Assembly (NCBI GenBank): GCA_016193065.1
Contig: JACPSX010000094.1
Location: 1 to 46,969, forward strand
Source of the DNA: Candidatus Tectimicrobiota bacterium
GTDB taxonomy: Bacteria; JACPSX01
Direction: 5' to 3'
Length of the DNA: 46,969 bases
The position numbers and the translations under genes were made by a program. This document shows positions 1 to 46,969 of the stretch, piece after piece (the first letter of the stretch is position 1; every line of letters starts with the position of its first letter). The notes below the pieces were generated by a model. That model ran no database searches. It was not told the DNA's origin and saw only the letters and a list, made by a program, of their open reading frames with translations.

Positions 1-388
1 TCAGATCGTTAAAGGATTTGATGGCAGGATCGACGACAAAGCGGATCGTGGTCCCGCCGACCCCCATGAACAAGAAGAAGTCCGTCCCGTCGTTGACGTT
101 GTAGGCGATCACGTTGTCAGGGGAGGTGCTTCCCAAATCCCACTTCCCGTCCCGGATCCCGGTCATCTGCTCCTTGGAGGATCGGGTGAAGGAGAGCTGC
201 AGCTTGATGTTGTTCTTGGCGAAAACCCCCTTTTCTTCGGCCACCATCAGGGGGAGGTTCGCCGTCCCCGGGAAGACGTGGACTTTGACCGTTTCGGCGC
301 CCCGGGCCACCGGCAGCGCCACGACCCATCCTGCCATTGTAGTAACCCAAAGCCCGAAGACAACTCCAGATAGCAAACGGGATTTCAT
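1..388 (-). CDS. NMT1/THI5-like ABC-transporter substrate-binding protein, N-terminal part (gene runs off the window start)
   Basis: Own minus-strand translation from ATG 388-386: MKSRLLSGVVFGLWVTTMAGWVVALPVARGAETVKVHVFPGTANLPLMVAEEKGVFAKNNIKLQLSF... This is a signal peptide followed by an SsuA/NMT1-type start. Paralogous to 19038-20045 and 45098-46090. GGAGGGG RBS at 394-400 (minus). Not in the ORF track because it is open at the window edge. Confidence 0.7.
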   Translation of the reverse strand, partial: MKSRLLSGVVFGLWVTTMAGWVVALPVARGAETVKVHVFPGTANLPLMVAEEKGVFAKNNIKLQLSFTRSSKEQMTGIRDGKWDLGSTSPDNVIAYNVNDGTDFFLFMGVGGTTIRFVVDPAIKSFNDL

Positions 389-468
389 CTTTGCCCCTCC
401 GTTCCCTCTTCGACCGGGTACCCGGTTTCCGGGTGAGCACGAACGGAGGAAGAACAATCGATGATTTC

Positions 469-497
469 CCGTTCATGCTGAGCTTGTCGAAGCATGA
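469..497. repeat. Degenerate copy of the CCGTTCRTG...CAYGAACGG hairpin repeat family
   Basis: ccgttcatgctgagcttgtcgaagcatga with stem catgct/agcatg. Same family as 12326-12359, 12390-12422 and 18875-18907. It lies just 3' of the E1-beta stop and could act as a terminator. Confidence 0.5.
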
Positions 498-520
498 GAG
501 TTACCTTTTCACGTGACCCG

Positions 521-1495
521 TTAAGAAACCAATGAGCGCACAGCCGCCTCGATCTTGTCCTCCGTGGGGGCGATGGCATTCTCCAGAACTCTGCTGAATG
601 GGACAGGAACATCCGCCCGCGTCACCCGCTTGATGGGCTTCTTCAGGGAACTGAAACCCTCCTCGGCGATGATGGCTGAGATCTCGGCAGCCACCCCGCA
701 GCTCCTGTGACATTCATCGACGACGACCACCCGCCCCGTCTTTGCCACCGAGGCCAGTATGGTCTCCTTGTCCAGAGGGACGAGCGTTCTGGGGTCCACG
801 ACTTCGACCTGGATCCCCTCGGCGGAAAGCTTCGCTGCCACCTGAAGAGAGCGCTGCACCATATAAGAAGTCGCCACCAGCGTGACGTCGCTCCCCACGC
901 GCTTGACGTCCCCCTGGCCGAAGGGGACCCGGTAATCCCCGTCGGGAACCGGCCCCTTGACCTCGAAGAGCAGGGAGTGATCCACGAACACAGTGGGGTT
1001 ATCACTGTGGATGGCGGTCCTGAGCAGTCCTTTGGCATCCGCCGGGCTCGTTGGAAGCATGATCTGGAGGCCCGGCGCGTTCCACAGCATGGCCTGCGGG
1101 CTGTGGGAGTGCTGGGCGGCCCCGCCCCCGCGCAGGCCGTGGAGAATGTGGAAAATCACCGGGACCCGGGTTTGTCCCCCGGACATGTAGAAAGCGTTGG
1201 CTGCCTCGTTTACAACCTGAGGCCAGGCCTGAAAGATGAAGCTTGCCGTGGCGATGTCCACGATCGGGCGAAGTCCGGCCATGGCAGCCCCGGTTCCAAT
1301 CCCCGCGATGCCGATTTCCGAAATGGGAGTGTCCTGAATGCGGGAAGGACCGAATTTCTCTTTAAGCTCATCCATGAGAACGCGCCGGGGGCTCAGGCCG
1401 AAAAAGTAGCTTCCCAGCAAGCAAACCCTCGGGTCGTTTTCCATGGCTTCTGAAAGCGCTTCTGCAACTGCCTCCGCGTAGCTGATCTCTCTCAT
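521..1495 (-). CDS. 2-oxoacid (pyruvate/acetoin-type) dehydrogenase E1 component, beta subunit
   Basis: 324 aa with a transketolase-like Pyr domain and C-terminal domain. Motifs DTPISEIGIAGIGTGAAMAGLRPIV and VPFGQGDVKRVGSDVTLVATSYMV. ATG at 1495. Confidence 0.9.
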   Translation of the reverse strand: MREISYAEAVAEALSEAMENDPRVCLLGSYFFGLSPRRVLMDELKEKFGPSRIQDTPISEIGIAGIGTGAAMAGLRPIVDIATASFIFQAWPQVVNEAANAFYMSGGQTRVPVIFHILHGLRGGGAAQHSHSPQAMLWNAPGLQIMLPTSPADAKGLLRTAIHSDNPTVFVDHSLLFEVKGPVPDGDYRVPFGQGDVKRVGSDVTLVATSYMVQRSLQVAAKLSAEGIQVEVVDPRTLVPLDKETILASVAKTGRVVVVDECHRSCGVAAEISAIIAEEGFSSLKKPIKRVTRADVPVPFSRVLENAIAPTEDKIEAAVRSLVS

Positions 1496-1541
1496 CGTAT
1501 CCCCCGATTCATGTACAATGTCCCATCAACGCGCTTAAGTG

Positions 1542-1628
1542 CCCCCTCTCCCACCCTCTCCGCACGCCCCGGGTACCCTCTGGGTGCCACCCGGGGTACC
1601 CGAGGGGGAGAGGACGAAGGTGAGGGGG
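1542..1628. repeat. REP-like palindromic element (CCCTCACC/CCTCTCC family) in the E1alpha-E1beta intercistronic gap
   Basis: The arm ccccctctcccaccctctcc (1542-1561) faces ggagaggacgaaggtgaggggg (1607-1628). The centre holds two GGGTACCC-containing cores related to the 27-mer shared by 10372-10398 and 18968-18994. Confidence 0.8.
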
Positions 1629-1646
1629 TATGATTTGGGAATCCTC

Positions 1647-2669
1647 TCAGGCAAAAATGTTTTCAAAAGCCGACTGTGGATCGGGCAGGGGGCTCTCCTT
1701 AGCAAACAGGACGCCTTTGCCGATCTCGGAGCGTACCTCGCTGTCCAGCTCGAGGATCTGCTCCCGGCTCAGGTGGCCGGCCTCCAGGATTTCTCTGCTG
1801 ATCCTCAGGACCGGGTCCTGCTTTTCATGCCACTGCCGGTGTTCCTGCGGGATCTTGCCCTTGTCCCAGGCCATGGTGAGGTCTGTAATTCCGGTGAGCA
1901 AGTCAGGCCACAGGGGCTTGCTGCCGGCCCAGCGGTACGTCTGGGCCTCGATGAAGGCCGGCCCCTTTCCCGCTCTGGCCCGGTTCAAGGCTTCGGACAT
2001 GGCTTGATGGACTGCTGCGGCATCCGTGCCGTCAATCACGCGGCTGGGAATTCCGTAGGGCGTTACGAGTTCGTTCAGGTGCCGGGCTGCGTTGGTGGAA
2101 CCGGAGTAATCGCTCGATTTGCGCTCGCCCAGGCCCAGGCTGTTGTTTTCGCACAGGAAGATGACCGGCAAAGACCACAGAGCGGCAATGTTGAAGGTTT
2201 CCGGGGCTGCCCCTTCCTCCAGGGCTCCATCGCCGAACAAGCAGATGCTCACGAAGTCTTTTTTCATCTGCTTGGAGGCATAAGCTGCCCCGGCGGCCAG
2301 GGGGATGACCCCGCCCACGACGGCCGAAGTCTGCAGGAAGCCCAATTCCCCGGGCAGAGCATGCAGGGTGCCTCCCTTCCCCTTGTTGTAGCCGGTGGCC
2401 TTCCCCATGATTTCGGCCAGCAGCCGCCCCGGGTCGGCCCCCCGGGCTAGAAGGTGTCCGTGATTGCGGTGGGTGGTGAAGGCCTTGTCGTCCGGCTGCA
2501 GCATCCTCATGGCCACAGCTCCGGTCACCTCTTCGCCGATATAGACATGGAAGTGTCCGAAGGATCCCCCCTCCCGGTGGAGCCCGATCAAGGATTCCTC
2601 AAAGCGGCGGATCAGGAGGCACCTGCGGAAAATATCCTTGATCTCGTCGCGGGGCAAGTTGGGTAGCAT
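1647..2669 (-). CDS. 2-oxoacid dehydrogenase E1 component, alpha subunit (TPP-binding)
   Basis: ORF-track 1647-3323 trimmed to ATG 2669, which has GGAGGA 8 nt upstream. The extra 218 codons run antisense into pckA. TPP motif GDGALEEGAAPETFNIAALWSLPVIFLCENN; also THRNHGHLLARG. Confidence 0.88.
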   Translation of the reverse strand: MLPNLPRDEIKDIFRRCLLIRRFEESLIGLHREGGSFGHFHVYIGEEVTGAVAMRMLQPDDKAFTTHRNHGHLLARGADPGRLLAEIMGKATGYNKGKGGTLHALPGELGFLQTSAVVGGVIPLAAGAAYASKQMKKDFVSICLFGDGALEEGAAPETFNIAALWSLPVIFLCENNSLGLGERKSSDYSGSTNAARHLNELVTPYGIPSRVIDGTDAAAVHQAMSEALNRARAGKGPAFIEAQTYRWAGSKPLWPDLLTGITDLTMAWDKGKIPQEHRQWHEKQDPVLRISREILEAGHLSREQILELDSEVRSEIGKGVLFAKESPLPDPQSAFENIFA

Positions 2670-2852
2670 GGGCACATCTCCTCCGTTGCAGTATAAAGAA
2701 CAGGCACCTTCCTTGAGATCAGACCTCTCGACATCCTCGGGACTCGAAGCGCTGAGAATGGGGCCAGTATATCGATTTTCCGGCCGGATCAAAAGGAAAA
2801 ATTGTCGTGGGCGCCGCCCTTCGGTTGCCGGGAGAATCCGCCGGACATAAAT

Positions 2853-2860
2853 TGTATAAT
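2853..2860 (+). promoter_or_regulatory. Extended -10 promoter element (TGtTATAAT) upstream of pckA
   Basis: attgTATAAT with TG at 2853-2854 and TATAAT at 2855-2860, 65 nt upstream of the pckA ATG. No good -35 element. Confidence 0.4.
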
Positions 2861-2924
2861 AGTCAATTACAGATTCCATCGGGAACCGTGGAAACCCCTG
2901 AATCCGGGCAAAAAGGAGGGAGTC

Positions 2925-4538
2925 ATGGAAGCCGTTGCCGATCGCGAGGGCCATTCTCTTGATCGTCATGGGATCAAGAACGTCAGCAATGTTTACTGGA
3001 ATCTCTCCACACCGGCCCTTTATGAGCAGATCGTGCGCCGGCGGGAGGGGATCCTGGCTCACCTGGGGCCCATCGTGGTCCGCACGGGGCACCACACGGG
3101 GCGCTCGCCCCGGGACAAGTTCATCGTGGACGAACCGACCAGCCGGGAGCACATCTGGTGGGGAAACGTAAACCGGCCTTTTGAGCGCAGCCGCTTTGAC
3201 GCCCTTTACCACCGGCTGCTTGCTTATCTCCAGGGTAAGGACGTTTTCGTACAGGATTGCTACGCCGGGGCTGATGAGCGCTACCGGGTCCCCATTCGTA
3301 TCATTACCGAGACGGCCTGGCACAGCCTATTTGCCCGCACCCTGCTGCTCAAGCCCGAAAGGGAAGAGCTGGCCGCATTCGAACCCGAGTTTACCATCAT
3401 GAACACCCCGCGCTTTCACGCTTTCCCCGAGGTGGATGGCACCAATTCGGAGGTCTTCATCATCGTCAACTTCGAGAAGAAGCTGGTGATCATCGGGGGC
3501 ACGAGCTATGCCGGGGAAATCAAGAAGTCCGCGTTCACGATCCTGAATTACGTCTACCCACAACAGGGAGTTTTCTCGATGCACTGCTCGGCCAACGTGG
3601 GTGCGGCCGGAGACGTGGCCATCTTCTTCGGTCTGTCGGGAACCGGCAAGACTACCCTGTCCGCCGACCCGCGCCGGGCCCTCATTGGCGATGACGAGCA
3701 CGGCTGGAGCGACCGGGGCGTGTTTAACTTCGAGGGAGGATGCTACGCCAAGGTGATTCACCTCTCCAAAGAGTCCGAGCCCGAGATATACCAATGCACC
3801 CGCCGGTTCGGTACGGTCCTGGAGAACGTGGCGATCGACGCAGTGACCCGGCACTTGAACCTGGACGACGATTCCCTGACGGAAAACACCCGGGCCGCCT
3901 ACCCGATCACCCATCTGGAGAATATCGTGCACTCGGGGACGGGAGATCACCCGAAAAACATCATTATGCTCACCTGCGATGCCTTCGGGGTCATGCCGCC
4001 CATCGCCCGCCTGACTCCGGAGCAGGCCATGTATCATTTCCTGTCCGGCTATACGGCTCGCGTGGCGGGGACTGAGAAGGGCCTGGGCAAGGAACCCGAG
4101 GCCACCTTCAGCACCTGTTTCGGGGCTCCTTTCCTGGTTCTGAGACCTTCCGTTTACGCCAATCTCCTCAGGGAAAACATTGCCAAACACGAGGTGAATT
4201 GCTGGCTGGTCAACACAGGGTGGACGGGAGGGTCCGTGGGGGAAGGCAGCCGGATCAAGATTGCCTATACACGCGCCATTGTGAACGCTGCCCTGGAGGG
4301 CAAGCTGGAAAACGTGCGTTACGAAACGGATCCCGTGATGGGGCTCAAGGTGCCGGTGGAATGTCCTGATGTGCCCTCAGAGTTGTTAAAGCCCCGCGAC
4401 ACGTGGAGGGACGGTCGGGCCTACGATGCCAAGGCCAATGAGCTGGCGGCCCGATTTGAGGAGAACTTCAGCCAGTACCAGGGGGACGTCTCCGAGGAAG
4501 TGAGAGCGGCTGGTCCCCGCGTCTTGGCTGTCCCCTGA
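2925..4538 (+). CDS. pckA: Phosphoenolpyruvate carboxykinase (ATP)
   Basis: 537 aa from ATG 2925, with AAAGGAGGG RBS at 2911-2920. Signatures: GLSGTGKTTLS P-loop, IGDDEHGW, LVNTGWTGG. Confidence 0.93.
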   Translation: MEAVADREGHSLDRHGIKNVSNVYWNLSTPALYEQIVRRREGILAHLGPIVVRTGHHTGRSPRDKFIVDEPTSREHIWWGNVNRPFERSRFDALYHRLLAYLQGKDVFVQDCYAGADERYRVPIRIITETAWHSLFARTLLLKPEREELAAFEPEFTIMNTPRFHAFPEVDGTNSEVFIIVNFEKKLVIIGGTSYAGEIKKSAFTILNYVYPQQGVFSMHCSANVGAAGDVAIFFGLSGTGKTTLSADPRRALIGDDEHGWSDRGVFNFEGGCYAKVIHLSKESEPEIYQCTRRFGTVLENVAIDAVTRHLNLDDDSLTENTRAAYPITHLENIVHSGTGDHPKNIIMLTCDAFGVMPPIARLTPEQAMYHFLSGYTARVAGTEKGLGKEPEATFSTCFGAPFLVLRPSVYANLLRENIAKHEVNCWLVNTGWTGGSVGEGSRIKIAYTRAIVNAALEGKLENVRYETDPVMGLKVPVECPDVPSELLKPRDTWRDGRAYDAKANELAARFEENFSQYQGDVSEEVRAAGPRVLAVP

Positions 4539-4620
4539 GCATTGTGTTGCACAAGTCTAGAGAATTGCGGCAACAAGAGAGCGCGGGGAAGAGTCCTCTG
4601 GGAAGCCGGGGAGGAAAATC

Positions 4621-5634
4621 ATGCCGGAGATTCGCCTGAACCCCATTACGGGAGACTGGGTCATCATTGCCACAGAGAGAGCCCGCAGGCCGGAGGAATT
4701 CGTCAAGAAGGAGGAAAAGAAGACTCTGCCGGCTTACAGCCCCGAGTGTCCTTTTTGCCCGGGAAACGAAGAGAAAACTCCCGGGGAGACCTTCCGCATC
4801 CATGATGGCACAAGCTGGCAGGTTCGGGTGGTTCCGAATAAATTTGCAGCGCTTTCCCGAGACGGAGAGCCGGATCACAAGGCGGTGGGACTCCGCAAAT
4901 CCCTCAACGGCGTTGGAGTCCACGAAGTCATCGTTGAAACTCCGCAGCACCATATGACCACTGCTTTGCTTCCCCCGGATCAGGTGCGGCGGATCCTCCA
5001 GGCCAGCCTGGATCGCTACCGGACCATTTATCAGGACCCACGCGTACAACAGGTGATCCTGTTTAAGAATCACGGAGAAGGTGCCGGGACGTCCCTGGAG
5101 CATCCCCACTCCCAGATCGTCGGCACTCCGGTTATTTCCTCAGAGATCCGCTTGCGCTTCGACCGCGCTCTCCGCTACATGGACGAGATGGGGGAATGCT
5201 TGTTTTGCCGGGTTCTCACGGATGAGCTGGAAGAGGAAACGAGAATCGTCGCGCAAAACTCGGGCTACGTGGCCTTCGTCCCCTACGCGGCGCTCTCCCC
5301 GTTTCATCTCTGGATCTTTCCACGGCGCCATCGCTCCTTTTTTGGAGGCCTCGAGGACTTGGAACTGGAACCGCTGGCCGAGTTGCTCCGCCTCACCCTG
5401 GCCAAGCTCTATTACGGTCTGAACAACCCGGACTATAACTACGTGGTGCGCTCAGTCCCCGCCGTGGATCCGAAGCGGGAATATTTTCACTGGTACATGA
5501 GCATCGTTCCCCGGCTCTCCAAAGCGGCGGGTTTTGAGCTCGGCTCAGGGATGTTCATCAACACGGCTCTGCCGGAGCAAAGTGCCAGGCTTCTCCGGGA
5601 AACCCAGATCCCCGCTCAGGAATCAGGCTTCTAG
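4621..5634 (+). CDS. Galactose-1-phosphate uridylyltransferase-family (HIT-like) nucleotidyl transferase/phosphorylase
   Basis: 337 aa. CPFCPGNE zinc knuckle, HEVIVETPQHH, and the HPHSQI His-x-His-x-Gln active site. Exact substrate (UDP-Glc or ADP-Glc) cannot be decided. GAGGAAAA RBS. Confidence 0.8.
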   Translation: MPEIRLNPITGDWVIIATERARRPEEFVKKEEKKTLPAYSPECPFCPGNEEKTPGETFRIHDGTSWQVRVVPNKFAALSRDGEPDHKAVGLRKSLNGVGVHEVIVETPQHHMTTALLPPDQVRRILQASLDRYRTIYQDPRVQQVILFKNHGEGAGTSLEHPHSQIVGTPVISSEIRLRFDRALRYMDEMGECLFCRVLTDELEEETRIVAQNSGYVAFVPYAALSPFHLWIFPRRHRSFFGGLEDLELEPLAELLRLTLAKLYYGLNNPDYNYVVRSVPAVDPKREYFHWYMSIVPRLSKAAGFELGSGMFINTALPEQSARLLRETQIPAQESGF

Positions 5635-5655
5635 CCTGCTCACGTAAGATCCTGT

Positions 5656-5684
5656 CCCGGTTACGACGGCTTTTCGGGTTTTTT
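5656..5684 (+). terminator. Weak intrinsic-terminator-like hairpin plus T-run after the galT-like gene
   Basis: cccggttacgacggcttttcggg followed by tttttt (5679-5684). The stem is only 4-5 bp. Confidence 0.25.
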
Positions 5685-5836
5685 GCTCTCCCCAGATAAG
5701 CTCCTCCGTACCCTTTCCGTTTCTTCAGGTGACCATTTGAAAGTCCCGAGAAAGGGTAGTTTCCTGTCTCGTAAGCTAATTTCATTAGGCTGATAGGTAA
5801 CTCACCTCATTTTTGTTAGGAAATAGCAAAGAATTG

Positions 5837-5870
5837 TTGACATTTGTTCGTCCGTTGGCAAAATGCCAAC
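5837..5870 (+). promoter_or_regulatory. Sigma70-like promoter with overlapping perfect palindrome (candidate operator) upstream of the HTH-PAS regulator
   Basis: TTGACA at 5837-5842, then a 16-17 nt spacer and cAAAAT/AAAATG. The palindrome GTTGGCA-aaa-TGCCAAC (5854-5870) covers the -10 region. Confidence 0.45.
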
Positions 5871-5894
5871 AATAGGGTTTTTCAGGGATGGGCG

Positions 5895-6629
5895 ATGGAA
5901 AACAAGATTCACGACAACTCCTTGCAGCTCTACCGCTTTATCCGGCTGGTTCTGGGAGAGGAAATCTCGGACAACCAGATTGCCCGCCTGTGGCACATGG
6001 ACGTGAAGAATTTCAACGACTTCAAAAAGGGGCGTCTCCCCGTGCCGCGAATCGAGCGCCTGGAAGCCCTGGCCGAGGTGCTGGGCGTCCCAAAAAGCCT
6101 TGTCTTCGAAGTGGCCGGCGGGGGGGATGCCGAAAAGGCCCTGGCGCTGGCCCGCAGCAACGATTTTCGGATGCTCTCCGAGGTGCTCTCGGAGAGCTTG
6201 GCCCGCTCCTTGCGGGAGCTGCGCGCCGCCGAGGAGCGCTTTCGCGCCATCATGGATGATTTTCCGGAGATGATTCAGCAAATCTCCCTGAGCCGGCGCC
6301 TGGAATTTGTGAACAAGCGCGCGCTTTGCCGTCTTAAGTATTCCCACGACTCCATCCTCTCCAAGAATCTGGAAGACCTCTGCCCTCCCGAGGAGGCAGG
6401 CCGGGTTGTTCATCATACCGACCAGGTCATCCGGGAGGGGGAGCACGTGTTGAAGACCTCGATGCTCACGGCCCAGGGAGAGCCCATCCCGGTTCTGCTC
6501 CACAGCACCCTGCTCCGGGATGGGAGCGGGCTTCCCTCGGGCATCCTGGGGTACTGGAAAGAGGTTGATGCGGAGGCCGGCAGGGAAGTTCTCCAGTGCT
6601 TCGCCTGCGTGACACCGCACGGTTCCTGA
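5895..6629 (+). CDS. Transcriptional regulator, N-terminal XRE-like HTH plus C-terminal PAS domain
   Basis: ATG 5895 (MENKIHDN...) chosen; the track start 5844 is a TTG inside the promoter. HTH-like ISDNQIARLWHMDVKNFNDFKKGR. PAS-like AEERFRAIMDDFPEMIQQISLSRRLEFVNKRALCRLKYS... Confidence 0.6.
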   Translation: MENKIHDNSLQLYRFIRLVLGEEISDNQIARLWHMDVKNFNDFKKGRLPVPRIERLEALAEVLGVPKSLVFEVAGGGDAEKALALARSNDFRMLSEVLSESLARSLRELRAAEERFRAIMDDFPEMIQQISLSRRLEFVNKRALCRLKYSHDSILSKNLEDLCPPEEAGRVVHHTDQVIREGEHVLKTSMLTAQGEPIPVLLHSTLLRDGSGLPSGILGYWKEVDAEAGREVLQCFACVTPHGS

Positions 6630-6645
6630 CAAGAAGGATCCAAGC

Positions 6646-6870
6646 ATGCCACTCTCAGAGAATTGGCGGCAGCAAGTTGAGGGTTCGAAGGTCCTGCAGC
6701 ACGTGCCGGGAAATGTGGAGCGTATCCTCTTCCGGCAGGAGGGGGTTCATCATTCCTGCCCGGCCTGCCGCTACGACGGGGCCTTGCAGCGTTGGGCCAT
6801 CTTCCCCAGCATTTGCCCCGGAGTGAGGGCCCGGGATGCTGATTACTGCCGGGGATGCCCGATTCTTTAA
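6646..6870 (+). CDS. Small Cys-rich protein (74 aa), possible zinc-ribbon
   Basis: MPLSENWRQQ...HHSCPACRYDG...SICPG...YCRGCPIL. Third-position GC is about 72% by hand count, like neighbouring genes. GAAGGA RBS 9 nt upstream. Its stop lies 14 nt before the next gene's ATG, with that gene's RBS in between. Confidence 0.4.
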   Translation: MPLSENWRQQVEGSKVLQHVPGNVERILFRQEGVHHSCPACRYDGALQRWAIFPSICPGVRARDADYCRGCPIL

Positions 6871-6884
6871 AAGAGGACTGGTCC

Positions 6885-8510
6885 ATGGGGAATACCACAA
6901 CGCTTTCGGACAACCCGCGGGTTTCTAACCCGGCAAACACCAACGGATCGAAGTCCGGTCTCCCGCCGGCGACTTCCCCCAAATCCGATCTCATGGGGCT
7001 GCAGAGCCTGCGCCCGGACGATCACTTTCACTCGTACCCGGAGTATTTTGTGGAGCGGCGCCACGAGGAGTGCATTCGCTGCCTGGTCTGCGTGCGTCAG
7101 TGCCCGTACGACTGCACCTACTACGATCCCGACCGGGACGTGGTGTACAACGTCCATCAGAATTGCGTGAACTGTAAGCGCTGCGTCGCCATGTGCCCGA
7201 CCCATTGCATCCGCATCGAGCGCTTCGACTCCGGATTCCGGGACAACGGCCATTGGGGAACCCACCTGGTCAGGGGGCTGCGCAAGCAGGCGGACACCGG
7301 AGGGGTCCTGCTCACCGGTTTGGGAAACGATCTGCCGTACCCGAGCTACTTCGACCGCATTGTTCTGGATGCCTCTCAGGTTACCAACCCTTCCATCGAT
7401 CCGCTGCGGGAGCCCATGGAGCTCAGGACGTACCTGGGCCGGAAGCCCGAATCCTACCGACCGGGCAGCCCGGGAGAAGTTTTCCCGAACATCCTATGCG
7501 AAATTCCCGTCCTCTTTGCTCCCATGTCCTTCGGAGCCATCAGCTACAACTTCCAGCATGGCCTGGCCCTGGCGGCCCAGGAGATGGGGACCTATTTCAA
7601 CACCGGTGAGGGGGGGCTCCACCCCGACTTCCGGAAGTTTCGCGATTCTGTGATCGTCCAGGTGGCCTCGGGGCGCTTCGGGGTCGATCCGGACTACCTC
7701 CTCAGCTCCGCGGCCTGCGAGATCAAGATCGGCCAGGGGGCCAAGCCCGGCATCGGCGGCCACTTGCCCGGGGAGAAGGTCAACGCGGAAATTTCCCGCA
7801 CCCGGATGATCCCCGTGGGGACCGACGCTCTGTCTCCCGCTCCCCAGCACGACATTTACTCCATCGAGGATCTTCGCCTGCTGATCTACGCCATCAAGGA
7901 AGCCACGGAATACACGCGCCCCGTGTCCGTAAAGATCGCCGCCGTCCACAACACGGCCGCCATCGTGAGCGGGATCGTGCGGGCGGGGGCGGATATCGTG
8001 GTGATCGACGGGTTCCGGGGAGGCACCGGGGCGGCCCCCATGATTATCCGGGATCACGTGGGGATCCCCGTCGAGGTAGCCCTGGCGCAAGCGGACCAGC
8101 GCCTTCGCGAAGAGGGGATCCGGCACCAGGCCTCTATTATCGCCGCGGGGGGGATCCGCAACAGCGCTGACGTGGTGAAAGCCATCGCCCTGGGGGCGGA
8201 CGCGGTCTACATCGCCACCTCGGCCATGATCGCCGTGGGCTGCACCCTGTGCCAGCAGTGCCACCGGGGGCTGTGCGCCTGGGGGATCACGACGAACCGG
8301 CCGGACCTGCTGCCGCGGCTGCCGGCCGATCAGGCCGCCGGCCGGCTGACCGGACTGCTGCGGGGCTGGCAGCACGAGATTCAGGAGATGTTGGGGCTCA
8401 TGGGTCTAAATTCCATCGAGAGCCTGCGGGGCAATCGTCTAAAGCTCAGGGGCGTGGGGCTCACCCAGCTCGAGCTGCAGACGCTGGGCATCCGGCAGGC
8501 GGGGTTGTAA
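6885..8510 (+). CDS. Glutamate synthase FMN-binding subunit (GltB domain-2-like) with N-terminal 2x[4Fe-4S] ferredoxin domain (archaeal-type split GOGAT)
   Basis: ATG 6885 preferred (AAGAGGA RBS). Motifs: CIRCLVCVRQCP, CVNCKRCVAMCP, KIGQGAKPGIGGHLPG, VIDGFRGGTGAAP, AAGGIRNSADVVKAIALGADAV. Confidence 0.88.
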   Translation: MGNTTTLSDNPRVSNPANTNGSKSGLPPATSPKSDLMGLQSLRPDDHFHSYPEYFVERRHEECIRCLVCVRQCPYDCTYYDPDRDVVYNVHQNCVNCKRCVAMCPTHCIRIERFDSGFRDNGHWGTHLVRGLRKQADTGGVLLTGLGNDLPYPSYFDRIVLDASQVTNPSIDPLREPMELRTYLGRKPESYRPGSPGEVFPNILCEIPVLFAPMSFGAISYNFQHGLALAAQEMGTYFNTGEGGLHPDFRKFRDSVIVQVASGRFGVDPDYLLSSAACEIKIGQGAKPGIGGHLPGEKVNAEISRTRMIPVGTDALSPAPQHDIYSIEDLRLLIYAIKEATEYTRPVSVKIAAVHNTAAIVSGIVRAGADIVVIDGFRGGTGAAPMIIRDHVGIPVEVALAQADQRLREEGIRHQASIIAAGGIRNSADVVKAIALGADAVYIATSAMIAVGCTLCQQCHRGLCAWGITTNRPDLLPRLPADQAAGRLTGLLRGWQHEIQEMLGLMGLNSIESLRGNRLKLRGVGLTQLELQTLGIRQAGL

Positions 8511-8513
8511 ACC

Positions 8514-9047
8514 ATGAAGCGGGTCTATCCGGTTGAAGAGCGCTGCATCAATTGCCATCTCTGCGAGGTGGCCTGCATCGTGAGCCACTCGCGCACGAAG
8601 ACAGCCCTGGGAGCCTACCAGGTGGAGAAGCTTTCTTTCAATTGGGTGCGGCCCCACGCCCTTGATCCGGCGGTGGCTCTGGCGGAGGGAACTCCTCTCC
8701 CCCTAAACCGCTGCCGCGTTGATGTGCAGGGCAGCGTCTTCATCTCCACCTCCTGCCGGCACTGCCAGGAGCCCGATTGCGTCAAGGCTTGCAAGAACGG
8801 CTCCCTCTACCTGGACGAGGTGGGCCGGGTGCTCCTGCGGGAGGATCACTGCGTGGGCTGCTGGATGTGCCTGATGGCCTGCCGCTACGGTGCCATCGAG
8901 CGCAACCCGTACGTGAAGAACGTCCCGGGGCAGGAAAGCAACGGCATCAACCATCACTGCGACCTGTGCCGCGACCGTTCCCATCCCGCCTGCGTCAGCA
9001 TTTGTCCCACCCAGGCCCTGGTGTATGAGGAGAGAGGGTCTTCATGA
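8514..9047 (+). CDS. 4Fe-4S dicluster protein (DmsB/HybA-like electron-transfer subunit)
   Basis: 177 aa. Cys clusters CINCHLCEVAC, CRHCQEPDCVKAC, CVGCWMCLMAC and CDLC..CVSICP. Confidence 0.85.
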   Translation: MKRVYPVEERCINCHLCEVACIVSHSRTKTALGAYQVEKLSFNWVRPHALDPAVALAEGTPLPLNRCRVDVQGSVFISTSCRHCQEPDCVKACKNGSLYLDEVGRVLLREDHCVGCWMCLMACRYGAIERNPYVKNVPGQESNGINHHCDLCRDRSHPACVSICPTQALVYEERGSS

Positions 9048-10306
9048 AGTACGTCATCGTCGGCAACTCGTTTGCCGCGGTCTTTGCGGTGGAAGCCATC
9101 CGCAAGGTGGACAATCAGGGTTCCATCCTGATCATCAGCGATGAGGCGCGGCATACCTACAGCCGGGCCATGATCCACGAATACCTGGCCGATCTCGTGG
9201 ACGACCGCTTCCTGGACCTGAGAAACCGGGACTTCTACGAACGTCTGGGGGTGGAGACCCTGCTGGGACAGGCGGTCACCCGGATCGAACCCGAGAAGAA
9301 ACTCGTGTGGACCGACGGCCGTTCGACCTCCTATGAAAAACTCCTGCTGGCTGTCGGGGGCAGTCCCATAGTCCCTCCGGGGATCGAAGGGCTCGATCAC
9401 TACGCGGACGTGTACCGCTTTACGACTTTCCGGGATTGTATTGAACTGCGCAAGGCGGCCGACCGGACCGACAGCGTCGTGGTTCTGGGGGGAGGGCTCA
9501 TCGGGCTGCAGTGTGCCGAGGGGTTGGCCCGGCTGGGGAAGAAAGTCCATGTGGTGGAGCTCATGTCTCACATCCTGCCCCTGGCCCTGGACGGGACTGC
9601 GGCGGCCATGGTGCGCCGGGAGATGGAAGCCGTTGGAGTTCGGTTCTATACCGAAGACACCGTGGCGGCCCTCAAGGGGAACCGGCGACAGATCCAGGGG
9701 GTGGTTCTCAAGAGCGGCAGCGAGATCGACTGCGGCGCCTTCGTTCTGGCCATCGGAGTCCGCCCCAACATGACCCTGACGAAAGGGACCTCGATCCGGG
9801 GGGACCGCGGAATCCTGGTCGACGAGCACATGGAGACCTCCGTTCCCGGCGTCTATGCCGCCGGCGACTGTGCCCAGGCCGTCGAGCGTCTGAGCGGCAA
9901 ACCCATGCCCATCCCGATCATCCCCGTGGCCTCCGAGCAGGGGGAAGTGGCGGGCTACAACATGGCGGGGGTGAGGCGCGCGTATCCAGGCGGGCTCAGT
10001 TTGAACGCCCTGCAGTTCGGAAGCCTGCCGATCATCTCCTACGGACAGGTCGGCAACGGGGACGGGGCCGAGGTAGTGCGCCTCCTGGATGAGCGCCGGG
10101 AGGTTTACAAGAAGGTGATCCTCAAGGGGGGGAAGATCGTGGGTGCCCTCTTTGTCCGGGACATTGGACGGGCCGGCTTGTTCCGCCACCTGATTCAAGA
10201 AGGGATCTCCGTGGAGCCCTTCAAAGACGTGCTGCTCGCGGAGGACTTCGGCTATGCCCACCTGCCCCGGGACCTGCGGGACCGGCTTTTCACAGTTCCC
10301 CAGTAG
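9044..10306 (+). CDS. FAD/NAD(P)-binding pyridine nucleotide-disulfide oxidoreductase (electron-input subunit of the GOGAT-like cluster)
   Basis: 420 aa. ATGA overlap with the previous gene. Motifs: VIVGNSFAAVFA, VVVLGGGLIGLQCAEGL, VYAAGDCAQ. Confidence 0.85.
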   Translation: MKYVIVGNSFAAVFAVEAIRKVDNQGSILIISDEARHTYSRAMIHEYLADLVDDRFLDLRNRDFYERLGVETLLGQAVTRIEPEKKLVWTDGRSTSYEKLLLAVGGSPIVPPGIEGLDHYADVYRFTTFRDCIELRKAADRTDSVVVLGGGLIGLQCAEGLARLGKKVHVVELMSHILPLALDGTAAAMVRREMEAVGVRFYTEDTVAALKGNRRQIQGVVLKSGSEIDCGAFVLAIGVRPNMTLTKGTSIRGDRGILVDEHMETSVPGVYAAGDCAQAVERLSGKPMPIPIIPVASEQGEVAGYNMAGVRRAYPGGLSLNALQFGSLPIISYGQVGNGDGAEVVRLLDERREVYKKVILKGGKIVGALFVRDIGRAGLFRHLIQEGISVEPFKDVLLAEDFGYAHLPRDLRDRLFTVPQ

Positions 10307-10316
10307 GGAGAAGATC

Positions 10317-11576
10317 ATGAACAGTGGATCACGGACATTTCCGCACGCCAGCATGATCAATACTTCCCTCTCCGCACCCAGAGGGTACCCGGGGGGAGAG
10401 AGTCAGGGTGAGGGGGAAGTCCCGCGCCGGAAATCCTTCGTCCGCAGCCCCTACGACGAAAAGGACCTCTCGGCCTGCGGTCTCATCGGATTCGTGAACC
10501 GGGACCGCAGACGGGAGAGCGGCGAGCGCATCATCCGCGCCATCGCCAACATGCACGACCGGGGAAACGGTCTGGGAGGAGGGTTTGCCGCCTACGGGAT
10601 CTACCCGGAGCGGGCGGATCTCTATGCCCTCCATGTAATGTACGATGATCCTCACGATGCCAAGCAGGTGGAAGAGTATTTGAAGCGGCAGGTTGTCGTG
10701 GAAGCTGCCGAGGAAATCCCCCTGTTCGAGAGTCGCCGCTTTTCCGATCACCCCTATTTCAAGCGCTACTTCGTCGACTTGAGGGAGCGCCTGAACGGCC
10801 ACGACAACGAGGGGGACTACCTGGTCGACACGGTCATGCACATCAACGTGAACTTCGAGCACGCCTTCGTCATGTCCAGCGGCAAGAACATGGGGACTTT
10901 CAAGGGGGTCGGCTTCCCGGAGGATCTGGGGGAGTTCTTCCGGCTCCCCGAGTACGAGGGGTATATCTGGACGGGCCACAGCCGTTTCCCCACGAATAGC
11001 CCGGGGTGGTGGGGCGGGGCTCATCCGTTCGCTCTCCTGGACTGGACCATCGTACACAACGGTGAGATTTCCTCCTACGGGATCAACATGCGCTACGTGA
11101 AGATGTTCGGCTACGAGTGCACGTTGATGACCGACACCGAGGTGGTCGCCTACCTCTTCGATCTCCTGGTGCGCCGGCACGGCTTGAGCTTCGAGGATGC
11201 CTGCAAGGTGCTGGCGCCCCCCTTCTGGAAGGACATCGATGTTCTTGAGGAGGAGGAACGCTTCACCCTGACTCATTTGCGTTCGGTCTATGCCTCGGCG
11301 GCTTTGAACGGTCCCTTCGCTTTCCTGTTGGGGTTTAGCGGGGGGATCATCGGCTTGAACGATCGGGTGAAGCTGAGGCCCCTGGTCGTGGGCCGGGGCG
11401 GAGAGAGCGTTTACCTGTCGAGCGAGGAGGCCGCCATTCGCACCATCTGCCCTGAGGTGGAAGAGATCTGGGCTCCGGTGGCAGGGGAGCCCGTCATTGT
11501 GCTTCTGGAATCCGTTGGAGAATCCCGGGATGGAAGAGGTAATCAGCGCCAAAGACCTGTACTACAGGGAGCTTAA
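10317..11576 (+). CDS. Class-II (Ntn) glutamine amidotransferase, GltB domain-1-like, with unusually long N-terminal propeptide
   Basis: ATG 10317 with GGGAGAAG RBS. The catalytic-type Cys in SACGLIGFV is 53 residues after the start. Motifs: RGNGLGGGFAAYG, HSRFPTNSPGWWGGAHPF, VHNGEISSYG. A REP copy lies inside the 5' coding part. Confidence 0.8.
   Translation: MNSGSRTFPHASMINTSLSAPRGYPGGESQGEGEVPRRKSFVRSPYDEKDLSACGLIGFVNRDRRRESGERIIRAIANMHDRGNGLGGGFAAYGIYPERADLYALHVMYDDPHDAKQVEEYLKRQVVVEAAEEIPLFESRRFSDHPYFKRYFVDLRERLNGHDNEGDYLVDTVMHINVNFEHAFVMSSGKNMGTFKGVGFPEDLGEFFRLPEYEGYIWTGHSRFPTNSPGWWGGAHPFALLDWTIVHNGEISSYGINMRYVKMFGYECTLMTDTEVVAYLFDLLVRRHGLSFEDACKVLAPPFWKDIDVLEEEERFTLTHLRSVYASAALNGPFAFLLGFSGGIIGLNDRVKLRPLVVGRGGESVYLSSEEAAIRTICPEVEEIWAPVAGEPVIVLLESVGESRDGRGNQRQRPVLQGA
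10363..10418. repeat. REP-like element copy embedded in the amidotransferase 5' coding region
   Basis: cttccctctccgcacccagagggtacccggggggagagagtcagggtgagggggaag. The 27-mer ccgcacccagagggtacccggggggag (10372-10398) is identical to 18968-18994. Confidence 0.8.
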
Positions 11577-12273
11577 CGCCCGGATCCGTCAGAAGGCCCG
11601 CGCCGGGGTTGAGCACATCCGCCTGACGGACGTGCAGGGGCACCGGTACATCGCCTGCGGGCTGCAGTTTAAGAACTTGCAACTGAGGGTGAGCGGCGTT
11701 CCCGGCGAGGACCTGGGGGCCTTCATGGACGGCCCCACGGTGGTGGTGGAAAACAACGCCCAGAACGGCGTCGGCAACACCATGAACGACGGCCGCATCC
11801 TGGTCCACGGCATGGCCGGAGATGTGGTGGGGTACGGCATGCGCGGCGGGCGCATCTACATCCGCGACGGCGCCGGCTACCGGGTCGGAATCCACATGAA
11901 GGGGTTCAAGGAAAAGCAGCCCATGCTGGTGATCGGCGGCCGGGCGGGAAAGTTCTTCGGGGAGTACATGGCCGGCGGCTACTTGATCCTGCTGGGCGCC
12001 ACGGGCGGGTCTACAGGCCCGGTGGTCGGGGACTATTGCGCCACCGGCATGCACGGCGGGACGATCTTTATTCGCGGTAAGGTGGAGGAGTACAAGCTCG
12101 GAAAGGAAGTGAAGGCCTTCCCTCTGACCCCGGAGGATGAGAGCTTCCTGCGCCCCATCCTGGTGGATTTTCTGGAAAGCTTCGCTCTGGACGTGAATAT
12201 CTTTGACTTTGATTCCTACCAAAAGATCGTCCCGGTCTCGACCCGCCCTTACGGCAAGCTCTACGCCTATTGA
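11530..12273 (+). CDS. GXGXG-motif protein (GltB C-terminal domain-3-like subunit)
   Basis: ATG 11530 (MEEVISAK, GGAGA RBS). Motif: GNTMNDGRILVHGMAGDVVGYGMRGGRIYIRDGAGYRVG. Overlaps the previous gene by 47 nt. Confidence 0.85.
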   Translation: MEEVISAKDLYYRELNARIRQKARAGVEHIRLTDVQGHRYIACGLQFKNLQLRVSGVPGEDLGAFMDGPTVVVENNAQNGVGNTMNDGRILVHGMAGDVVGYGMRGGRIYIRDGAGYRVGIHMKGFKEKQPMLVIGGRAGKFFGEYMAGGYLILLGATGGSTGPVVGDYCATGMHGGTIFIRGKVEEYKLGKEVKAFPLTPEDESFLRPILVDFLESFALDVNIFDFDSYQKIVPVSTRPYGKLYAY

Positions 12274-12284
12274 TCCCGACCCGA

Positions 12285-12468
12285 CTCCCTTTCCTCTCCC
12301 CCTCAGGAGACTGTGTCGCAATCCGCCGTTCGCCCTTCGACAAGTCTCAGGACGAACGGGTAAGTGGTTGGATTTCCGTGTGTCGTCGTCCGTTCGTGGT
12401 GAGCCTGTCGAACCATGAACGGACTTATGACACAGTCTCCTCAGGAGGAGAGGATGAAGGTGAGGGGG
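12285..12468. repeat. Composite nested palindrome: REP-type outer stem enclosing two CCGTTCG hairpins
   Basis: The outer arms are cctctccccctcaggagactgtgtc (12293-12317) and gacacagtctcctcaggaggagagg (12429-12453). The inner hairpins are at 12326-12359 and 12390-12422. A ggtgaggggg tail ends at 12468. The element lies between convergent gene ends. Confidence 0.8.
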
Positions 12469-12533
12469 ATGTCGAGCGTGTCAAAGTGCTTAGGGCTTTA
12501 GTTTCGTAGTTCTCAATAGTTGGAAATAGCGCG

Positions 12534-13728
12534 TCAGGAGACAAGACCGCTACCGGTCATCTCCTCGGGTGGATCGCCGCCTGCCATCTGCTGCGCCTCG
12601 ATGAGACGGCGCGCCTCGTCGCGCAGCGCGGGTAACCGAACGGCGAACAGCACCCCGCGAGTACACGGCCATCACCCTGCCGCGAAGCTGATCGGGCACC
12701 ATGACTTGGATGAGCGTGTTGGAGGCCGCCATCTCCACGATCATCGAGAAGCCGACCGGCAGAAGCAGCAGGGCGGAGAGCCAGAACGACCGCGACAGGG
12801 AGAACAAAATGAGGCTCACCCCGAAGCCTGCGCACGAGTACCCGACCCAGCTCCCGAGCCCGCGCACGCCCAGGCGGGCGGCCAGAGCCAGCGCGCCGAT
12901 GAGCGCTCCGATCCCTGAGGAGCCCATCAGGAGCCCGAGCCCTCTGGGGCCAGCGTGCAGGATCTTGTCGGCGAAAATCGGCATCAGGACCGTGTGGGGC
13001 ATTCCCATCAGGCTGACGAGGCCCAGGAGGAGAAGTAGATCGCGGATCGGGGCGGTCTTTCCGGTGAAGCGGAAGCCCTCGATGACGTTGGCAAGCGCCG
13101 ATCCGAGGCGGGGTCGAGCCACCGGAGGCCTGACCTTCATGAGCAAGAACCCGGCGATTACGGCGATGTAGCACACCGCGTTGGCGAGGAAGCACCACCC
13201 CTCCCCGACGGTAGCGACGAGTACCCCCGCCACCGCCGGTCCGACGGTGCGCGCGCCGTTGAACATCGCGGAGTTCAGGGCAATGGCGTTCATCAGGTCG
13301 TCTCTGCTCACAATTTCGGCAATGAAGACCTGCCGGGCAGGAATGTCAAATGCACTGATGACTCCGAAGAGAGCCGCGAGCACGAAGACGTGCCAGACCT
13401 GGACGGTCCCTGCCAGAGTCAGCCCGGCCAGCAGAAAGGCGAGTACCATTCCCGCCGCCTGCATGGTGACGAGAATTCGGTGTGGACTGTATCTGTCGGC
13501 AACCATCCCGCCCAGCGGTGCCAGCAGGAAGACCGGAAACTGGCTCGTGAACCCGACCAAACCCAGGAGCGTCGGGGAGTCCGTAAGACGGTAGACCAGC
13601 CAGGACTGCGCGACCAATTGCATCCAGACCCCGGTCATTGAGATCAACTGGCCGCCGAAGAAGAGCCGGAAGTTGCGGTGCCTGAACGCCCGCAAGATGG
13701 GAGAAAACTTGGATCCTAGCGGACCCAC
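12534..13728 (-). pseudogene. MFS transporter (MFS_3/EntS-like), apparently disrupted by a frame-shifting internal deletion near the 3' end
   Basis: Ten TM segments read normally up to ...VPDQLRGRVMAVYS, then the frame gives Arg-rich nonsense (ORF-track end 12550). The +1 frame continues GVLFAVRLPALRDEARRLIEAQQ... to a TGA at 12534-12536, which looks like the family's normal C-terminal tail. TM11-12 (about 35-40 aa) appear to be missing. Confidence 0.6.
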
Positions 13729-13905
13729 GGTTCAGCAGCCTGTGTCATTTCGCCTGACCCTTATCCGCAAATAAAAATGGTGCCCAATCCCGCCTTTGCC
13801 ACGGCTGAAGCTAGCAACCCTGCGCTAGGCCGTCAAGGGCAATCTCTCCTCCCTTCATTCCCCGGTGAGTTTCTCCCTGCAGCGTGCCCCCTGTCCCCCT
13901 TTGCA

Positions 13906-13935
13906 TTGACAATCAGAGCAGCCCGGGACTATGAT
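13906..13935 (+). promoter_or_regulatory. Sigma70-like promoter for the methyltransferase gene
   Basis: TTGACA at 13906-13911, an 18-nt spacer, then TATGAT at 13930-13935. Confidence 0.5.
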
Positions 13936-13999
13936 CTGGCTGCGCTATCCCGTGTTCACATCTCGGACAAATTCTCCGACCGCAGGGCAGGTCCGTACC

Positions 14000-14647
14000 A
14001 TGACAGAGCGCGAGCATTACATTCCGGCATTCGGCCACAGGCTGTTGACACCGTTCTATGATCGCTTCATCCGGTTGGCGATCCGGGAAGAAAAGGTCAA
14101 ACGCGCGTTTCTCCGCGCGGCGCGAATCGAGTCCGGCCACAAGGTCCTCGATCTGGGGTGTGGGACGGGCACCTTGGCGATCATGCTCAAGCAACTCCAC
14201 CCGAATGCGCAGGTAACCGGCCTGGATGGAGATCGCGGAGTTCTGGAGATCGCAAGGAAGAAAGGGGCCCGTGCCGGCGTAGACATCCAGTGGGAGGAAG
14301 GCGTCGCCTACAGTCTCCCCTACGTCGGGGGAACCTTCGACAGAGTTCTTTCGACCTTCGTCTTTCATCACATGGGGACCCCCCAGAAGATGGATGCCAT
14401 AAAGGAAGTTCATCGGGTTCTGCGTGCCGGAGGGGAATTTCATCTGCTGGACCTCGGCAAGCCGAAAGGACTGTATGCGAAGCTTGTTTCCCTCCTCCTA
14501 TCCCGTCTGGAACGAGCGGCAGATCACATCAAGGGCCGTCTCCCTGACTACGTGCGGGAGGGGGGCTTTGCGGAAGTCCACGAACCGATGTTCTTTCAGG
14601 TGCTGGTCGGCACCGTCCGGGGCATTGCCGGCACCAAACCGATGTGA
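14000..14647 (+). CDS. Class I SAM-dependent methyltransferase
   Basis: ATG 14000 chosen because the track start 13931 lies inside the -10 box. Motif I VLDLGCGTGTLA; post-I LDGD; FDRVLSTFVFHHM. Confidence 0.8.
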   Translation: MTEREHYIPAFGHRLLTPFYDRFIRLAIREEKVKRAFLRAARIESGHKVLDLGCGTGTLAIMLKQLHPNAQVTGLDGDRGVLEIARKKGARAGVDIQWEEGVAYSLPYVGGTFDRVLSTFVFHHMGTPQKMDAIKEVHRVLRAGGEFHLLDLGKPKGLYAKLVSLLLSRLERAADHIKGRLPDYVREGGFAEVHEPMFFQVLVGTVRGIAGTKPM

Positions 14648-14659
14648 ATGGGGCTGCCC
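14606..14659 (+). repeat. Direct repeat copy 1 (54 bp; last 13 codons, stop and 12 nt of the methyltransferase gene)
   Basis: gtcggcaccgtccggggcattgccggcaccaaaccgatgtgaatggggctgccc is identical base for base to 15466-15519 (offset 860 bp). Confidence 0.95.
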
Positions 14660-14924
14660 GAAGGCCCGCTGGGACGGACACGCCGTTGTCCCACCCCATC
14701 ACCATGCAGCATCCCTTTCCAACGACTTGGGCGTTCCGCCACTGACCACGGACAAACAATGCAGTGAAGGCCGCAAAACATTGGAACTTGCGCGTCTTTT
14801 GAGGGAAAATGGAAACCGCGTGTCTTTTGGCACGGGGAGGCAAAGCCAGGGAACTTCCTATATAATCCATAGTTGGAGGGTGGGGGGGCCAGTGGCGTAC
14901 TCAGATGGGAGGGAGTAAACGATC

Positions 14925-15170
14925 ATGGCCACATCGGCAGAAGATTTGTACCAGAAAGCATTGGGCCTTAGCGAGGAGGAAAGAGCAGCTCTTGCGGCGC
15001 GACTCATCGAAAGCCTTGATACGGAGGCTGAGGAAGGCGTTGAGGCCGCATGGTTGGCCGAGGTCGAACGTCGCATGGAGGAGCTCGATTCCGGCAAGGT
15101 TCAGAGCATTCCCTGGGAAGATGTGCGAGCACGTCTTTTTGGGAAACTGAATGCCCCCGATCAAGGTTAG
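14925..15170 (+). CDS. Addiction-module antitoxin (putative addiction module component family, ParE partner)
   Basis: 81 aa: SAEDLYQKALGLSEEERAALAARLIESLD...AWLAEVERRMEELDSGKVQSIPWEDV. GGGAGGGA RBS. Overlaps the toxin gene by 20 nt. Confidence 0.8.
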   Translation: MATSAEDLYQKALGLSEEERAALAARLIESLDTEAEEGVEAAWLAEVERRMEELDSGKVQSIPWEDVRARLFGKLNAPDQG

Positions 15171-15447
15171 GTTTCATCCGGCTGCGGCTGCGGAGGTGGA
15201 GACCGCCCGGCAATGGTATGCCGAGCGCAGTCCCTTGGCCGCGCGGGCTTTTCTTGCTGAGATGGATCTCTCTGTTGAACGGGTTCGGGGTGCACCGCAG
15301 CGATGGCCGCGTTATGTCAAAAGGACGCGTCGATATATGTTACCTCGGTTTCCCTTCAGTGTGATTTATCGGGTGCAAGGGCAGATGATCGAAGTGGTTG
15401 CGGTGGCTCATCAACGACGGAAACCTGGCTATTGGCAATCGCGTTGA
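15151..15447 (+). CDS. parE: RelE/ParE-family type II toxin
   Basis: 98 aa: VRFHPAAAAEVETARQWYAERSPLAARAFLAEMDLSVERV...FPFSVIYRVQGQMIEVVAVAHQRRKPGYW. Confidence 0.85.
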   Translation: MPPIKVRFHPAAAAEVETARQWYAERSPLAARAFLAEMDLSVERVRGAPQRWPRYVKRTRRYMLPRFPFSVIYRVQGQMIEVVAVAHQRRKPGYWQSR

Positions 15448-15465
15448 ATTGAATGAACTCAGGTC

Positions 15466-15519
15466 GTCGGCACCGTCCGGGGCATTGCCGGCACCAAACC
15501 GATGTGAATGGGGCTGCCC
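15466..15519 (+). repeat. Direct repeat copy 2 (54 bp), 19 nt after the ParE stop
   Basis: Identical to 14606-14659. The about 35 nt that follow each copy are related but diverged. Confidence 0.95.
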
Positions 15520-15633
15520 AAAAATTCGCCGGGTCGGATGTGGCTGTCCTCCCACCCTGCCGCCATTTTTCTTGACGCTCGCACCATTCCGGGTTGCGGC
15601 CTTGGCATCCTCCCACCGCACTGCACAATTTTC

Positions 15634-15662
15634 TTGAATGTATGCACAGGTATGCATATACT
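15634..15662 (+). promoter_or_regulatory. Sigma70-like promoter with GTATGCA direct/inverted repeats (candidate BrnA operator)
   Basis: TTGAAT at 15634-15639, a 17-nt spacer gtatgcacaggtatgca, then TATACT at 15657-15662. It ends 7 nt before the brnT ATG region. An upstream related module with TTGACG is at 15547-15577. Confidence 0.5.
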
Positions 15663-15668
15663 TGACTT

Positions 15669-15932
15669 ATGGGATTCGAATGGGACATCCGGAAGGCTGC
15701 CTCGAATCTGAGAAAACACGGTGTAGATTTCGCAGATGCAGCGGCAGCGTTCAGCGACGAGTCGGCTGTCACCATTCCGGACGAGTACCCGGAAGAGGAA
15801 CACTTCGTCACTATGGGGATGGACGCCTTGGGTCGACTTCTTGTTGTGACCTATACCTGGCGTGAAGACCGCATACGGATCATCTCTGCCCGGAGAGCCA
15901 CCCCAAGAGAGCGCAAGCAATATGAGGACTAG
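15669..15932 (+). CDS. brnT: BrnT-family (DUF497) toxin
   Basis: 87 aa: FEWDIRKAASNLRKHGVDFADAAAAFSDE...LLVVTYTWREDRIRIISARRATPRERKQY. Confidence 0.88.
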   Translation: MGFEWDIRKAASNLRKHGVDFADAAAAFSDESAVTIPDEYPEEEHFVTMGMDALGRLLVVTYTWREDRIRIISARRATPRERKQYED

Positions 15933-15935
15933 CCC

Positions 15936-16205
15936 ATGAAGAAGGAATACGATTTCAGCAAGGGAAAGAGAGGCCCGGTCATTAAAGTTCCTCCTGGAAA
16001 GACGCGGATCACGATCCGGATTGATGAGGATATTCTCGAGTGGTTCCGGGAGCAGGTCCATGCTGCCGGTGGGGGCAACTATCAGACCTTGATCAACAGG
16101 GCACTGCGGGATTACATGACGACGCGGAGTGAGGCTCTGGAGGAAACTCTGAGAAGGGTGATACGGGAAGAGGTGCCGAGGTACGGCAAGAAAGCTAGTC
16201 GATAG
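15936..16205 (+). CDS. brnA: BrnA-family antitoxin
   Basis: 89 aa: EYDFSKGKRGP...ITIRIDEDILEWFREQVHAAGGGNYQTLINRALRDYM. Starts 3 nt after brnT. Confidence 0.85.
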   Translation: MKKEYDFSKGKRGPVIKVPPGKTRITIRIDEDILEWFREQVHAAGGGNYQTLINRALRDYMTTRSEALEETLRRVIREEVPRYGKKASR

Positions 16206-16215
16206 TAGCCGGCCG

Positions 16216-16365
16216 CTATGCAGCCGGAAGGGGCCGAAGGTCTGATTTCTTGAGAGGGGGGAGGCCGAGTTCTCGAAGAACACGGTTGAATGCGGCGATG
16301 GTTAGCTTGCTTGGTGCTGTAATCTCAATGCCGATGGGCTTCCCGCTCCGGCTGAATTCAATCAC
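16216..16365 (-). pseudogene. DUF2283-like C-terminal fragment (remnant)
   Basis: Own translation: (V)IEFSRSGKPIGIEITAPSKLTIAAFNRVLRELGLPPLKKSDLRPLPAA*. Only the C-terminal half of the fold is present and there is no ATG. It abuts and overlaps the orphan antitoxin's tail. Confidence 0.35.
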
Positions 16366-16639
16366 TGGGGGGCAACGCCCCGGGTTCTGAAACTTTTATG
16401 CCCGGGTCGCGGAACCATTCACTCAAATTCACCTTTTCGCAACCTTCCTCGATCGCTTGCATCATTGTCCGCAAATCATCCGCGTCGATGGCTCCTGCGA
16501 AGGGCAGAAGCTCCTTGCCAGGTTTGCCAGGGGGGAGTGGTGTTGTGAGGCTGCGGGCAAAATCCAAAACTTGCTTTTGTTGCTCGGAAGCCAGCCTGTC
16601 AAGCTGATCGAGAATCTCTTTCTTAAGCAATGGATTCAT
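16358..16639 (-). CDS. Orphan type II antitoxin (VapB/DUF2281-like, usually paired with a PIN toxin)
   Basis: 93 aa: KKEILDQLDRLASEQQKQVLDFARSL...GKELLPFAGAIDADDLRTMMQAIEEGCEKVNLSEW. Homologues normally stop right after ..EW. Here the frame reads on for 20 aa and no toxin gene follows. Confidence 0.6.
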   Translation of the reverse strand: MNPLLKKEILDQLDRLASEQQKQVLDFARSLTTPLPPGKPGKELLPFAGAIDADDLRTMMQAIEEGCEKVNLSEWFRDPGIKVSEPGALPPSD

Positions 16640-16800
16640 TGCACGATCTCCCTGGCAAGTTTTTCCTGGCCCAATTGCTCGTTGGGTCCGGCTATGAAAT
16701 TCGCTGGTTTGCCAGTACAGCTGAGCTAAATGTTACACTAATCGGGGGTGGATATCCACCCGGCGCGTGCCCAGGGTACGGTCTCGACCCCACAGTTCGG

Positions 16801-16985
16801 TTATCCCAGGGTCTCCAGGAGCTTGCCGTAGCCGGTGATCTTCTCGGGGATGCCTAGGGTCTTCAGACCCCACCAGGCCATGGACTGGATGCTGGCGGCG
16901 CAGGCGCCCGTGTCCTCCTTGATGGCCCGCAGGTTTTCCCAACACGGCCCAGCGCCCGCAGGGGAGGTAGATTCCCTGAAACATC
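16801..16985 (-). pseudogene. Displaced, frameshifted 3'-end copy of the Asp/Glu-racemase-family gene (paralogous to 17559-17745)
   Basis: Encodes ..GIYLPCGRWAVLG then, after a 1-nt insertion, ..ENLRAIKEDTGACAASIQSMAWWGLKTLGIPEKITGYGKLLETLG*. Compare the intact ..GIYLPCGRWAVVGNLKAIEEDTGACAISSIQSMAWWGLKTLGIREKITGYGKLLETLGS*. Confidence 0.8.
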
Positions 16986-17015
16986 TGAAAAACTCGGAGA
17001 AACCCATAATCAGTC

Positions 17016-17044
17016 TTGATTTCGCGATCTTCCTGGAATAGATT
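17016..17044 (+). promoter_or_regulatory. Sigma70-like promoter for the HTH antitoxin/PIN cassette
   Basis: TTGATT at 17016-17021, a 17-nt spacer, then TAGATT at 17039-17044. Confidence 0.4.
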
Positions 17045-17069
17045 TCAAACAATGAGGGAGGTTGCACCC

Positions 17070-17462
17070 ATGGGGAAGGTTCTATCGGTAGAAGAAGTGG
17101 CCGAGTACCTGGGGCTGGCGAAGGACACGGTTTACCGCAAGACAAAAGCGGGTGAAATTCCCGGGGTGAGGATTGGAGGGAGCTGGCGATTTCCCCAAGA
17201 CGTGATTGATGAGTGGTTGCGGGCAAAGGCGGCTGGAACGGAGGGGGCGAACAGAGCCAAGCTGCAATCCGACAGGAAGAGGCAAGGAGCAGGAGGTCAG
17301 GGGGCGGAAAAGCTTCCTTCCGAGGAGCTCAGCCGTCGCCGCAGACTGCTCAAAAGGATCGCAAAAACGCGGGAAGCGTTTACGCAGCTTCCAATTACTG
17401 CCCAGGAGGCCTATAGAGCATCTCGCCGGGAGCTTGAGCGGAGATCCGCGAGGTGGAAATAG
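17070..17462 (+). CDS. Excisionase/MerR-like HTH (HTH_17) DNA-binding protein, antitoxin-type
   Basis: ATG 17070 with GAGGGAGG RBS. MGKVLSVEEVAEYLGLAKDTVYRKTKAGEIPGVRIGGSWRFPQDVIDEWL, then a long basic tail. A PIN N-terminus follows with a GTG...TAG overlap. Confidence 0.7.
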   Translation: MGKVLSVEEVAEYLGLAKDTVYRKTKAGEIPGVRIGGSWRFPQDVIDEWLRAKAAGTEGANRAKLQSDRKRQGAGGQGAEKLPSEELSRRRRLLKRIAKTREAFTQLPITAQEAYRASRRELERRSARWK

Positions 17463-17548
17463 TCGGGTCTCGGCTTGTTGTTGATGCGAGCGTTTGCCTC
17501 AAGTGGTATCTTCTCCTCAGTAGACCAGGCGCAGATCGACTCCTCTGA
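17453..17548 (+). pseudogene. Truncated PIN-domain (VapC-like) toxin remnant, first ~20 residues only
   Basis: A GTG at 17453 overlaps the antitoxin stop. (M)EIVGSRLVVDASVCLKWYLL, then LSRPGADRLL*. The PIN N-terminal signature hhhDASVxLKW is present; the rest is missing, 10 nt before the isomerase gene end. Confidence 0.55.
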
Positions 17549-17558
17549 GCACTTATGC

Positions 17559-18287
17559 TCAGGACCCCAGGGTCTCAAGCAGCTTCCCGTAGCCCGTGAT
17601 CTTCTCGCGGATCCCCAGGGTCTTTAGACCCCACCAGGCCATAGATTGGATGCTGGAGATGGCGCAGGCGCCGGTGTCTTCCTCGATGGCCTTCAAGTTT
17701 CCCACCACGGCCCAGCGGCCGCAGGGGAGGTAGATCCCCTCAATACCGGGCGCGGCGCGGAATGCCTCCAGCGCGAGCTTGTAGGAGGCGTGGAAGGGGA
17801 TGCGGGTGAGGTCCACGTTCTTCACGACCCCGAGGCTTTTCACGACCGGCACCTCGAAACCGTTGCCCTCCAGGAATTTCTTCGTGACCAGGTTGCGCTC
17901 CTCGGTGTAGGGGCTGGCGATAGCGATGCGCTTGGCCCCCACGGCGCGCAGCCCGTCCATGGCGGTCGTGATGGAGGTGCTGGCGGGCTTCCCGGTGAGC
18001 TCGCGGATCTCGGCGATGATCTTCTGGTCGCCGCCTACTCCCTTCATGGTGATGATGGGGTCGCCCCCCGAGATGATCACGCCCGCGTCCTCTTCGGCGA
18101 GTTTCTTGGCGCCCTCGATCATGATGCCCGCGGCTCTCTCGAACTCGGAGGCCACCAGTTGCTGCACGTTGAGGGTTAGGGTCACGGTGATGACCCCCTT
18201 GGGCAAGATCTGGTCGAACTCATAGGCACCCGTGTCGTAGATGGCGGGGCACACGTGACCGATTTTTCCGCGCCAGCCGTAGTACAT
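17559..18287 (-). CDS. Asp/Glu racemase superfamily protein (maleate isomerase/arylmalonate decarboxylase-like, COG3473-type)
   Basis: 242 aa: MYYGWRGKIGHVCPAIYD..., RIAIASPYTEERNLVTKKFLEGNGFEV, GIYLPCGRW. Confidence 0.7.
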   Translation of the reverse strand: MYYGWRGKIGHVCPAIYDTGAYEFDQILPKGVITVTLTLNVQQLVASEFERAAGIMIEGAKKLAEEDAGVIISGGDPIITMKGVGGDQKIIAEIRELTGKPASTSITTAMDGLRAVGAKRIAIASPYTEERNLVTKKFLEGNGFEVPVVKSLGVVKNVDLTRIPFHASYKLALEAFRAAPGIEGIYLPCGRWAVVGNLKAIEEDTGACAISSIQSMAWWGLKTLGIREKITGYGKLLETLGS

Positions 18288-18321
18288 GAAGATCCTCCTT
18301 TTCGTAAGTTGAAGATGGGCT

Positions 18322-18852
18322 GTTCACCCCCACCCTTGCCCTTCCCCTTCAAGGGCATAAGCGCTAACTTAGAGTTTCTTCCCTATCATTCCCCCTTTTT
18401 CAAAGGGGGGTGAGGGGGGATTTCTGCGCTAAATACTCATCACGACACGTGTCTTTTGTAACCTGATCGCTTTGTACATGCTGAGACCCATCCACTTCGA
18501 CCACCCATTTTGCCCCTGGCGCGTATAAATCCACAAGGTATTCACCGCTTGGTTTCTGCCGATAAAACTGGATGCCTGGAAGCTGTTTATTTCGCCAACG
18601 TGACCACAGAGCGCTTTCGCTGTCTGTCAAATTCTTGCGCACCTCCCGCGCTTTATCTTTGAGGTTCGAATTGTACCTCAACATCTCTCGATCCTCTCAA
18701 AATCCCCCCTGCCCCCCCTTTTTCAAAGGGGAGTTATGTTAGCGCTTATGCCCTTCAAGGGGGAGGGATTTTTAATTTTCCTTTTCTCCGCGCAGCGGGA
18801 GGGATACGAATTGTTCCCTCCTCTGTCCAGGGAGAGGGGTTTTAAGTTTCCA
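18322..18852. repeat. REP-like palindrome whose loop carries a 415-bp unit with nested terminal inverted repeats and a DUF559 gene
   Basis: The host element ttcacccccacccttgccct(t)cccc ... ggggagggattttt.. matches the uninterrupted copy at 18946-19036. The outer IR is 18344-18368 against 18738-18762 (24/25). The inner IR is 18391-18423 against 18699-18731 (about 27/33). Confidence 0.75.
18400..18684 (-). CDS. DUF559 (Vsr/endonuclease-like) domain protein, C-terminally truncated by the repeat
   Basis: 94 aa: LRKNLTDSESALWSRWRNKQLPGIQFYRQKP.GEYLVDLYAPGAKWVVEVDGSQH...RDEYL. The last residues QKSPLTPL* are encoded by the inverted repeat. The usual C-terminal ..VLRF.N..V segment is absent. Confidence 0.7.
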   Translation of the reverse strand: MLRYNSNLKDKAREVRKNLTDSESALWSRWRNKQLPGIQFYRQKPSGEYLVDLYAPGAKWVVEVDGSQHVQSDQVTKDTCRDEYLAQKSPLTPL

Positions 18853-18874
18853 TCCAGCAATGTGCTGAATGAAT

Positions 18875-18907
18875 CCGTTCGTGGTTCGACAAGATCACCA
18901 CGAACGG
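18875..18907. repeat. Canonical copy of the CCGTTCGTG hairpin repeat
   Basis: ccgttcgtggt-tcgacaagatc-accacgaacgg: a perfect 11-bp stem with an 11-nt loop. Confidence 0.85.
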
Positions 18908-18945
18908 AAGATGGTCCATAGGTTCACGTCTTTGACGATGTGGTG

Positions 18946-19036
18946 TTCACCCCCACCCTTGCCCTCCCCGCACCCAGAGGGTACCCGGGGGGAGGGGTTT
19001 AAGTTTTCTTTTTCCCTCCGCAAGGGGAAGGGATTC
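18946..19036. repeat. REP-like element (uninterrupted reference copy)
   Basis: ttcacccccacccttgccctccccgcacccagagggtacccggggggaggggtttaagttttctttttccctccgcaaggggaagggattcttc. Confidence 0.8.
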
Positions 19037-19037
19037 T

Positions 19038-20045
19038 TCAGTTGTAGAGACTTTGGATATAGCCGCTGTCTTCCAGTTCCTTCACAAACTTGGGTTCGAT
19101 GAAGCGGGCGGGGTCCGCCTGCCGCGCCTTGGGGTCGCGCTCTCCCAGGTTCTCCAAGATGGGGCGGATCGCCGCCACGCTGGGGACAGGTACCCGAGGC
19201 ACGTACTTCTGCGCGTACACCTCGTAGGCGTACTGGGCCTGCTCCGTGTCCGTAAGCCGGGCGTATTTCTTGATCACCTCGACGCTGAACGGGCGGTTGC
19301 GCTTGAAGGTGGCGATCCCTTCCACGTGAGCCTTGATGAATCTGCGCACGGCTTCGGCCTGCTTTTCCACGTAAGAGCGGGAGGCCGCCACCCCGTTGTA
19401 GCAGAACTCGAGCCCCGTGTCTCCCAGGTCGATGAGCTCCGTGAGACCCAGCTTGCGGGCCTGGTAGGCCTGCAGGTCCGTGACGATGCCGCTCTCGATG
19501 CTCCCCTTGGCGAGGGCCGCGAAGGTTTCCGGCGTGCCCCCGAGCTGGAGGAGCGAGACGTCCCGCTCGGGCTTGAGCCCCCACTTTTCCAGAATGAAGC
19601 GGGCAGCAAAGTCGGCCAGGGAGCCGAAGCGAGTGATGCCCATTCGTTTCCCTTTCAGCCCTTCGGGTCCCTTGATCTGAGCAGAGGCGACCACGCGGAA
19701 GGCGAGGGCGTTCACGGTGCAGGTGAGCATGACCTGATCGGCGCCGGCCAGGGTGGCCTGGACCACCGACGGCCCGCCCGTGATGGCCAGGTCCAGATCC
19801 CCCGAGATCATGGCCTGGGCCACCGTGGTGCCGCTGCGGATAAAGATCAGTTGCCCATTGAGTCCGTTCGTCTCGAAGTGCCCGGCTTCCTTGGCGACCC
19901 AGAAGGCGGATTGGGGTCCTCCGGCGGCGCTGTAGGCTACCTTGAGCGGACGCAACGACTGGGCGCGCGCGTCGGAGGCGAAAAGAGCGAACAGAACCGT
20001 GAGGAATAGGAGACATGCCGCTCCCGTGCGCCTTCGTCCGTTCAT
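19038..20045 (-). CDS. NMT1/THI5-like ABC-transporter substrate-binding protein
   Basis: 335 aa. Signal peptide MNGRRRTGAACLLFLTVLFALFASDARA, then LKVAYSAAGGPQSAFWVAKEAGHFETNGL and KGKRMGITRFGSLADF. Confidence 0.8.
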   Translation of the reverse strand: MNGRRRTGAACLLFLTVLFALFASDARAQSLRPLKVAYSAAGGPQSAFWVAKEAGHFETNGLNGQLIFIRSGTTVAQAMISGDLDLAITGGPSVVQATLAGADQVMLTCTVNALAFRVVASAQIKGPEGLKGKRMGITRFGSLADFAARFILEKWGLKPERDVSLLQLGGTPETFAALAKGSIESGIVTDLQAYQARKLGLTELIDLGDTGLEFCYNGVAASRSYVEKQAEAVRRFIKAHVEGIATFKRNRPFSVEVIKKYARLTDTEQAQYAYEVYAQKYVPRVPVPSVAAIRPILENLGERDPKARQADPARFIEPKFVKELEDSGYIQSLYN

Positions 20046-20587
20046 GGCTTTCCTCCCGTCACCTCGTCAAGGTATTTCAGGAACACGAAGTCTTCAGGCT
20101 TCGAGCCGGACGCTTTGGGACTCTTTTTAGCGATGGAATCCAGGACCAGTTTAATGCCGGCCATGGAAGGGTAGGGCTTGGGGGTCTGGAACTTGCCGGT
20201 GAACTCCCGGTAGGTTTCTTCCAGCATCTCGGGGTCATCGAGCTTCATGTATTTGGCCAGAGCGCGGAGGGCTGCTTCCCGGTTGCTCCGGTACAGCGCA
20301 TAGCCTTCCGCGTACGCTTTCAGAAAGCGCTTGCTCACCTCCGGCTCCCGCTCCAGGAAACCCCGCGTTGAAGCAAGGAGGTCCACCTGCAGGCCCTGCT
20401 TTTCAAAAAGCTTTTCCTGCTTGGTCAACCAAAGTGGAGCCGTTGTGCCGCTCACTCCTCCGTAGGCGACCAGAAACTTCCGGGTCTGGGAGTATGTGTC
20501 CTGAGAGGAGAAGACCGAGAACAGGAGAAGTGCGGCCAGAACAAACACTCTGCAAGAAAATCCATGAGACTGCTGGGTATGCTTCAT
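20042..20587 (-). pseudogene. NMT1-like binding-protein paralogue with in-frame loss of the central ~150 residues
   Basis: 181 aa. Signal peptide plus FLVAYGGVSGTTAPLWLTKQEKLFEKQGLQVDL, joined directly to a C-terminal segment (REPEVSKRFLKAYAEGYALYRSNREAALRAL..). That segment aligns with residues about 225-335 of the neighbour. ATGA overlap with 19038-20045. Confidence 0.5.
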
Positions 20588-20603
20588 TTCCTTTCCCCTC
20601 CTA

Positions 20604-22022
20604 TCACGACGGTGTTGTGCCAGTGGGGCTCGCAGCGATCGTGCTCAAGATTTCGAAGATCCCGCTCAGGCTTTCTCCCTGAGCCAGGCCAAGAGCCTTG
20701 TTCAGCAAGTGGCTTACCTGAGATGGAGGAAGCACACGGCTGGCCATTGAGTGGAATTTTTCCTCCAGTTCTTGCCTTCTCATGGGAGCGTCCGGATCCC
20801 CTTTGGGTGCATCCACACGGTGGGTTAATTCGATTCCCCCCTTCAAGTGGACGGTGACCTGAGTAGGCCGGAACTTGGGGTAGAGCGGGTCCAGTGAAGG
20901 ATCCCCCAGGAGCCGGACTTTGCGGACCAGGTCGTGCACGGCGGGATCTGCAATGCGAGAAGACGTGAGCTGCTCCAAGCCCAGCTTTCCGTCCATAAGG
21001 GTCACGGCCATAAGGAAGGGCAGGCTGAACTGGCATTCAATCGGGTTGCTGGCCGGAGAGGTCTCCAGATGACCGACAAAAGCAGCCGCCCGGGTGGTGG
21101 TTCTCACCTCCACCGCTTCGATCTCCGCGGCGTTGAGCTTGTGGCGGCGGGAAATTTCCAGAAGCGCGTCAATAGCCCCGTGAGCGTGACGGCAAACCGG
21201 GTAGGGTTTGTAGTAGACCTGGCTCGTCGTGTATTCCTCTCCCAAACCGAGGGTTACCAGCGAGAGGTCCGCTTCTCCTCCCAGGAAGCAAAAACCCGGG
21301 TCGTCGGATCCTGTGCCCTCGAGAATTGCGGGGCTGCCTCCAAATCCTCTGCCCGTAAGCAAGGCCGCTTCAACTCCTGCCCGGGCGCCATAGCCCGCGT
21401 GCAGGGGTTTGCCCGGGTGTCCTCCCCAGAGATTTGTTTTGTGTGAAAGGGGGGCCAGAAGCGCCGCCAGCCCCAGGGCTTGCGCCGTTTGTTCGGGATT
21501 GAAGCCCAGGATCTTGGCGCAAGCCGCGGCGGCTCCGAGAGCGCCCGCGGTCCCCGTGGCCAGGCAAGGATCGAGCTGACCGGGTCGGTACATGGCCCGG
21601 GCCACGCGGTTCGCAACTTCGTAGCCCACGAGGACCGCGGTGAGGAAGAGATCGCCCGTGCTGCCGGCATCTCTTGCTACCGCCAGGGCCGCGGGGATCA
21701 CGGTGCAGGAGGCGTGGATTCCGCCCGCCGAGTAACCGTCGGCAAACTCCCACAGATCCGCCATGGTGCCGTGAATGAGGGCGAAGAGAGGTGGCGGAGA
21801 CGAAGCAAAGGGAGCCGGGAGAGGCTGCCGGTTCTCCTGATACGTTTCGCTCAGAACCCGCAGGACCTTTTCTCCCTCAGGGGTCCCGACGGCTCCCAGG
21901 ACGATTCCCAGGGTATCGGCCCAGCACCAGGTAATCTTTTCCCGGATGGTCGCAGGAACGTGAGCCCACTGAAGGCCGGCACAGAACTCCGCAAGTTTTT
22001 GGGTGCAAGAATCCATTTTCAT
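20604..22022 (-). CDS. MmgE/PrpD-family protein (2-methylcitrate dehydratase-like)
   Basis: 472 aa: KLAEFCAGLQWAHVPATIREKITWCWADTLGIVLGA..., KPYPVCRHAHGAIDA. Confidence 0.8.
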   Translation of the reverse strand: MKMDSCTQKLAEFCAGLQWAHVPATIREKITWCWADTLGIVLGAVGTPEGEKVLRVLSETYQENRQPLPAPFASSPPPLFALIHGTMADLWEFADGYSAGGIHASCTVIPAALAVARDAGSTGDLFLTAVLVGYEVANRVARAMYRPGQLDPCLATGTAGALGAAAACAKILGFNPEQTAQALGLAALLAPLSHKTNLWGGHPGKPLHAGYGARAGVEAALLTGRGFGGSPAILEGTGSDDPGFCFLGGEADLSLVTLGLGEEYTTSQVYYKPYPVCRHAHGAIDALLEISRRHKLNAAEIEAVEVRTTTRAAAFVGHLETSPASNPIECQFSLPFLMAVTLMDGKLGLEQLTSSRIADPAVHDLVRKVRLLGDPSLDPLYPKFRPTQVTVHLKGGIELTHRVDAPKGDPDAPMRRQELEEKFHSMASRVLPPSQVSHLLNKALGLAQGESLSGIFEILSTIAASPTGTTPS

Positions 22023-22139
22023 TATCGAACGTCACGTGATGGGAAAACGATGATGTTATTCCTCTTGTAACAAAACTACTGAAGGAAAGACAAGCAGTAT
22101 TTCCCTGCTCTTATGCCGGCCCAGCAGAAACGCTTCGCA

Positions 22140-23567
22140 TCACGAAACGCGGGTGGAATTTCTGACTTCCGTACACCCCAGGAGTTCTGCCCAGCGAGTC
22201 TGGGGAATTTTCAGGGCAGCCTCCACAACCCTCGGGTCGAACTGTTTTCCTGCCTCCTGCCTTAGCTCCTCCAGCGCCTCGGCTAACGGGCGAGCGGACC
22301 GGTAGGGCCGGTCATGGGTCATGGCGTCCAGCGCGTCCACCATGGCGAAGATACGAGCCGTGAGCGGGATTGCCTCTGCGTGCAACCGGTTCGGGTAGCC
22401 GCTCCCGTCGTAGCGCTCGTGGTGCCCTCCCACGACGTCCAGGGCGGGCGTCAGCAGGGGGACCGTCTCCAGGATATCCACGCCCGACGCCGGATGCTGC
22501 TCGACGATCCGGCGCTCCTCGATTGTCAAGGGGCCGGGCTTCTGTAGAATCGCCTCAGGGGTCCGGATCTCGCCGATATCGTGGAGGAGTGCACCGAGTT
22601 CCAGGGCCTCCCGCTGGGTCGGGGAAATTTCCAAATGCTCCGCTACAGCAAGCGCCGCCTGCGCCACTCGCGAGAGCGACCCGGTCTCGCCCCCCCGCGC
22701 CTCCAGAGCCCGGACCAGGACGTCGGTCATGCTGCGGTGAGAGACCCGAAGGCGCTCGACCATGAGGTAAAACACGTTCCCGAGCATACCGATCTCGTCC
22801 CGGGCGGTGATATGCACCCGGGCGCTCAGGTCCCCCTCGACTACCCTGCGGGCCAGGGCCGAGATCTGCGCCAGCGGGCGGGTGATGTGCCGGGCAAGAA
22901 AGATCCCGGCGGCCAGGGCCAGCACCGCCGCAGCCAGCGAGTGAAGGTAGAGCCGGCGGCGCACCCCCGCCAGCTCCGCGAGGTAGACGTCCGCTCGGAA
23001 GTCCACATCCAGCGCCGCAACCGTATGTCCCCCCGCATTCTTGATCGGGGCAAAAGCGGTGATCCAGGTGCCGTGCTCGTTCCGGTAGATGTCCGTGTAA
23101 GCCGCAGTTCCCTCTGCCAGCACGCGATTTAGAATGGGCTGGATCTCCCGGGCCAGCCGGTACTCCTTGCCCACCGGCTCCTGCCCGTGGCTGATCACGG
23201 CGAACCGGGCCCGATCTTTTCCAACGTGTGACAGCGTATAGACAGGATCCCCCAGCCGGTTCGTCTCCTGGATCCGCAGCAGTTGCGCCCGGATCGTCTT
23301 GTAGGCCGCCGTGTCGTTCTGTCCCGCTTGCACGACCGCCTGGTGCAGGTCCCCGTTCACCAGCAAGGCGCCGGTGCGGGCGATGTTCAGGAGCAGGGAC
23401 CCGAGGGACTGGCGCAGCAACCGATCCTGGACCCGGTATTGCAGAAGGCCGCTCAGCAGGATTCCGAGGGCAGTCAGCAGCAGGAGGCTGGCGCCTAATC
23501 GCCACCCCAACCGGCGCCAGACCGGTAAGCGAATTTGCCTGGCGGTTCCCGCAGCTCGTTCCTGCAT
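22140..23567 (-). CDS. Membrane sensor protein with periplasmic domain, HAMP and HD-GYP (c-di-GMP phosphodiesterase-type) output
   Basis: ATG 23567 preferred (AGGAAAGGGGGG upstream; the NDH-2 stop ends 1 nt before it). The alternative ATG is 23588. Motifs: HAMP ITRPLAQISALARRVVEGDLS; HD-GYP HDIGEI...GGHHERYDGSGYP. Confidence 0.85.
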   Translation of the reverse strand: MQERAAGTARQIRLPVWRRLGWRLGASLLLLTALGILLSGLLQYRVQDRLLRQSLGSLLLNIARTGALLVNGDLHQAVVQAGQNDTAAYKTIRAQLLRIQETNRLGDPVYTLSHVGKDRARFAVISHGQEPVGKEYRLAREIQPILNRVLAEGTAAYTDIYRNEHGTWITAFAPIKNAGGHTVAALDVDFRADVYLAELAGVRRRLYLHSLAAAVLALAAGIFLARHITRPLAQISALARRVVEGDLSARVHITARDEIGMLGNVFYLMVERLRVSHRSMTDVLVRALEARGGETGSLSRVAQAALAVAEHLEISPTQREALELGALLHDIGEIRTPEAILQKPGPLTIEERRIVEQHPASGVDILETVPLLTPALDVVGGHHERYDGSGYPNRLHAEAIPLTARIFAMVDALDAMTHDRPYRSARPLAEALEELRQEAGKQFDPRVVEAALKIPQTRWAELLGCTEVRNSTRVS

Positions 23568-23568
23568 C

Positions 23569-24912
23569 TCAGGCCCCCCTTTCCTCATCGACTGTCAGCT
23601 CCGACACATCACGTTCGAAGAACAGCTCCACTGTCCAGTCCAGTACCACGCGGACCCGGGCTGCCAGTGTGGGCAGCTTGAGCATGTAGACTGTCTTCCA
23701 GCAGAACCAGGCGGGGAACCCGATCAGCTTGATCCCCCGCAAATCAGCCACCGCGGTCCGCCGGCTGAGGGGCACCATCTCCCCCAGTACTCGAAACCGG
23801 AAAGGCCGTCTCTCTCGGCCCGTCAACTCCGCTTCCAGTTGTCTGGCCAGCGCCCGCGCCTGGCGGATCGCTACTTGGGCCGTGGCGACATAAGATGAGT
23901 TGGTGTGCGGGTCGGTCTGGGCCGCGTTATCGCCCAGCGCGTAAACGTGGGGGGCTTCTTTGACCTCGAAGAACTCGTTGACCAGCAGTCGCCCGTCCGG
24001 CGCCTTGGGGAGGGGTAAATCGGCGACTACCGGGCTCACCCGGTTCCCGGCCGTCCAGATGACGCAGTCGCTCGGGATGACCCGTCCATCCTGCAGCACC
24101 AGCCCCTCGGGCAATACCCTGGCGGCCCGGTTCGTCTCCAGTTCGATCCCTCGCTCCAGGATCTGCTCCCGGGCGTAGGCAGCGAGGTTCGTCGCGGTCT
24201 GGGGGAGGACGGCGCTGCCGACGAGGACGAGACGGACACTGTTTCGGGCAAGGGAGGGGTAGTGGCGCAGTAAGATTGCCCGCGTCAGTTCTTCCAGAGC
24301 GGCCATCAGTTCCGTGCCCGCGTGGCCCGCCCCCACCACGACGAAGGTCAGGAGGCGCTGCCGTGCCCACGGATCTTCGGTCAGGGCGGCCGCCTCGAAT
24401 AGGTCAATCACCCGGTTGCGGATCCGCACCGCGTCGCCCACTCCCTTGAAGGGCAGGGCGTGTTCGGCCGCGCCAGGCACCATGGCCACGTTCGGGGTTG
24501 CGCCCAGGGCTAACACCAGCTTGTCGTAGTGCACGTGCTGACGCATCTGGGACCGGCGATGGCGTGCGACCACCCGGCGCCGGTGGAGGTCAACGGCTTC
24601 CACGCACATCTCGCCAAACTCGATACCCCAGGCGCCGCACAGGGGTCGGATCGGATAGAGGACATGGCGGCTCTCCACGGCTCCGGTGGCAGCCTCGGCC
24701 AGCATCGGAGTGAAGAGGAAAAAGTTCTGTTCGCTCAGGAGGGTTATGTGAACCGGCAGAACCCCGGCACAACGCTTGGCCAGTTCCATCGCGGTGGTGA
24801 CGCCGGCAAACCCGCCCCCCAGAATCAGGATGCGGGGCGCCAGCGAGGTTGACGGCCGGGCCAACACACGGCCGATGGCCAGCCCGGCCTCTTTTTGGGA
24901 CGTCATGATCAT
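23569..24912 (-). CDS. ndh: Type II NADH dehydrogenase-like FAD-dependent oxidoreductase (NDH-2 family)
   Basis: 447 aa: RILILGGGFAGVTTAMEL, FVVVGAGHAGTELMAAL, VYALGDNA. Confidence 0.8.
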   Translation of the reverse strand: MIMTSQKEAGLAIGRVLARPSTSLAPRILILGGGFAGVTTAMELAKRCAGVLPVHITLLSEQNFFLFTPMLAEAATGAVESRHVLYPIRPLCGAWGIEFGEMCVEAVDLHRRRVVARHRRSQMRQHVHYDKLVLALGATPNVAMVPGAAEHALPFKGVGDAVRIRNRVIDLFEAAALTEDPWARQRLLTFVVVGAGHAGTELMAALEELTRAILLRHYPSLARNSVRLVLVGSAVLPQTATNLAAYAREQILERGIELETNRAARVLPEGLVLQDGRVIPSDCVIWTAGNRVSPVVADLPLPKAPDGRLLVNEFFEVKEAPHVYALGDNAAQTDPHTNSSYVATAQVAIRQARALARQLEAELTGRERRPFRFRVLGEMVPLSRRTAVADLRGIKLIGFPAWFCWKTVYMLKLPTLAARVRVVLDWTVELFFERDVSELTVDEERGA

Positions 24913-24978
24913 TTCCCTATCCCTCGCATTTTCTCTCCTGTTTCCGCGCGGACCCCTGAGGTGTCCGGGGAGGCCGGC

Positions 24979-26976
24979 TTACCCGAAGGACGGAGACCCG
25001 GCGGTGATCAGATACCAGGCCCGCAGGATTTCCGCGACGGTCCAGGCCTGTGCAATACAGCCGCGCGGAGTAAATGGCGGGTCCCCATCGAAGATCTCCG
25101 CGAGACTGCCCACGCCATAGTCGTTCAGGTGATGGGCCATGGGGGTGAGGAATGCCAGGGCAGTCGCGGGATCGCCGTACACGCGGTAATGGGCGAGCGC
25201 AAAAGGTCCCAGGAGCCACCCCCACACGGTTCCCTCGTGATAGGCACCGTCGCGCTCCCACGGCCCGCCCTTGTAGTGTCCCCGGTAGTGGGGGTGGCCC
25301 GGCGCCAGGCTCCTGAGTCCGTGGGAAGTCAGAAGGTGACGGGCGCAGATATCTACGACCTGCTTCTGTCGCTCCGGAGACAGGGGGCTTGCAGGAAGCG
25401 AGACCGCGAGAATCTGGTTCGGGCGAAGGGAGTCGTCGTGTCCGCTGGGACCGTCCAGCACGTCGTAGCAACAGCCGCTTTTTTCATTCCAGAAGCGCTC
25501 GAATCCTGCCCGCACGCGGCCGGCCATGGGTTCCCACCGATCAGCCGGCTGCTTCAATTTGCGGGCGAAGATGGTCATTGTGGACAGGGCATTGTACCAG
25601 AGCGCGTTGATCTCCACCGGCTTTCCCATTCGGGTCGTGACGATCCAATCGCCCACCTTGGCGTCCATCCAAGTGAGCTGGATGCCCGGCTGTCCGGACC
25701 GGAGCAGTCCATCGGATGGGTCCTCGATGATTCCATACCGGGTGCCCTCCCGATACCGCTGAATGATCTCTTCCAGCAGGGGGAAAAGCCGGGCGAGAAA
25801 CGCGTTGTCGCGCGTCGCCGCATGGTAGGAGCGGATCGCTTCAAAGTACCACAGGGCAGCGTCCACGGTGTTGTACTCGGGTTCCTCGCCGGAATCAGGA
25901 AAGCGGTTCGGAAGCATGCCCTGATCCACGAAGCGGGCGAAGGTTGTCAGGATGCGGCGGGCCACCTCGGGGCGCCCGGTGCAGAGGGCGAGCCCGGGGA
26001 GGCTGATCATCGTGTCTCGCCCCCAGTCGCCGAACCAATGATAGCCTGCAATAACCGACATGCCTTCCGGGTCGTCGGGAAAAGGGCGGCGGACGACGAA
26101 CTGGTCAGCGGCCAGCACCAAGTGCTTGATCCAGGCGGGAGCCTTTCGCGCGGACGGCCGGCTTTTTCTCCAAGATTGGAGAAGTCGCGCCTCGTGCCGC
26201 TGCCGTCTCACCCATACTGCCTTTTCATCCACTAACGGGGCTTCCGCAATGGTGAGGATGACCGTCAGTGCCTTGCCCGGCCGGAGGGTGAACCGAAAAG
26301 TGCCTGCGTGCAGATGGTCGTCGAGATGGTCGAGCCCGCGCTCTCTCTCGCGCAACAGCTCGAACCCTTCGTACCAGATGTGGACCGGAACCGCTTCGGC
26401 GTGGGGAGCCAGGATCCGTACCGGCTGGGCTCCTGCGAAGGCCACAACCCGAAGGCCGTTCGGGATGGCCTCCACATCCATCTGCCAGTCGAGACCCCGC
26501 GTGCTGGCATGGTAGTCGCGGTAATTAAGCAGAGCCTTGAGTTCAAGACTAACCGGCGCCGCGGCTCTGAGCAGGTAATACCGGACGTTGGTGGTGTTGG
26601 CGCCGGGCTCCATCCAGACGCGCTTCTCAAGCAAGGCATCTGCGCCAGCGTAGGTCCAAACCGGGGTCGTGCCTTCCAAACGGAACTCCTGGATCTGCCG
26701 GTACCCGTGAGGATCCACTGTGCCGTCGGCCCAGCGGTTGGTGAAGAGAGGACGGCGCAGGCCGTCGTGCTCCATGGTTTCGTCCAGCTTGGCAACGAGG
26801 AGCGTCCGCCCGAGAGGAGGTTGTAGAGCCGCCACCAAAAGGCCGTGGTAGCGCCGGGTGAGTGTCCCCGCCACCGTGCCCGAGGCATAGCCCCCGAGGC
26901 CGTTCGTGCACAGCCACTCGCGGGACTCCGCTGCCGCCAGATTCCCGCAGATCTCCCGTCCCCAGTTGATGATCAT
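24979..26976 (-). CDS. Glycogen debranching enzyme-like protein (N-terminal GDE domain plus amylo-alpha-1,6-glucosidase catalytic domain)
   Basis: 665 aa: EWLCTNGLGGYASGTVAGTLTRRYHGLL, AGYHWFGDWGRDTMISLPGL, TWMDAKVGDWIVTTRMGKPVEINALWYNAL. Confidence 0.75.
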   Translation of the reverse strand: MIINWGREICGNLAAAESREWLCTNGLGGYASGTVAGTLTRRYHGLLVAALQPPLGRTLLVAKLDETMEHDGLRRPLFTNRWADGTVDPHGYRQIQEFRLEGTTPVWTYAGADALLEKRVWMEPGANTTNVRYYLLRAAAPVSLELKALLNYRDYHASTRGLDWQMDVEAIPNGLRVVAFAGAQPVRILAPHAEAVPVHIWYEGFELLRERERGLDHLDDHLHAGTFRFTLRPGKALTVILTIAEAPLVDEKAVWVRRQRHEARLLQSWRKSRPSARKAPAWIKHLVLAADQFVVRRPFPDDPEGMSVIAGYHWFGDWGRDTMISLPGLALCTGRPEVARRILTTFARFVDQGMLPNRFPDSGEEPEYNTVDAALWYFEAIRSYHAATRDNAFLARLFPLLEEIIQRYREGTRYGIIEDPSDGLLRSGQPGIQLTWMDAKVGDWIVTTRMGKPVEINALWYNALSTMTIFARKLKQPADRWEPMAGRVRAGFERFWNEKSGCCYDVLDGPSGHDDSLRPNQILAVSLPASPLSPERQKQVVDICARHLLTSHGLRSLAPGHPHYRGHYKGGPWERDGAYHEGTVWGWLLGPFALAHYRVYGDPATALAFLTPMAHHLNDYGVGSLAEIFDGDPPFTPRGCIAQAWTVAEILRAWYLITAGSPSFG

Positions 26977-27746
26977 TGGAGATGCAGAAGCCGGGCCGCT
27001 GCGGAGTCCACCAGCCAGAGGAGGCTTCCGTGCGCGGGGCGGATAAGCTGTGCTGGGAACCGTTCAGGGCGATACTCGCCTTGGAGAACTTCCCGCAGTG
27101 TTTCCGCCTTTTCCTCCCCGCTGACGAGGAAGATGATCCGGGCGGCGTTGTTCAGCAGCGGGGCTGTCATGGTAATCCGATAGGCGCGGAACCGTTCGAT
27201 CCACTGGGACACGACCAGGCGCGCCTGCTCGTGGAGAGCCTCTGTCCCTGGAAAAAGGGAAGCCGTGTGCCCATCCGCACCCATTCCCAGGAGCACCAGA
27301 TCGAAGCGCGGCAACTGCCCAGCAGTCCGGCCGGATGGGAAAAAGAACTTGCAGATCTCTTCCTCGTACTCTTTCGCCGCTTGCCAGGCGTCGGGGTTTT
27401 CCGTCCGGACCCGGTGCACATTTTCTGATGGCACCGGCACAGAGGACAGCAACGCCTCGCAGGCCATGCGGTAGTTGCTGTCGGGGTGGTCGAGGGGAAC
27501 GTGGCGCTCGTCGCCCCAGAAAAAGTGAATCTTGTGCCAGGGCAGGCGGGCTCGAAAGGAGGGTTCCTCCTCCCCCGCGAGCAGCCTGTACAACGCCTTG
27601 GGCGTCGAGCCGCCGGCAAGAACCACAGTGAAAATCCCCTGCGCCTTCACCGCTTCCTCCGCACGGCGGACGTACTCCTCTGCTGCCGCCCGGGCCAGCT
27701 CTTCCGGATTTGCTGCGATCTGGATGTCGGGTTGCCGCAGGTTCAT
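26973..27746 (-). CDS. pgl: 6-phosphogluconolactonase
   Basis: 257 aa: FTVVLAGGSTPKALYRLLA, WHKIHFFWGDERHVPLDHPDSNY, LLGMGADGHTASLFPG. ATGA overlaps on both sides. Confidence 0.9.
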   Translation of the reverse strand: MNLRQPDIQIAANPEELARAAAEEYVRRAEEAVKAQGIFTVVLAGGSTPKALYRLLAGEEEPSFRARLPWHKIHFFWGDERHVPLDHPDSNYRMACEALLSSVPVPSENVHRVRTENPDAWQAAKEYEEEICKFFFPSGRTAGQLPRFDLVLLGMGADGHTASLFPGTEALHEQARLVVSQWIERFRAYRITMTAPLLNNAARIIFLVSGEEKAETLREVLQGEYRPERFPAQLIRPAHGSLLWLVDSAAARLLHLQ

Positions 27747-28732
27747 GGATCTCTCGTGACTGAAAGGACGGCGCAGCGGGCGGCGCCCAGTAAAGCAGTC
27801 TTATCATTTAAAATGACGCGGACCGGGATGGCTTCCAGCAAGGGTTTCATCCGGCCCTTGGCGGTGAACGACTCCAGAAACGTAGAGTCCGTGAGCTTCT
27901 GGATGATCTTGGGGCCGATTCCACCCCCCACAAACAGGCCTCCCGTAGCCATCACTTTCAGGGCCAGGTTGCCGGCTTCCGCGCCGTACAGCGACACGAA
28001 GAGCTCCAGCGCCTGGACGCAGAGCGGGCTCGTAGCCTCAAGGGCCTCCTGGGTGATCACCGCGGCAGGGTCGTGCCGGCGCATCTTGTCGGAGAGCCAC
28101 GCCGGCTCCTCGGCGCCCCCGCTATCTCGAAAGAATTGGTAAATATTAAGCAAGCCCGGTCCGGAGAGAACGCGCTCACAACTGACGCGCTTGAATTTCG
28201 TGAGCAAGTATCGGAGCAGCTCCATTTCCAGCGGATTGCGCGGTGCAAAATCGGCGTGACCGCCCTCCGAGGCGAAGACCCGGTGCCGGCGGCCGTCCCA
28301 ATAAAGACCCGCCTCACCGAGGCCTGTCCCGGCGGAAATAACGGCCTGGTTTCCTCCCGCATCGGCGGCACCTTCATTTAGAACTGCGAAGTCCCTCTCT
28401 TCCAATGCGGCGATGCCGTAGGCGTTGGCCTCGAGGTCATTGATCAGCCCCACCTTCTCGATGCGCAACTGCTCGGCCAGTTGGCGGGAGTCGACCACCC
28501 AGGGCAGGTTGGTCGCCTCACACCGGCCGTGCTTGACGGGTCCTGCGGCGCCGAAGCAGGCCTGTTGGACGGAGAAGAGGTGCGACGAGATGAAGCGGTC
28601 GAGAACTGCCTCCATGTTGGCATATTCCCGGCTGGGATAGACGGCTTCCGCAGCGAGCTCAAGGCGATTGCCGGCTACCGTAACGAAAGCGAGCCTCGTG
28701 TTTGTGCCGCCGATGTCGCCCGCCAGGATCAT
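27743..28732 (-). CDS. glk: Glucokinase
   Basis: Trimmed to ATG 28732 ([17 protein letters not shown]), which forms an ATGA overlap with the zwf stop. ROK/Glk-type [10 protein letters not shown]. Confidence 0.88.
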
Positions 28733-30267
28733 TTTTCCATCTCCCTCCACTGCCGGCCGCCGCGCTCCATTAATTCTTCCGCTTCCCTGGGTCCCCAGGA
28801 ACCCGCCGGGTAATTGGGGAAGCTCCGGGGGGGCAACGCCTTCCACACGTCAAGGATCGGCGCCACCACGCTCCAGCCGGCCTCGACCATGTCGGCCCGC
28901 TGGAAAAGGGTGGCGTCCCCCATCATGCAGTCGTAGAGCAGGCGCTCGTAGCCGGTGCTGGGCGTGCTTCCGAAGTAGTCCTTGTACTGAAACGCCATGT
29001 TCACGGAGCCCAGACGCAAGATGGGTCCGGGAACCTTGGCGCCGAAGCGCATGGAGATCCCCTCGTCGGGCTGGATGGTCAGGACGAGGAGGTTCGGGGT
29101 CAGGCGATCCACCGGGGTCTTGCGGAACAGGATGAAGGGGGCGCGCTTGAACTGGATCGCGATTTCCGTGACGCGCTTCGGCAGACGCTTGCCGGTGCGC
29201 AAGTAGAACGGCACGTCGGCCCAGCGCCAGTTGTCTACGGACAGCTTGAGGGCCACGAAGGTCTCGGTCGTGGAATCCGGGGCGACGTTGAGCTCGAAGC
29301 GGTAGGCGGGCACCCGCTTGCCTGCGATCGTCCCTTCGCCATACTGGCCGCGCACCGTTCGGGTCAGGACTTCTTCCGGAGTCAAAGGCTGGATGGCGCG
29401 CAGGACCTTGGCCTGCTCATCTCGCACCGCGTTCGCTTCAAATGAGATCGGGGGCTCCATGGCCGTGAGGGTCAGCAACTGAAACATGTGGTTCGGCACC
29501 ATATCGCGCAGCGTTCCCGCTTCCTCATAGTAACCGCCGCGCTGCTCCACGCCGATGCCCTCCGCCACGCTGATCTGCACGTGATCGATGTAACGGCGGT
29601 TCCAGATGGGCTCGAAGATGCCGTTGGCGAATCGAAAAACCAAGATGTTCTGGACCGTCTCCTTGCCGAGATAATGGTCGATCCGGTAAATCTGGCTCTC
29701 GGTCAGGACCTTGCTGATCTCTCGATTGAGGGCGCGGGCCGAATCCAGGTCCCGCCCGAAGGGTTTTTCGATGATGACCCGGCGCCAGCGCCCGTTTTCT
29801 TCCTGGGCGAGTCCCGCCTCGCCGAGCTGCCGGACGATCTCGGAAAAGTAGCTGGGGCTGGTGGCCAGGTAGTAGAAATAATTTCCCCGCGTTCCGTGCT
29901 CCTTGTCCACCTGGGCCAGCAGGTTGCCAAGCTTCCGGTAGGCGTTGGGGTCGTTGAAATCACCCTTCATGTAGTGCAGCCTCTGGGTAAACCACTCCCA
30001 GAGACCGGGTTCGACTTGATCGGTGGCAAACTCGCGTATCTCCCGGCTCATCTTCTCGCGAAACTCCTCGGTGCTCATGCCGGCGCGGGCAAAGCCCACC
30101 ACAGCAAACTCTTTGGACAGGAGGTTGCTTTTCGCCAGGTTGTACAATGCCGGAATCAGCTTGCGCTTGGTTAAATCTCCGGCGGCCCCAAAAATGACCA
30201 TCACGCAAGGGTCGCCGGGTTGACCGGGCTGTTCATCGGTTGCGTTCTTCGCCTCAACTGAAACCAT
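28729..30267 (-). CDS. zwf: Glucose-6-phosphate 1-dehydrogenase
   Basis: Trimmed to ATG 30267 (MVSVEAK...). Motifs: [34 protein letters not shown]. Confidence 0.92.
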
Positions 30268-30325
30268 GGCTCGTCCTCTTATGATGCCCACCCTGGGGCG
30301 GTGAGCCGGAAAGAAGTTTTTTCCA

Positions 30326-30349
30326 CCCTCTCCCTGGTGAGGGAGAGGG
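30326..30349. repeat. REP-type hairpin in the gnd-zwf intercistronic gap
   Basis: ccctctccc-tggtga-gggagaggg: a perfect 9-bp stem. Confidence 0.8.
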
Positions 30350-30367
30350 GATGTTATTGTACTGCCG

Positions 30368-31351
30368 CTAACCGCCGGCAGGGCGCTCGACGTGCCCGCC
30401 GAACTTCTGCCGCATGGCCGACAGCAACTTCTCGGCAAAGGTGTGGGTCTGCCGGGACCGGAAGCGCGCGTACAGAGAAGCCGAGAGCACCTCGGCCGGG
30501 ACCGCTTCTTCAACGGCGGCCATAATGGTCCAGCGCCCTTCGCCCGAGTCCTGCACAAAGCCGGTGTACTCCGACAGTGTGGGGTTTTCCAGGAGCGCCA
30601 TGGCCGTCAGGTCCAGAAGCCAGGATCCCACCACGCTCCCCCTGCGCCACACCTCCGCAATGTCCGCCACGTTGAGGTCGTAGCGGTGCTCTTGGGATAG
30701 TTCCTGGGAGCCGGCGTTTTGCAGGATGTCGAAGCCCTCGGCATAGGCTTGCATCAGACCATACTCGATGCCGTTGTGGACCATCTTGACGAAGTGCCCG
30801 GCGCCCGCCGCACCGCAGTGCAGGTAGCCCTCCTCGGCCGTGCCTCTGGCCTGCTCGCGACCCGGAGTGCGCGGGATTTCACCGCGTCCGGGCGCCAGCG
30901 TCTTAAAGATGAGGGTGAGACGCTCGACGATCTCGGACTCTCCCCCGATCATCAGGCAATAGCCGTGCTCCAAACCCCAGATGCCGCCGCTCGTGCCCAC
31001 GTCCAGGTAGTGAATGTTCCGGTCTTTCAGCATCCGGGCCCGGCGCACGTCGTCTTTGAAGTAGGAATTGCCCCCGTCCAGGATCACATCGTCCGGCTCC
31101 ATTCGTCGGGCCAGCGCCAGAACGGTCTGCTCCGTGGGATCTCCGGCCGGCACCATGACCCACGCCACCCGCGGCTTGGTCAACCGCTTGACGAACTCGT
31201 CGAGATTCGCGGTGCCCACGGCGCCCTCGGCGGCAAGCTTCCCCACGCTTTCAGGGTCGCGGTCGTAGACGACGCACTCGTGGCCGCCTCGCATCAAACG
31301 CCGGACCATGTTGGCCCCCATGCGGCCGAGCCCCACCATTCCCAGTTGCAT
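30368..31351 (-). CDS. gnd: 6-phosphogluconate dehydrogenase (decarboxylating), short Gnd-like form
   Basis: Trimmed to ATG 31351 ([19 protein letters not shown]; AAGGAG RBS). Motifs: [28 protein letters not shown]. Confidence 0.9.
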
Positions 31352-31481
31352 GTCATGGACTCCTTCTAAGATTGTAGCTTCGTTTGGTTGAGCTAGAGCC
31401 TGTATGAATCTCCGCGACCATTCTTTTCTCGGCCGTCCCCGCGTCCGGCCGGGGAAAACACTGGGCACTGTTTAGTCTCCG

Positions 31482-34139
<2,658 letters not shown>

Positions 34140-34144
34140 GCCGT

Positions 34145-34951
34145 TCAGCCTCCATGGGAGAATGCGGGATACAGCGTCATTCCGCCGTCCACGAAAAGGG
34201 TCTGGCCGTGCACGTAGTCAGAGTCGTCGGAGGCAAGCCACACGGCCGCCCGGGCGACGTCTTCGGGAAGACCGATGCGTCCGTAAGGGATCAGGCGCAG
34301 CAGGGCCGCCAGGGCTTCCGGAGTCTCCCAGGCGCCGCGGTTGATGGAGGTCTGGATGGCGCCGGGGGCGATGGAGTTGACCCGGATGCGATGAGGCGCC
34401 AGCTCCTGGGCCAGGGATTCCATGAAGAGCTTCACGCCGCCCTTGGAGGCTGCGTAGTTCACGTGACCGGCCCAGGGAATCCTCTCGTGGACCGAGGAGA
34501 TGCAGATGATCTTTCCGGCCGCCCGGGAGATCTCCGGCCGGATGCCCCGGCGGATCATCTCGCGGGCCGCCTCGCGAGCGCACAGGAACATGCCGGTGAG
34601 GTTCACGCCCAGGACCAGATTCCACTCTTCCAGCGTCATTTCCGGAAAGGGCGCGTCGCGCTGCAGCCCCGCGTTGTTCACCAGGATGTCAATGGTCCCC
34701 CAGGACTTGAACATCTCCTGAAACATGGCCCGGACCTCATTTTCCCGGGAGACATCGGCCCGGAGGGTCATGGCCTGGACACCGCAGGCCCGAATCCTGT
34801 CCGCGATCTCCTGTGCCGCCTCGGGCTTGTTGTTGTAGTTGACCACCACGTCGGCGCCCGCGGCGCCTAGGGCCAGCGCCACCCCCTCTCCGATTCCCGA
34901 ACTGGCCCCCGTGACCAACGCCTTCTGACCTTTCAAAGGCTGGCAGGACAC
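34145..34951 (-). CDS. gdh: Glucose 1-dehydrogenase-like short-chain dehydrogenase
   Basis: 268 aa: [66 protein letters not shown]. Closely follows the Bacillus-type Gdh pattern. Confidence 0.75.
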
Positions 34952-35005
34952 GAGACCTCCCGGATCTAGCCCCAGGTTACCTTAGGGGGTGGTTTCTCAT
35001 GGGGC

Positions 35006-35452
35006 CTATGACTCCCACACCAGGGGTTTCAGGGCAGATATGGCCTTGGGATTGTCGCGCCAAACTTCGGGATTGGCGTCCACGTAAAGCTCGATCTCGT
35101 TGCCGTCGGGGTCTTCCACGTAAAGGGACTGGCTGACGGTGTGGTCCGACTCTCCCAGGATCGCGACCCCGTTGCCTTCCAGCCACTGCTTTGCAGCGCG
35201 CAGCTCTTCCAGGGAATCGCCGATTTTGAAGGCCAGGTGGTAGAGGCCCACGCTGTTGGCAGGCGGATTCACGGCTCCCGGCCCGATGGCCATCACGGCC
35301 AGGTCGTGATGGTTTTCCCCAGCGGAAAAAAAGGCCATGCGCCCTGAGCGGACGACTTCCTTAAGGCCCAGAATATCGCGATAAAAGTGGATCGAGCGTT
35401 CCAGATCCCTGACCCGCAGGACCGCATGCCCCAAAGTCTTAATTCGTATCAT
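35006..35452 (-). CDS. VOC-family (glyoxalase/extradiol dioxygenase-like) protein
   Basis: ATG 35452 (MIRIKTLGHAVLRVRDLERSIHFYRDILGL; GAGGGGGA RBS). Also YVEDPDGNEIELY. Confidence 0.8.
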   Translation of the reverse strand: MIRIKTLGHAVLRVRDLERSIHFYRDILGLKEVVRSGRMAFFSAGENHHDLAVMAIGPGAVNPPANSVGLYHLAFKIGDSLEELRAAKQWLEGNGVAILGESDHTVSQSLYVEDPDGNEIELYVDANPEVWRDNPKAISALKPLVWES

Positions 35453-35558
35453 GGCGGATTCCCCCTCAGCGAAGGCTTTGTAAGAAATAATCATACCAGC
35501 CGGACTCGCCCACGGCTACCCTTTGATTTGCTGCTATCGAGGACTGCAAAACGAAAGT

Positions 35559-35690
35559 CCCATGCACTCCGGGACGCTCAAGGACACCCCCTCACCTTTA
35601 TCCTCTCCCTCTTGTAAGGGGAGAGGAAGGATTTAAATTCCCTCTCTTGGGGGAGAGGGCAGGGTGAGGGGGAAGCACTGAAGTGCATGG
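35559..35690. repeat. Composite REP element: outer stem enclosing two CCTCTCC/GGAGAGG hairpins
   Basis: The outer arms are cccatgcact..ccccctcacc (35559-35596) and ggtgaggggg..agtgcatgg (35663-35690). The hairpins are at 35602-35626 and 35640-35659. Confidence 0.8.
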
Positions 35691-35731
35691 ATGGGACATT
35701 ACAAATGCAGCAATATCTCCCTTACTTGTTG

Positions 35732-35789
35732 TCAGTTCTGATCCGTAGCGAGATAGGATGTCAGTTCTGATCCGTAGCGAGATAGGATG
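35732..35789. repeat. Perfect 29-bp tandem duplication
   Basis: tcagttctgatccgtagcgagataggatg occurs twice back to back (35732-35760 and 35761-35789), ending 28 nt 3' of the TPR gene stop. Confidence 0.95.
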
Positions 35790-35817
35790 GGTTATCGTTC
35801 TTCCCCAACGGATGCTC

Positions 35818-37869
35818 TCATCGCCGGGCCTTGCCTCGTGTGGCTTTCTTCCGTTGCAGCCCGCGCTGTCTTTGTTGTGGCAAAGCTTTCCGGGCTCTTT
35901 CTGTTGAAGGGGGATGAGTGGGAGGAGCGATACCCATGGCTCTGAAAAGGCGCTCTGCTTCGGCTCTGTACCTGTTCGCTTCGTCCTCGCGTTTCAGATC
36001 ACGCGCCACGAGAGCAAGGGCGTCGAGGGTGCGAGCTTCATTTAAGACGTCGCCGAATTGACGGAAAGCGACTAATGCCTCATGAAAGAGGGCCTCGGCC
36101 TGGGCGACCTCTCCCAGGTCACGTTGGAGGTCTGCAAGCAGCAAGAGTGCTACGGCCTCACTCCGAACGTCGCCCATGCGGCGGAAGATAGTCAAGACTT
36201 TGCGAAAAGCGGTTTCGGCACTGGAGAGATTTCCCCGGTCGTGGTCAAGAGCAGCGATCTCTCCCATAGTGATTGCTTCACTCCGGGTGTCACCAAGGCG
36301 GCGGTACATGTTCAGGGAATCTCGGAGTGCTTCTTCAGCTTCTGCAAAATCTCCTTGCTCGCGGAAGAGGGTCCCAAGCTGTACGAGTGTGCTGGCCTCA
36401 GCTTGAAGATCGGTGATCCGGCGGGAGCCTATGAGGGCCTTCTGGAGGGAATCCTTCGCTTTTGCCAGGTCTCCTCGGGTTCGGTAGAGGGAGCCCAGGT
36501 CGTTCAGGGTGAGCGCTTCGCTCGGAGCATCATGAAGATGGCGGAAGGTAGCAAGAGCTTCTTGGAGAGCAGTTTCAGCGCGTGAGAAGTCTCCGCGGTC
36601 GCGGTAGAGCAAGCCAAGAAAATGCAGAGTGCTCGCTTCATTGCGGGGATCGTGGATCACTCGGAAGATCGCAAGAGCTTCCTGGAGGGCGGTCTCTGCT
36701 CGGGACAGATCCCCTTGGATGCGATAGAGAGAGCCGAGGTCTTGGAGGGAAATCGCTTCATTTCGGGGATCGTAGATTTCTCGAAAGACCGCAAGAGCTT
36801 CTTGTAGGGTGGTCTCTGCGCGGGACAAATCTCCGCGGAGCCGATAGAAGCGACTGAGTTCGGTCAAAGTGGTCGCCTGACCGTGGCGATTATGGAGATG
36901 GCGGAAGATAGTGAGTGCATCCTGCAAGGCGGATTCGGCCTGTGAGGGACCGCCCTTGTCTTGATAAATGGTGCCAAGGTCCCGGAGAGCAGTGGCCTTC
37001 TTCAGGGCATCTCCAATGCGCTCGAAATTGCTAAGAGCCTCCCGGAGCGCAGTTTTGCTCTCTTCCGGCCGCCCCGCCAAATAATGAAGATGACCGAGGT
37101 TCAGGAGGAGTTCTCCTTGAACCGATAACCACTCTGGACCGACTTTGTCTCTAGTCTCGTCGAGAGCTTTTGCGAGGATATTACTGGCCTCCTCTATTTC
37201 ACCCCGCTCAAGCAAGCCCGCGGCTAAATTAATTCTGGCTATGGCGATCCCCAAATGGTCGTCAGGTCGAAGCTGCTCGTAGCGTTGAAGCACCTCACGC
37301 CGCTCCTGGACGAGACGATCGAGGTTCTGGGCATCCAAGAGAGCCTCCCGTCCTGCCATCTCCTTGGCGATCCTTGCCTGAAGATCGGCTTCATGGCGAA
37401 AGGTCCAGTGGCCGCTTCGGACTGCCCAGAAGTCTCCTGCTTTCCAGAACAGTTCCTGCTCGACAATTTCATCGAGCCAGAAGAGCAGCCGGAGACGGTT
37501 TGTAGTGAAGAAGTCTCTGCTCAAGTTGAGTTGTAGGAGAGAGTGGGATAGTCCTTCGTGATCGCCGGCTTTCTCCTCTGAAACGATCTCGGATAGGCCG
37601 TCGATGAAGTAGATCGGCGGGGAAGCGCTGAGAGTGGCCAGATGTTCTCGGAGTCTCGCGGCCAGGTCTCGCTCCCCCTCGGTCAGGTTGATTGTCGTTA
37701 CCGGATGATCCCGGCCGAGTTGCTCCTGAATTCCCTTCTCGACTGATTCGCGGGCGTGAGGACCGGAGCAGTCCACGAAGAGAACGCAGCCCATACCCGC
37801 AGTATGTTTGAGGAGCATTGCAATCTCCTCGATCTGCAACTGGTCTTTCACCGTCAAGGAAAGAATCAT
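35818..37869 (-). CDS. Degenerate NTPase-like N-terminal domain plus about ten TPR pairs (STAND-like architecture without a Walker A lysine)
   Basis: 683 aa from ATG 37869 (ATGA overlap with the upstream gene; the track's 37-codon extension is rejected). N-domain: GCVLFVDCSGPHARES, PIYFIDGLSE, RLLFWL. Then 40-aa units of the form LxxLGxLYRxxGDLSRAETALQEALAIFR. Basic tail RQRGLQRKKATRGKARR. Confidence 0.7.
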   Translation of the reverse strand: MILSLTVKDQLQIEEIAMLLKHTAGMGCVLFVDCSGPHARESVEKGIQEQLGRDHPVTTINLTEGERDLAARLREHLATLSASPPIYFIDGLSEIVSEEKAGDHEGLSHSLLQLNLSRDFFTTNRLRLLFWLDEIVEQELFWKAGDFWAVRSGHWTFRHEADLQARIAKEMAGREALLDAQNLDRLVQERREVLQRYEQLRPDDHLGIAIARINLAAGLLERGEIEEASNILAKALDETRDKVGPEWLSVQGELLLNLGHLHYLAGRPEESKTALREALSNFERIGDALKKATALRDLGTIYQDKGGPSQAESALQDALTIFRHLHNRHGQATTLTELSRFYRLRGDLSRAETTLQEALAVFREIYDPRNEAISLQDLGSLYRIQGDLSRAETALQEALAIFRVIHDPRNEASTLHFLGLLYRDRGDFSRAETALQEALATFRHLHDAPSEALTLNDLGSLYRTRGDLAKAKDSLQKALIGSRRITDLQAEASTLVQLGTLFREQGDFAEAEEALRDSLNMYRRLGDTRSEAITMGEIAALDHDRGNLSSAETAFRKVLTIFRRMGDVRSEAVALLLLADLQRDLGEVAQAEALFHEALVAFRQFGDVLNEARTLDALALVARDLKREDEANRYRAEAERLFRAMGIAPPTHPPSTERARKALPQQRQRGLQRKKATRGKARR

Positions 37870-39104
37870 CGGCGCTTCCGCCCTGTCCTGACCCCCCGCG
37901 CGGTCTTGTGGGTTGGTTTCCGAAGCTTCTTGAGCTTGGCGTCGAGAAGGGGTTTCACCAGCGGGTGAACGGCGACCCACTGTTCGTCGTTCAGGTATTC
38001 CAGGATCGCGAGGGCGTGAATCAGGTCCAGTTCAACCTGAGTGCTTCCTGCGGCCTTCCTTTCTGCGACCTTTGCGAGGGTCTCGAAGTGCTCATTGGTG
38101 AGGAAGCGGTTGTACTGGTTCCTGATCTCCGCCAGGCTCTGGTCCACGTCAGGTCCCAGGATGCGGTTGCCACCTCTGGTGAGCGCTATGGTGCAGGCTG
38201 ACCGCATGACTCGCATGAGATCCCGCGTGACGCCGCCCGAGTTCACAATGGCCTTCTCAAGATGGGCGGAGTCGATGAGAGCCGGGTCAATTCGTTTTGC
38301 GACCGTCTCCGACAGGTGGCGGATCGTTCTTGTGTGCTTCTGGCCTTCACGGGTGAGCACGTGAAAGTTTGGAAGAGTATAAGAGGTTCCGATGGAGGCA
38401 ATTGTCCCAGGGAACTCGTGGGAGCAGTACAGGGCGATCGGCAAGGTATAGATGATCTTACATCTTGGCTGGGTGAGGACCGAAGCGTTCTCGACGAAGA
38501 GATTTCGGCCTGTGGAAAATGGCGCCTTCTCGATGTCGTCAATGATGATCAGGATATCTTTCTCGGGGAGCGCCAGGCGAATCTCGTCCAGGATGGTGTT
38601 GGTGATTTCCATGAGGTCGGTGAGGCGGGGCTCCAGAACCTCGCGCGCCTCTTTTTTGCTCTCTACTCCTCGCTGGAGTCGCCCCAAAACTCCGAGGAAG
38701 AAGGCGCTGAGCTTACCCTTGACCTCGACCTCCGCTTCCTCTTTGTCGATCTTTGTGATCTGGATCGTGTTTCGCCAGGTATTGAGACGGTCGATGAGGT
38801 TTTCGGAGGGGTGGATTCCTTCATCGAAGGCCCGTGTGTACGTCTGGGCGGCGACGGAAAATAGGAGGTCGATGAACCTGACATCGTTCGGGTCGAGGAC
38901 TTCAAAGACCGAGTATTTCACAACGAGGAACTTGTTCAGGATCTCGGGATCAGCGGCCAAACGGTTTAGCTCGGTGGACTTCCCACACCCCCTGTGGCCT
39001 GTGAAGAGGATCTTCTCCCTGGCCTGGCTGGTGAGAAATTCGATCTTGATGCGCTGGAAGGGGTTTCCCTCCCGGTCGGTGTAAAAGCTCGGGTCCCGGC
39101 CCAC
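37866..39104 (-). CDS. P-loop NTPase (AAA+/STAND/KAP-like; family not resolvable by eye)
   Basis: A GTG at 39104 with GGAGGA 8 nt upstream is preferred over the track's TTG at 39131; there is no nearby in-frame ATG. Walker A ILFTGHRGCGKSTELNRL, Walker B DILIIIDDIEK, sensor-like KIIYTLP, helical lid GGVTRDLMRVMRSACTIAL. Basic tail KLKKLRKPTHKTARGVRTGRKRR. Confidence 0.75.
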   Translation of the reverse strand: MGRDPSFYTDREGNPFQRIKIEFLTSQAREKILFTGHRGCGKSTELNRLAADPEILNKFLVVKYSVFEVLDPNDVRFIDLLFSVAAQTYTRAFDEGIHPSENLIDRLNTWRNTIQITKIDKEEAEVEVKGKLSAFFLGVLGRLQRGVESKKEAREVLEPRLTDLMEITNTILDEIRLALPEKDILIIIDDIEKAPFSTGRNLFVENASVLTQPRCKIIYTLPIALYCSHEFPGTIASIGTSYTLPNFHVLTREGQKHTRTIRHLSETVAKRIDPALIDSAHLEKAIVNSGGVTRDLMRVMRSACTIALTRGGNRILGPDVDQSLAEIRNQYNRFLTNEHFETLAKVAERKAAGSTQVELDLIHALAILEYLNDEQWVAVHPLVKPLLDAKLKKLRKPTHKTARGVRTGRKRR

Positions 39105-39135
39105 TCCTGATGTCCTCCGGGCTTGAAGCAATTAC

Positions 39136-39144
39136 AGTATATCA
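39136..39144 (-). promoter_or_regulatory. Extended -10 element (TGaTATACT) upstream of the NTPase gene
   Basis: The minus strand reads ccaTGATATACTgtaattgc about 30 nt upstream of the GTG start. No clear -35. Confidence 0.35.
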
Positions 39145-39215
39145 TGGTTCCCCAAGCGCCCAGGAGGAAGGAAATTGTTTTTGGCTGCGTTCAGGGATTC
39201 GGCCCTTGTGGAGAG

Positions 39216-40211
39216 CTACTCGAGCCAGCCGATGGTCTTGCTGCTGCTCCCCACGAACCAGACGCGGCCGCCGGCGTCGGCGGCCATCTTGCGGATGGCG
39301 GTATTGGCGGAGGGGAGGGCGAGAGTCTCGAACCGCTCGGTGCGCGGGTCGAACCGGATCACGGTGTTGGCGGAAATCTCGTTGTAGACGATCCGCCCCT
39401 GCCCGTCCACGGCGATGGCATACGGTCCGCTGTCCGGTCCCGACACCGGAGGATATTCGGTGATCTTTCCCGTCGCCGGGTCCAGCTTTCCCAGCCCGCC
39501 GCGGCGGTACTGGGTGAACCAGACCGTGCCGTCCGGGCCGATGGCGACGCGGCGGGGCCCGGAGCGCCGGGTGGGCGGTGCATACTCTGTGATTTTCCCC
39601 GTGGCTGGGTCCAGACGGCCGACCTTGTGTCCGGACAGTTCGGCGAACCAAACCGTTCCCCCCTGGTCAACGGCGATCCCGTACGGTCCCGAGCCTCGGG
39701 TTGGGATGGGGTACTCGGTCACTTTGCCGGTCCGGCGCTCCACCTTGCCGATCTTCCCGCTTCGTTGCATTGTGAACCACAGGTTGTCCTGCGGGTCGAG
39801 GACGGGCGTGTGGGGACCGTTGCCGGGGGAGGGGATCGGGTAGCTGCTGAGATCTCCCGTCTTGGGGTTCAGCCGGCTGATCCGGTTGCCGCCCATCGCC
39901 GTGATCCAGAGGTTTCCGTCCCGATCGGCGACGATGCCGTGCGGCTGGGAGCCTTCGGGCAGATTGTAGGAACGGAAGCTCTTGGTCGTGGGGTCCATGC
40001 GAACAACCAGGTCGCTGTTCATGGCCACAAAATACACGGCCCCGTCGGCGGAGGGAGCCGGGTCCCGAGGATACGAGACGGAGATACTGATAGGAAACTC
40101 CCGAACCTGGAAAGCCGCCGTCTGAGGGAGAGGACTCACGGAAAGAATGAGGACCAAAAAGCTCAGTACTGTTCCGACTTTTCGATACACTGAAATCATC
40201 AACTTACCCAT
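39216..40211 (-). CDS. Secreted beta-propeller protein, virginiamycin B lyase (Vgb)/NHL-like repeats
   Basis: The start is uncertain (ATG 40211 or 40199; the track's 40385 extension overlaps hepT). Signal peptide MISVYRKVGTVLSFLVLILSV. Six repeats of the form GPxGIAVDxxGxVWFTExxGxKIGRLDPxTGKITEYP. Confidence 0.75.
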   Translation of the reverse strand: MGKLMISVYRKVGTVLSFLVLILSVSPLPQTAAFQVREFPISISVSYPRDPAPSADGAVYFVAMNSDLVVRMDPTTKSFRSYNLPEGSQPHGIVADRDGNLWITAMGGNRISRLNPKTGDLSSYPIPSPGNGPHTPVLDPQDNLWFTMQRSGKIGKVERRTGKVTEYPIPTRGSGPYGIAVDQGGTVWFAELSGHKVGRLDPATGKITEYAPPTRRSGPRRVAIGPDGTVWFTQYRRGGLGKLDPATGKITEYPPVSGPDSGPYAIAVDGQGRIVYNEISANTVIRFDPRTERFETLALPSANTAIRKMAADAGGRVWFVGSSSKTIGWLE

Positions 40212-40309
40212 CCGGGCCGAGAGGACAGACGGGTAGATTTTCCGTTCTTCCTCGATCGAAGGGACAGACAGGCGGGAGTTGACGATGTGTTGGTTGATCG
40301 TCGGCATCA

Positions 40310-40657
40310 TCAGGCTTCCTTTGGTGGGACAACTCGCTCCAGTTCGGTGATGATTTCTGGGAGTTCCTTGGTTACAGTCTGCCACAGGATGTCGAAGTCC
40401 ACGAAGTCGTACCCGTGGATGAGTCGGTTCCTCATGCCTACAATTTGTGCCCAGGGGATTTGTGGGTGCTGAACCTGTGCCTTTTTTGATATGCGACTGG
40501 CTGCCTCGCCCACGATCTCGATGAGCCGAACCAATGCCAGTTGAAGAAGCCGCGATGTGTCCAGGTCGGGGCGGGTCTTGCCCTGTATAAGAGAGACGGC
40601 CTCCCGGGCATGATCAAGCATGTGGCGCATACGGATCAGGTCTTCATGACTCGACAT
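40310..40657 (-). CDS. hepT: HepT-type HEPN toxin (DUF86)
   Basis: ATG 40657, with a 14-nt overlap with mntA. HEPN Rx4H motif in GMRNRLIHGYDFVD. Confidence 0.88.
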   Translation of the reverse strand: MSSHEDLIRMRHMLDHAREAVSLIQGKTRPDLDTSRLLQLALVRLIEIVGEAASRISKKAQVQHPQIPWAQIVGMRNRLIHGYDFVDFDILWQTVTKELPEIITELERVVPPKEA

Positions 40658-40955
40658 ATTGCACCTGAGCTTGCGACAGAACATCGTCTCGGAAATACCG
40701 GCCGAGGCACTTGGGAGTGTTTATGTCTACGTTCCGCCCGCCGAGGAGACCGGACAGTTCGATTTCCATGCCCGCCAGGCGAATCAGCCCTGGCACATGT
40801 TCGGATTCAAACTCCACTAGCACATCCACGTCGCTGTCCGGCCGGAAATCGTCGCGCAGGACCGAGCCGAAGAACGACAGCTTGCGGATATGGTTGCGAC
40901 GGCAAAACTCAGCGATCTTTTCAGTGGGAATTTCGATCTGAACCTTGCCGTTCAT
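40644..40955 (-). CDS. mntA: MntA-type minimal nucleotidyltransferase antitoxin
   Basis: 103 aa. The GS..D.D motif in FFGSVLRDDFRPDSDVDVLVEF. Confidence 0.88.
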   Translation of the reverse strand: MNGKVQIEIPTEKIAEFCRRNHIRKLSFFGSVLRDDFRPDSDVDVLVEFESEHVPGLIRLAGMEIELSGLLGGRNVDINTPKCLGRYFRDDVLSQAQVQYVES

Positions 40956-41064
40956 ACTTTCACCTGCCTACTCTTGCCAGTCAGGCTCGGGGGAATCGGG
41001 TCATTCCTAGAACGCAATGAGTCCCCTCCTCATGGTCTTATTCTCAAAGAGGCTATTGGGCGTG

Positions 41065-41466
41065 TCAAGGGGTTTCGGAACCTATTTTCGTGAGGGAGAC
41101 AATCTCGTAAAGGCGCTGCCGTCCTTCTTTGCCGCGAATGGCCACGCTCATCTTCTTCCCCACCTGAACCAGGTCCCGGACCTGCTCGTAAGCTTCCTGG
41201 CAAGCCAGGCGGATGTAGGGGTCGAAGTGGCGCCGATCCGCCAGGGTCTTCTCCTTTTCGTTTCTGGGGGCGCAGTTCTCCAGGCCCTGGAGGATGAAAA
41301 CCCGGCACGTGGAGCAGCGGGCGTTGCCCCCGCACACGTGGGTGTGGGCGATTCCCGCTCTGAGGGAGGTCTCGAGGATCGAGGTGCGGACGTCCGTCTC
41401 GACCTTTTTTTCGCCAAAATAATCGATGACCGGCATGGCGTTCCCCTGCTGGAAAACAAGCTTCAT
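41065..41466 (-). CDS. Plant-type [2Fe-2S] ferredoxin-domain protein
   Basis: ATG 41466 (MKLVFQQG..). Cys ligand pattern CGGNARCSTCRV...RLACQ. The about 40-aa C-terminal tail is of unclear nature. Confidence 0.6.
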   Translation of the reverse strand: MKLVFQQGNAMPVIDYFGEKKVETDVRTSILETSLRAGIAHTHVCGGNARCSTCRVFILQGLENCAPRNEKEKTLADRRHFDPYIRLACQEAYEQVRDLVQVGKKMSVAIRGKEGRQRLYEIVSLTKIGSETP

Positions 41467-41881
41467 GATACCAGAGGGGCGGGCGATCAGCCATTCTTCC
41501 CTACCCTGGGCTTCTCGTGAGGTATCAGTACGCGGCCGAGTCCTTGGGGCAGCCCCCTTGGGCTCCCGGAGAGCTTTCGACAAGAGGAAGGGGAGGGACC
41601 GGGGTGCCCCTTGGGGCTCCAGTAAACTTTTGCACGGGAGGGCGATTTGAGTTCGGAGATGTTTGGACTGGAGGGAGGTTTCACCATTCGGGAGGGCGGC
41701 GCCTGCAAAACTTTAAGTCGCCCTACGGGACACACCCGGTCCCTTTCCACGAGAGCAATATAAGGTCGCCTGTGGAGGCTGCCCCCTCGGACGGAAGAGT
41801 ACTTATGTAGGGGCACCCTGCGCCTGCCTGTGCGTGTCCGCACGCGGACAGGCGGGGGCCCTCTGTCGCGTCGATCCCGGC

Positions 41882-41910
41882 TTGACGGACCCCGCCCCGT
41901 GCGTTATATT
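41882..41910 (+). promoter_or_regulatory. Sigma70-like promoter of the modE-modABC operon
   Basis: TTGACG at 41882-41887, a 17-nt spacer, then TATATT at 41905-41910, 30 nt upstream of the ATG. Confidence 0.55.
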
Positions 41911-41939
41911 AACTTGGGAATAACGAACGGGGAGAGGCA

Positions 41940-42338
41940 ATGAAGGATTCCGTTTCCCGTCCGGCGGCACACAGTCGCGACAGGGCTCTGGGCACCGGCC
42001 CCAGCGTCAAGAGCTATCAGGTGACCGGGCGCCTCTGGATTGAAAAGAGCGGTGAGACGTACCTGAGCTGGGGACGGGTGGTTCTCCTGGAGCGGATCCG
42101 GGAGCACGGATCGATCTCCTCGGCGGCACGCTCCATGGGGATGGGCTACCGCCATGCCTGGGATCTGGTGGAGGAGATGAACCGGTTGGCGCCACGTCCT
42201 CTGGTGGAGAGGGCGGCGGGAGGATCGCACGGAGGAGGGACCCGCCTTACCCCCACAGGGGAGGAAGCGATCGAGGGGTTCTGGAAACTGGTCGCCGATT
42301 TCCGCAGGTTCCTGGCCCGTCAGCGGCCTCAGGTGTGA
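41940..42338 (+). CDS. modE: ModE-like winged-helix regulator (N-terminal DNA-binding domain only, no Mop domains)
   Basis: 132 aa: GRVVLLERIREHGSISSAARSMGMGYRHAWDLVEEMN...GGSHGGGTRLTPTGE. Confidence 0.8.
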   Translation: MKDSVSRPAAHSRDRALGTGPSVKSYQVTGRLWIEKSGETYLSWGRVVLLERIREHGSISSAARSMGMGYRHAWDLVEEMNRLAPRPLVERAAGGSHGGGTRLTPTGEEAIEGFWKLVADFRRFLARQRPQV

Positions 42339-42341
42339 GGC

Positions 42342-43112
42342 ATGACCATGAGGTTTCTGGCAGCAGGTCTGGTGGTGGCGGCCCTGGCCTGCGCGGCTCC
42401 TTGGGAATCCGTTGCCGCCCCTGCTGAAGTCACGGTCTTTGCCGCGGCCAGTCTGACGGATGCTTTGGAAACAATCGCCTCGGTTTATAGAAAACAGTCC
42501 CGAGTGAAGATCGTCTTTAACTTTGCCGGCTCCAACGTCCTGGCCCGCCAGATTGAACAGGGGGCTCCGGCGGATATCTTCTTTTCTGCAAACCTCGAGC
42601 AGATGGAGACTGTGGAAGGAAAGAATCTCGTGGACAGGTCCTCCCGGAAAAACCTCCTCTCGAACCAGCTCGTGATCGTGGTCCCCGCTGACCGCGGTCT
42701 CCGGATCCAGAGTCCCGCGGATCTGCTTTCGGGGCGCTTCCGGCGCGTCGTGCTGGCTGACCCTGCCGCGGTGCCCGCGGGAATTTACGCCCGGCAGTAT
42801 CTCGAAAAGCAGGGATTATGGGAGCGGCTGCGGGAACGTATCGTCCCCACTCTGGACGTGCGGGCCGCTCTGGCAGCCGTTGGGTCGGGAAATGTGGACG
42901 CCGGTTTCGTGTATCGCACTGATGCGGCCACCTCCCGCCAGGTGAAGATTGCCTATGCCCTGCCTCTGGAGGCGGGTCCCAGGATCGTCTATCCTGTGGC
43001 GCCTGTCAGGCAAGCAAGAAATTTCGGGGAAGCCGTCCAGTTTCTCAAATTTCTCCAGGGGCCCCAGGCGGCTGAAATCTTCCATCGCTACGGATTTCTG
43101 ACTTTGGAATAA
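42342..43112 (+). CDS. modA: Molybdate ABC transporter substrate-binding protein
   Basis: 256 aa. Signal peptide, then VTVFAAASLTDALE, FNFAGSNVLARQIEQGAPADIFFSAN and VPAGIYARQYLE. Confidence 0.9.
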   Translation: MTMRFLAAGLVVAALACAAPWESVAAPAEVTVFAAASLTDALETIASVYRKQSRVKIVFNFAGSNVLARQIEQGAPADIFFSANLEQMETVEGKNLVDRSSRKNLLSNQLVIVVPADRGLRIQSPADLLSGRFRRVVLADPAAVPAGIYARQYLEKQGLWERLRERIVPTLDVRAALAAVGSGNVDAGFVYRTDAATSRQVKIAYALPLEAGPRIVYPVAPVRQARNFGEAVQFLKFLQGPQAAEIFHRYGFLTLE

Positions 43113-43123
43113 GGGGTTCTCCT

Positions 43124-43804
43124 ATGGACGGTGCGCAATTGGGTATCGTCGCTTTCACGGTTAAAACGGCTCTCCTGAGCACCCTGGTCATCTTGCCACC
43201 GGGAATCGGTCTCGCCTGGCTGCTGGCCAAGAGGCAATGGCCGGGGAAAAGCGTTGTTGAGACCCTGGTCTCTTTGCCTCTGGTCATGCCGCCCGTGGCG
43301 ACGGGGCTCATCTTGCTTATGCTCCTGGGCCGTCGGGGTCCCCTGGGGGGATGGTTATACGAGCGGGGAATTGAAGTAGCCTTCACCGCGGCGGCAGTGG
43401 TCGTCGCCCTTGGCGTCATGTCGTTTCCCCTGCTGGTGCGGGCCGCGCGAGTCGCTTTCGAGGAAGTAAGCCCCCGGCTCGAGCAGATTGCCGCCACCCT
43501 GGGAAGTGGAAACCTCCGCATCTTCTTTACGGTTACTTTGCCCCTGGCCGCTCGAGGCGTACTGGCGGGGACCGTGCTGGCCTTTTCCCGCGCCCTGGGA
43601 GAATTCGGGGCCACAATCATCATAGCCGGAAATATTCCAGGGAAGACTCAGACTCTCTCGCTGGCGATCTTCCAGTTCGTCCAGGTGGGCCGCGACCGGG
43701 AGGCGATGAGCCTGCTGCTCGTGACCGTGATCATCGCCTTTCTCACGCTGTTGTCCGCCGAATGGCTCGCCCGCAGGGGGAAGAAGAAGACGGAGGCCGG
43801 ATGA
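43124..43804 (+). CDS. modB: Molybdate ABC transporter permease
   Basis: 226 aa. EAA-loop-like FSRALGEFGATIIIAGNIPGKTQTL. Confidence 0.9.
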   Translation: MDGAQLGIVAFTVKTALLSTLVILPPGIGLAWLLAKRQWPGKSVVETLVSLPLVMPPVATGLILLMLLGRRGPLGGWLYERGIEVAFTAAAVVVALGVMSFPLLVRAARVAFEEVSPRLEQIAATLGSGNLRIFFTVTLPLAARGVLAGTVLAFSRALGEFGATIIIAGNIPGKTQTLSLAIFQFVQVGRDREAMSLLLVTVIIAFLTLLSAEWLARRGKKKTEAG

Positions 43805-44877
43805 ATGGGTTCCTGAAGGTTCAAGCGACCCTCCCGTTGAGCCAGTTCCGGCTGCAAGTGGATCTCTCGCTGGCCTCACCCGTCACCGCGCTGTTCGGGC
43901 CCTCGGGCGCGGGCAAGACCACCTTGCTGGAGATCATCGCAGGATTGAGGACTCCGCAGCAGGGGCTCGTGGAAATGAACGGCACCGTTTTGTTTTCCTC
44001 CGAGAAGAGGATTCACCTGCCGCCTCAGGCGAGGGGCATCGGTTATGTACCCCAAGAGGGGGCGCTCTTCCCCCATCGCTCCGTGCGCGGCAATATTCTC
44101 TACGGAAGGAAACGATCTCCGCATGGAGCTCCGATCCCGATGGAACACGTGATCGAGGTTCTGGAGATGGACTCGCTTCTGGAGCGGAGGGTCTCGCAGA
44201 TCTCGGGAGGAGAGCGCCAGCGAGTGGCGCTGGCCCGCGCCCTGCTATCCAACCCGAGGTTATTGCTTCTGGACGAACCTCTGGCCGCACTGGACATCTC
44301 CCTCAAGGAGCGGATCCTCCCCTACCTGCTGCGTGTCCGCGATGAATTCCGGGTCCCGATGCTTTACGTCACCCACAATACGACCGAGGTCCTCTCCATG
44401 GCCCAGTGGGTGGTTTTTCTAAGACGGGGAACCGTGATTGCCCAGGGTTTTCCCCGGGACGTGCTTAGCTCCCGAGAAGTCCTGCCCCAGGTGGAGAACG
44501 GCCAGCTCGAGAACGTCATCCAGGGCTCGGTGCTGGATGCCAACAGAGAGTTGGGGATCACCACTCTTTCCCTGACCGATGCCACCACTCTCTCGGTCCC
44601 CTTTGCGGAAAAGGTGCGGGGCGAGAAAATCCAGGTTTCCATCCCGGCCCACGAGATTCTCGTGGCCACCGAAGAGCCGCGCGGGCTCTCGGCTCGAAAC
44701 GTGCTGCCGGGGAGAATTACTTCCGTGCAGTGTGTGCGGGAGTCCTGTTTCCTCAAGGTGGACGCGGGTTTTCCCTTCCTGGTCCGGATTACCCCTTCGG
44801 CGGTGGAAAAGCTCGGACTCCGTGAGGGGGTTCCCGTCTTCCTGATCATGAAGACCCACTCCTTCCGCATTCTCTAA
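43801..44877 (+). CDS. modC: Molybdate ABC transporter ATP-binding protein with C-terminal TOBE domain
   Basis: ATG 43801 (ATGA overlap with modB). Walker A GPSGAGKTT, signature ISGGERQRV, Walker B LLLLDEP. C-terminal NVLPGRITSV...FLVRITPSAVEKLGL. Confidence 0.9.
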   Translation: MNGFLKVQATLPLSQFRLQVDLSLASPVTALFGPSGAGKTTLLEIIAGLRTPQQGLVEMNGTVLFSSEKRIHLPPQARGIGYVPQEGALFPHRSVRGNILYGRKRSPHGAPIPMEHVIEVLEMDSLLERRVSQISGGERQRVALARALLSNPRLLLLDEPLAALDISLKERILPYLLRVRDEFRVPMLYVTHNTTEVLSMAQWVVFLRRGTVIAQGFPRDVLSSREVLPQVENGQLENVIQGSVLDANRELGITTLSLTDATTLSVPFAEKVRGEKIQVSIPAHEILVATEEPRGLSARNVLPGRITSVQCVRESCFLKVDAGFPFLVRITPSAVEKLGLREGVPVFLIMKTHSFRIL

Positions 44878-44930
44878 AATCACCCGCTGCAGACCTTGCA
44901 ATTCCTGCCCCAAGCGGTGATAAACTGGCC

Positions 44931-44959
44931 TTGACGTCTGAATGGGCCGCGCCTAGAAT
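44931..44959 (+). promoter_or_regulatory. Sigma70-like promoter upstream of the binding-protein/SDR genes
   Basis: TTGACG at 44931-44936, a 17-nt spacer, then TAGAAT at 44954-44959. This leaves a leader of about 130 nt. Confidence 0.5.
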
Positions 44960-45097
44960 TGCTTTCATCTACCGAAAGGACAAGCGACTCAGACATCACA
45001 GGAATCCGTTGATGGCTGGGAAAGGAGTCTATGGTTCCGGAAACCATGGATTGAGGTCTTTAGCTATCCTTAAGGTATCTACAGGGAGGGGATATCC

Positions 45098-46090
45098 ATG
45101 AGGAGCACAGCCAAGGGCCGGGTGTTCGGAATTCTGCTTGCGATCTGGGTCCTGAATCTATCCGCCTCGCAGGCTTTCGGGGCGGAAAAGATCACGGTGG
45201 GAACGGTGGGAAAAAACCAGGGCTTTCTCCCCATCTGGGTCGGGCAGCACAAGGGGTTTTTCAAGGAAAAAGGGCTCGATGTGGTCACCGCACCGGTGCT
45301 GAACCTGGATGTGGAGACCAAGGCCTTGCTGGCGGGCACGTTCCAGTTCTCCACCGGTGCTGCCCCGGGAGTGGTCCTCGTCGTCGAGCAGGGCCAGGAC
45401 CTGAAGATCATCGCTGCCCTGAACAACGCCCCGGGACTCAGTCTCGTGGGCCGGAAGGAGTACAAGACCCTGGAGGATCTGAAGGGGACAACCCTGGGGG
45501 TTGCAGGACTCAGAGGAGCGGTGACTGTCCTCATGCAGGAGATTTTGCGGTCCAAAGGTTTTGAGTCGCCTCGGGACTACAAGATGGTGCCGATGGGTAC
45601 CACTCAGGAACGCATGCTCGCTCTGGAAACGGGCAATGTCTCAGCAGTGATGCTCCTGATTCCCACCAACTATATGGCTATGGACAAGGGGTATCCTGAG
45701 TTGGTCAGTTTTCACCAATACGTTAAGGATTACCATTTCGCGGGCGTCAACGTGGTGGGGAAGTGGGCGCGGGAGAATCCAGGCAAAGTGGTTGACTTCC
45801 TGGAAGGTGTTTTGCGGGCCAACCGCTGGATTCGCGAGAGTCGCAAGGAGGCCGTCGAGATTGCTGCTCGGGAGGCCGGCGTCCCCGTGGAATACGCGGA
45901 TCGCACCTACGATTACTACATTACCAACAAGATCCAGCCTCTGGATGGAACCGTCTCCGAAAAGGGGGTGCAGAAGGCGATTGAAAACCTGGGAGAGCTT
46001 GGTGATCTTAAAAGGCCCTATCCACCGGCTTCCAAGTACATCGACATGAGCTATCTACGGGAAGCCCAAAAGAGAGTATTTGGCCGTTAA
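45098..46090 (+). CDS. NMT1/THI5-like ABC-transporter substrate-binding protein
   Basis: 330 aa. Signal peptide MRSTAKGRVFGILLAIWVLNLSASQAFG, then KITVGTVGKNQGFLPIWVGQHKGFFKEKGLDV. GGGAGGGG RBS. Confidence 0.8.
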   Translation: MRSTAKGRVFGILLAIWVLNLSASQAFGAEKITVGTVGKNQGFLPIWVGQHKGFFKEKGLDVVTAPVLNLDVETKALLAGTFQFSTGAAPGVVLVVEQGQDLKIIAALNNAPGLSLVGRKEYKTLEDLKGTTLGVAGLRGAVTVLMQEILRSKGFESPRDYKMVPMGTTQERMLALETGNVSAVMLLIPTNYMAMDKGYPELVSFHQYVKDYHFAGVNVVGKWARENPGKVVDFLEGVLRANRWIRESRKEAVEIAAREAGVPVEYADRTYDYYITNKIQPLDGTVSEKGVQKAIENLGELGDLKRPYPPASKYIDMSYLREAQKRVFGR

Positions 46091-46110
46091 CCATCGGGAG
46101 GGGATGACTC

Positions 46111-46833
46111 ATGTCGCAAGTAGTAATCATCACCGGGGGTGCAGGAGGGATCGGTTCGACTATTTGTCGGGGGCTGGCTCATGACGGACATAAGGTCGCC
46201 ATCGCCGACTTTGACATTGCGGGCTCCGAACATCTGGCCAAGGAAGTCGGAGATGGGGCTCTACCCGTTCATGTGGATGTTGGGAATGCGGAAAGCGTTG
46301 GTAAGATGGTCGAGGAGACGATTAGCAAATTTGGCCAGATTGATGTCCTTCTCAACGGCGCCGGGATCATGCCGCGGACCTATGTCATGACCATGCCTGA
46401 AGAGGAGTGGGACAGGGTGCTGAGAGTTAACCTCAAGGGAGTCTTTCTTTGCTCTCAGGCGGTTGCCCGGCACATGGTTGAAAGAAGACAGGGTCGCATC
46501 ATCAGCATAGCCTCGGGTCTGGGACTCGCCGGGGCGCCGCGCGCAGCCCATTACGCCGCCTCGAAAGCTGGAGTCATCTCCTTTACGAAGTCTTTAGCCG
46601 TTGAACTCGCCCCTCACAATGTCTTGGTGAACGCGATTGGCCCCGGGGTGACAGATACCCCCATGTCCCGGGCGGGATTCTCTGAGGAGGAAAGGAAGAG
46701 ACGGCAATCCCTGGCGCCTATTCTCGGCGGCTATACCCGGGTTGAGGACATCCTCGGTCTCATCCGCTATTTGATGTCCGAGGCTACCAGGAGTGTGACG
46801 GGGCCGATATTTTTCCTTACAGGCCCCGGATGA
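46111..46833 (+). CDS. Short-chain dehydrogenase/reductase (FabG-like)
   Basis: 240 aa: IITGGAGGIGSTI, LLNGAG, and the catalytic YAASKAG. Confidence 0.85.
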   Translation: MSQVVIITGGAGGIGSTICRGLAHDGHKVAIADFDIAGSEHLAKEVGDGALPVHVDVGNAESVGKMVEETISKFGQIDVLLNGAGIMPRTYVMTMPEEEWDRVLRVNLKGVFLCSQAVARHMVERRQGRIISIASGLGLAGAPRAAHYAASKAGVISFTKSLAVELAPHNVLVNAIGPGVTDTPMSRAGFSEEERKRRQSLAPILGGYTRVEDILGLIRYLMSEATRSVTGPIFFLTGPG

Positions 46834-46894
46834 GCTTTGGGGAAGGAAAAGCCGTTCCTCAAGGATCGAGTGTCTTAAAAAAAGGGAGGAGCCG

Positions 46895-46969
46895 ATGATT
46901 GGAAAGAGAACCCCGATTAAGTGGCCGGACGGTGCAAGGATTGCCATTACTCCGTGCGTGGCTTACGAG
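46895..46969 (+). CDS. Start of an ORF running off the window (possibly polysaccharide deacetylase/PuuE-like; product uncertain)
   Basis: AAGGGAGGAG RBS, then the ATG at 46895: MIGKRTPIKWPDGARIAITPCVAYE... Only 25 codons are visible. Confidence 0.4.
   Translation, partial: MIGKRTPIKWPDGARIAITPCVAYE

Follow-up and report, generated by a model that had tools for sequence, protein, structure and literature searches.

A conserved gene pair coding for an Orc1/Cdc6-like AAA+ ATPase and a repeat-containing partner protein, a candidate NTP-dependent sensor switch

Analysis of the 46,969-nucleotide contig of a Candidatus Tectimicrobiota bacterium (the whole stretch is hereafter called the window) and of related loci revealed that an ATPase gene (37866..39104, minus strand) and its partner gene (35818..37869, minus strand) form a genuine conserved, translationally coupled and co-evolving unit and are not chance neighbors. 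We propose, with a probability of roughly 55%, that the pair is a two-protein NTP-dependent sensor switch, in which a STAND/NLR-like receptor is split into separate polypeptides.

The stop codon of the ATPase gene overlaps the start codon of the partner gene in an ATGA tetranucleotide (37866..37869, minus strand), as was noticed in the original prediction and is read directly from the DNA. An open reading frame for the N-terminal domain of the partner (N-domain) lies directly 3' of the ATPase gene on the same strand in approximately 82 of 90 related loci, most of the exceptions being located at contig ends; in locus L085, a solo ATPase is found without a partner. The median stop-to-start gap in the 82 related loci is -4 nt, with the exact 4-nt overlap in 26 of them, and the distance matrices of the ATPases and N-domains correlate with r = 0.82, compared with a permutation maximum of 0.18 (n = 66). 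These observations bear out the two-gene module that had been suggested. The ATPase and N-domain families were the only ones found in most loci by all-against-all clustering, which yielded no third universally linked gene. Hundreds of bacterial and archaeal genomes carry the pair, which was found in Acidobacteria, Chloroflexi, Aminicenantes, Bacteroidota, and methanogenic or ANME archaea; the module is nevertheless rare, as scanning 185,579 species genomes gave at least 536 matching loci. Compared with locus L001, identity is 78% for the ATPase, 58% for the N-domain and 43% for the TPR array (48% for the whole partner), a sequence gradient that would be typical of a sensor.

The ATPase gene encodes 412 amino acids from a GTG codon at 39104, with a Shine-Dalgarno-like GGAGGA 8 nt upstream, and its product comprises an AAA+ core, a helical insert, a lid, and a winged helix. 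Among its homologues (n = 740) are metagenome proteins at 100% and about 80% identity, and it is 77-81% identical to intact homologues. The two nucleotide-binding motifs of the original prediction are both present and essentially invariant in 61 homologues: (i) in the Walker A motif (GHRGCGKSTEL; P-loop G36-T44, GHRGCGKST, 38973..38999, minus strand), residues G36, G39, G41, K42, S43, and T44 are conserved in 61/61 sequences, and (ii) in the Walker B motif (ILIIIDDIEK; L185-K193, LIIIDDIEK, 38526..38552, minus strand), D189 is conserved in 61/61, D190 in 59/61, E/D192 in 60/61, and K193 in 59/61 sequences. Lys42 and Asp189 are separated by approximately 147 residues. Much of this spacing is taken up by a soluble insert that follows strand 2 and precedes the Walker B strand (approximately residues 66-178; 38571..38909, minus strand) with conserved W110, F136, E146, and R154, in which no transmembrane segments were seen upon reading of the sequence. 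The lid and winged-helix region (residues 258-395; 37920..38333, minus strand), assigned from model secondary structure, conservation and Orc1/Cdc6 matches, carries conserved columns at R271, the GGVxR motif (R294, R298), and the wing E369-Y370...W376..[H/N]380-P381.

The AlphaFold2 model of the ATPase (pLDDT 91) agrees with the helical insert and the lid/winged-helix-like C-terminus described earlier, placing the insert helices at residues 77-94, 101-114, 128-144, and 147-178. The best Foldseek matches of the model were archaeal Orc1/Cdc6 proteins (E-values 3e-8 to 6e-7), followed by RuvB, TnsC, and RdrA; the modeled fold, with AAA+ core, helical insert, lid, and winged helix, is accordingly Orc1/Cdc6-like. 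Conserved arginines are missing from the segment between strands 4 and 5 of the family alignment, so that the ATPase lacks a cis arginine finger, and the STAND-specific motifs (sensor-1 Arg and GxP) were not found in it. Weak but repeated Pfam matches across the family (AAA_16, KAP_NTPase, ATPase_2, and nSTAND5) place the ATPase, by sequence, on the fringe of KAP and STAND proteins, where it passes no curated threshold. Every catalytic motif is intact and the architecture is STAND/KAP/ORC-like, in support of the active NTPase that had been proposed.

The partner gene encodes 683 amino acids arranged as the N-domain, a linker, a TPR solenoid, and a basic tail; its start is backed by alignment to partners from other loci. 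The alpha/beta N-domain (residues 1-190; 37300..37869, minus strand; alignments A2, A4, and A5) is approximately 170-190 residues long across the family and contains two near-invariant motifs, LNxxRE (L114-N115..R118) and APDFWxFR (A144-P-D146-F-W..R151). A profile search identified it in 970 representative proteins, always at the N-terminus; among the 150 matches listed, the carriers are 89-1082 amino acids long and none is fused to the ATPase. Comparison of 63 N-domains with Pfam (E <= 1) yielded no recurrent NTPase match, and the domain matched neither a Pfam family nor a PDB sequence; the N-domain is a previously undescribed domain. Its structural model is of moderate confidence (pLDDT 55-79), and the most conserved motif falls in a low-confidence stretch. 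The strings VLFVDCSGPHARE and PIYFIDGLSE, on which an earlier assignment to inactivated STAND/NACHT-like NTPases was based, are present in the partner; across the family, the strings at the P-loop position are SGPHAR, SEFLR, SEYVR or absent, and those at the Walker B position are FIDGL, FVHNM, and FVEGL.

The TPR array (residues 206-650; 35920..37254, minus strand) is of the kinesin-light-chain type (TPR_12, 1e-65; TPR_10, 2.5e-42) and has a DNA periodicity of 120 bp. We count nine exact 40-residue units (residues 266-625; 35995-37074, minus strand) and one or two further degenerate ones, in agreement with the initial estimate of about ten. TPRs dominate the Foldseek matches of the partner model (KLC, LGN, and BtubC). 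Archaeal partners have just 3-4 TPRs, and the partners of distant ATPase homologues on cyanobacterial plasmids have WD40 repeats headed by the same N-domain; TPR and WD40 are interchangeable behind this constant domain. Both window proteins end in Lys/Arg-rich tails, each with 12 Lys/Arg among the last 27-30 residues, that are conserved in the closest relatives only. No effector domain was recognized in either protein using Pfam, NCBIfam, and PADLOC, in agreement with the first reading of the sequence.

In the proposed sensor switch, the first gene would supply the switch itself, an AAA+ ATPase of Orc1/Cdc6 architecture with all catalytic motifs kept, and the second gene would supply the sensor, a solenoid of variable repeats (TPRs in the window, WD40 in cyanobacterial relatives) behind the constant N-domain. 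The N-domain might dock the sensor onto the ATPase, at about one N-domain per ATPase; binding of a ligand, most likely a protein, by the repeats would then change the nucleotide state or oligomerization of the ATPase. The output could proceed through whatever is attached to the ATPase, which in relatives is a TIR domain or a vWA-MoxR-VMAP system. In the effector-less clade, the output could run only through the winged helix and the basic tails, possibly by nucleic-acid binding, or through unlinked partners; this step is a conjecture, since the window clade has no effector or output domain. As for the biological role, we lean slightly towards surveillance of stress or invaders over housekeeping regulation.

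A dedicated defence against phages or mobile elements, with the TPR array recognizing an invader protein and the activated ATPase arresting the cell or the invader, for example by ATP consumption or by nucleic-acid binding via the winged helix and basic tail, is possible though short of probable. Distant relatives provide arguments for it. In Calothrix, two ATPase genes, one of them encoding a TIR domain, are followed by a partner gene with two tandem N-domains. In Nostoc sp. C057, the complete family ATPase domain (HMM E-value 1.6e-73) is the C-terminal module of a vWA protein, the gene of which follows a VMAP gene (VMAP-M1 and VMAP-C, 1e-33) and a gene that the plasmid record annotates as MoxR family ATPase. 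The cyanobacterial plasmid relatives lie among genes for NB-ARC, NACHT, TIR, CHAT, toxin-antitoxin, and integrase proteins. Further points in favor of defence are the patchy distribution, with flanks that differ between loci even at 77-80% identity; the possibility of several copies per genome (L024, L078, and L081 come from one MAG); the 83-85% identity of a Desulfobacteria pair to an ANME-1 pair; and the sensor being the fastest-evolving part. A HepT gene (40310-40684) and a gene for an MntA-type nucleotidyltransferase (40644-40955), both noted before and located 1.2 kb upstream, adjoin the pair in the window, a HEPN gene adjoins it in L005, and the ANME-1 locus L010 adjoins genes for a type I restriction-modification methylase (HsdM), Fic, and RadC. 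The related KAP NTPases include known defence proteins (PMC8195603).

Against this role, defence genes are not enriched among the 150 immediate neighbors from approximately 55 loci. The families seen most often in this set are MraZ, radical SAM, response regulators, methyltransferases, and housekeeping enzymes, and its PADLOC matches are few and generic. PADLOC models matched nothing beyond TPR in the two proteins themselves. Neither 50,697 phage records nor 2.9 million viral contigs contain the ATPase, and its plasmid occurrences are restricted to cyanobacteria; an effector domain is lacking, and 3-4 TPRs in archaeal partners are a poor fit for a broad-specificity sensor. Distant relatives, in a TIR fusion and a VMAP-MoxR-vWA system, agree with the initial reading of the pair as an NTP-dependent conflict system; for the window clade itself, neither the neighborhoods nor the phage and viral collections support it directly.

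A regulatory role in the cell, in which the module would act on DNA during transcription, chromosome handling or the control of division, with the winged helix binding DNA and the TPR protein integrating a physiological signal, seems rather unlikely. It accords with the mostly housekeeping neighborhoods, the DNA-binding Orc1/Cdc6 proteins as best structural matches and the basic tails. An MraZ-like gene is located directly upstream in 18 Chloroflexi loci, 10-11 loci have genes for a histidine kinase (7TM-PAS-GAF) and a LuxR-type response regulator upstream, as well as a second N-domain-TPR protein, and ParB_N and HTH_ParB form the C-terminal end of 2 of 10 sampled N-domain proteins, with TPR-ParB genes downstream in L069 and L082. 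However, these signaling and DNA-binding neighbors occur in one clade only and neither in the window nor in archaeal loci; the tails are not conserved beyond the closest relatives; and rarity, patchiness and apparent horizontal transfer of the module would be unusual for core regulation. In the Anaerolineae, the pair is embedded in a two-component/MraZ/ParB operon, an arrangement of one large clade that we counted against the conflict-system reading; these bacteria have two N-domain proteins per one ATPase, contradicting a ratio of one to one.

It is also unlikely, on balance, that the window carries no more than a remnant of the module, in decay or no longer active. Three-frame translation against homologue N-termini and DNA alignment with L001, L002, and L011 revealed a remodelled 5' end of the ATPase gene (39105..39215, minus strand), which lacks the conserved N-terminal 25-36 residues of the family. 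The ancestral start codon, approximately nine codons and the promoter region are gone. An in-frame remnant of the N-terminal helix (39165-39203, minus strand) runs into the stop codon of a Vgb-lyase gene (39216-39218) with no start codon between, and it is split from the remaining gene by a TAA (39132-39134) in a 27-nt insertion (~39126-39152, minus strand) that also carries a TTG (39131). An extended -10-like string within the insertion, TGATATACT (39136-39144, minus strand), was read by eye, and a consensus promoter scan found none. The same 5' sequence is present in contig L176, and the ATPase of L011, the nearest relative in the genome collection, has a frameshift, although this may be an assembly error. 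The window copy may not work like the family, because the conserved helix is lost. On the other hand, 412 ATPase and 683 partner codons are uninterrupted, similarity to intact homologues and to the L001 partner is retained, GTG 39104 is preceded by a good Shine-Dalgarno sequence, the two genes are still coupled through ATGA, and the truncated ATPase models at high confidence.

The surroundings contain the other elements noticed originally, a REP-like palindrome 3' of the partner gene (35587..35672; inverted repeats I1 and I4), the unit of which occurs six times in the window versus 0.07 expected, and an exact 29-bp tandem duplication between the partner stop and the REP element (35730..35789). 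A terminator-like hairpin with a T tract (35557..35575, minus strand) is a possible end of the transcription unit; terminator-like sites are no more numerous in the region than expected from shuffled sequence. The reported low GC content holds insofar as the pair (56.9%; window, 60.9%) is in the lowest 4% of 3.3-kb windows, but the contrast is modest: a stretch near 15.6 kb is as low, and only the partner has a low GC3 (0.595), the ATPase (0.748) being at the window mean (0.741 +/- 0.088). The compositional case for foreign origin is weak.

Finally, it is improbable that the N-domain is a degenerate STAND/NACHT-type NTPase in an active/inactive heteromer where R118 or R151 might act in trans: four strands in a strand-helix alternation that would suit a reduced P-loop-like or Rossmann-like sandwich, two near-invariant arginines opposite an ATPase without a cis arginine finger, and precedents for inactive STAND components (PMC7159879) and two-NTPase operons (PMC8195603) speak for it, but the claim is left unsupported since its underlying motifs lack conservation, the hhalign comparison with the ATPase family gave a probability of 0.5%, and Pfam and PDB provided no match.

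No named system fits the pair, as stated at the outset: Pfam, NCBIfam, and PADLOC gave no above-threshold system match. Two-gene STAND operons and constant-component systems (nSTAND2, EACC1/2) are similar in being mobile NTPase-based operons with a constant module and variable parts; however, both of their proteins have active STAND modules or caspase effectors (PMC8195603, PMC7159879), whereas the second window protein consists of a non-NTPase N-domain and repeats with no effector. The vWA-MoxR-VMAP ternary conflict systems described by Kaur et al. 2020 (PMC7159879) share the family ATPase domain through the Nostoc vWA component, but no MoxR, vWA or VMAP gene is near the window pair, and the window ATPase is free-standing with its own partner.

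KAP ATPases (PF07693) contribute to anti-phage immunity, and conflict systems can have them in place of STAND modules (PMC8195603). The window ATPase resembles them in its P-loop, the long insertion that separates the Walker motifs, the helical C-terminal region and the structural match to RdrA; weak KAP matches occur in 24/61 family members, and L094 (34.4 bits), L091 (24.4) and an L010 paralogue (22.6) exceed the KAP_NTPase threshold of 20 bits. In contrast, the window ATPase scores 16.1 bits, its insert lacks transmembrane helices, its partner is obligate and carries a dedicated N-domain, and PADLOC models of KAP-containing defence systems did not match the window proteins. With STAND NTPases that have TPRs as a C-terminal sensor (Avs/AVAST, MalT, and AfsR/SARP-NB-ARC-TPR), the pair shares the succession of a nucleotide-binding domain, a helical domain, a winged helix and a sensor made of repeats, the hhhhDD Walker B, the TPR_12, TPR_10, and MalT-like repeats, and sub-threshold family matches to NB-ARC, NACHT, NPHP3_N, and nSTAND5; the [H/N]-P after the wing recalls the MHD position, as a resemblance only. 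The differences are a sensor encoded as its own protein behind a constant N-domain, Thr instead of Arg at sensor-1, GGVxR where GxP is expected, no fused effector or DNA-binding output domain, and structural matches favoring Orc1/Cdc6.

Orc1/Cdc6 proteins differ from the window ATPase in sequence (12-15% identity; no significant ORC/Cdc6 match of the window ATPase in Pfam), in having an arginine finger between strands 4 and 5, and in a much smaller insert; the ATPase lacks an origin context, occurs in bacteria too, and is paired with a TPR protein. Nevertheless, they provide its best whole-chain matches (1w5t, 2v1u, 1fnn, and 2qby; TM 0.41-0.49, at the E-values given above). The initiator-specific motif of Orc1/Cdc6 sits after strand 2. 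The ATPase likewise combines an AAA+ core, a lid and a C-terminal winged helix with a helical insertion after strand 2, and its GGVxR motif resembles the GDAR sensor-2.

The ATPase gene (37866-39104, minus strand) encodes 412 residues from a GTG start with GGAGGA 8 nt upstream, and its partner gene (35818-37869, minus strand) encodes 683 residues; by direct reading, the two ORFs overlap in the ATGA at 37866-37869 of the same strand. A partner ORF extended to 720 aa from a GTG was rejected, since homology begins at the ATG of this ATGA. The ATPase carries GHRGCGKSTEL and ILIIIDDIEK, and both proteins end in basic tails with 12 Lys/Arg within the last 27-30 residues. Just 3' of the partner stop codon, a 29-bp sequence (TGTCAGTTCTGATCCGTAGCGAGATAGGA) is exactly duplicated in tandem (2.1 copies, 35730-35789), and a REP-like palindrome (35587-35672) and a terminator-like hairpin are also found downstream of the pair. 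The REP-like unit (CCCTCACC..CCCTCTCCC and its complement) recurs across the window, with six matches versus 0.07 expected by chance; its other sites lie near 1606, 10394, 12446, 18327 and 18950. Upstream of the ATPase are a gene for a Vgb-lyase-family beta-propeller and then a toxin-antitoxin-type pair of overlapping minus-strand genes, encoding a HepT-like RNase (40310-40684) and an MntA-type nucleotidyltransferase (40644-40955). The latter arrangement was also found in contig L176. Rfam and tRNA scans over the window gave no match. At this level, ORF, motif and repeat analysis bore out the features from which the original prediction had started, including the neighboring genes.

The original prediction also noted, as context, a GC content clearly below that of the flanks. 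The pair does fall into the lowest 4% of 3.3-kb windows (56.9% GC versus 60.9% for the whole window), and the partner has a low GC3 of 0.595; however, the contrast was overstated, as low GC3 is confined to the partner, the ATPase, with a GC3 of 0.748, does not deviate from the window mean (0.741 +/- 0.088), and another low stretch near 15.6 kb matches the pair in GC. The contrast is modest, and an argument from GC content for foreign origin does not hold. The region at about 15500-19000, with a GC content of 0.54-0.57, as low as that of the gene pair, contains few long ORFs.

Homologs of the ATPase form 740 protein clusters, of which one is identical to the window protein, six share 77-81% identity with it, and the remainder share 33-47%; by source name, they come from Zixibacteria, Aminicenantes, Acidobacteria, Calditrichaeota, Methanosarcinales and ANME-1, among others. 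All long contigs inspected encode a TPR protein (327-677 aa) after the ATPase and in the same orientation, and the flanking genes are wholly different. A scan of 185,579 species genomes yielded at least 536 loci, among which Anaerolineae and other Chloroflexi, Methanoperedens, Methanophagales, Methanosarcinales, Altiarchaeales and Bacteroidota are very common. HMMs for the ATPase and for the partner N-terminal region (hereafter the N-domain) were run on the six-frame ORFs of 90 loci. An N-domain ORF was located directly downstream of the ATPase, on the same strand, in about 82 of these loci; most of the others are contig ends, and one, L085, has a solo ATPase. Between the stop codon of the ATPase gene and the start codon of the partner gene, the median distance is -4 nt, with an exact 4-nt overlap in 26 loci. 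Pairwise ATPase distances are correlated with those of the N-domain (r = 0.82 for 66 pairs; permutation maximum, 0.18), and the window pair matches the two family HMMs with E-values of 1.2e-160 and 1.2e-74. The recurrent downstream position and this correlation clearly contradict a lack of synteny elsewhere, which the original prediction had named as grounds for giving it up, and the reading of the two genes as unrelated neighbors is rejected by synteny and co-evolution. All-against-all clustering of neighboring ORFs revealed no third universal gene. Only one extra cluster recurs in archaea; by eye it resembles a subunit of 2-oxoacid:ferredoxin oxidoreductase, consistent with POR_N matches among the neighbors, and we take it to reflect vertical synteny. 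The solo ATPase of L085, a Thermoflexales MAG (7911-9329), has 472 aa and a Pro/Ala/Arg-rich tail, with no N-domain partner downstream.

No model in Pfam, NCBIfam or PADLOC reaches its threshold for the ATPase, which agrees with the initial placement of the module outside named systems. The best sub-threshold matches are AAA_22, KAP_NTPase (16.1 bits; cut-off, 20), the Sll1717-family ATPase (2.4e-5) and mad8 (0.002), and weak matches recurring among 61 family members are to AAA_16 (36 members), KAP_NTPase (24), AAA-ATPase_like (24), ATPase_2 (19) and nSTAND5 (8). System-specific models of PADLOC-DB 2.0 likewise gave no significant match, the best being mad8 (E 0.0021) for the ATPase and only a generic TPR model for the partner. 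A PDB sequence search with the ATPase profile returned only spurious or P-loop-only matches. The confident AlphaFold2 model (pLDDT 91, pTM 0.88) has a P-loop core into which helices of about residues 66-178 are inserted between strand 2 and the Walker B strand, as well as a lid and, at the C-terminus, a winged helix. Foldseek places the model nearest to archaeal Orc1/Cdc6 (1w5t, 2v1u, 1fnn and 2qby; E 3e-8 to 6e-7), then to RuvB/RuvBL and TnsC, with RdrA further down. Invariant or nearly invariant positions comprise the whole P-loop, D189-D190, E/D192, K193, T220 (the sensor-1 position), N246, R271, G291-V-x-R294...R298 and E369-Y370...W376..[H/N]380-P381; between strands 4 and 5, no arginine is conserved.

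Comparison with three groups of P-loop NTPases revealed the following: (i) as in STAND proteins, the ATPase has Walker A (GxxxxGK[ST]) and Walker B (hhhhD[DE]) motifs, with GHRGCGKST and IIIDD invariant or nearly so in 61 homologs, and in the model the core is directly followed by helical and winged-helix domains (lid, 258-334; winged helix, 337-395; pLDDT >90); (ii) as in KAP NTPases, a long insertion separates Walker A and Walker B, and it is helical, of about 110 residues; and (iii) as in Orc1/Cdc6, the predicted AAA+ core is combined with a lid and a C-terminal winged helix, and the top Foldseek matches have a probability of 1.0. Each of these likenesses is incomplete. STAND NTPases are said to be marked by a sensor-1 Arg, a GxP in the helical domain and a winged-helix His; the family has T220 at sensor-1 in all 61 members and GGVxR at the place of GxP. 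At position 380, just before the invariant P381, 37 of the 61 members have H and 23 have N. The curated STAND models (NB-ARC, NACHT and nSTAND) gave no significant match, NB-ARC reaching E 0.28 for the window ATPase and sub-threshold scores in a minority of members. The KAP insertion reportedly bears transmembrane helices; none were found in the insert of the ATPase, either by reading (charged, amphipathic sequence) or in the model (soluble helices). The window ATPase remains at 16.1-16.2 bits, below the gathering threshold of 20 bits for KAP (PF07693), and distant members of the family score 22.6-34.4 bits against the same model; thus, the family borders KAP. No conserved-Arg column corresponding to an arginine finger (box VII) was found between sensor-1 and strand 5 (residues 221-245), and Cdc6/ORC models gave no significant match (ORC-CDC6-like, E 0.049 over 20 residues only; Cdc6_lid, 1 of 61 members). 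The ATPase thus lacks the specific marks of ORC, KAP and STAND alike. Judging from its catalytic motifs, which are invariant or nearly so, and from the modeled fold, it very probably functions as an NTPase and belongs to the ORC/KAP/STAND assemblage.

The C-terminal two-thirds of the partner are a TPR_12/TPR_10 solenoid of the kinesin-light-chain type, in which nine exact 40-residue TPR units at residues 266-625 are preceded by one or two degenerate units. The protein starts with a non-repeat stretch of about 190 residues; over the first 170-190 residues, all partners share homology, with L16, L114-N115..R118 (LNxxRE) and A144-P-D146-F-W..R151 (APDFWxFR) nearly invariant. This N-domain had been read as an inactivated STAND/NACHT-like NTPase on the basis of residual P-loop and Walker-B strings. 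These strings are not conserved and so lend this reading no support: the "P-loop" position is SGPHAR, SEFLR or SEYVR or is missing, and the "Walker-B" position is FIDGL, FVHNM or FVEGL. Alignment of the N-domain with the ATPase family by hhalign revealed no profile similarity, a Pfam scan of 63 N-domains at E <= 1 found no recurrent family, and a PDB sequence search with the N-domain profile gave only spurious or P-loop-only matches. With only moderate confidence, the N-domain is modeled as four strands alternating with helices (pLDDT 55-79), with APDFWxFR in a low-confidence stretch; as three TPRs were part of the partner model, the fold search with it yielded TPR proteins alone.

A single-sequence search with the N-domain produced no match, though orthologs exist (a limit of the word index), and a profile search recovered mainly short archaeal partners. 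An exhaustive profile search with alignment A6 identified 970 representative proteins, 395 of them at E <= 1e-10. Among the 150 proteins listed, which are 89-1082 aa long, the N-domain always starts within the first 45 residues, and none is a fusion of the N-domain with the ATPase. C-terminally, N-domain proteins carry TPRs with units of 40-42 or of 34 residues, and two of ten sampled proteins have ParB_N and HTH_ParB at the C-terminus.

Distant relatives of the ATPase are encoded on cyanobacterial plasmids (24-26% identity over >85% of the ATPase; family HMM, 1e-51 to 1e-55) and are followed by giant WD40 proteins whose N-termini are N-domains (E 3e-7 to 3e-21). On plasmid4 of Calothrix sp. 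NIES-4101 (5869-13146), an ATPase, an ATPase-TIR_2 fusion (697 aa; TIR_2, 1.5e-33) and a WD40 protein with two tandem N-domains are encoded in succession. A ParB gene lies 1.3 kb upstream on this plasmid. On plasmid p057_J of Nostoc sp. C057 (3039-8212), a gene for a VMAP protein (VMAP-M1 plus VMAP-C) and one annotated in the plasmid record as a MoxR family ATPase are followed by the gene for a vWA-type protein (SAV_2336_NTERM, 1e-161), the C-terminal 420 residues of which are a complete ATPase domain with an intact P-loop (family HMM, E 1.6e-73; KAP_NTPase, 34.4 bits). This Nostoc arrangement is the vWA-MoxR-VMAP ternary conflict system described earlier (Kaur et al. 2020, PMC7159879). Genes for NB-ARC, NACHT, TIR and CHAT proteins, toxin-antitoxin systems and integrases surround the cyanobacterial plasmid loci. 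The proposed link to conflict systems therefore holds for these distant relatives, in the form of the TIR fusion and the VMAP-MoxR-vWA association. The MoxR-vWA-VMAP arrangement was seen only in the Nostoc relative among the loci examined, and no MoxR, vWA or VMAP/iSTAND genes were found in the neighborhood of the window's pair.

In the closer family, an MraZ-like gene is located directly upstream of the ATPase in 18 Chloroflexi loci, preceded in 10-11 Chloroflexi loci by genes for a 7TM-PAS-GAF histidine kinase, a LuxR-type response regulator and a second N-domain-TPR protein. As a larger conserved operon, the order N-domain-TPR, histidine kinase, LuxR-type regulator, MraZ-like, ATPase, partner and more TPR proteins occupies about 2500-15000 in nine Chloroflexi/Anaerolineae loci (L044, L048, L049, L052, L066, L069, L080, L082 and L084). 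Further TPR or TPR-ParB proteins are encoded downstream; L069 and L082 have TPR-ParB_N-HTH_ParB genes there, and the partners P0246 and P0276 themselves end in ParB domains. Among the 150 immediate neighbors from about 55 loci, the Pfam families seen most often are MraZ (8) and radical SAM (5), then TPR, response regulators and methyltransferases, each with 4, and various housekeeping enzymes, with few and generic PADLOC matches; no enrichment of defense genes was seen in this set. No homolog of the ATPase was detected in phage records or in 2.9 million viral contigs. Given the housekeeping-type neighbors and this absence from phages and viruses, the closer family shows no defense-island signature by the known defense models, which cover these uncultured lineages poorly.

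Signs of mobility were observed: flanks differ between loci at 77-80% identity, several copies of the pair occur within one MAG, and the pair of a Desulfobacteria MAG (L021) is close to those of ANME-1/archaeal MAGs (L029 and L028), with 83% identity for the ATPase and 85-86% for the N-domain. The last likeness indicates either transfer between domains or contig mis-binning. A search of metagenome contigs with the Vgb-lyase protein, for the window flank without the module, found nothing above 39% identity. In comparison with an intact relative (L001), identity is 78% for the ATPase, 58% for the N-domain and 43% for the TPR array, the sensor thus evolving fastest. On an ANME-1 GoMg2 contig (L010, 1-10056), two tandem ATPase paralogs precede a partner cut by the contig end and adjoin AAA_13, HsdM (type I restriction-modification), RadC and Fic genes.

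The two genes form an obligate, translationally coupled pair: the ATPase has intact catalytic motifs and an Orc1/Cdc6-like modeled fold, the N-domain is constant, the repeats are variable and exchangeable (TPR or WD40), and in some lineages effector modules are attached to the ATPase. We favor the interpretation of this pair as a split sensor switch, with a probability of roughly 0.55. The N-domain would dock the repeat protein onto the ATPase, the repeats would bind a ligand, probably a protein, binding would change the nucleotide state or oligomerization of the ATPase, and the output would be set by whatever is attached to the latter. Two ATPases and two N-domains in Calothrix fit the N-domain as a docking surface; one ATPase with two N-domain proteins in Anaerolineae suggests alternative sensors instead. 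Nothing is attached in the window's clade, where the winged helix and the lineage-specific basic tails are the sole candidates in cis and, as a conjecture, may bind nucleic acid.

The split sensor switch is independent of the choice between surveillance and regulation as its role. Surveillance of invaders or conflicts is a tentative candidate, somewhat short of an even chance; the TIR fusion and VMAP association of distant relatives are consistent with it, and the window's pair has no effector and the closer family no defense-island signature. A bolder version is rather doubtful: the pair may represent a widespread and so far undescribed class of split NLR-like receptors of bacteria and archaea, in which a novel docking domain (LNxxRE / APDFWxFR) connects exchangeable TPR or WD40 sensors to a KAP/Orc1-like ATPase, the core lacking an effector may be an immune or abortive module acting, for example, by ligand-triggered oligomerization on nucleic acid, and the TIR-fused and VMAP-linked versions would elaborate this core. 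Cellular regulation at the DNA level seems less likely again; MraZ-like genes, response regulators and ParB domains in Chloroflexi loci would suit it. Overall, the original interpretation stands as regards a module, a probably active NTPase and distant conflict links, but not as regards an inactivated STAND partner or foreign GC content, and the conflict-system label is as yet unearned for the window's clade.

The window copy itself is damaged at its 5' end. Every ATPase homolog has 25-36 extra N-terminal residues with a conserved helix, A..L..A..NF.P....L, a remnant of which (AESLNAAKNNFLPP...L) is found in frame at 39165-39203 on the minus strand. No start codon is present between this remnant and the Vgb-lyase TAG (39216-39218), and an in-frame TAA (39132-39134) is contained in a 27-nt insertion (about 39126-39152, minus strand) that is absent from the relatives L001, L002 and L011. 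Thus, the ATPase can only be made from the GTG at 39104, without the conserved helix. The insertion also bears TGATATACT, by eye an extended -10-like string, and a TTG at 39131. DNA homology to the same three relatives begins at about their tenth codon, and an identical 5'-region sequence was found in the Logan contig L176. The nearest homolog in the genome collection, L011 (an Acidobacteria groundwater MAG, 5979-7210; 80% identity), has a frameshift near residues 116-130 of the ATPase, reflecting either a pseudogene or an assembly error. Either a recent "re-heading" or the onset of decay may account for the state of the window copy; decay seems unlikely, and the remainder of both genes is intact.

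The pair is a widespread, unannotated two-gene family with a new domain; it is not confined to one genome, as seen from the numbers of clusters, loci and N-domain representatives, and Pfam, NCBIfam and PADLOC cover neither the ATPase family nor the N-domain. In the literature, with incomplete coverage, we found no description of the pair or the N-domain, no papers on Sll1717, and nothing describing the pair among works on KAP NTPases with TPRs or in defense. The pair is abundant in archaea of the ANME, Methanoperedens and Methanosarcinales groups, for which the immune and signaling repertoires seem to be poorly known. If the proposed interaction and trigger are true, the N-domain would provide an annotation handle for about 1000 TPR and WD40 proteins labeled by their repeats only. 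The combination of an NTPase with a putative repeat sensor, as in STAND/NLR proteins, also exists as two polypeptides, which a dedicated constant domain would join, with TPR and WD40 arrays swappable and effectors (TIR or vWA-MoxR) addable.

By the tests run, the pair belongs to no curated family or named defense system. Compared with KAP NTPases, the module borders the family and in the window scores below its curated threshold. Compared with STAND/NLR receptors, it would work likewise, but it is split over two polypeptides that would be joined by a dedicated, constant docking domain.
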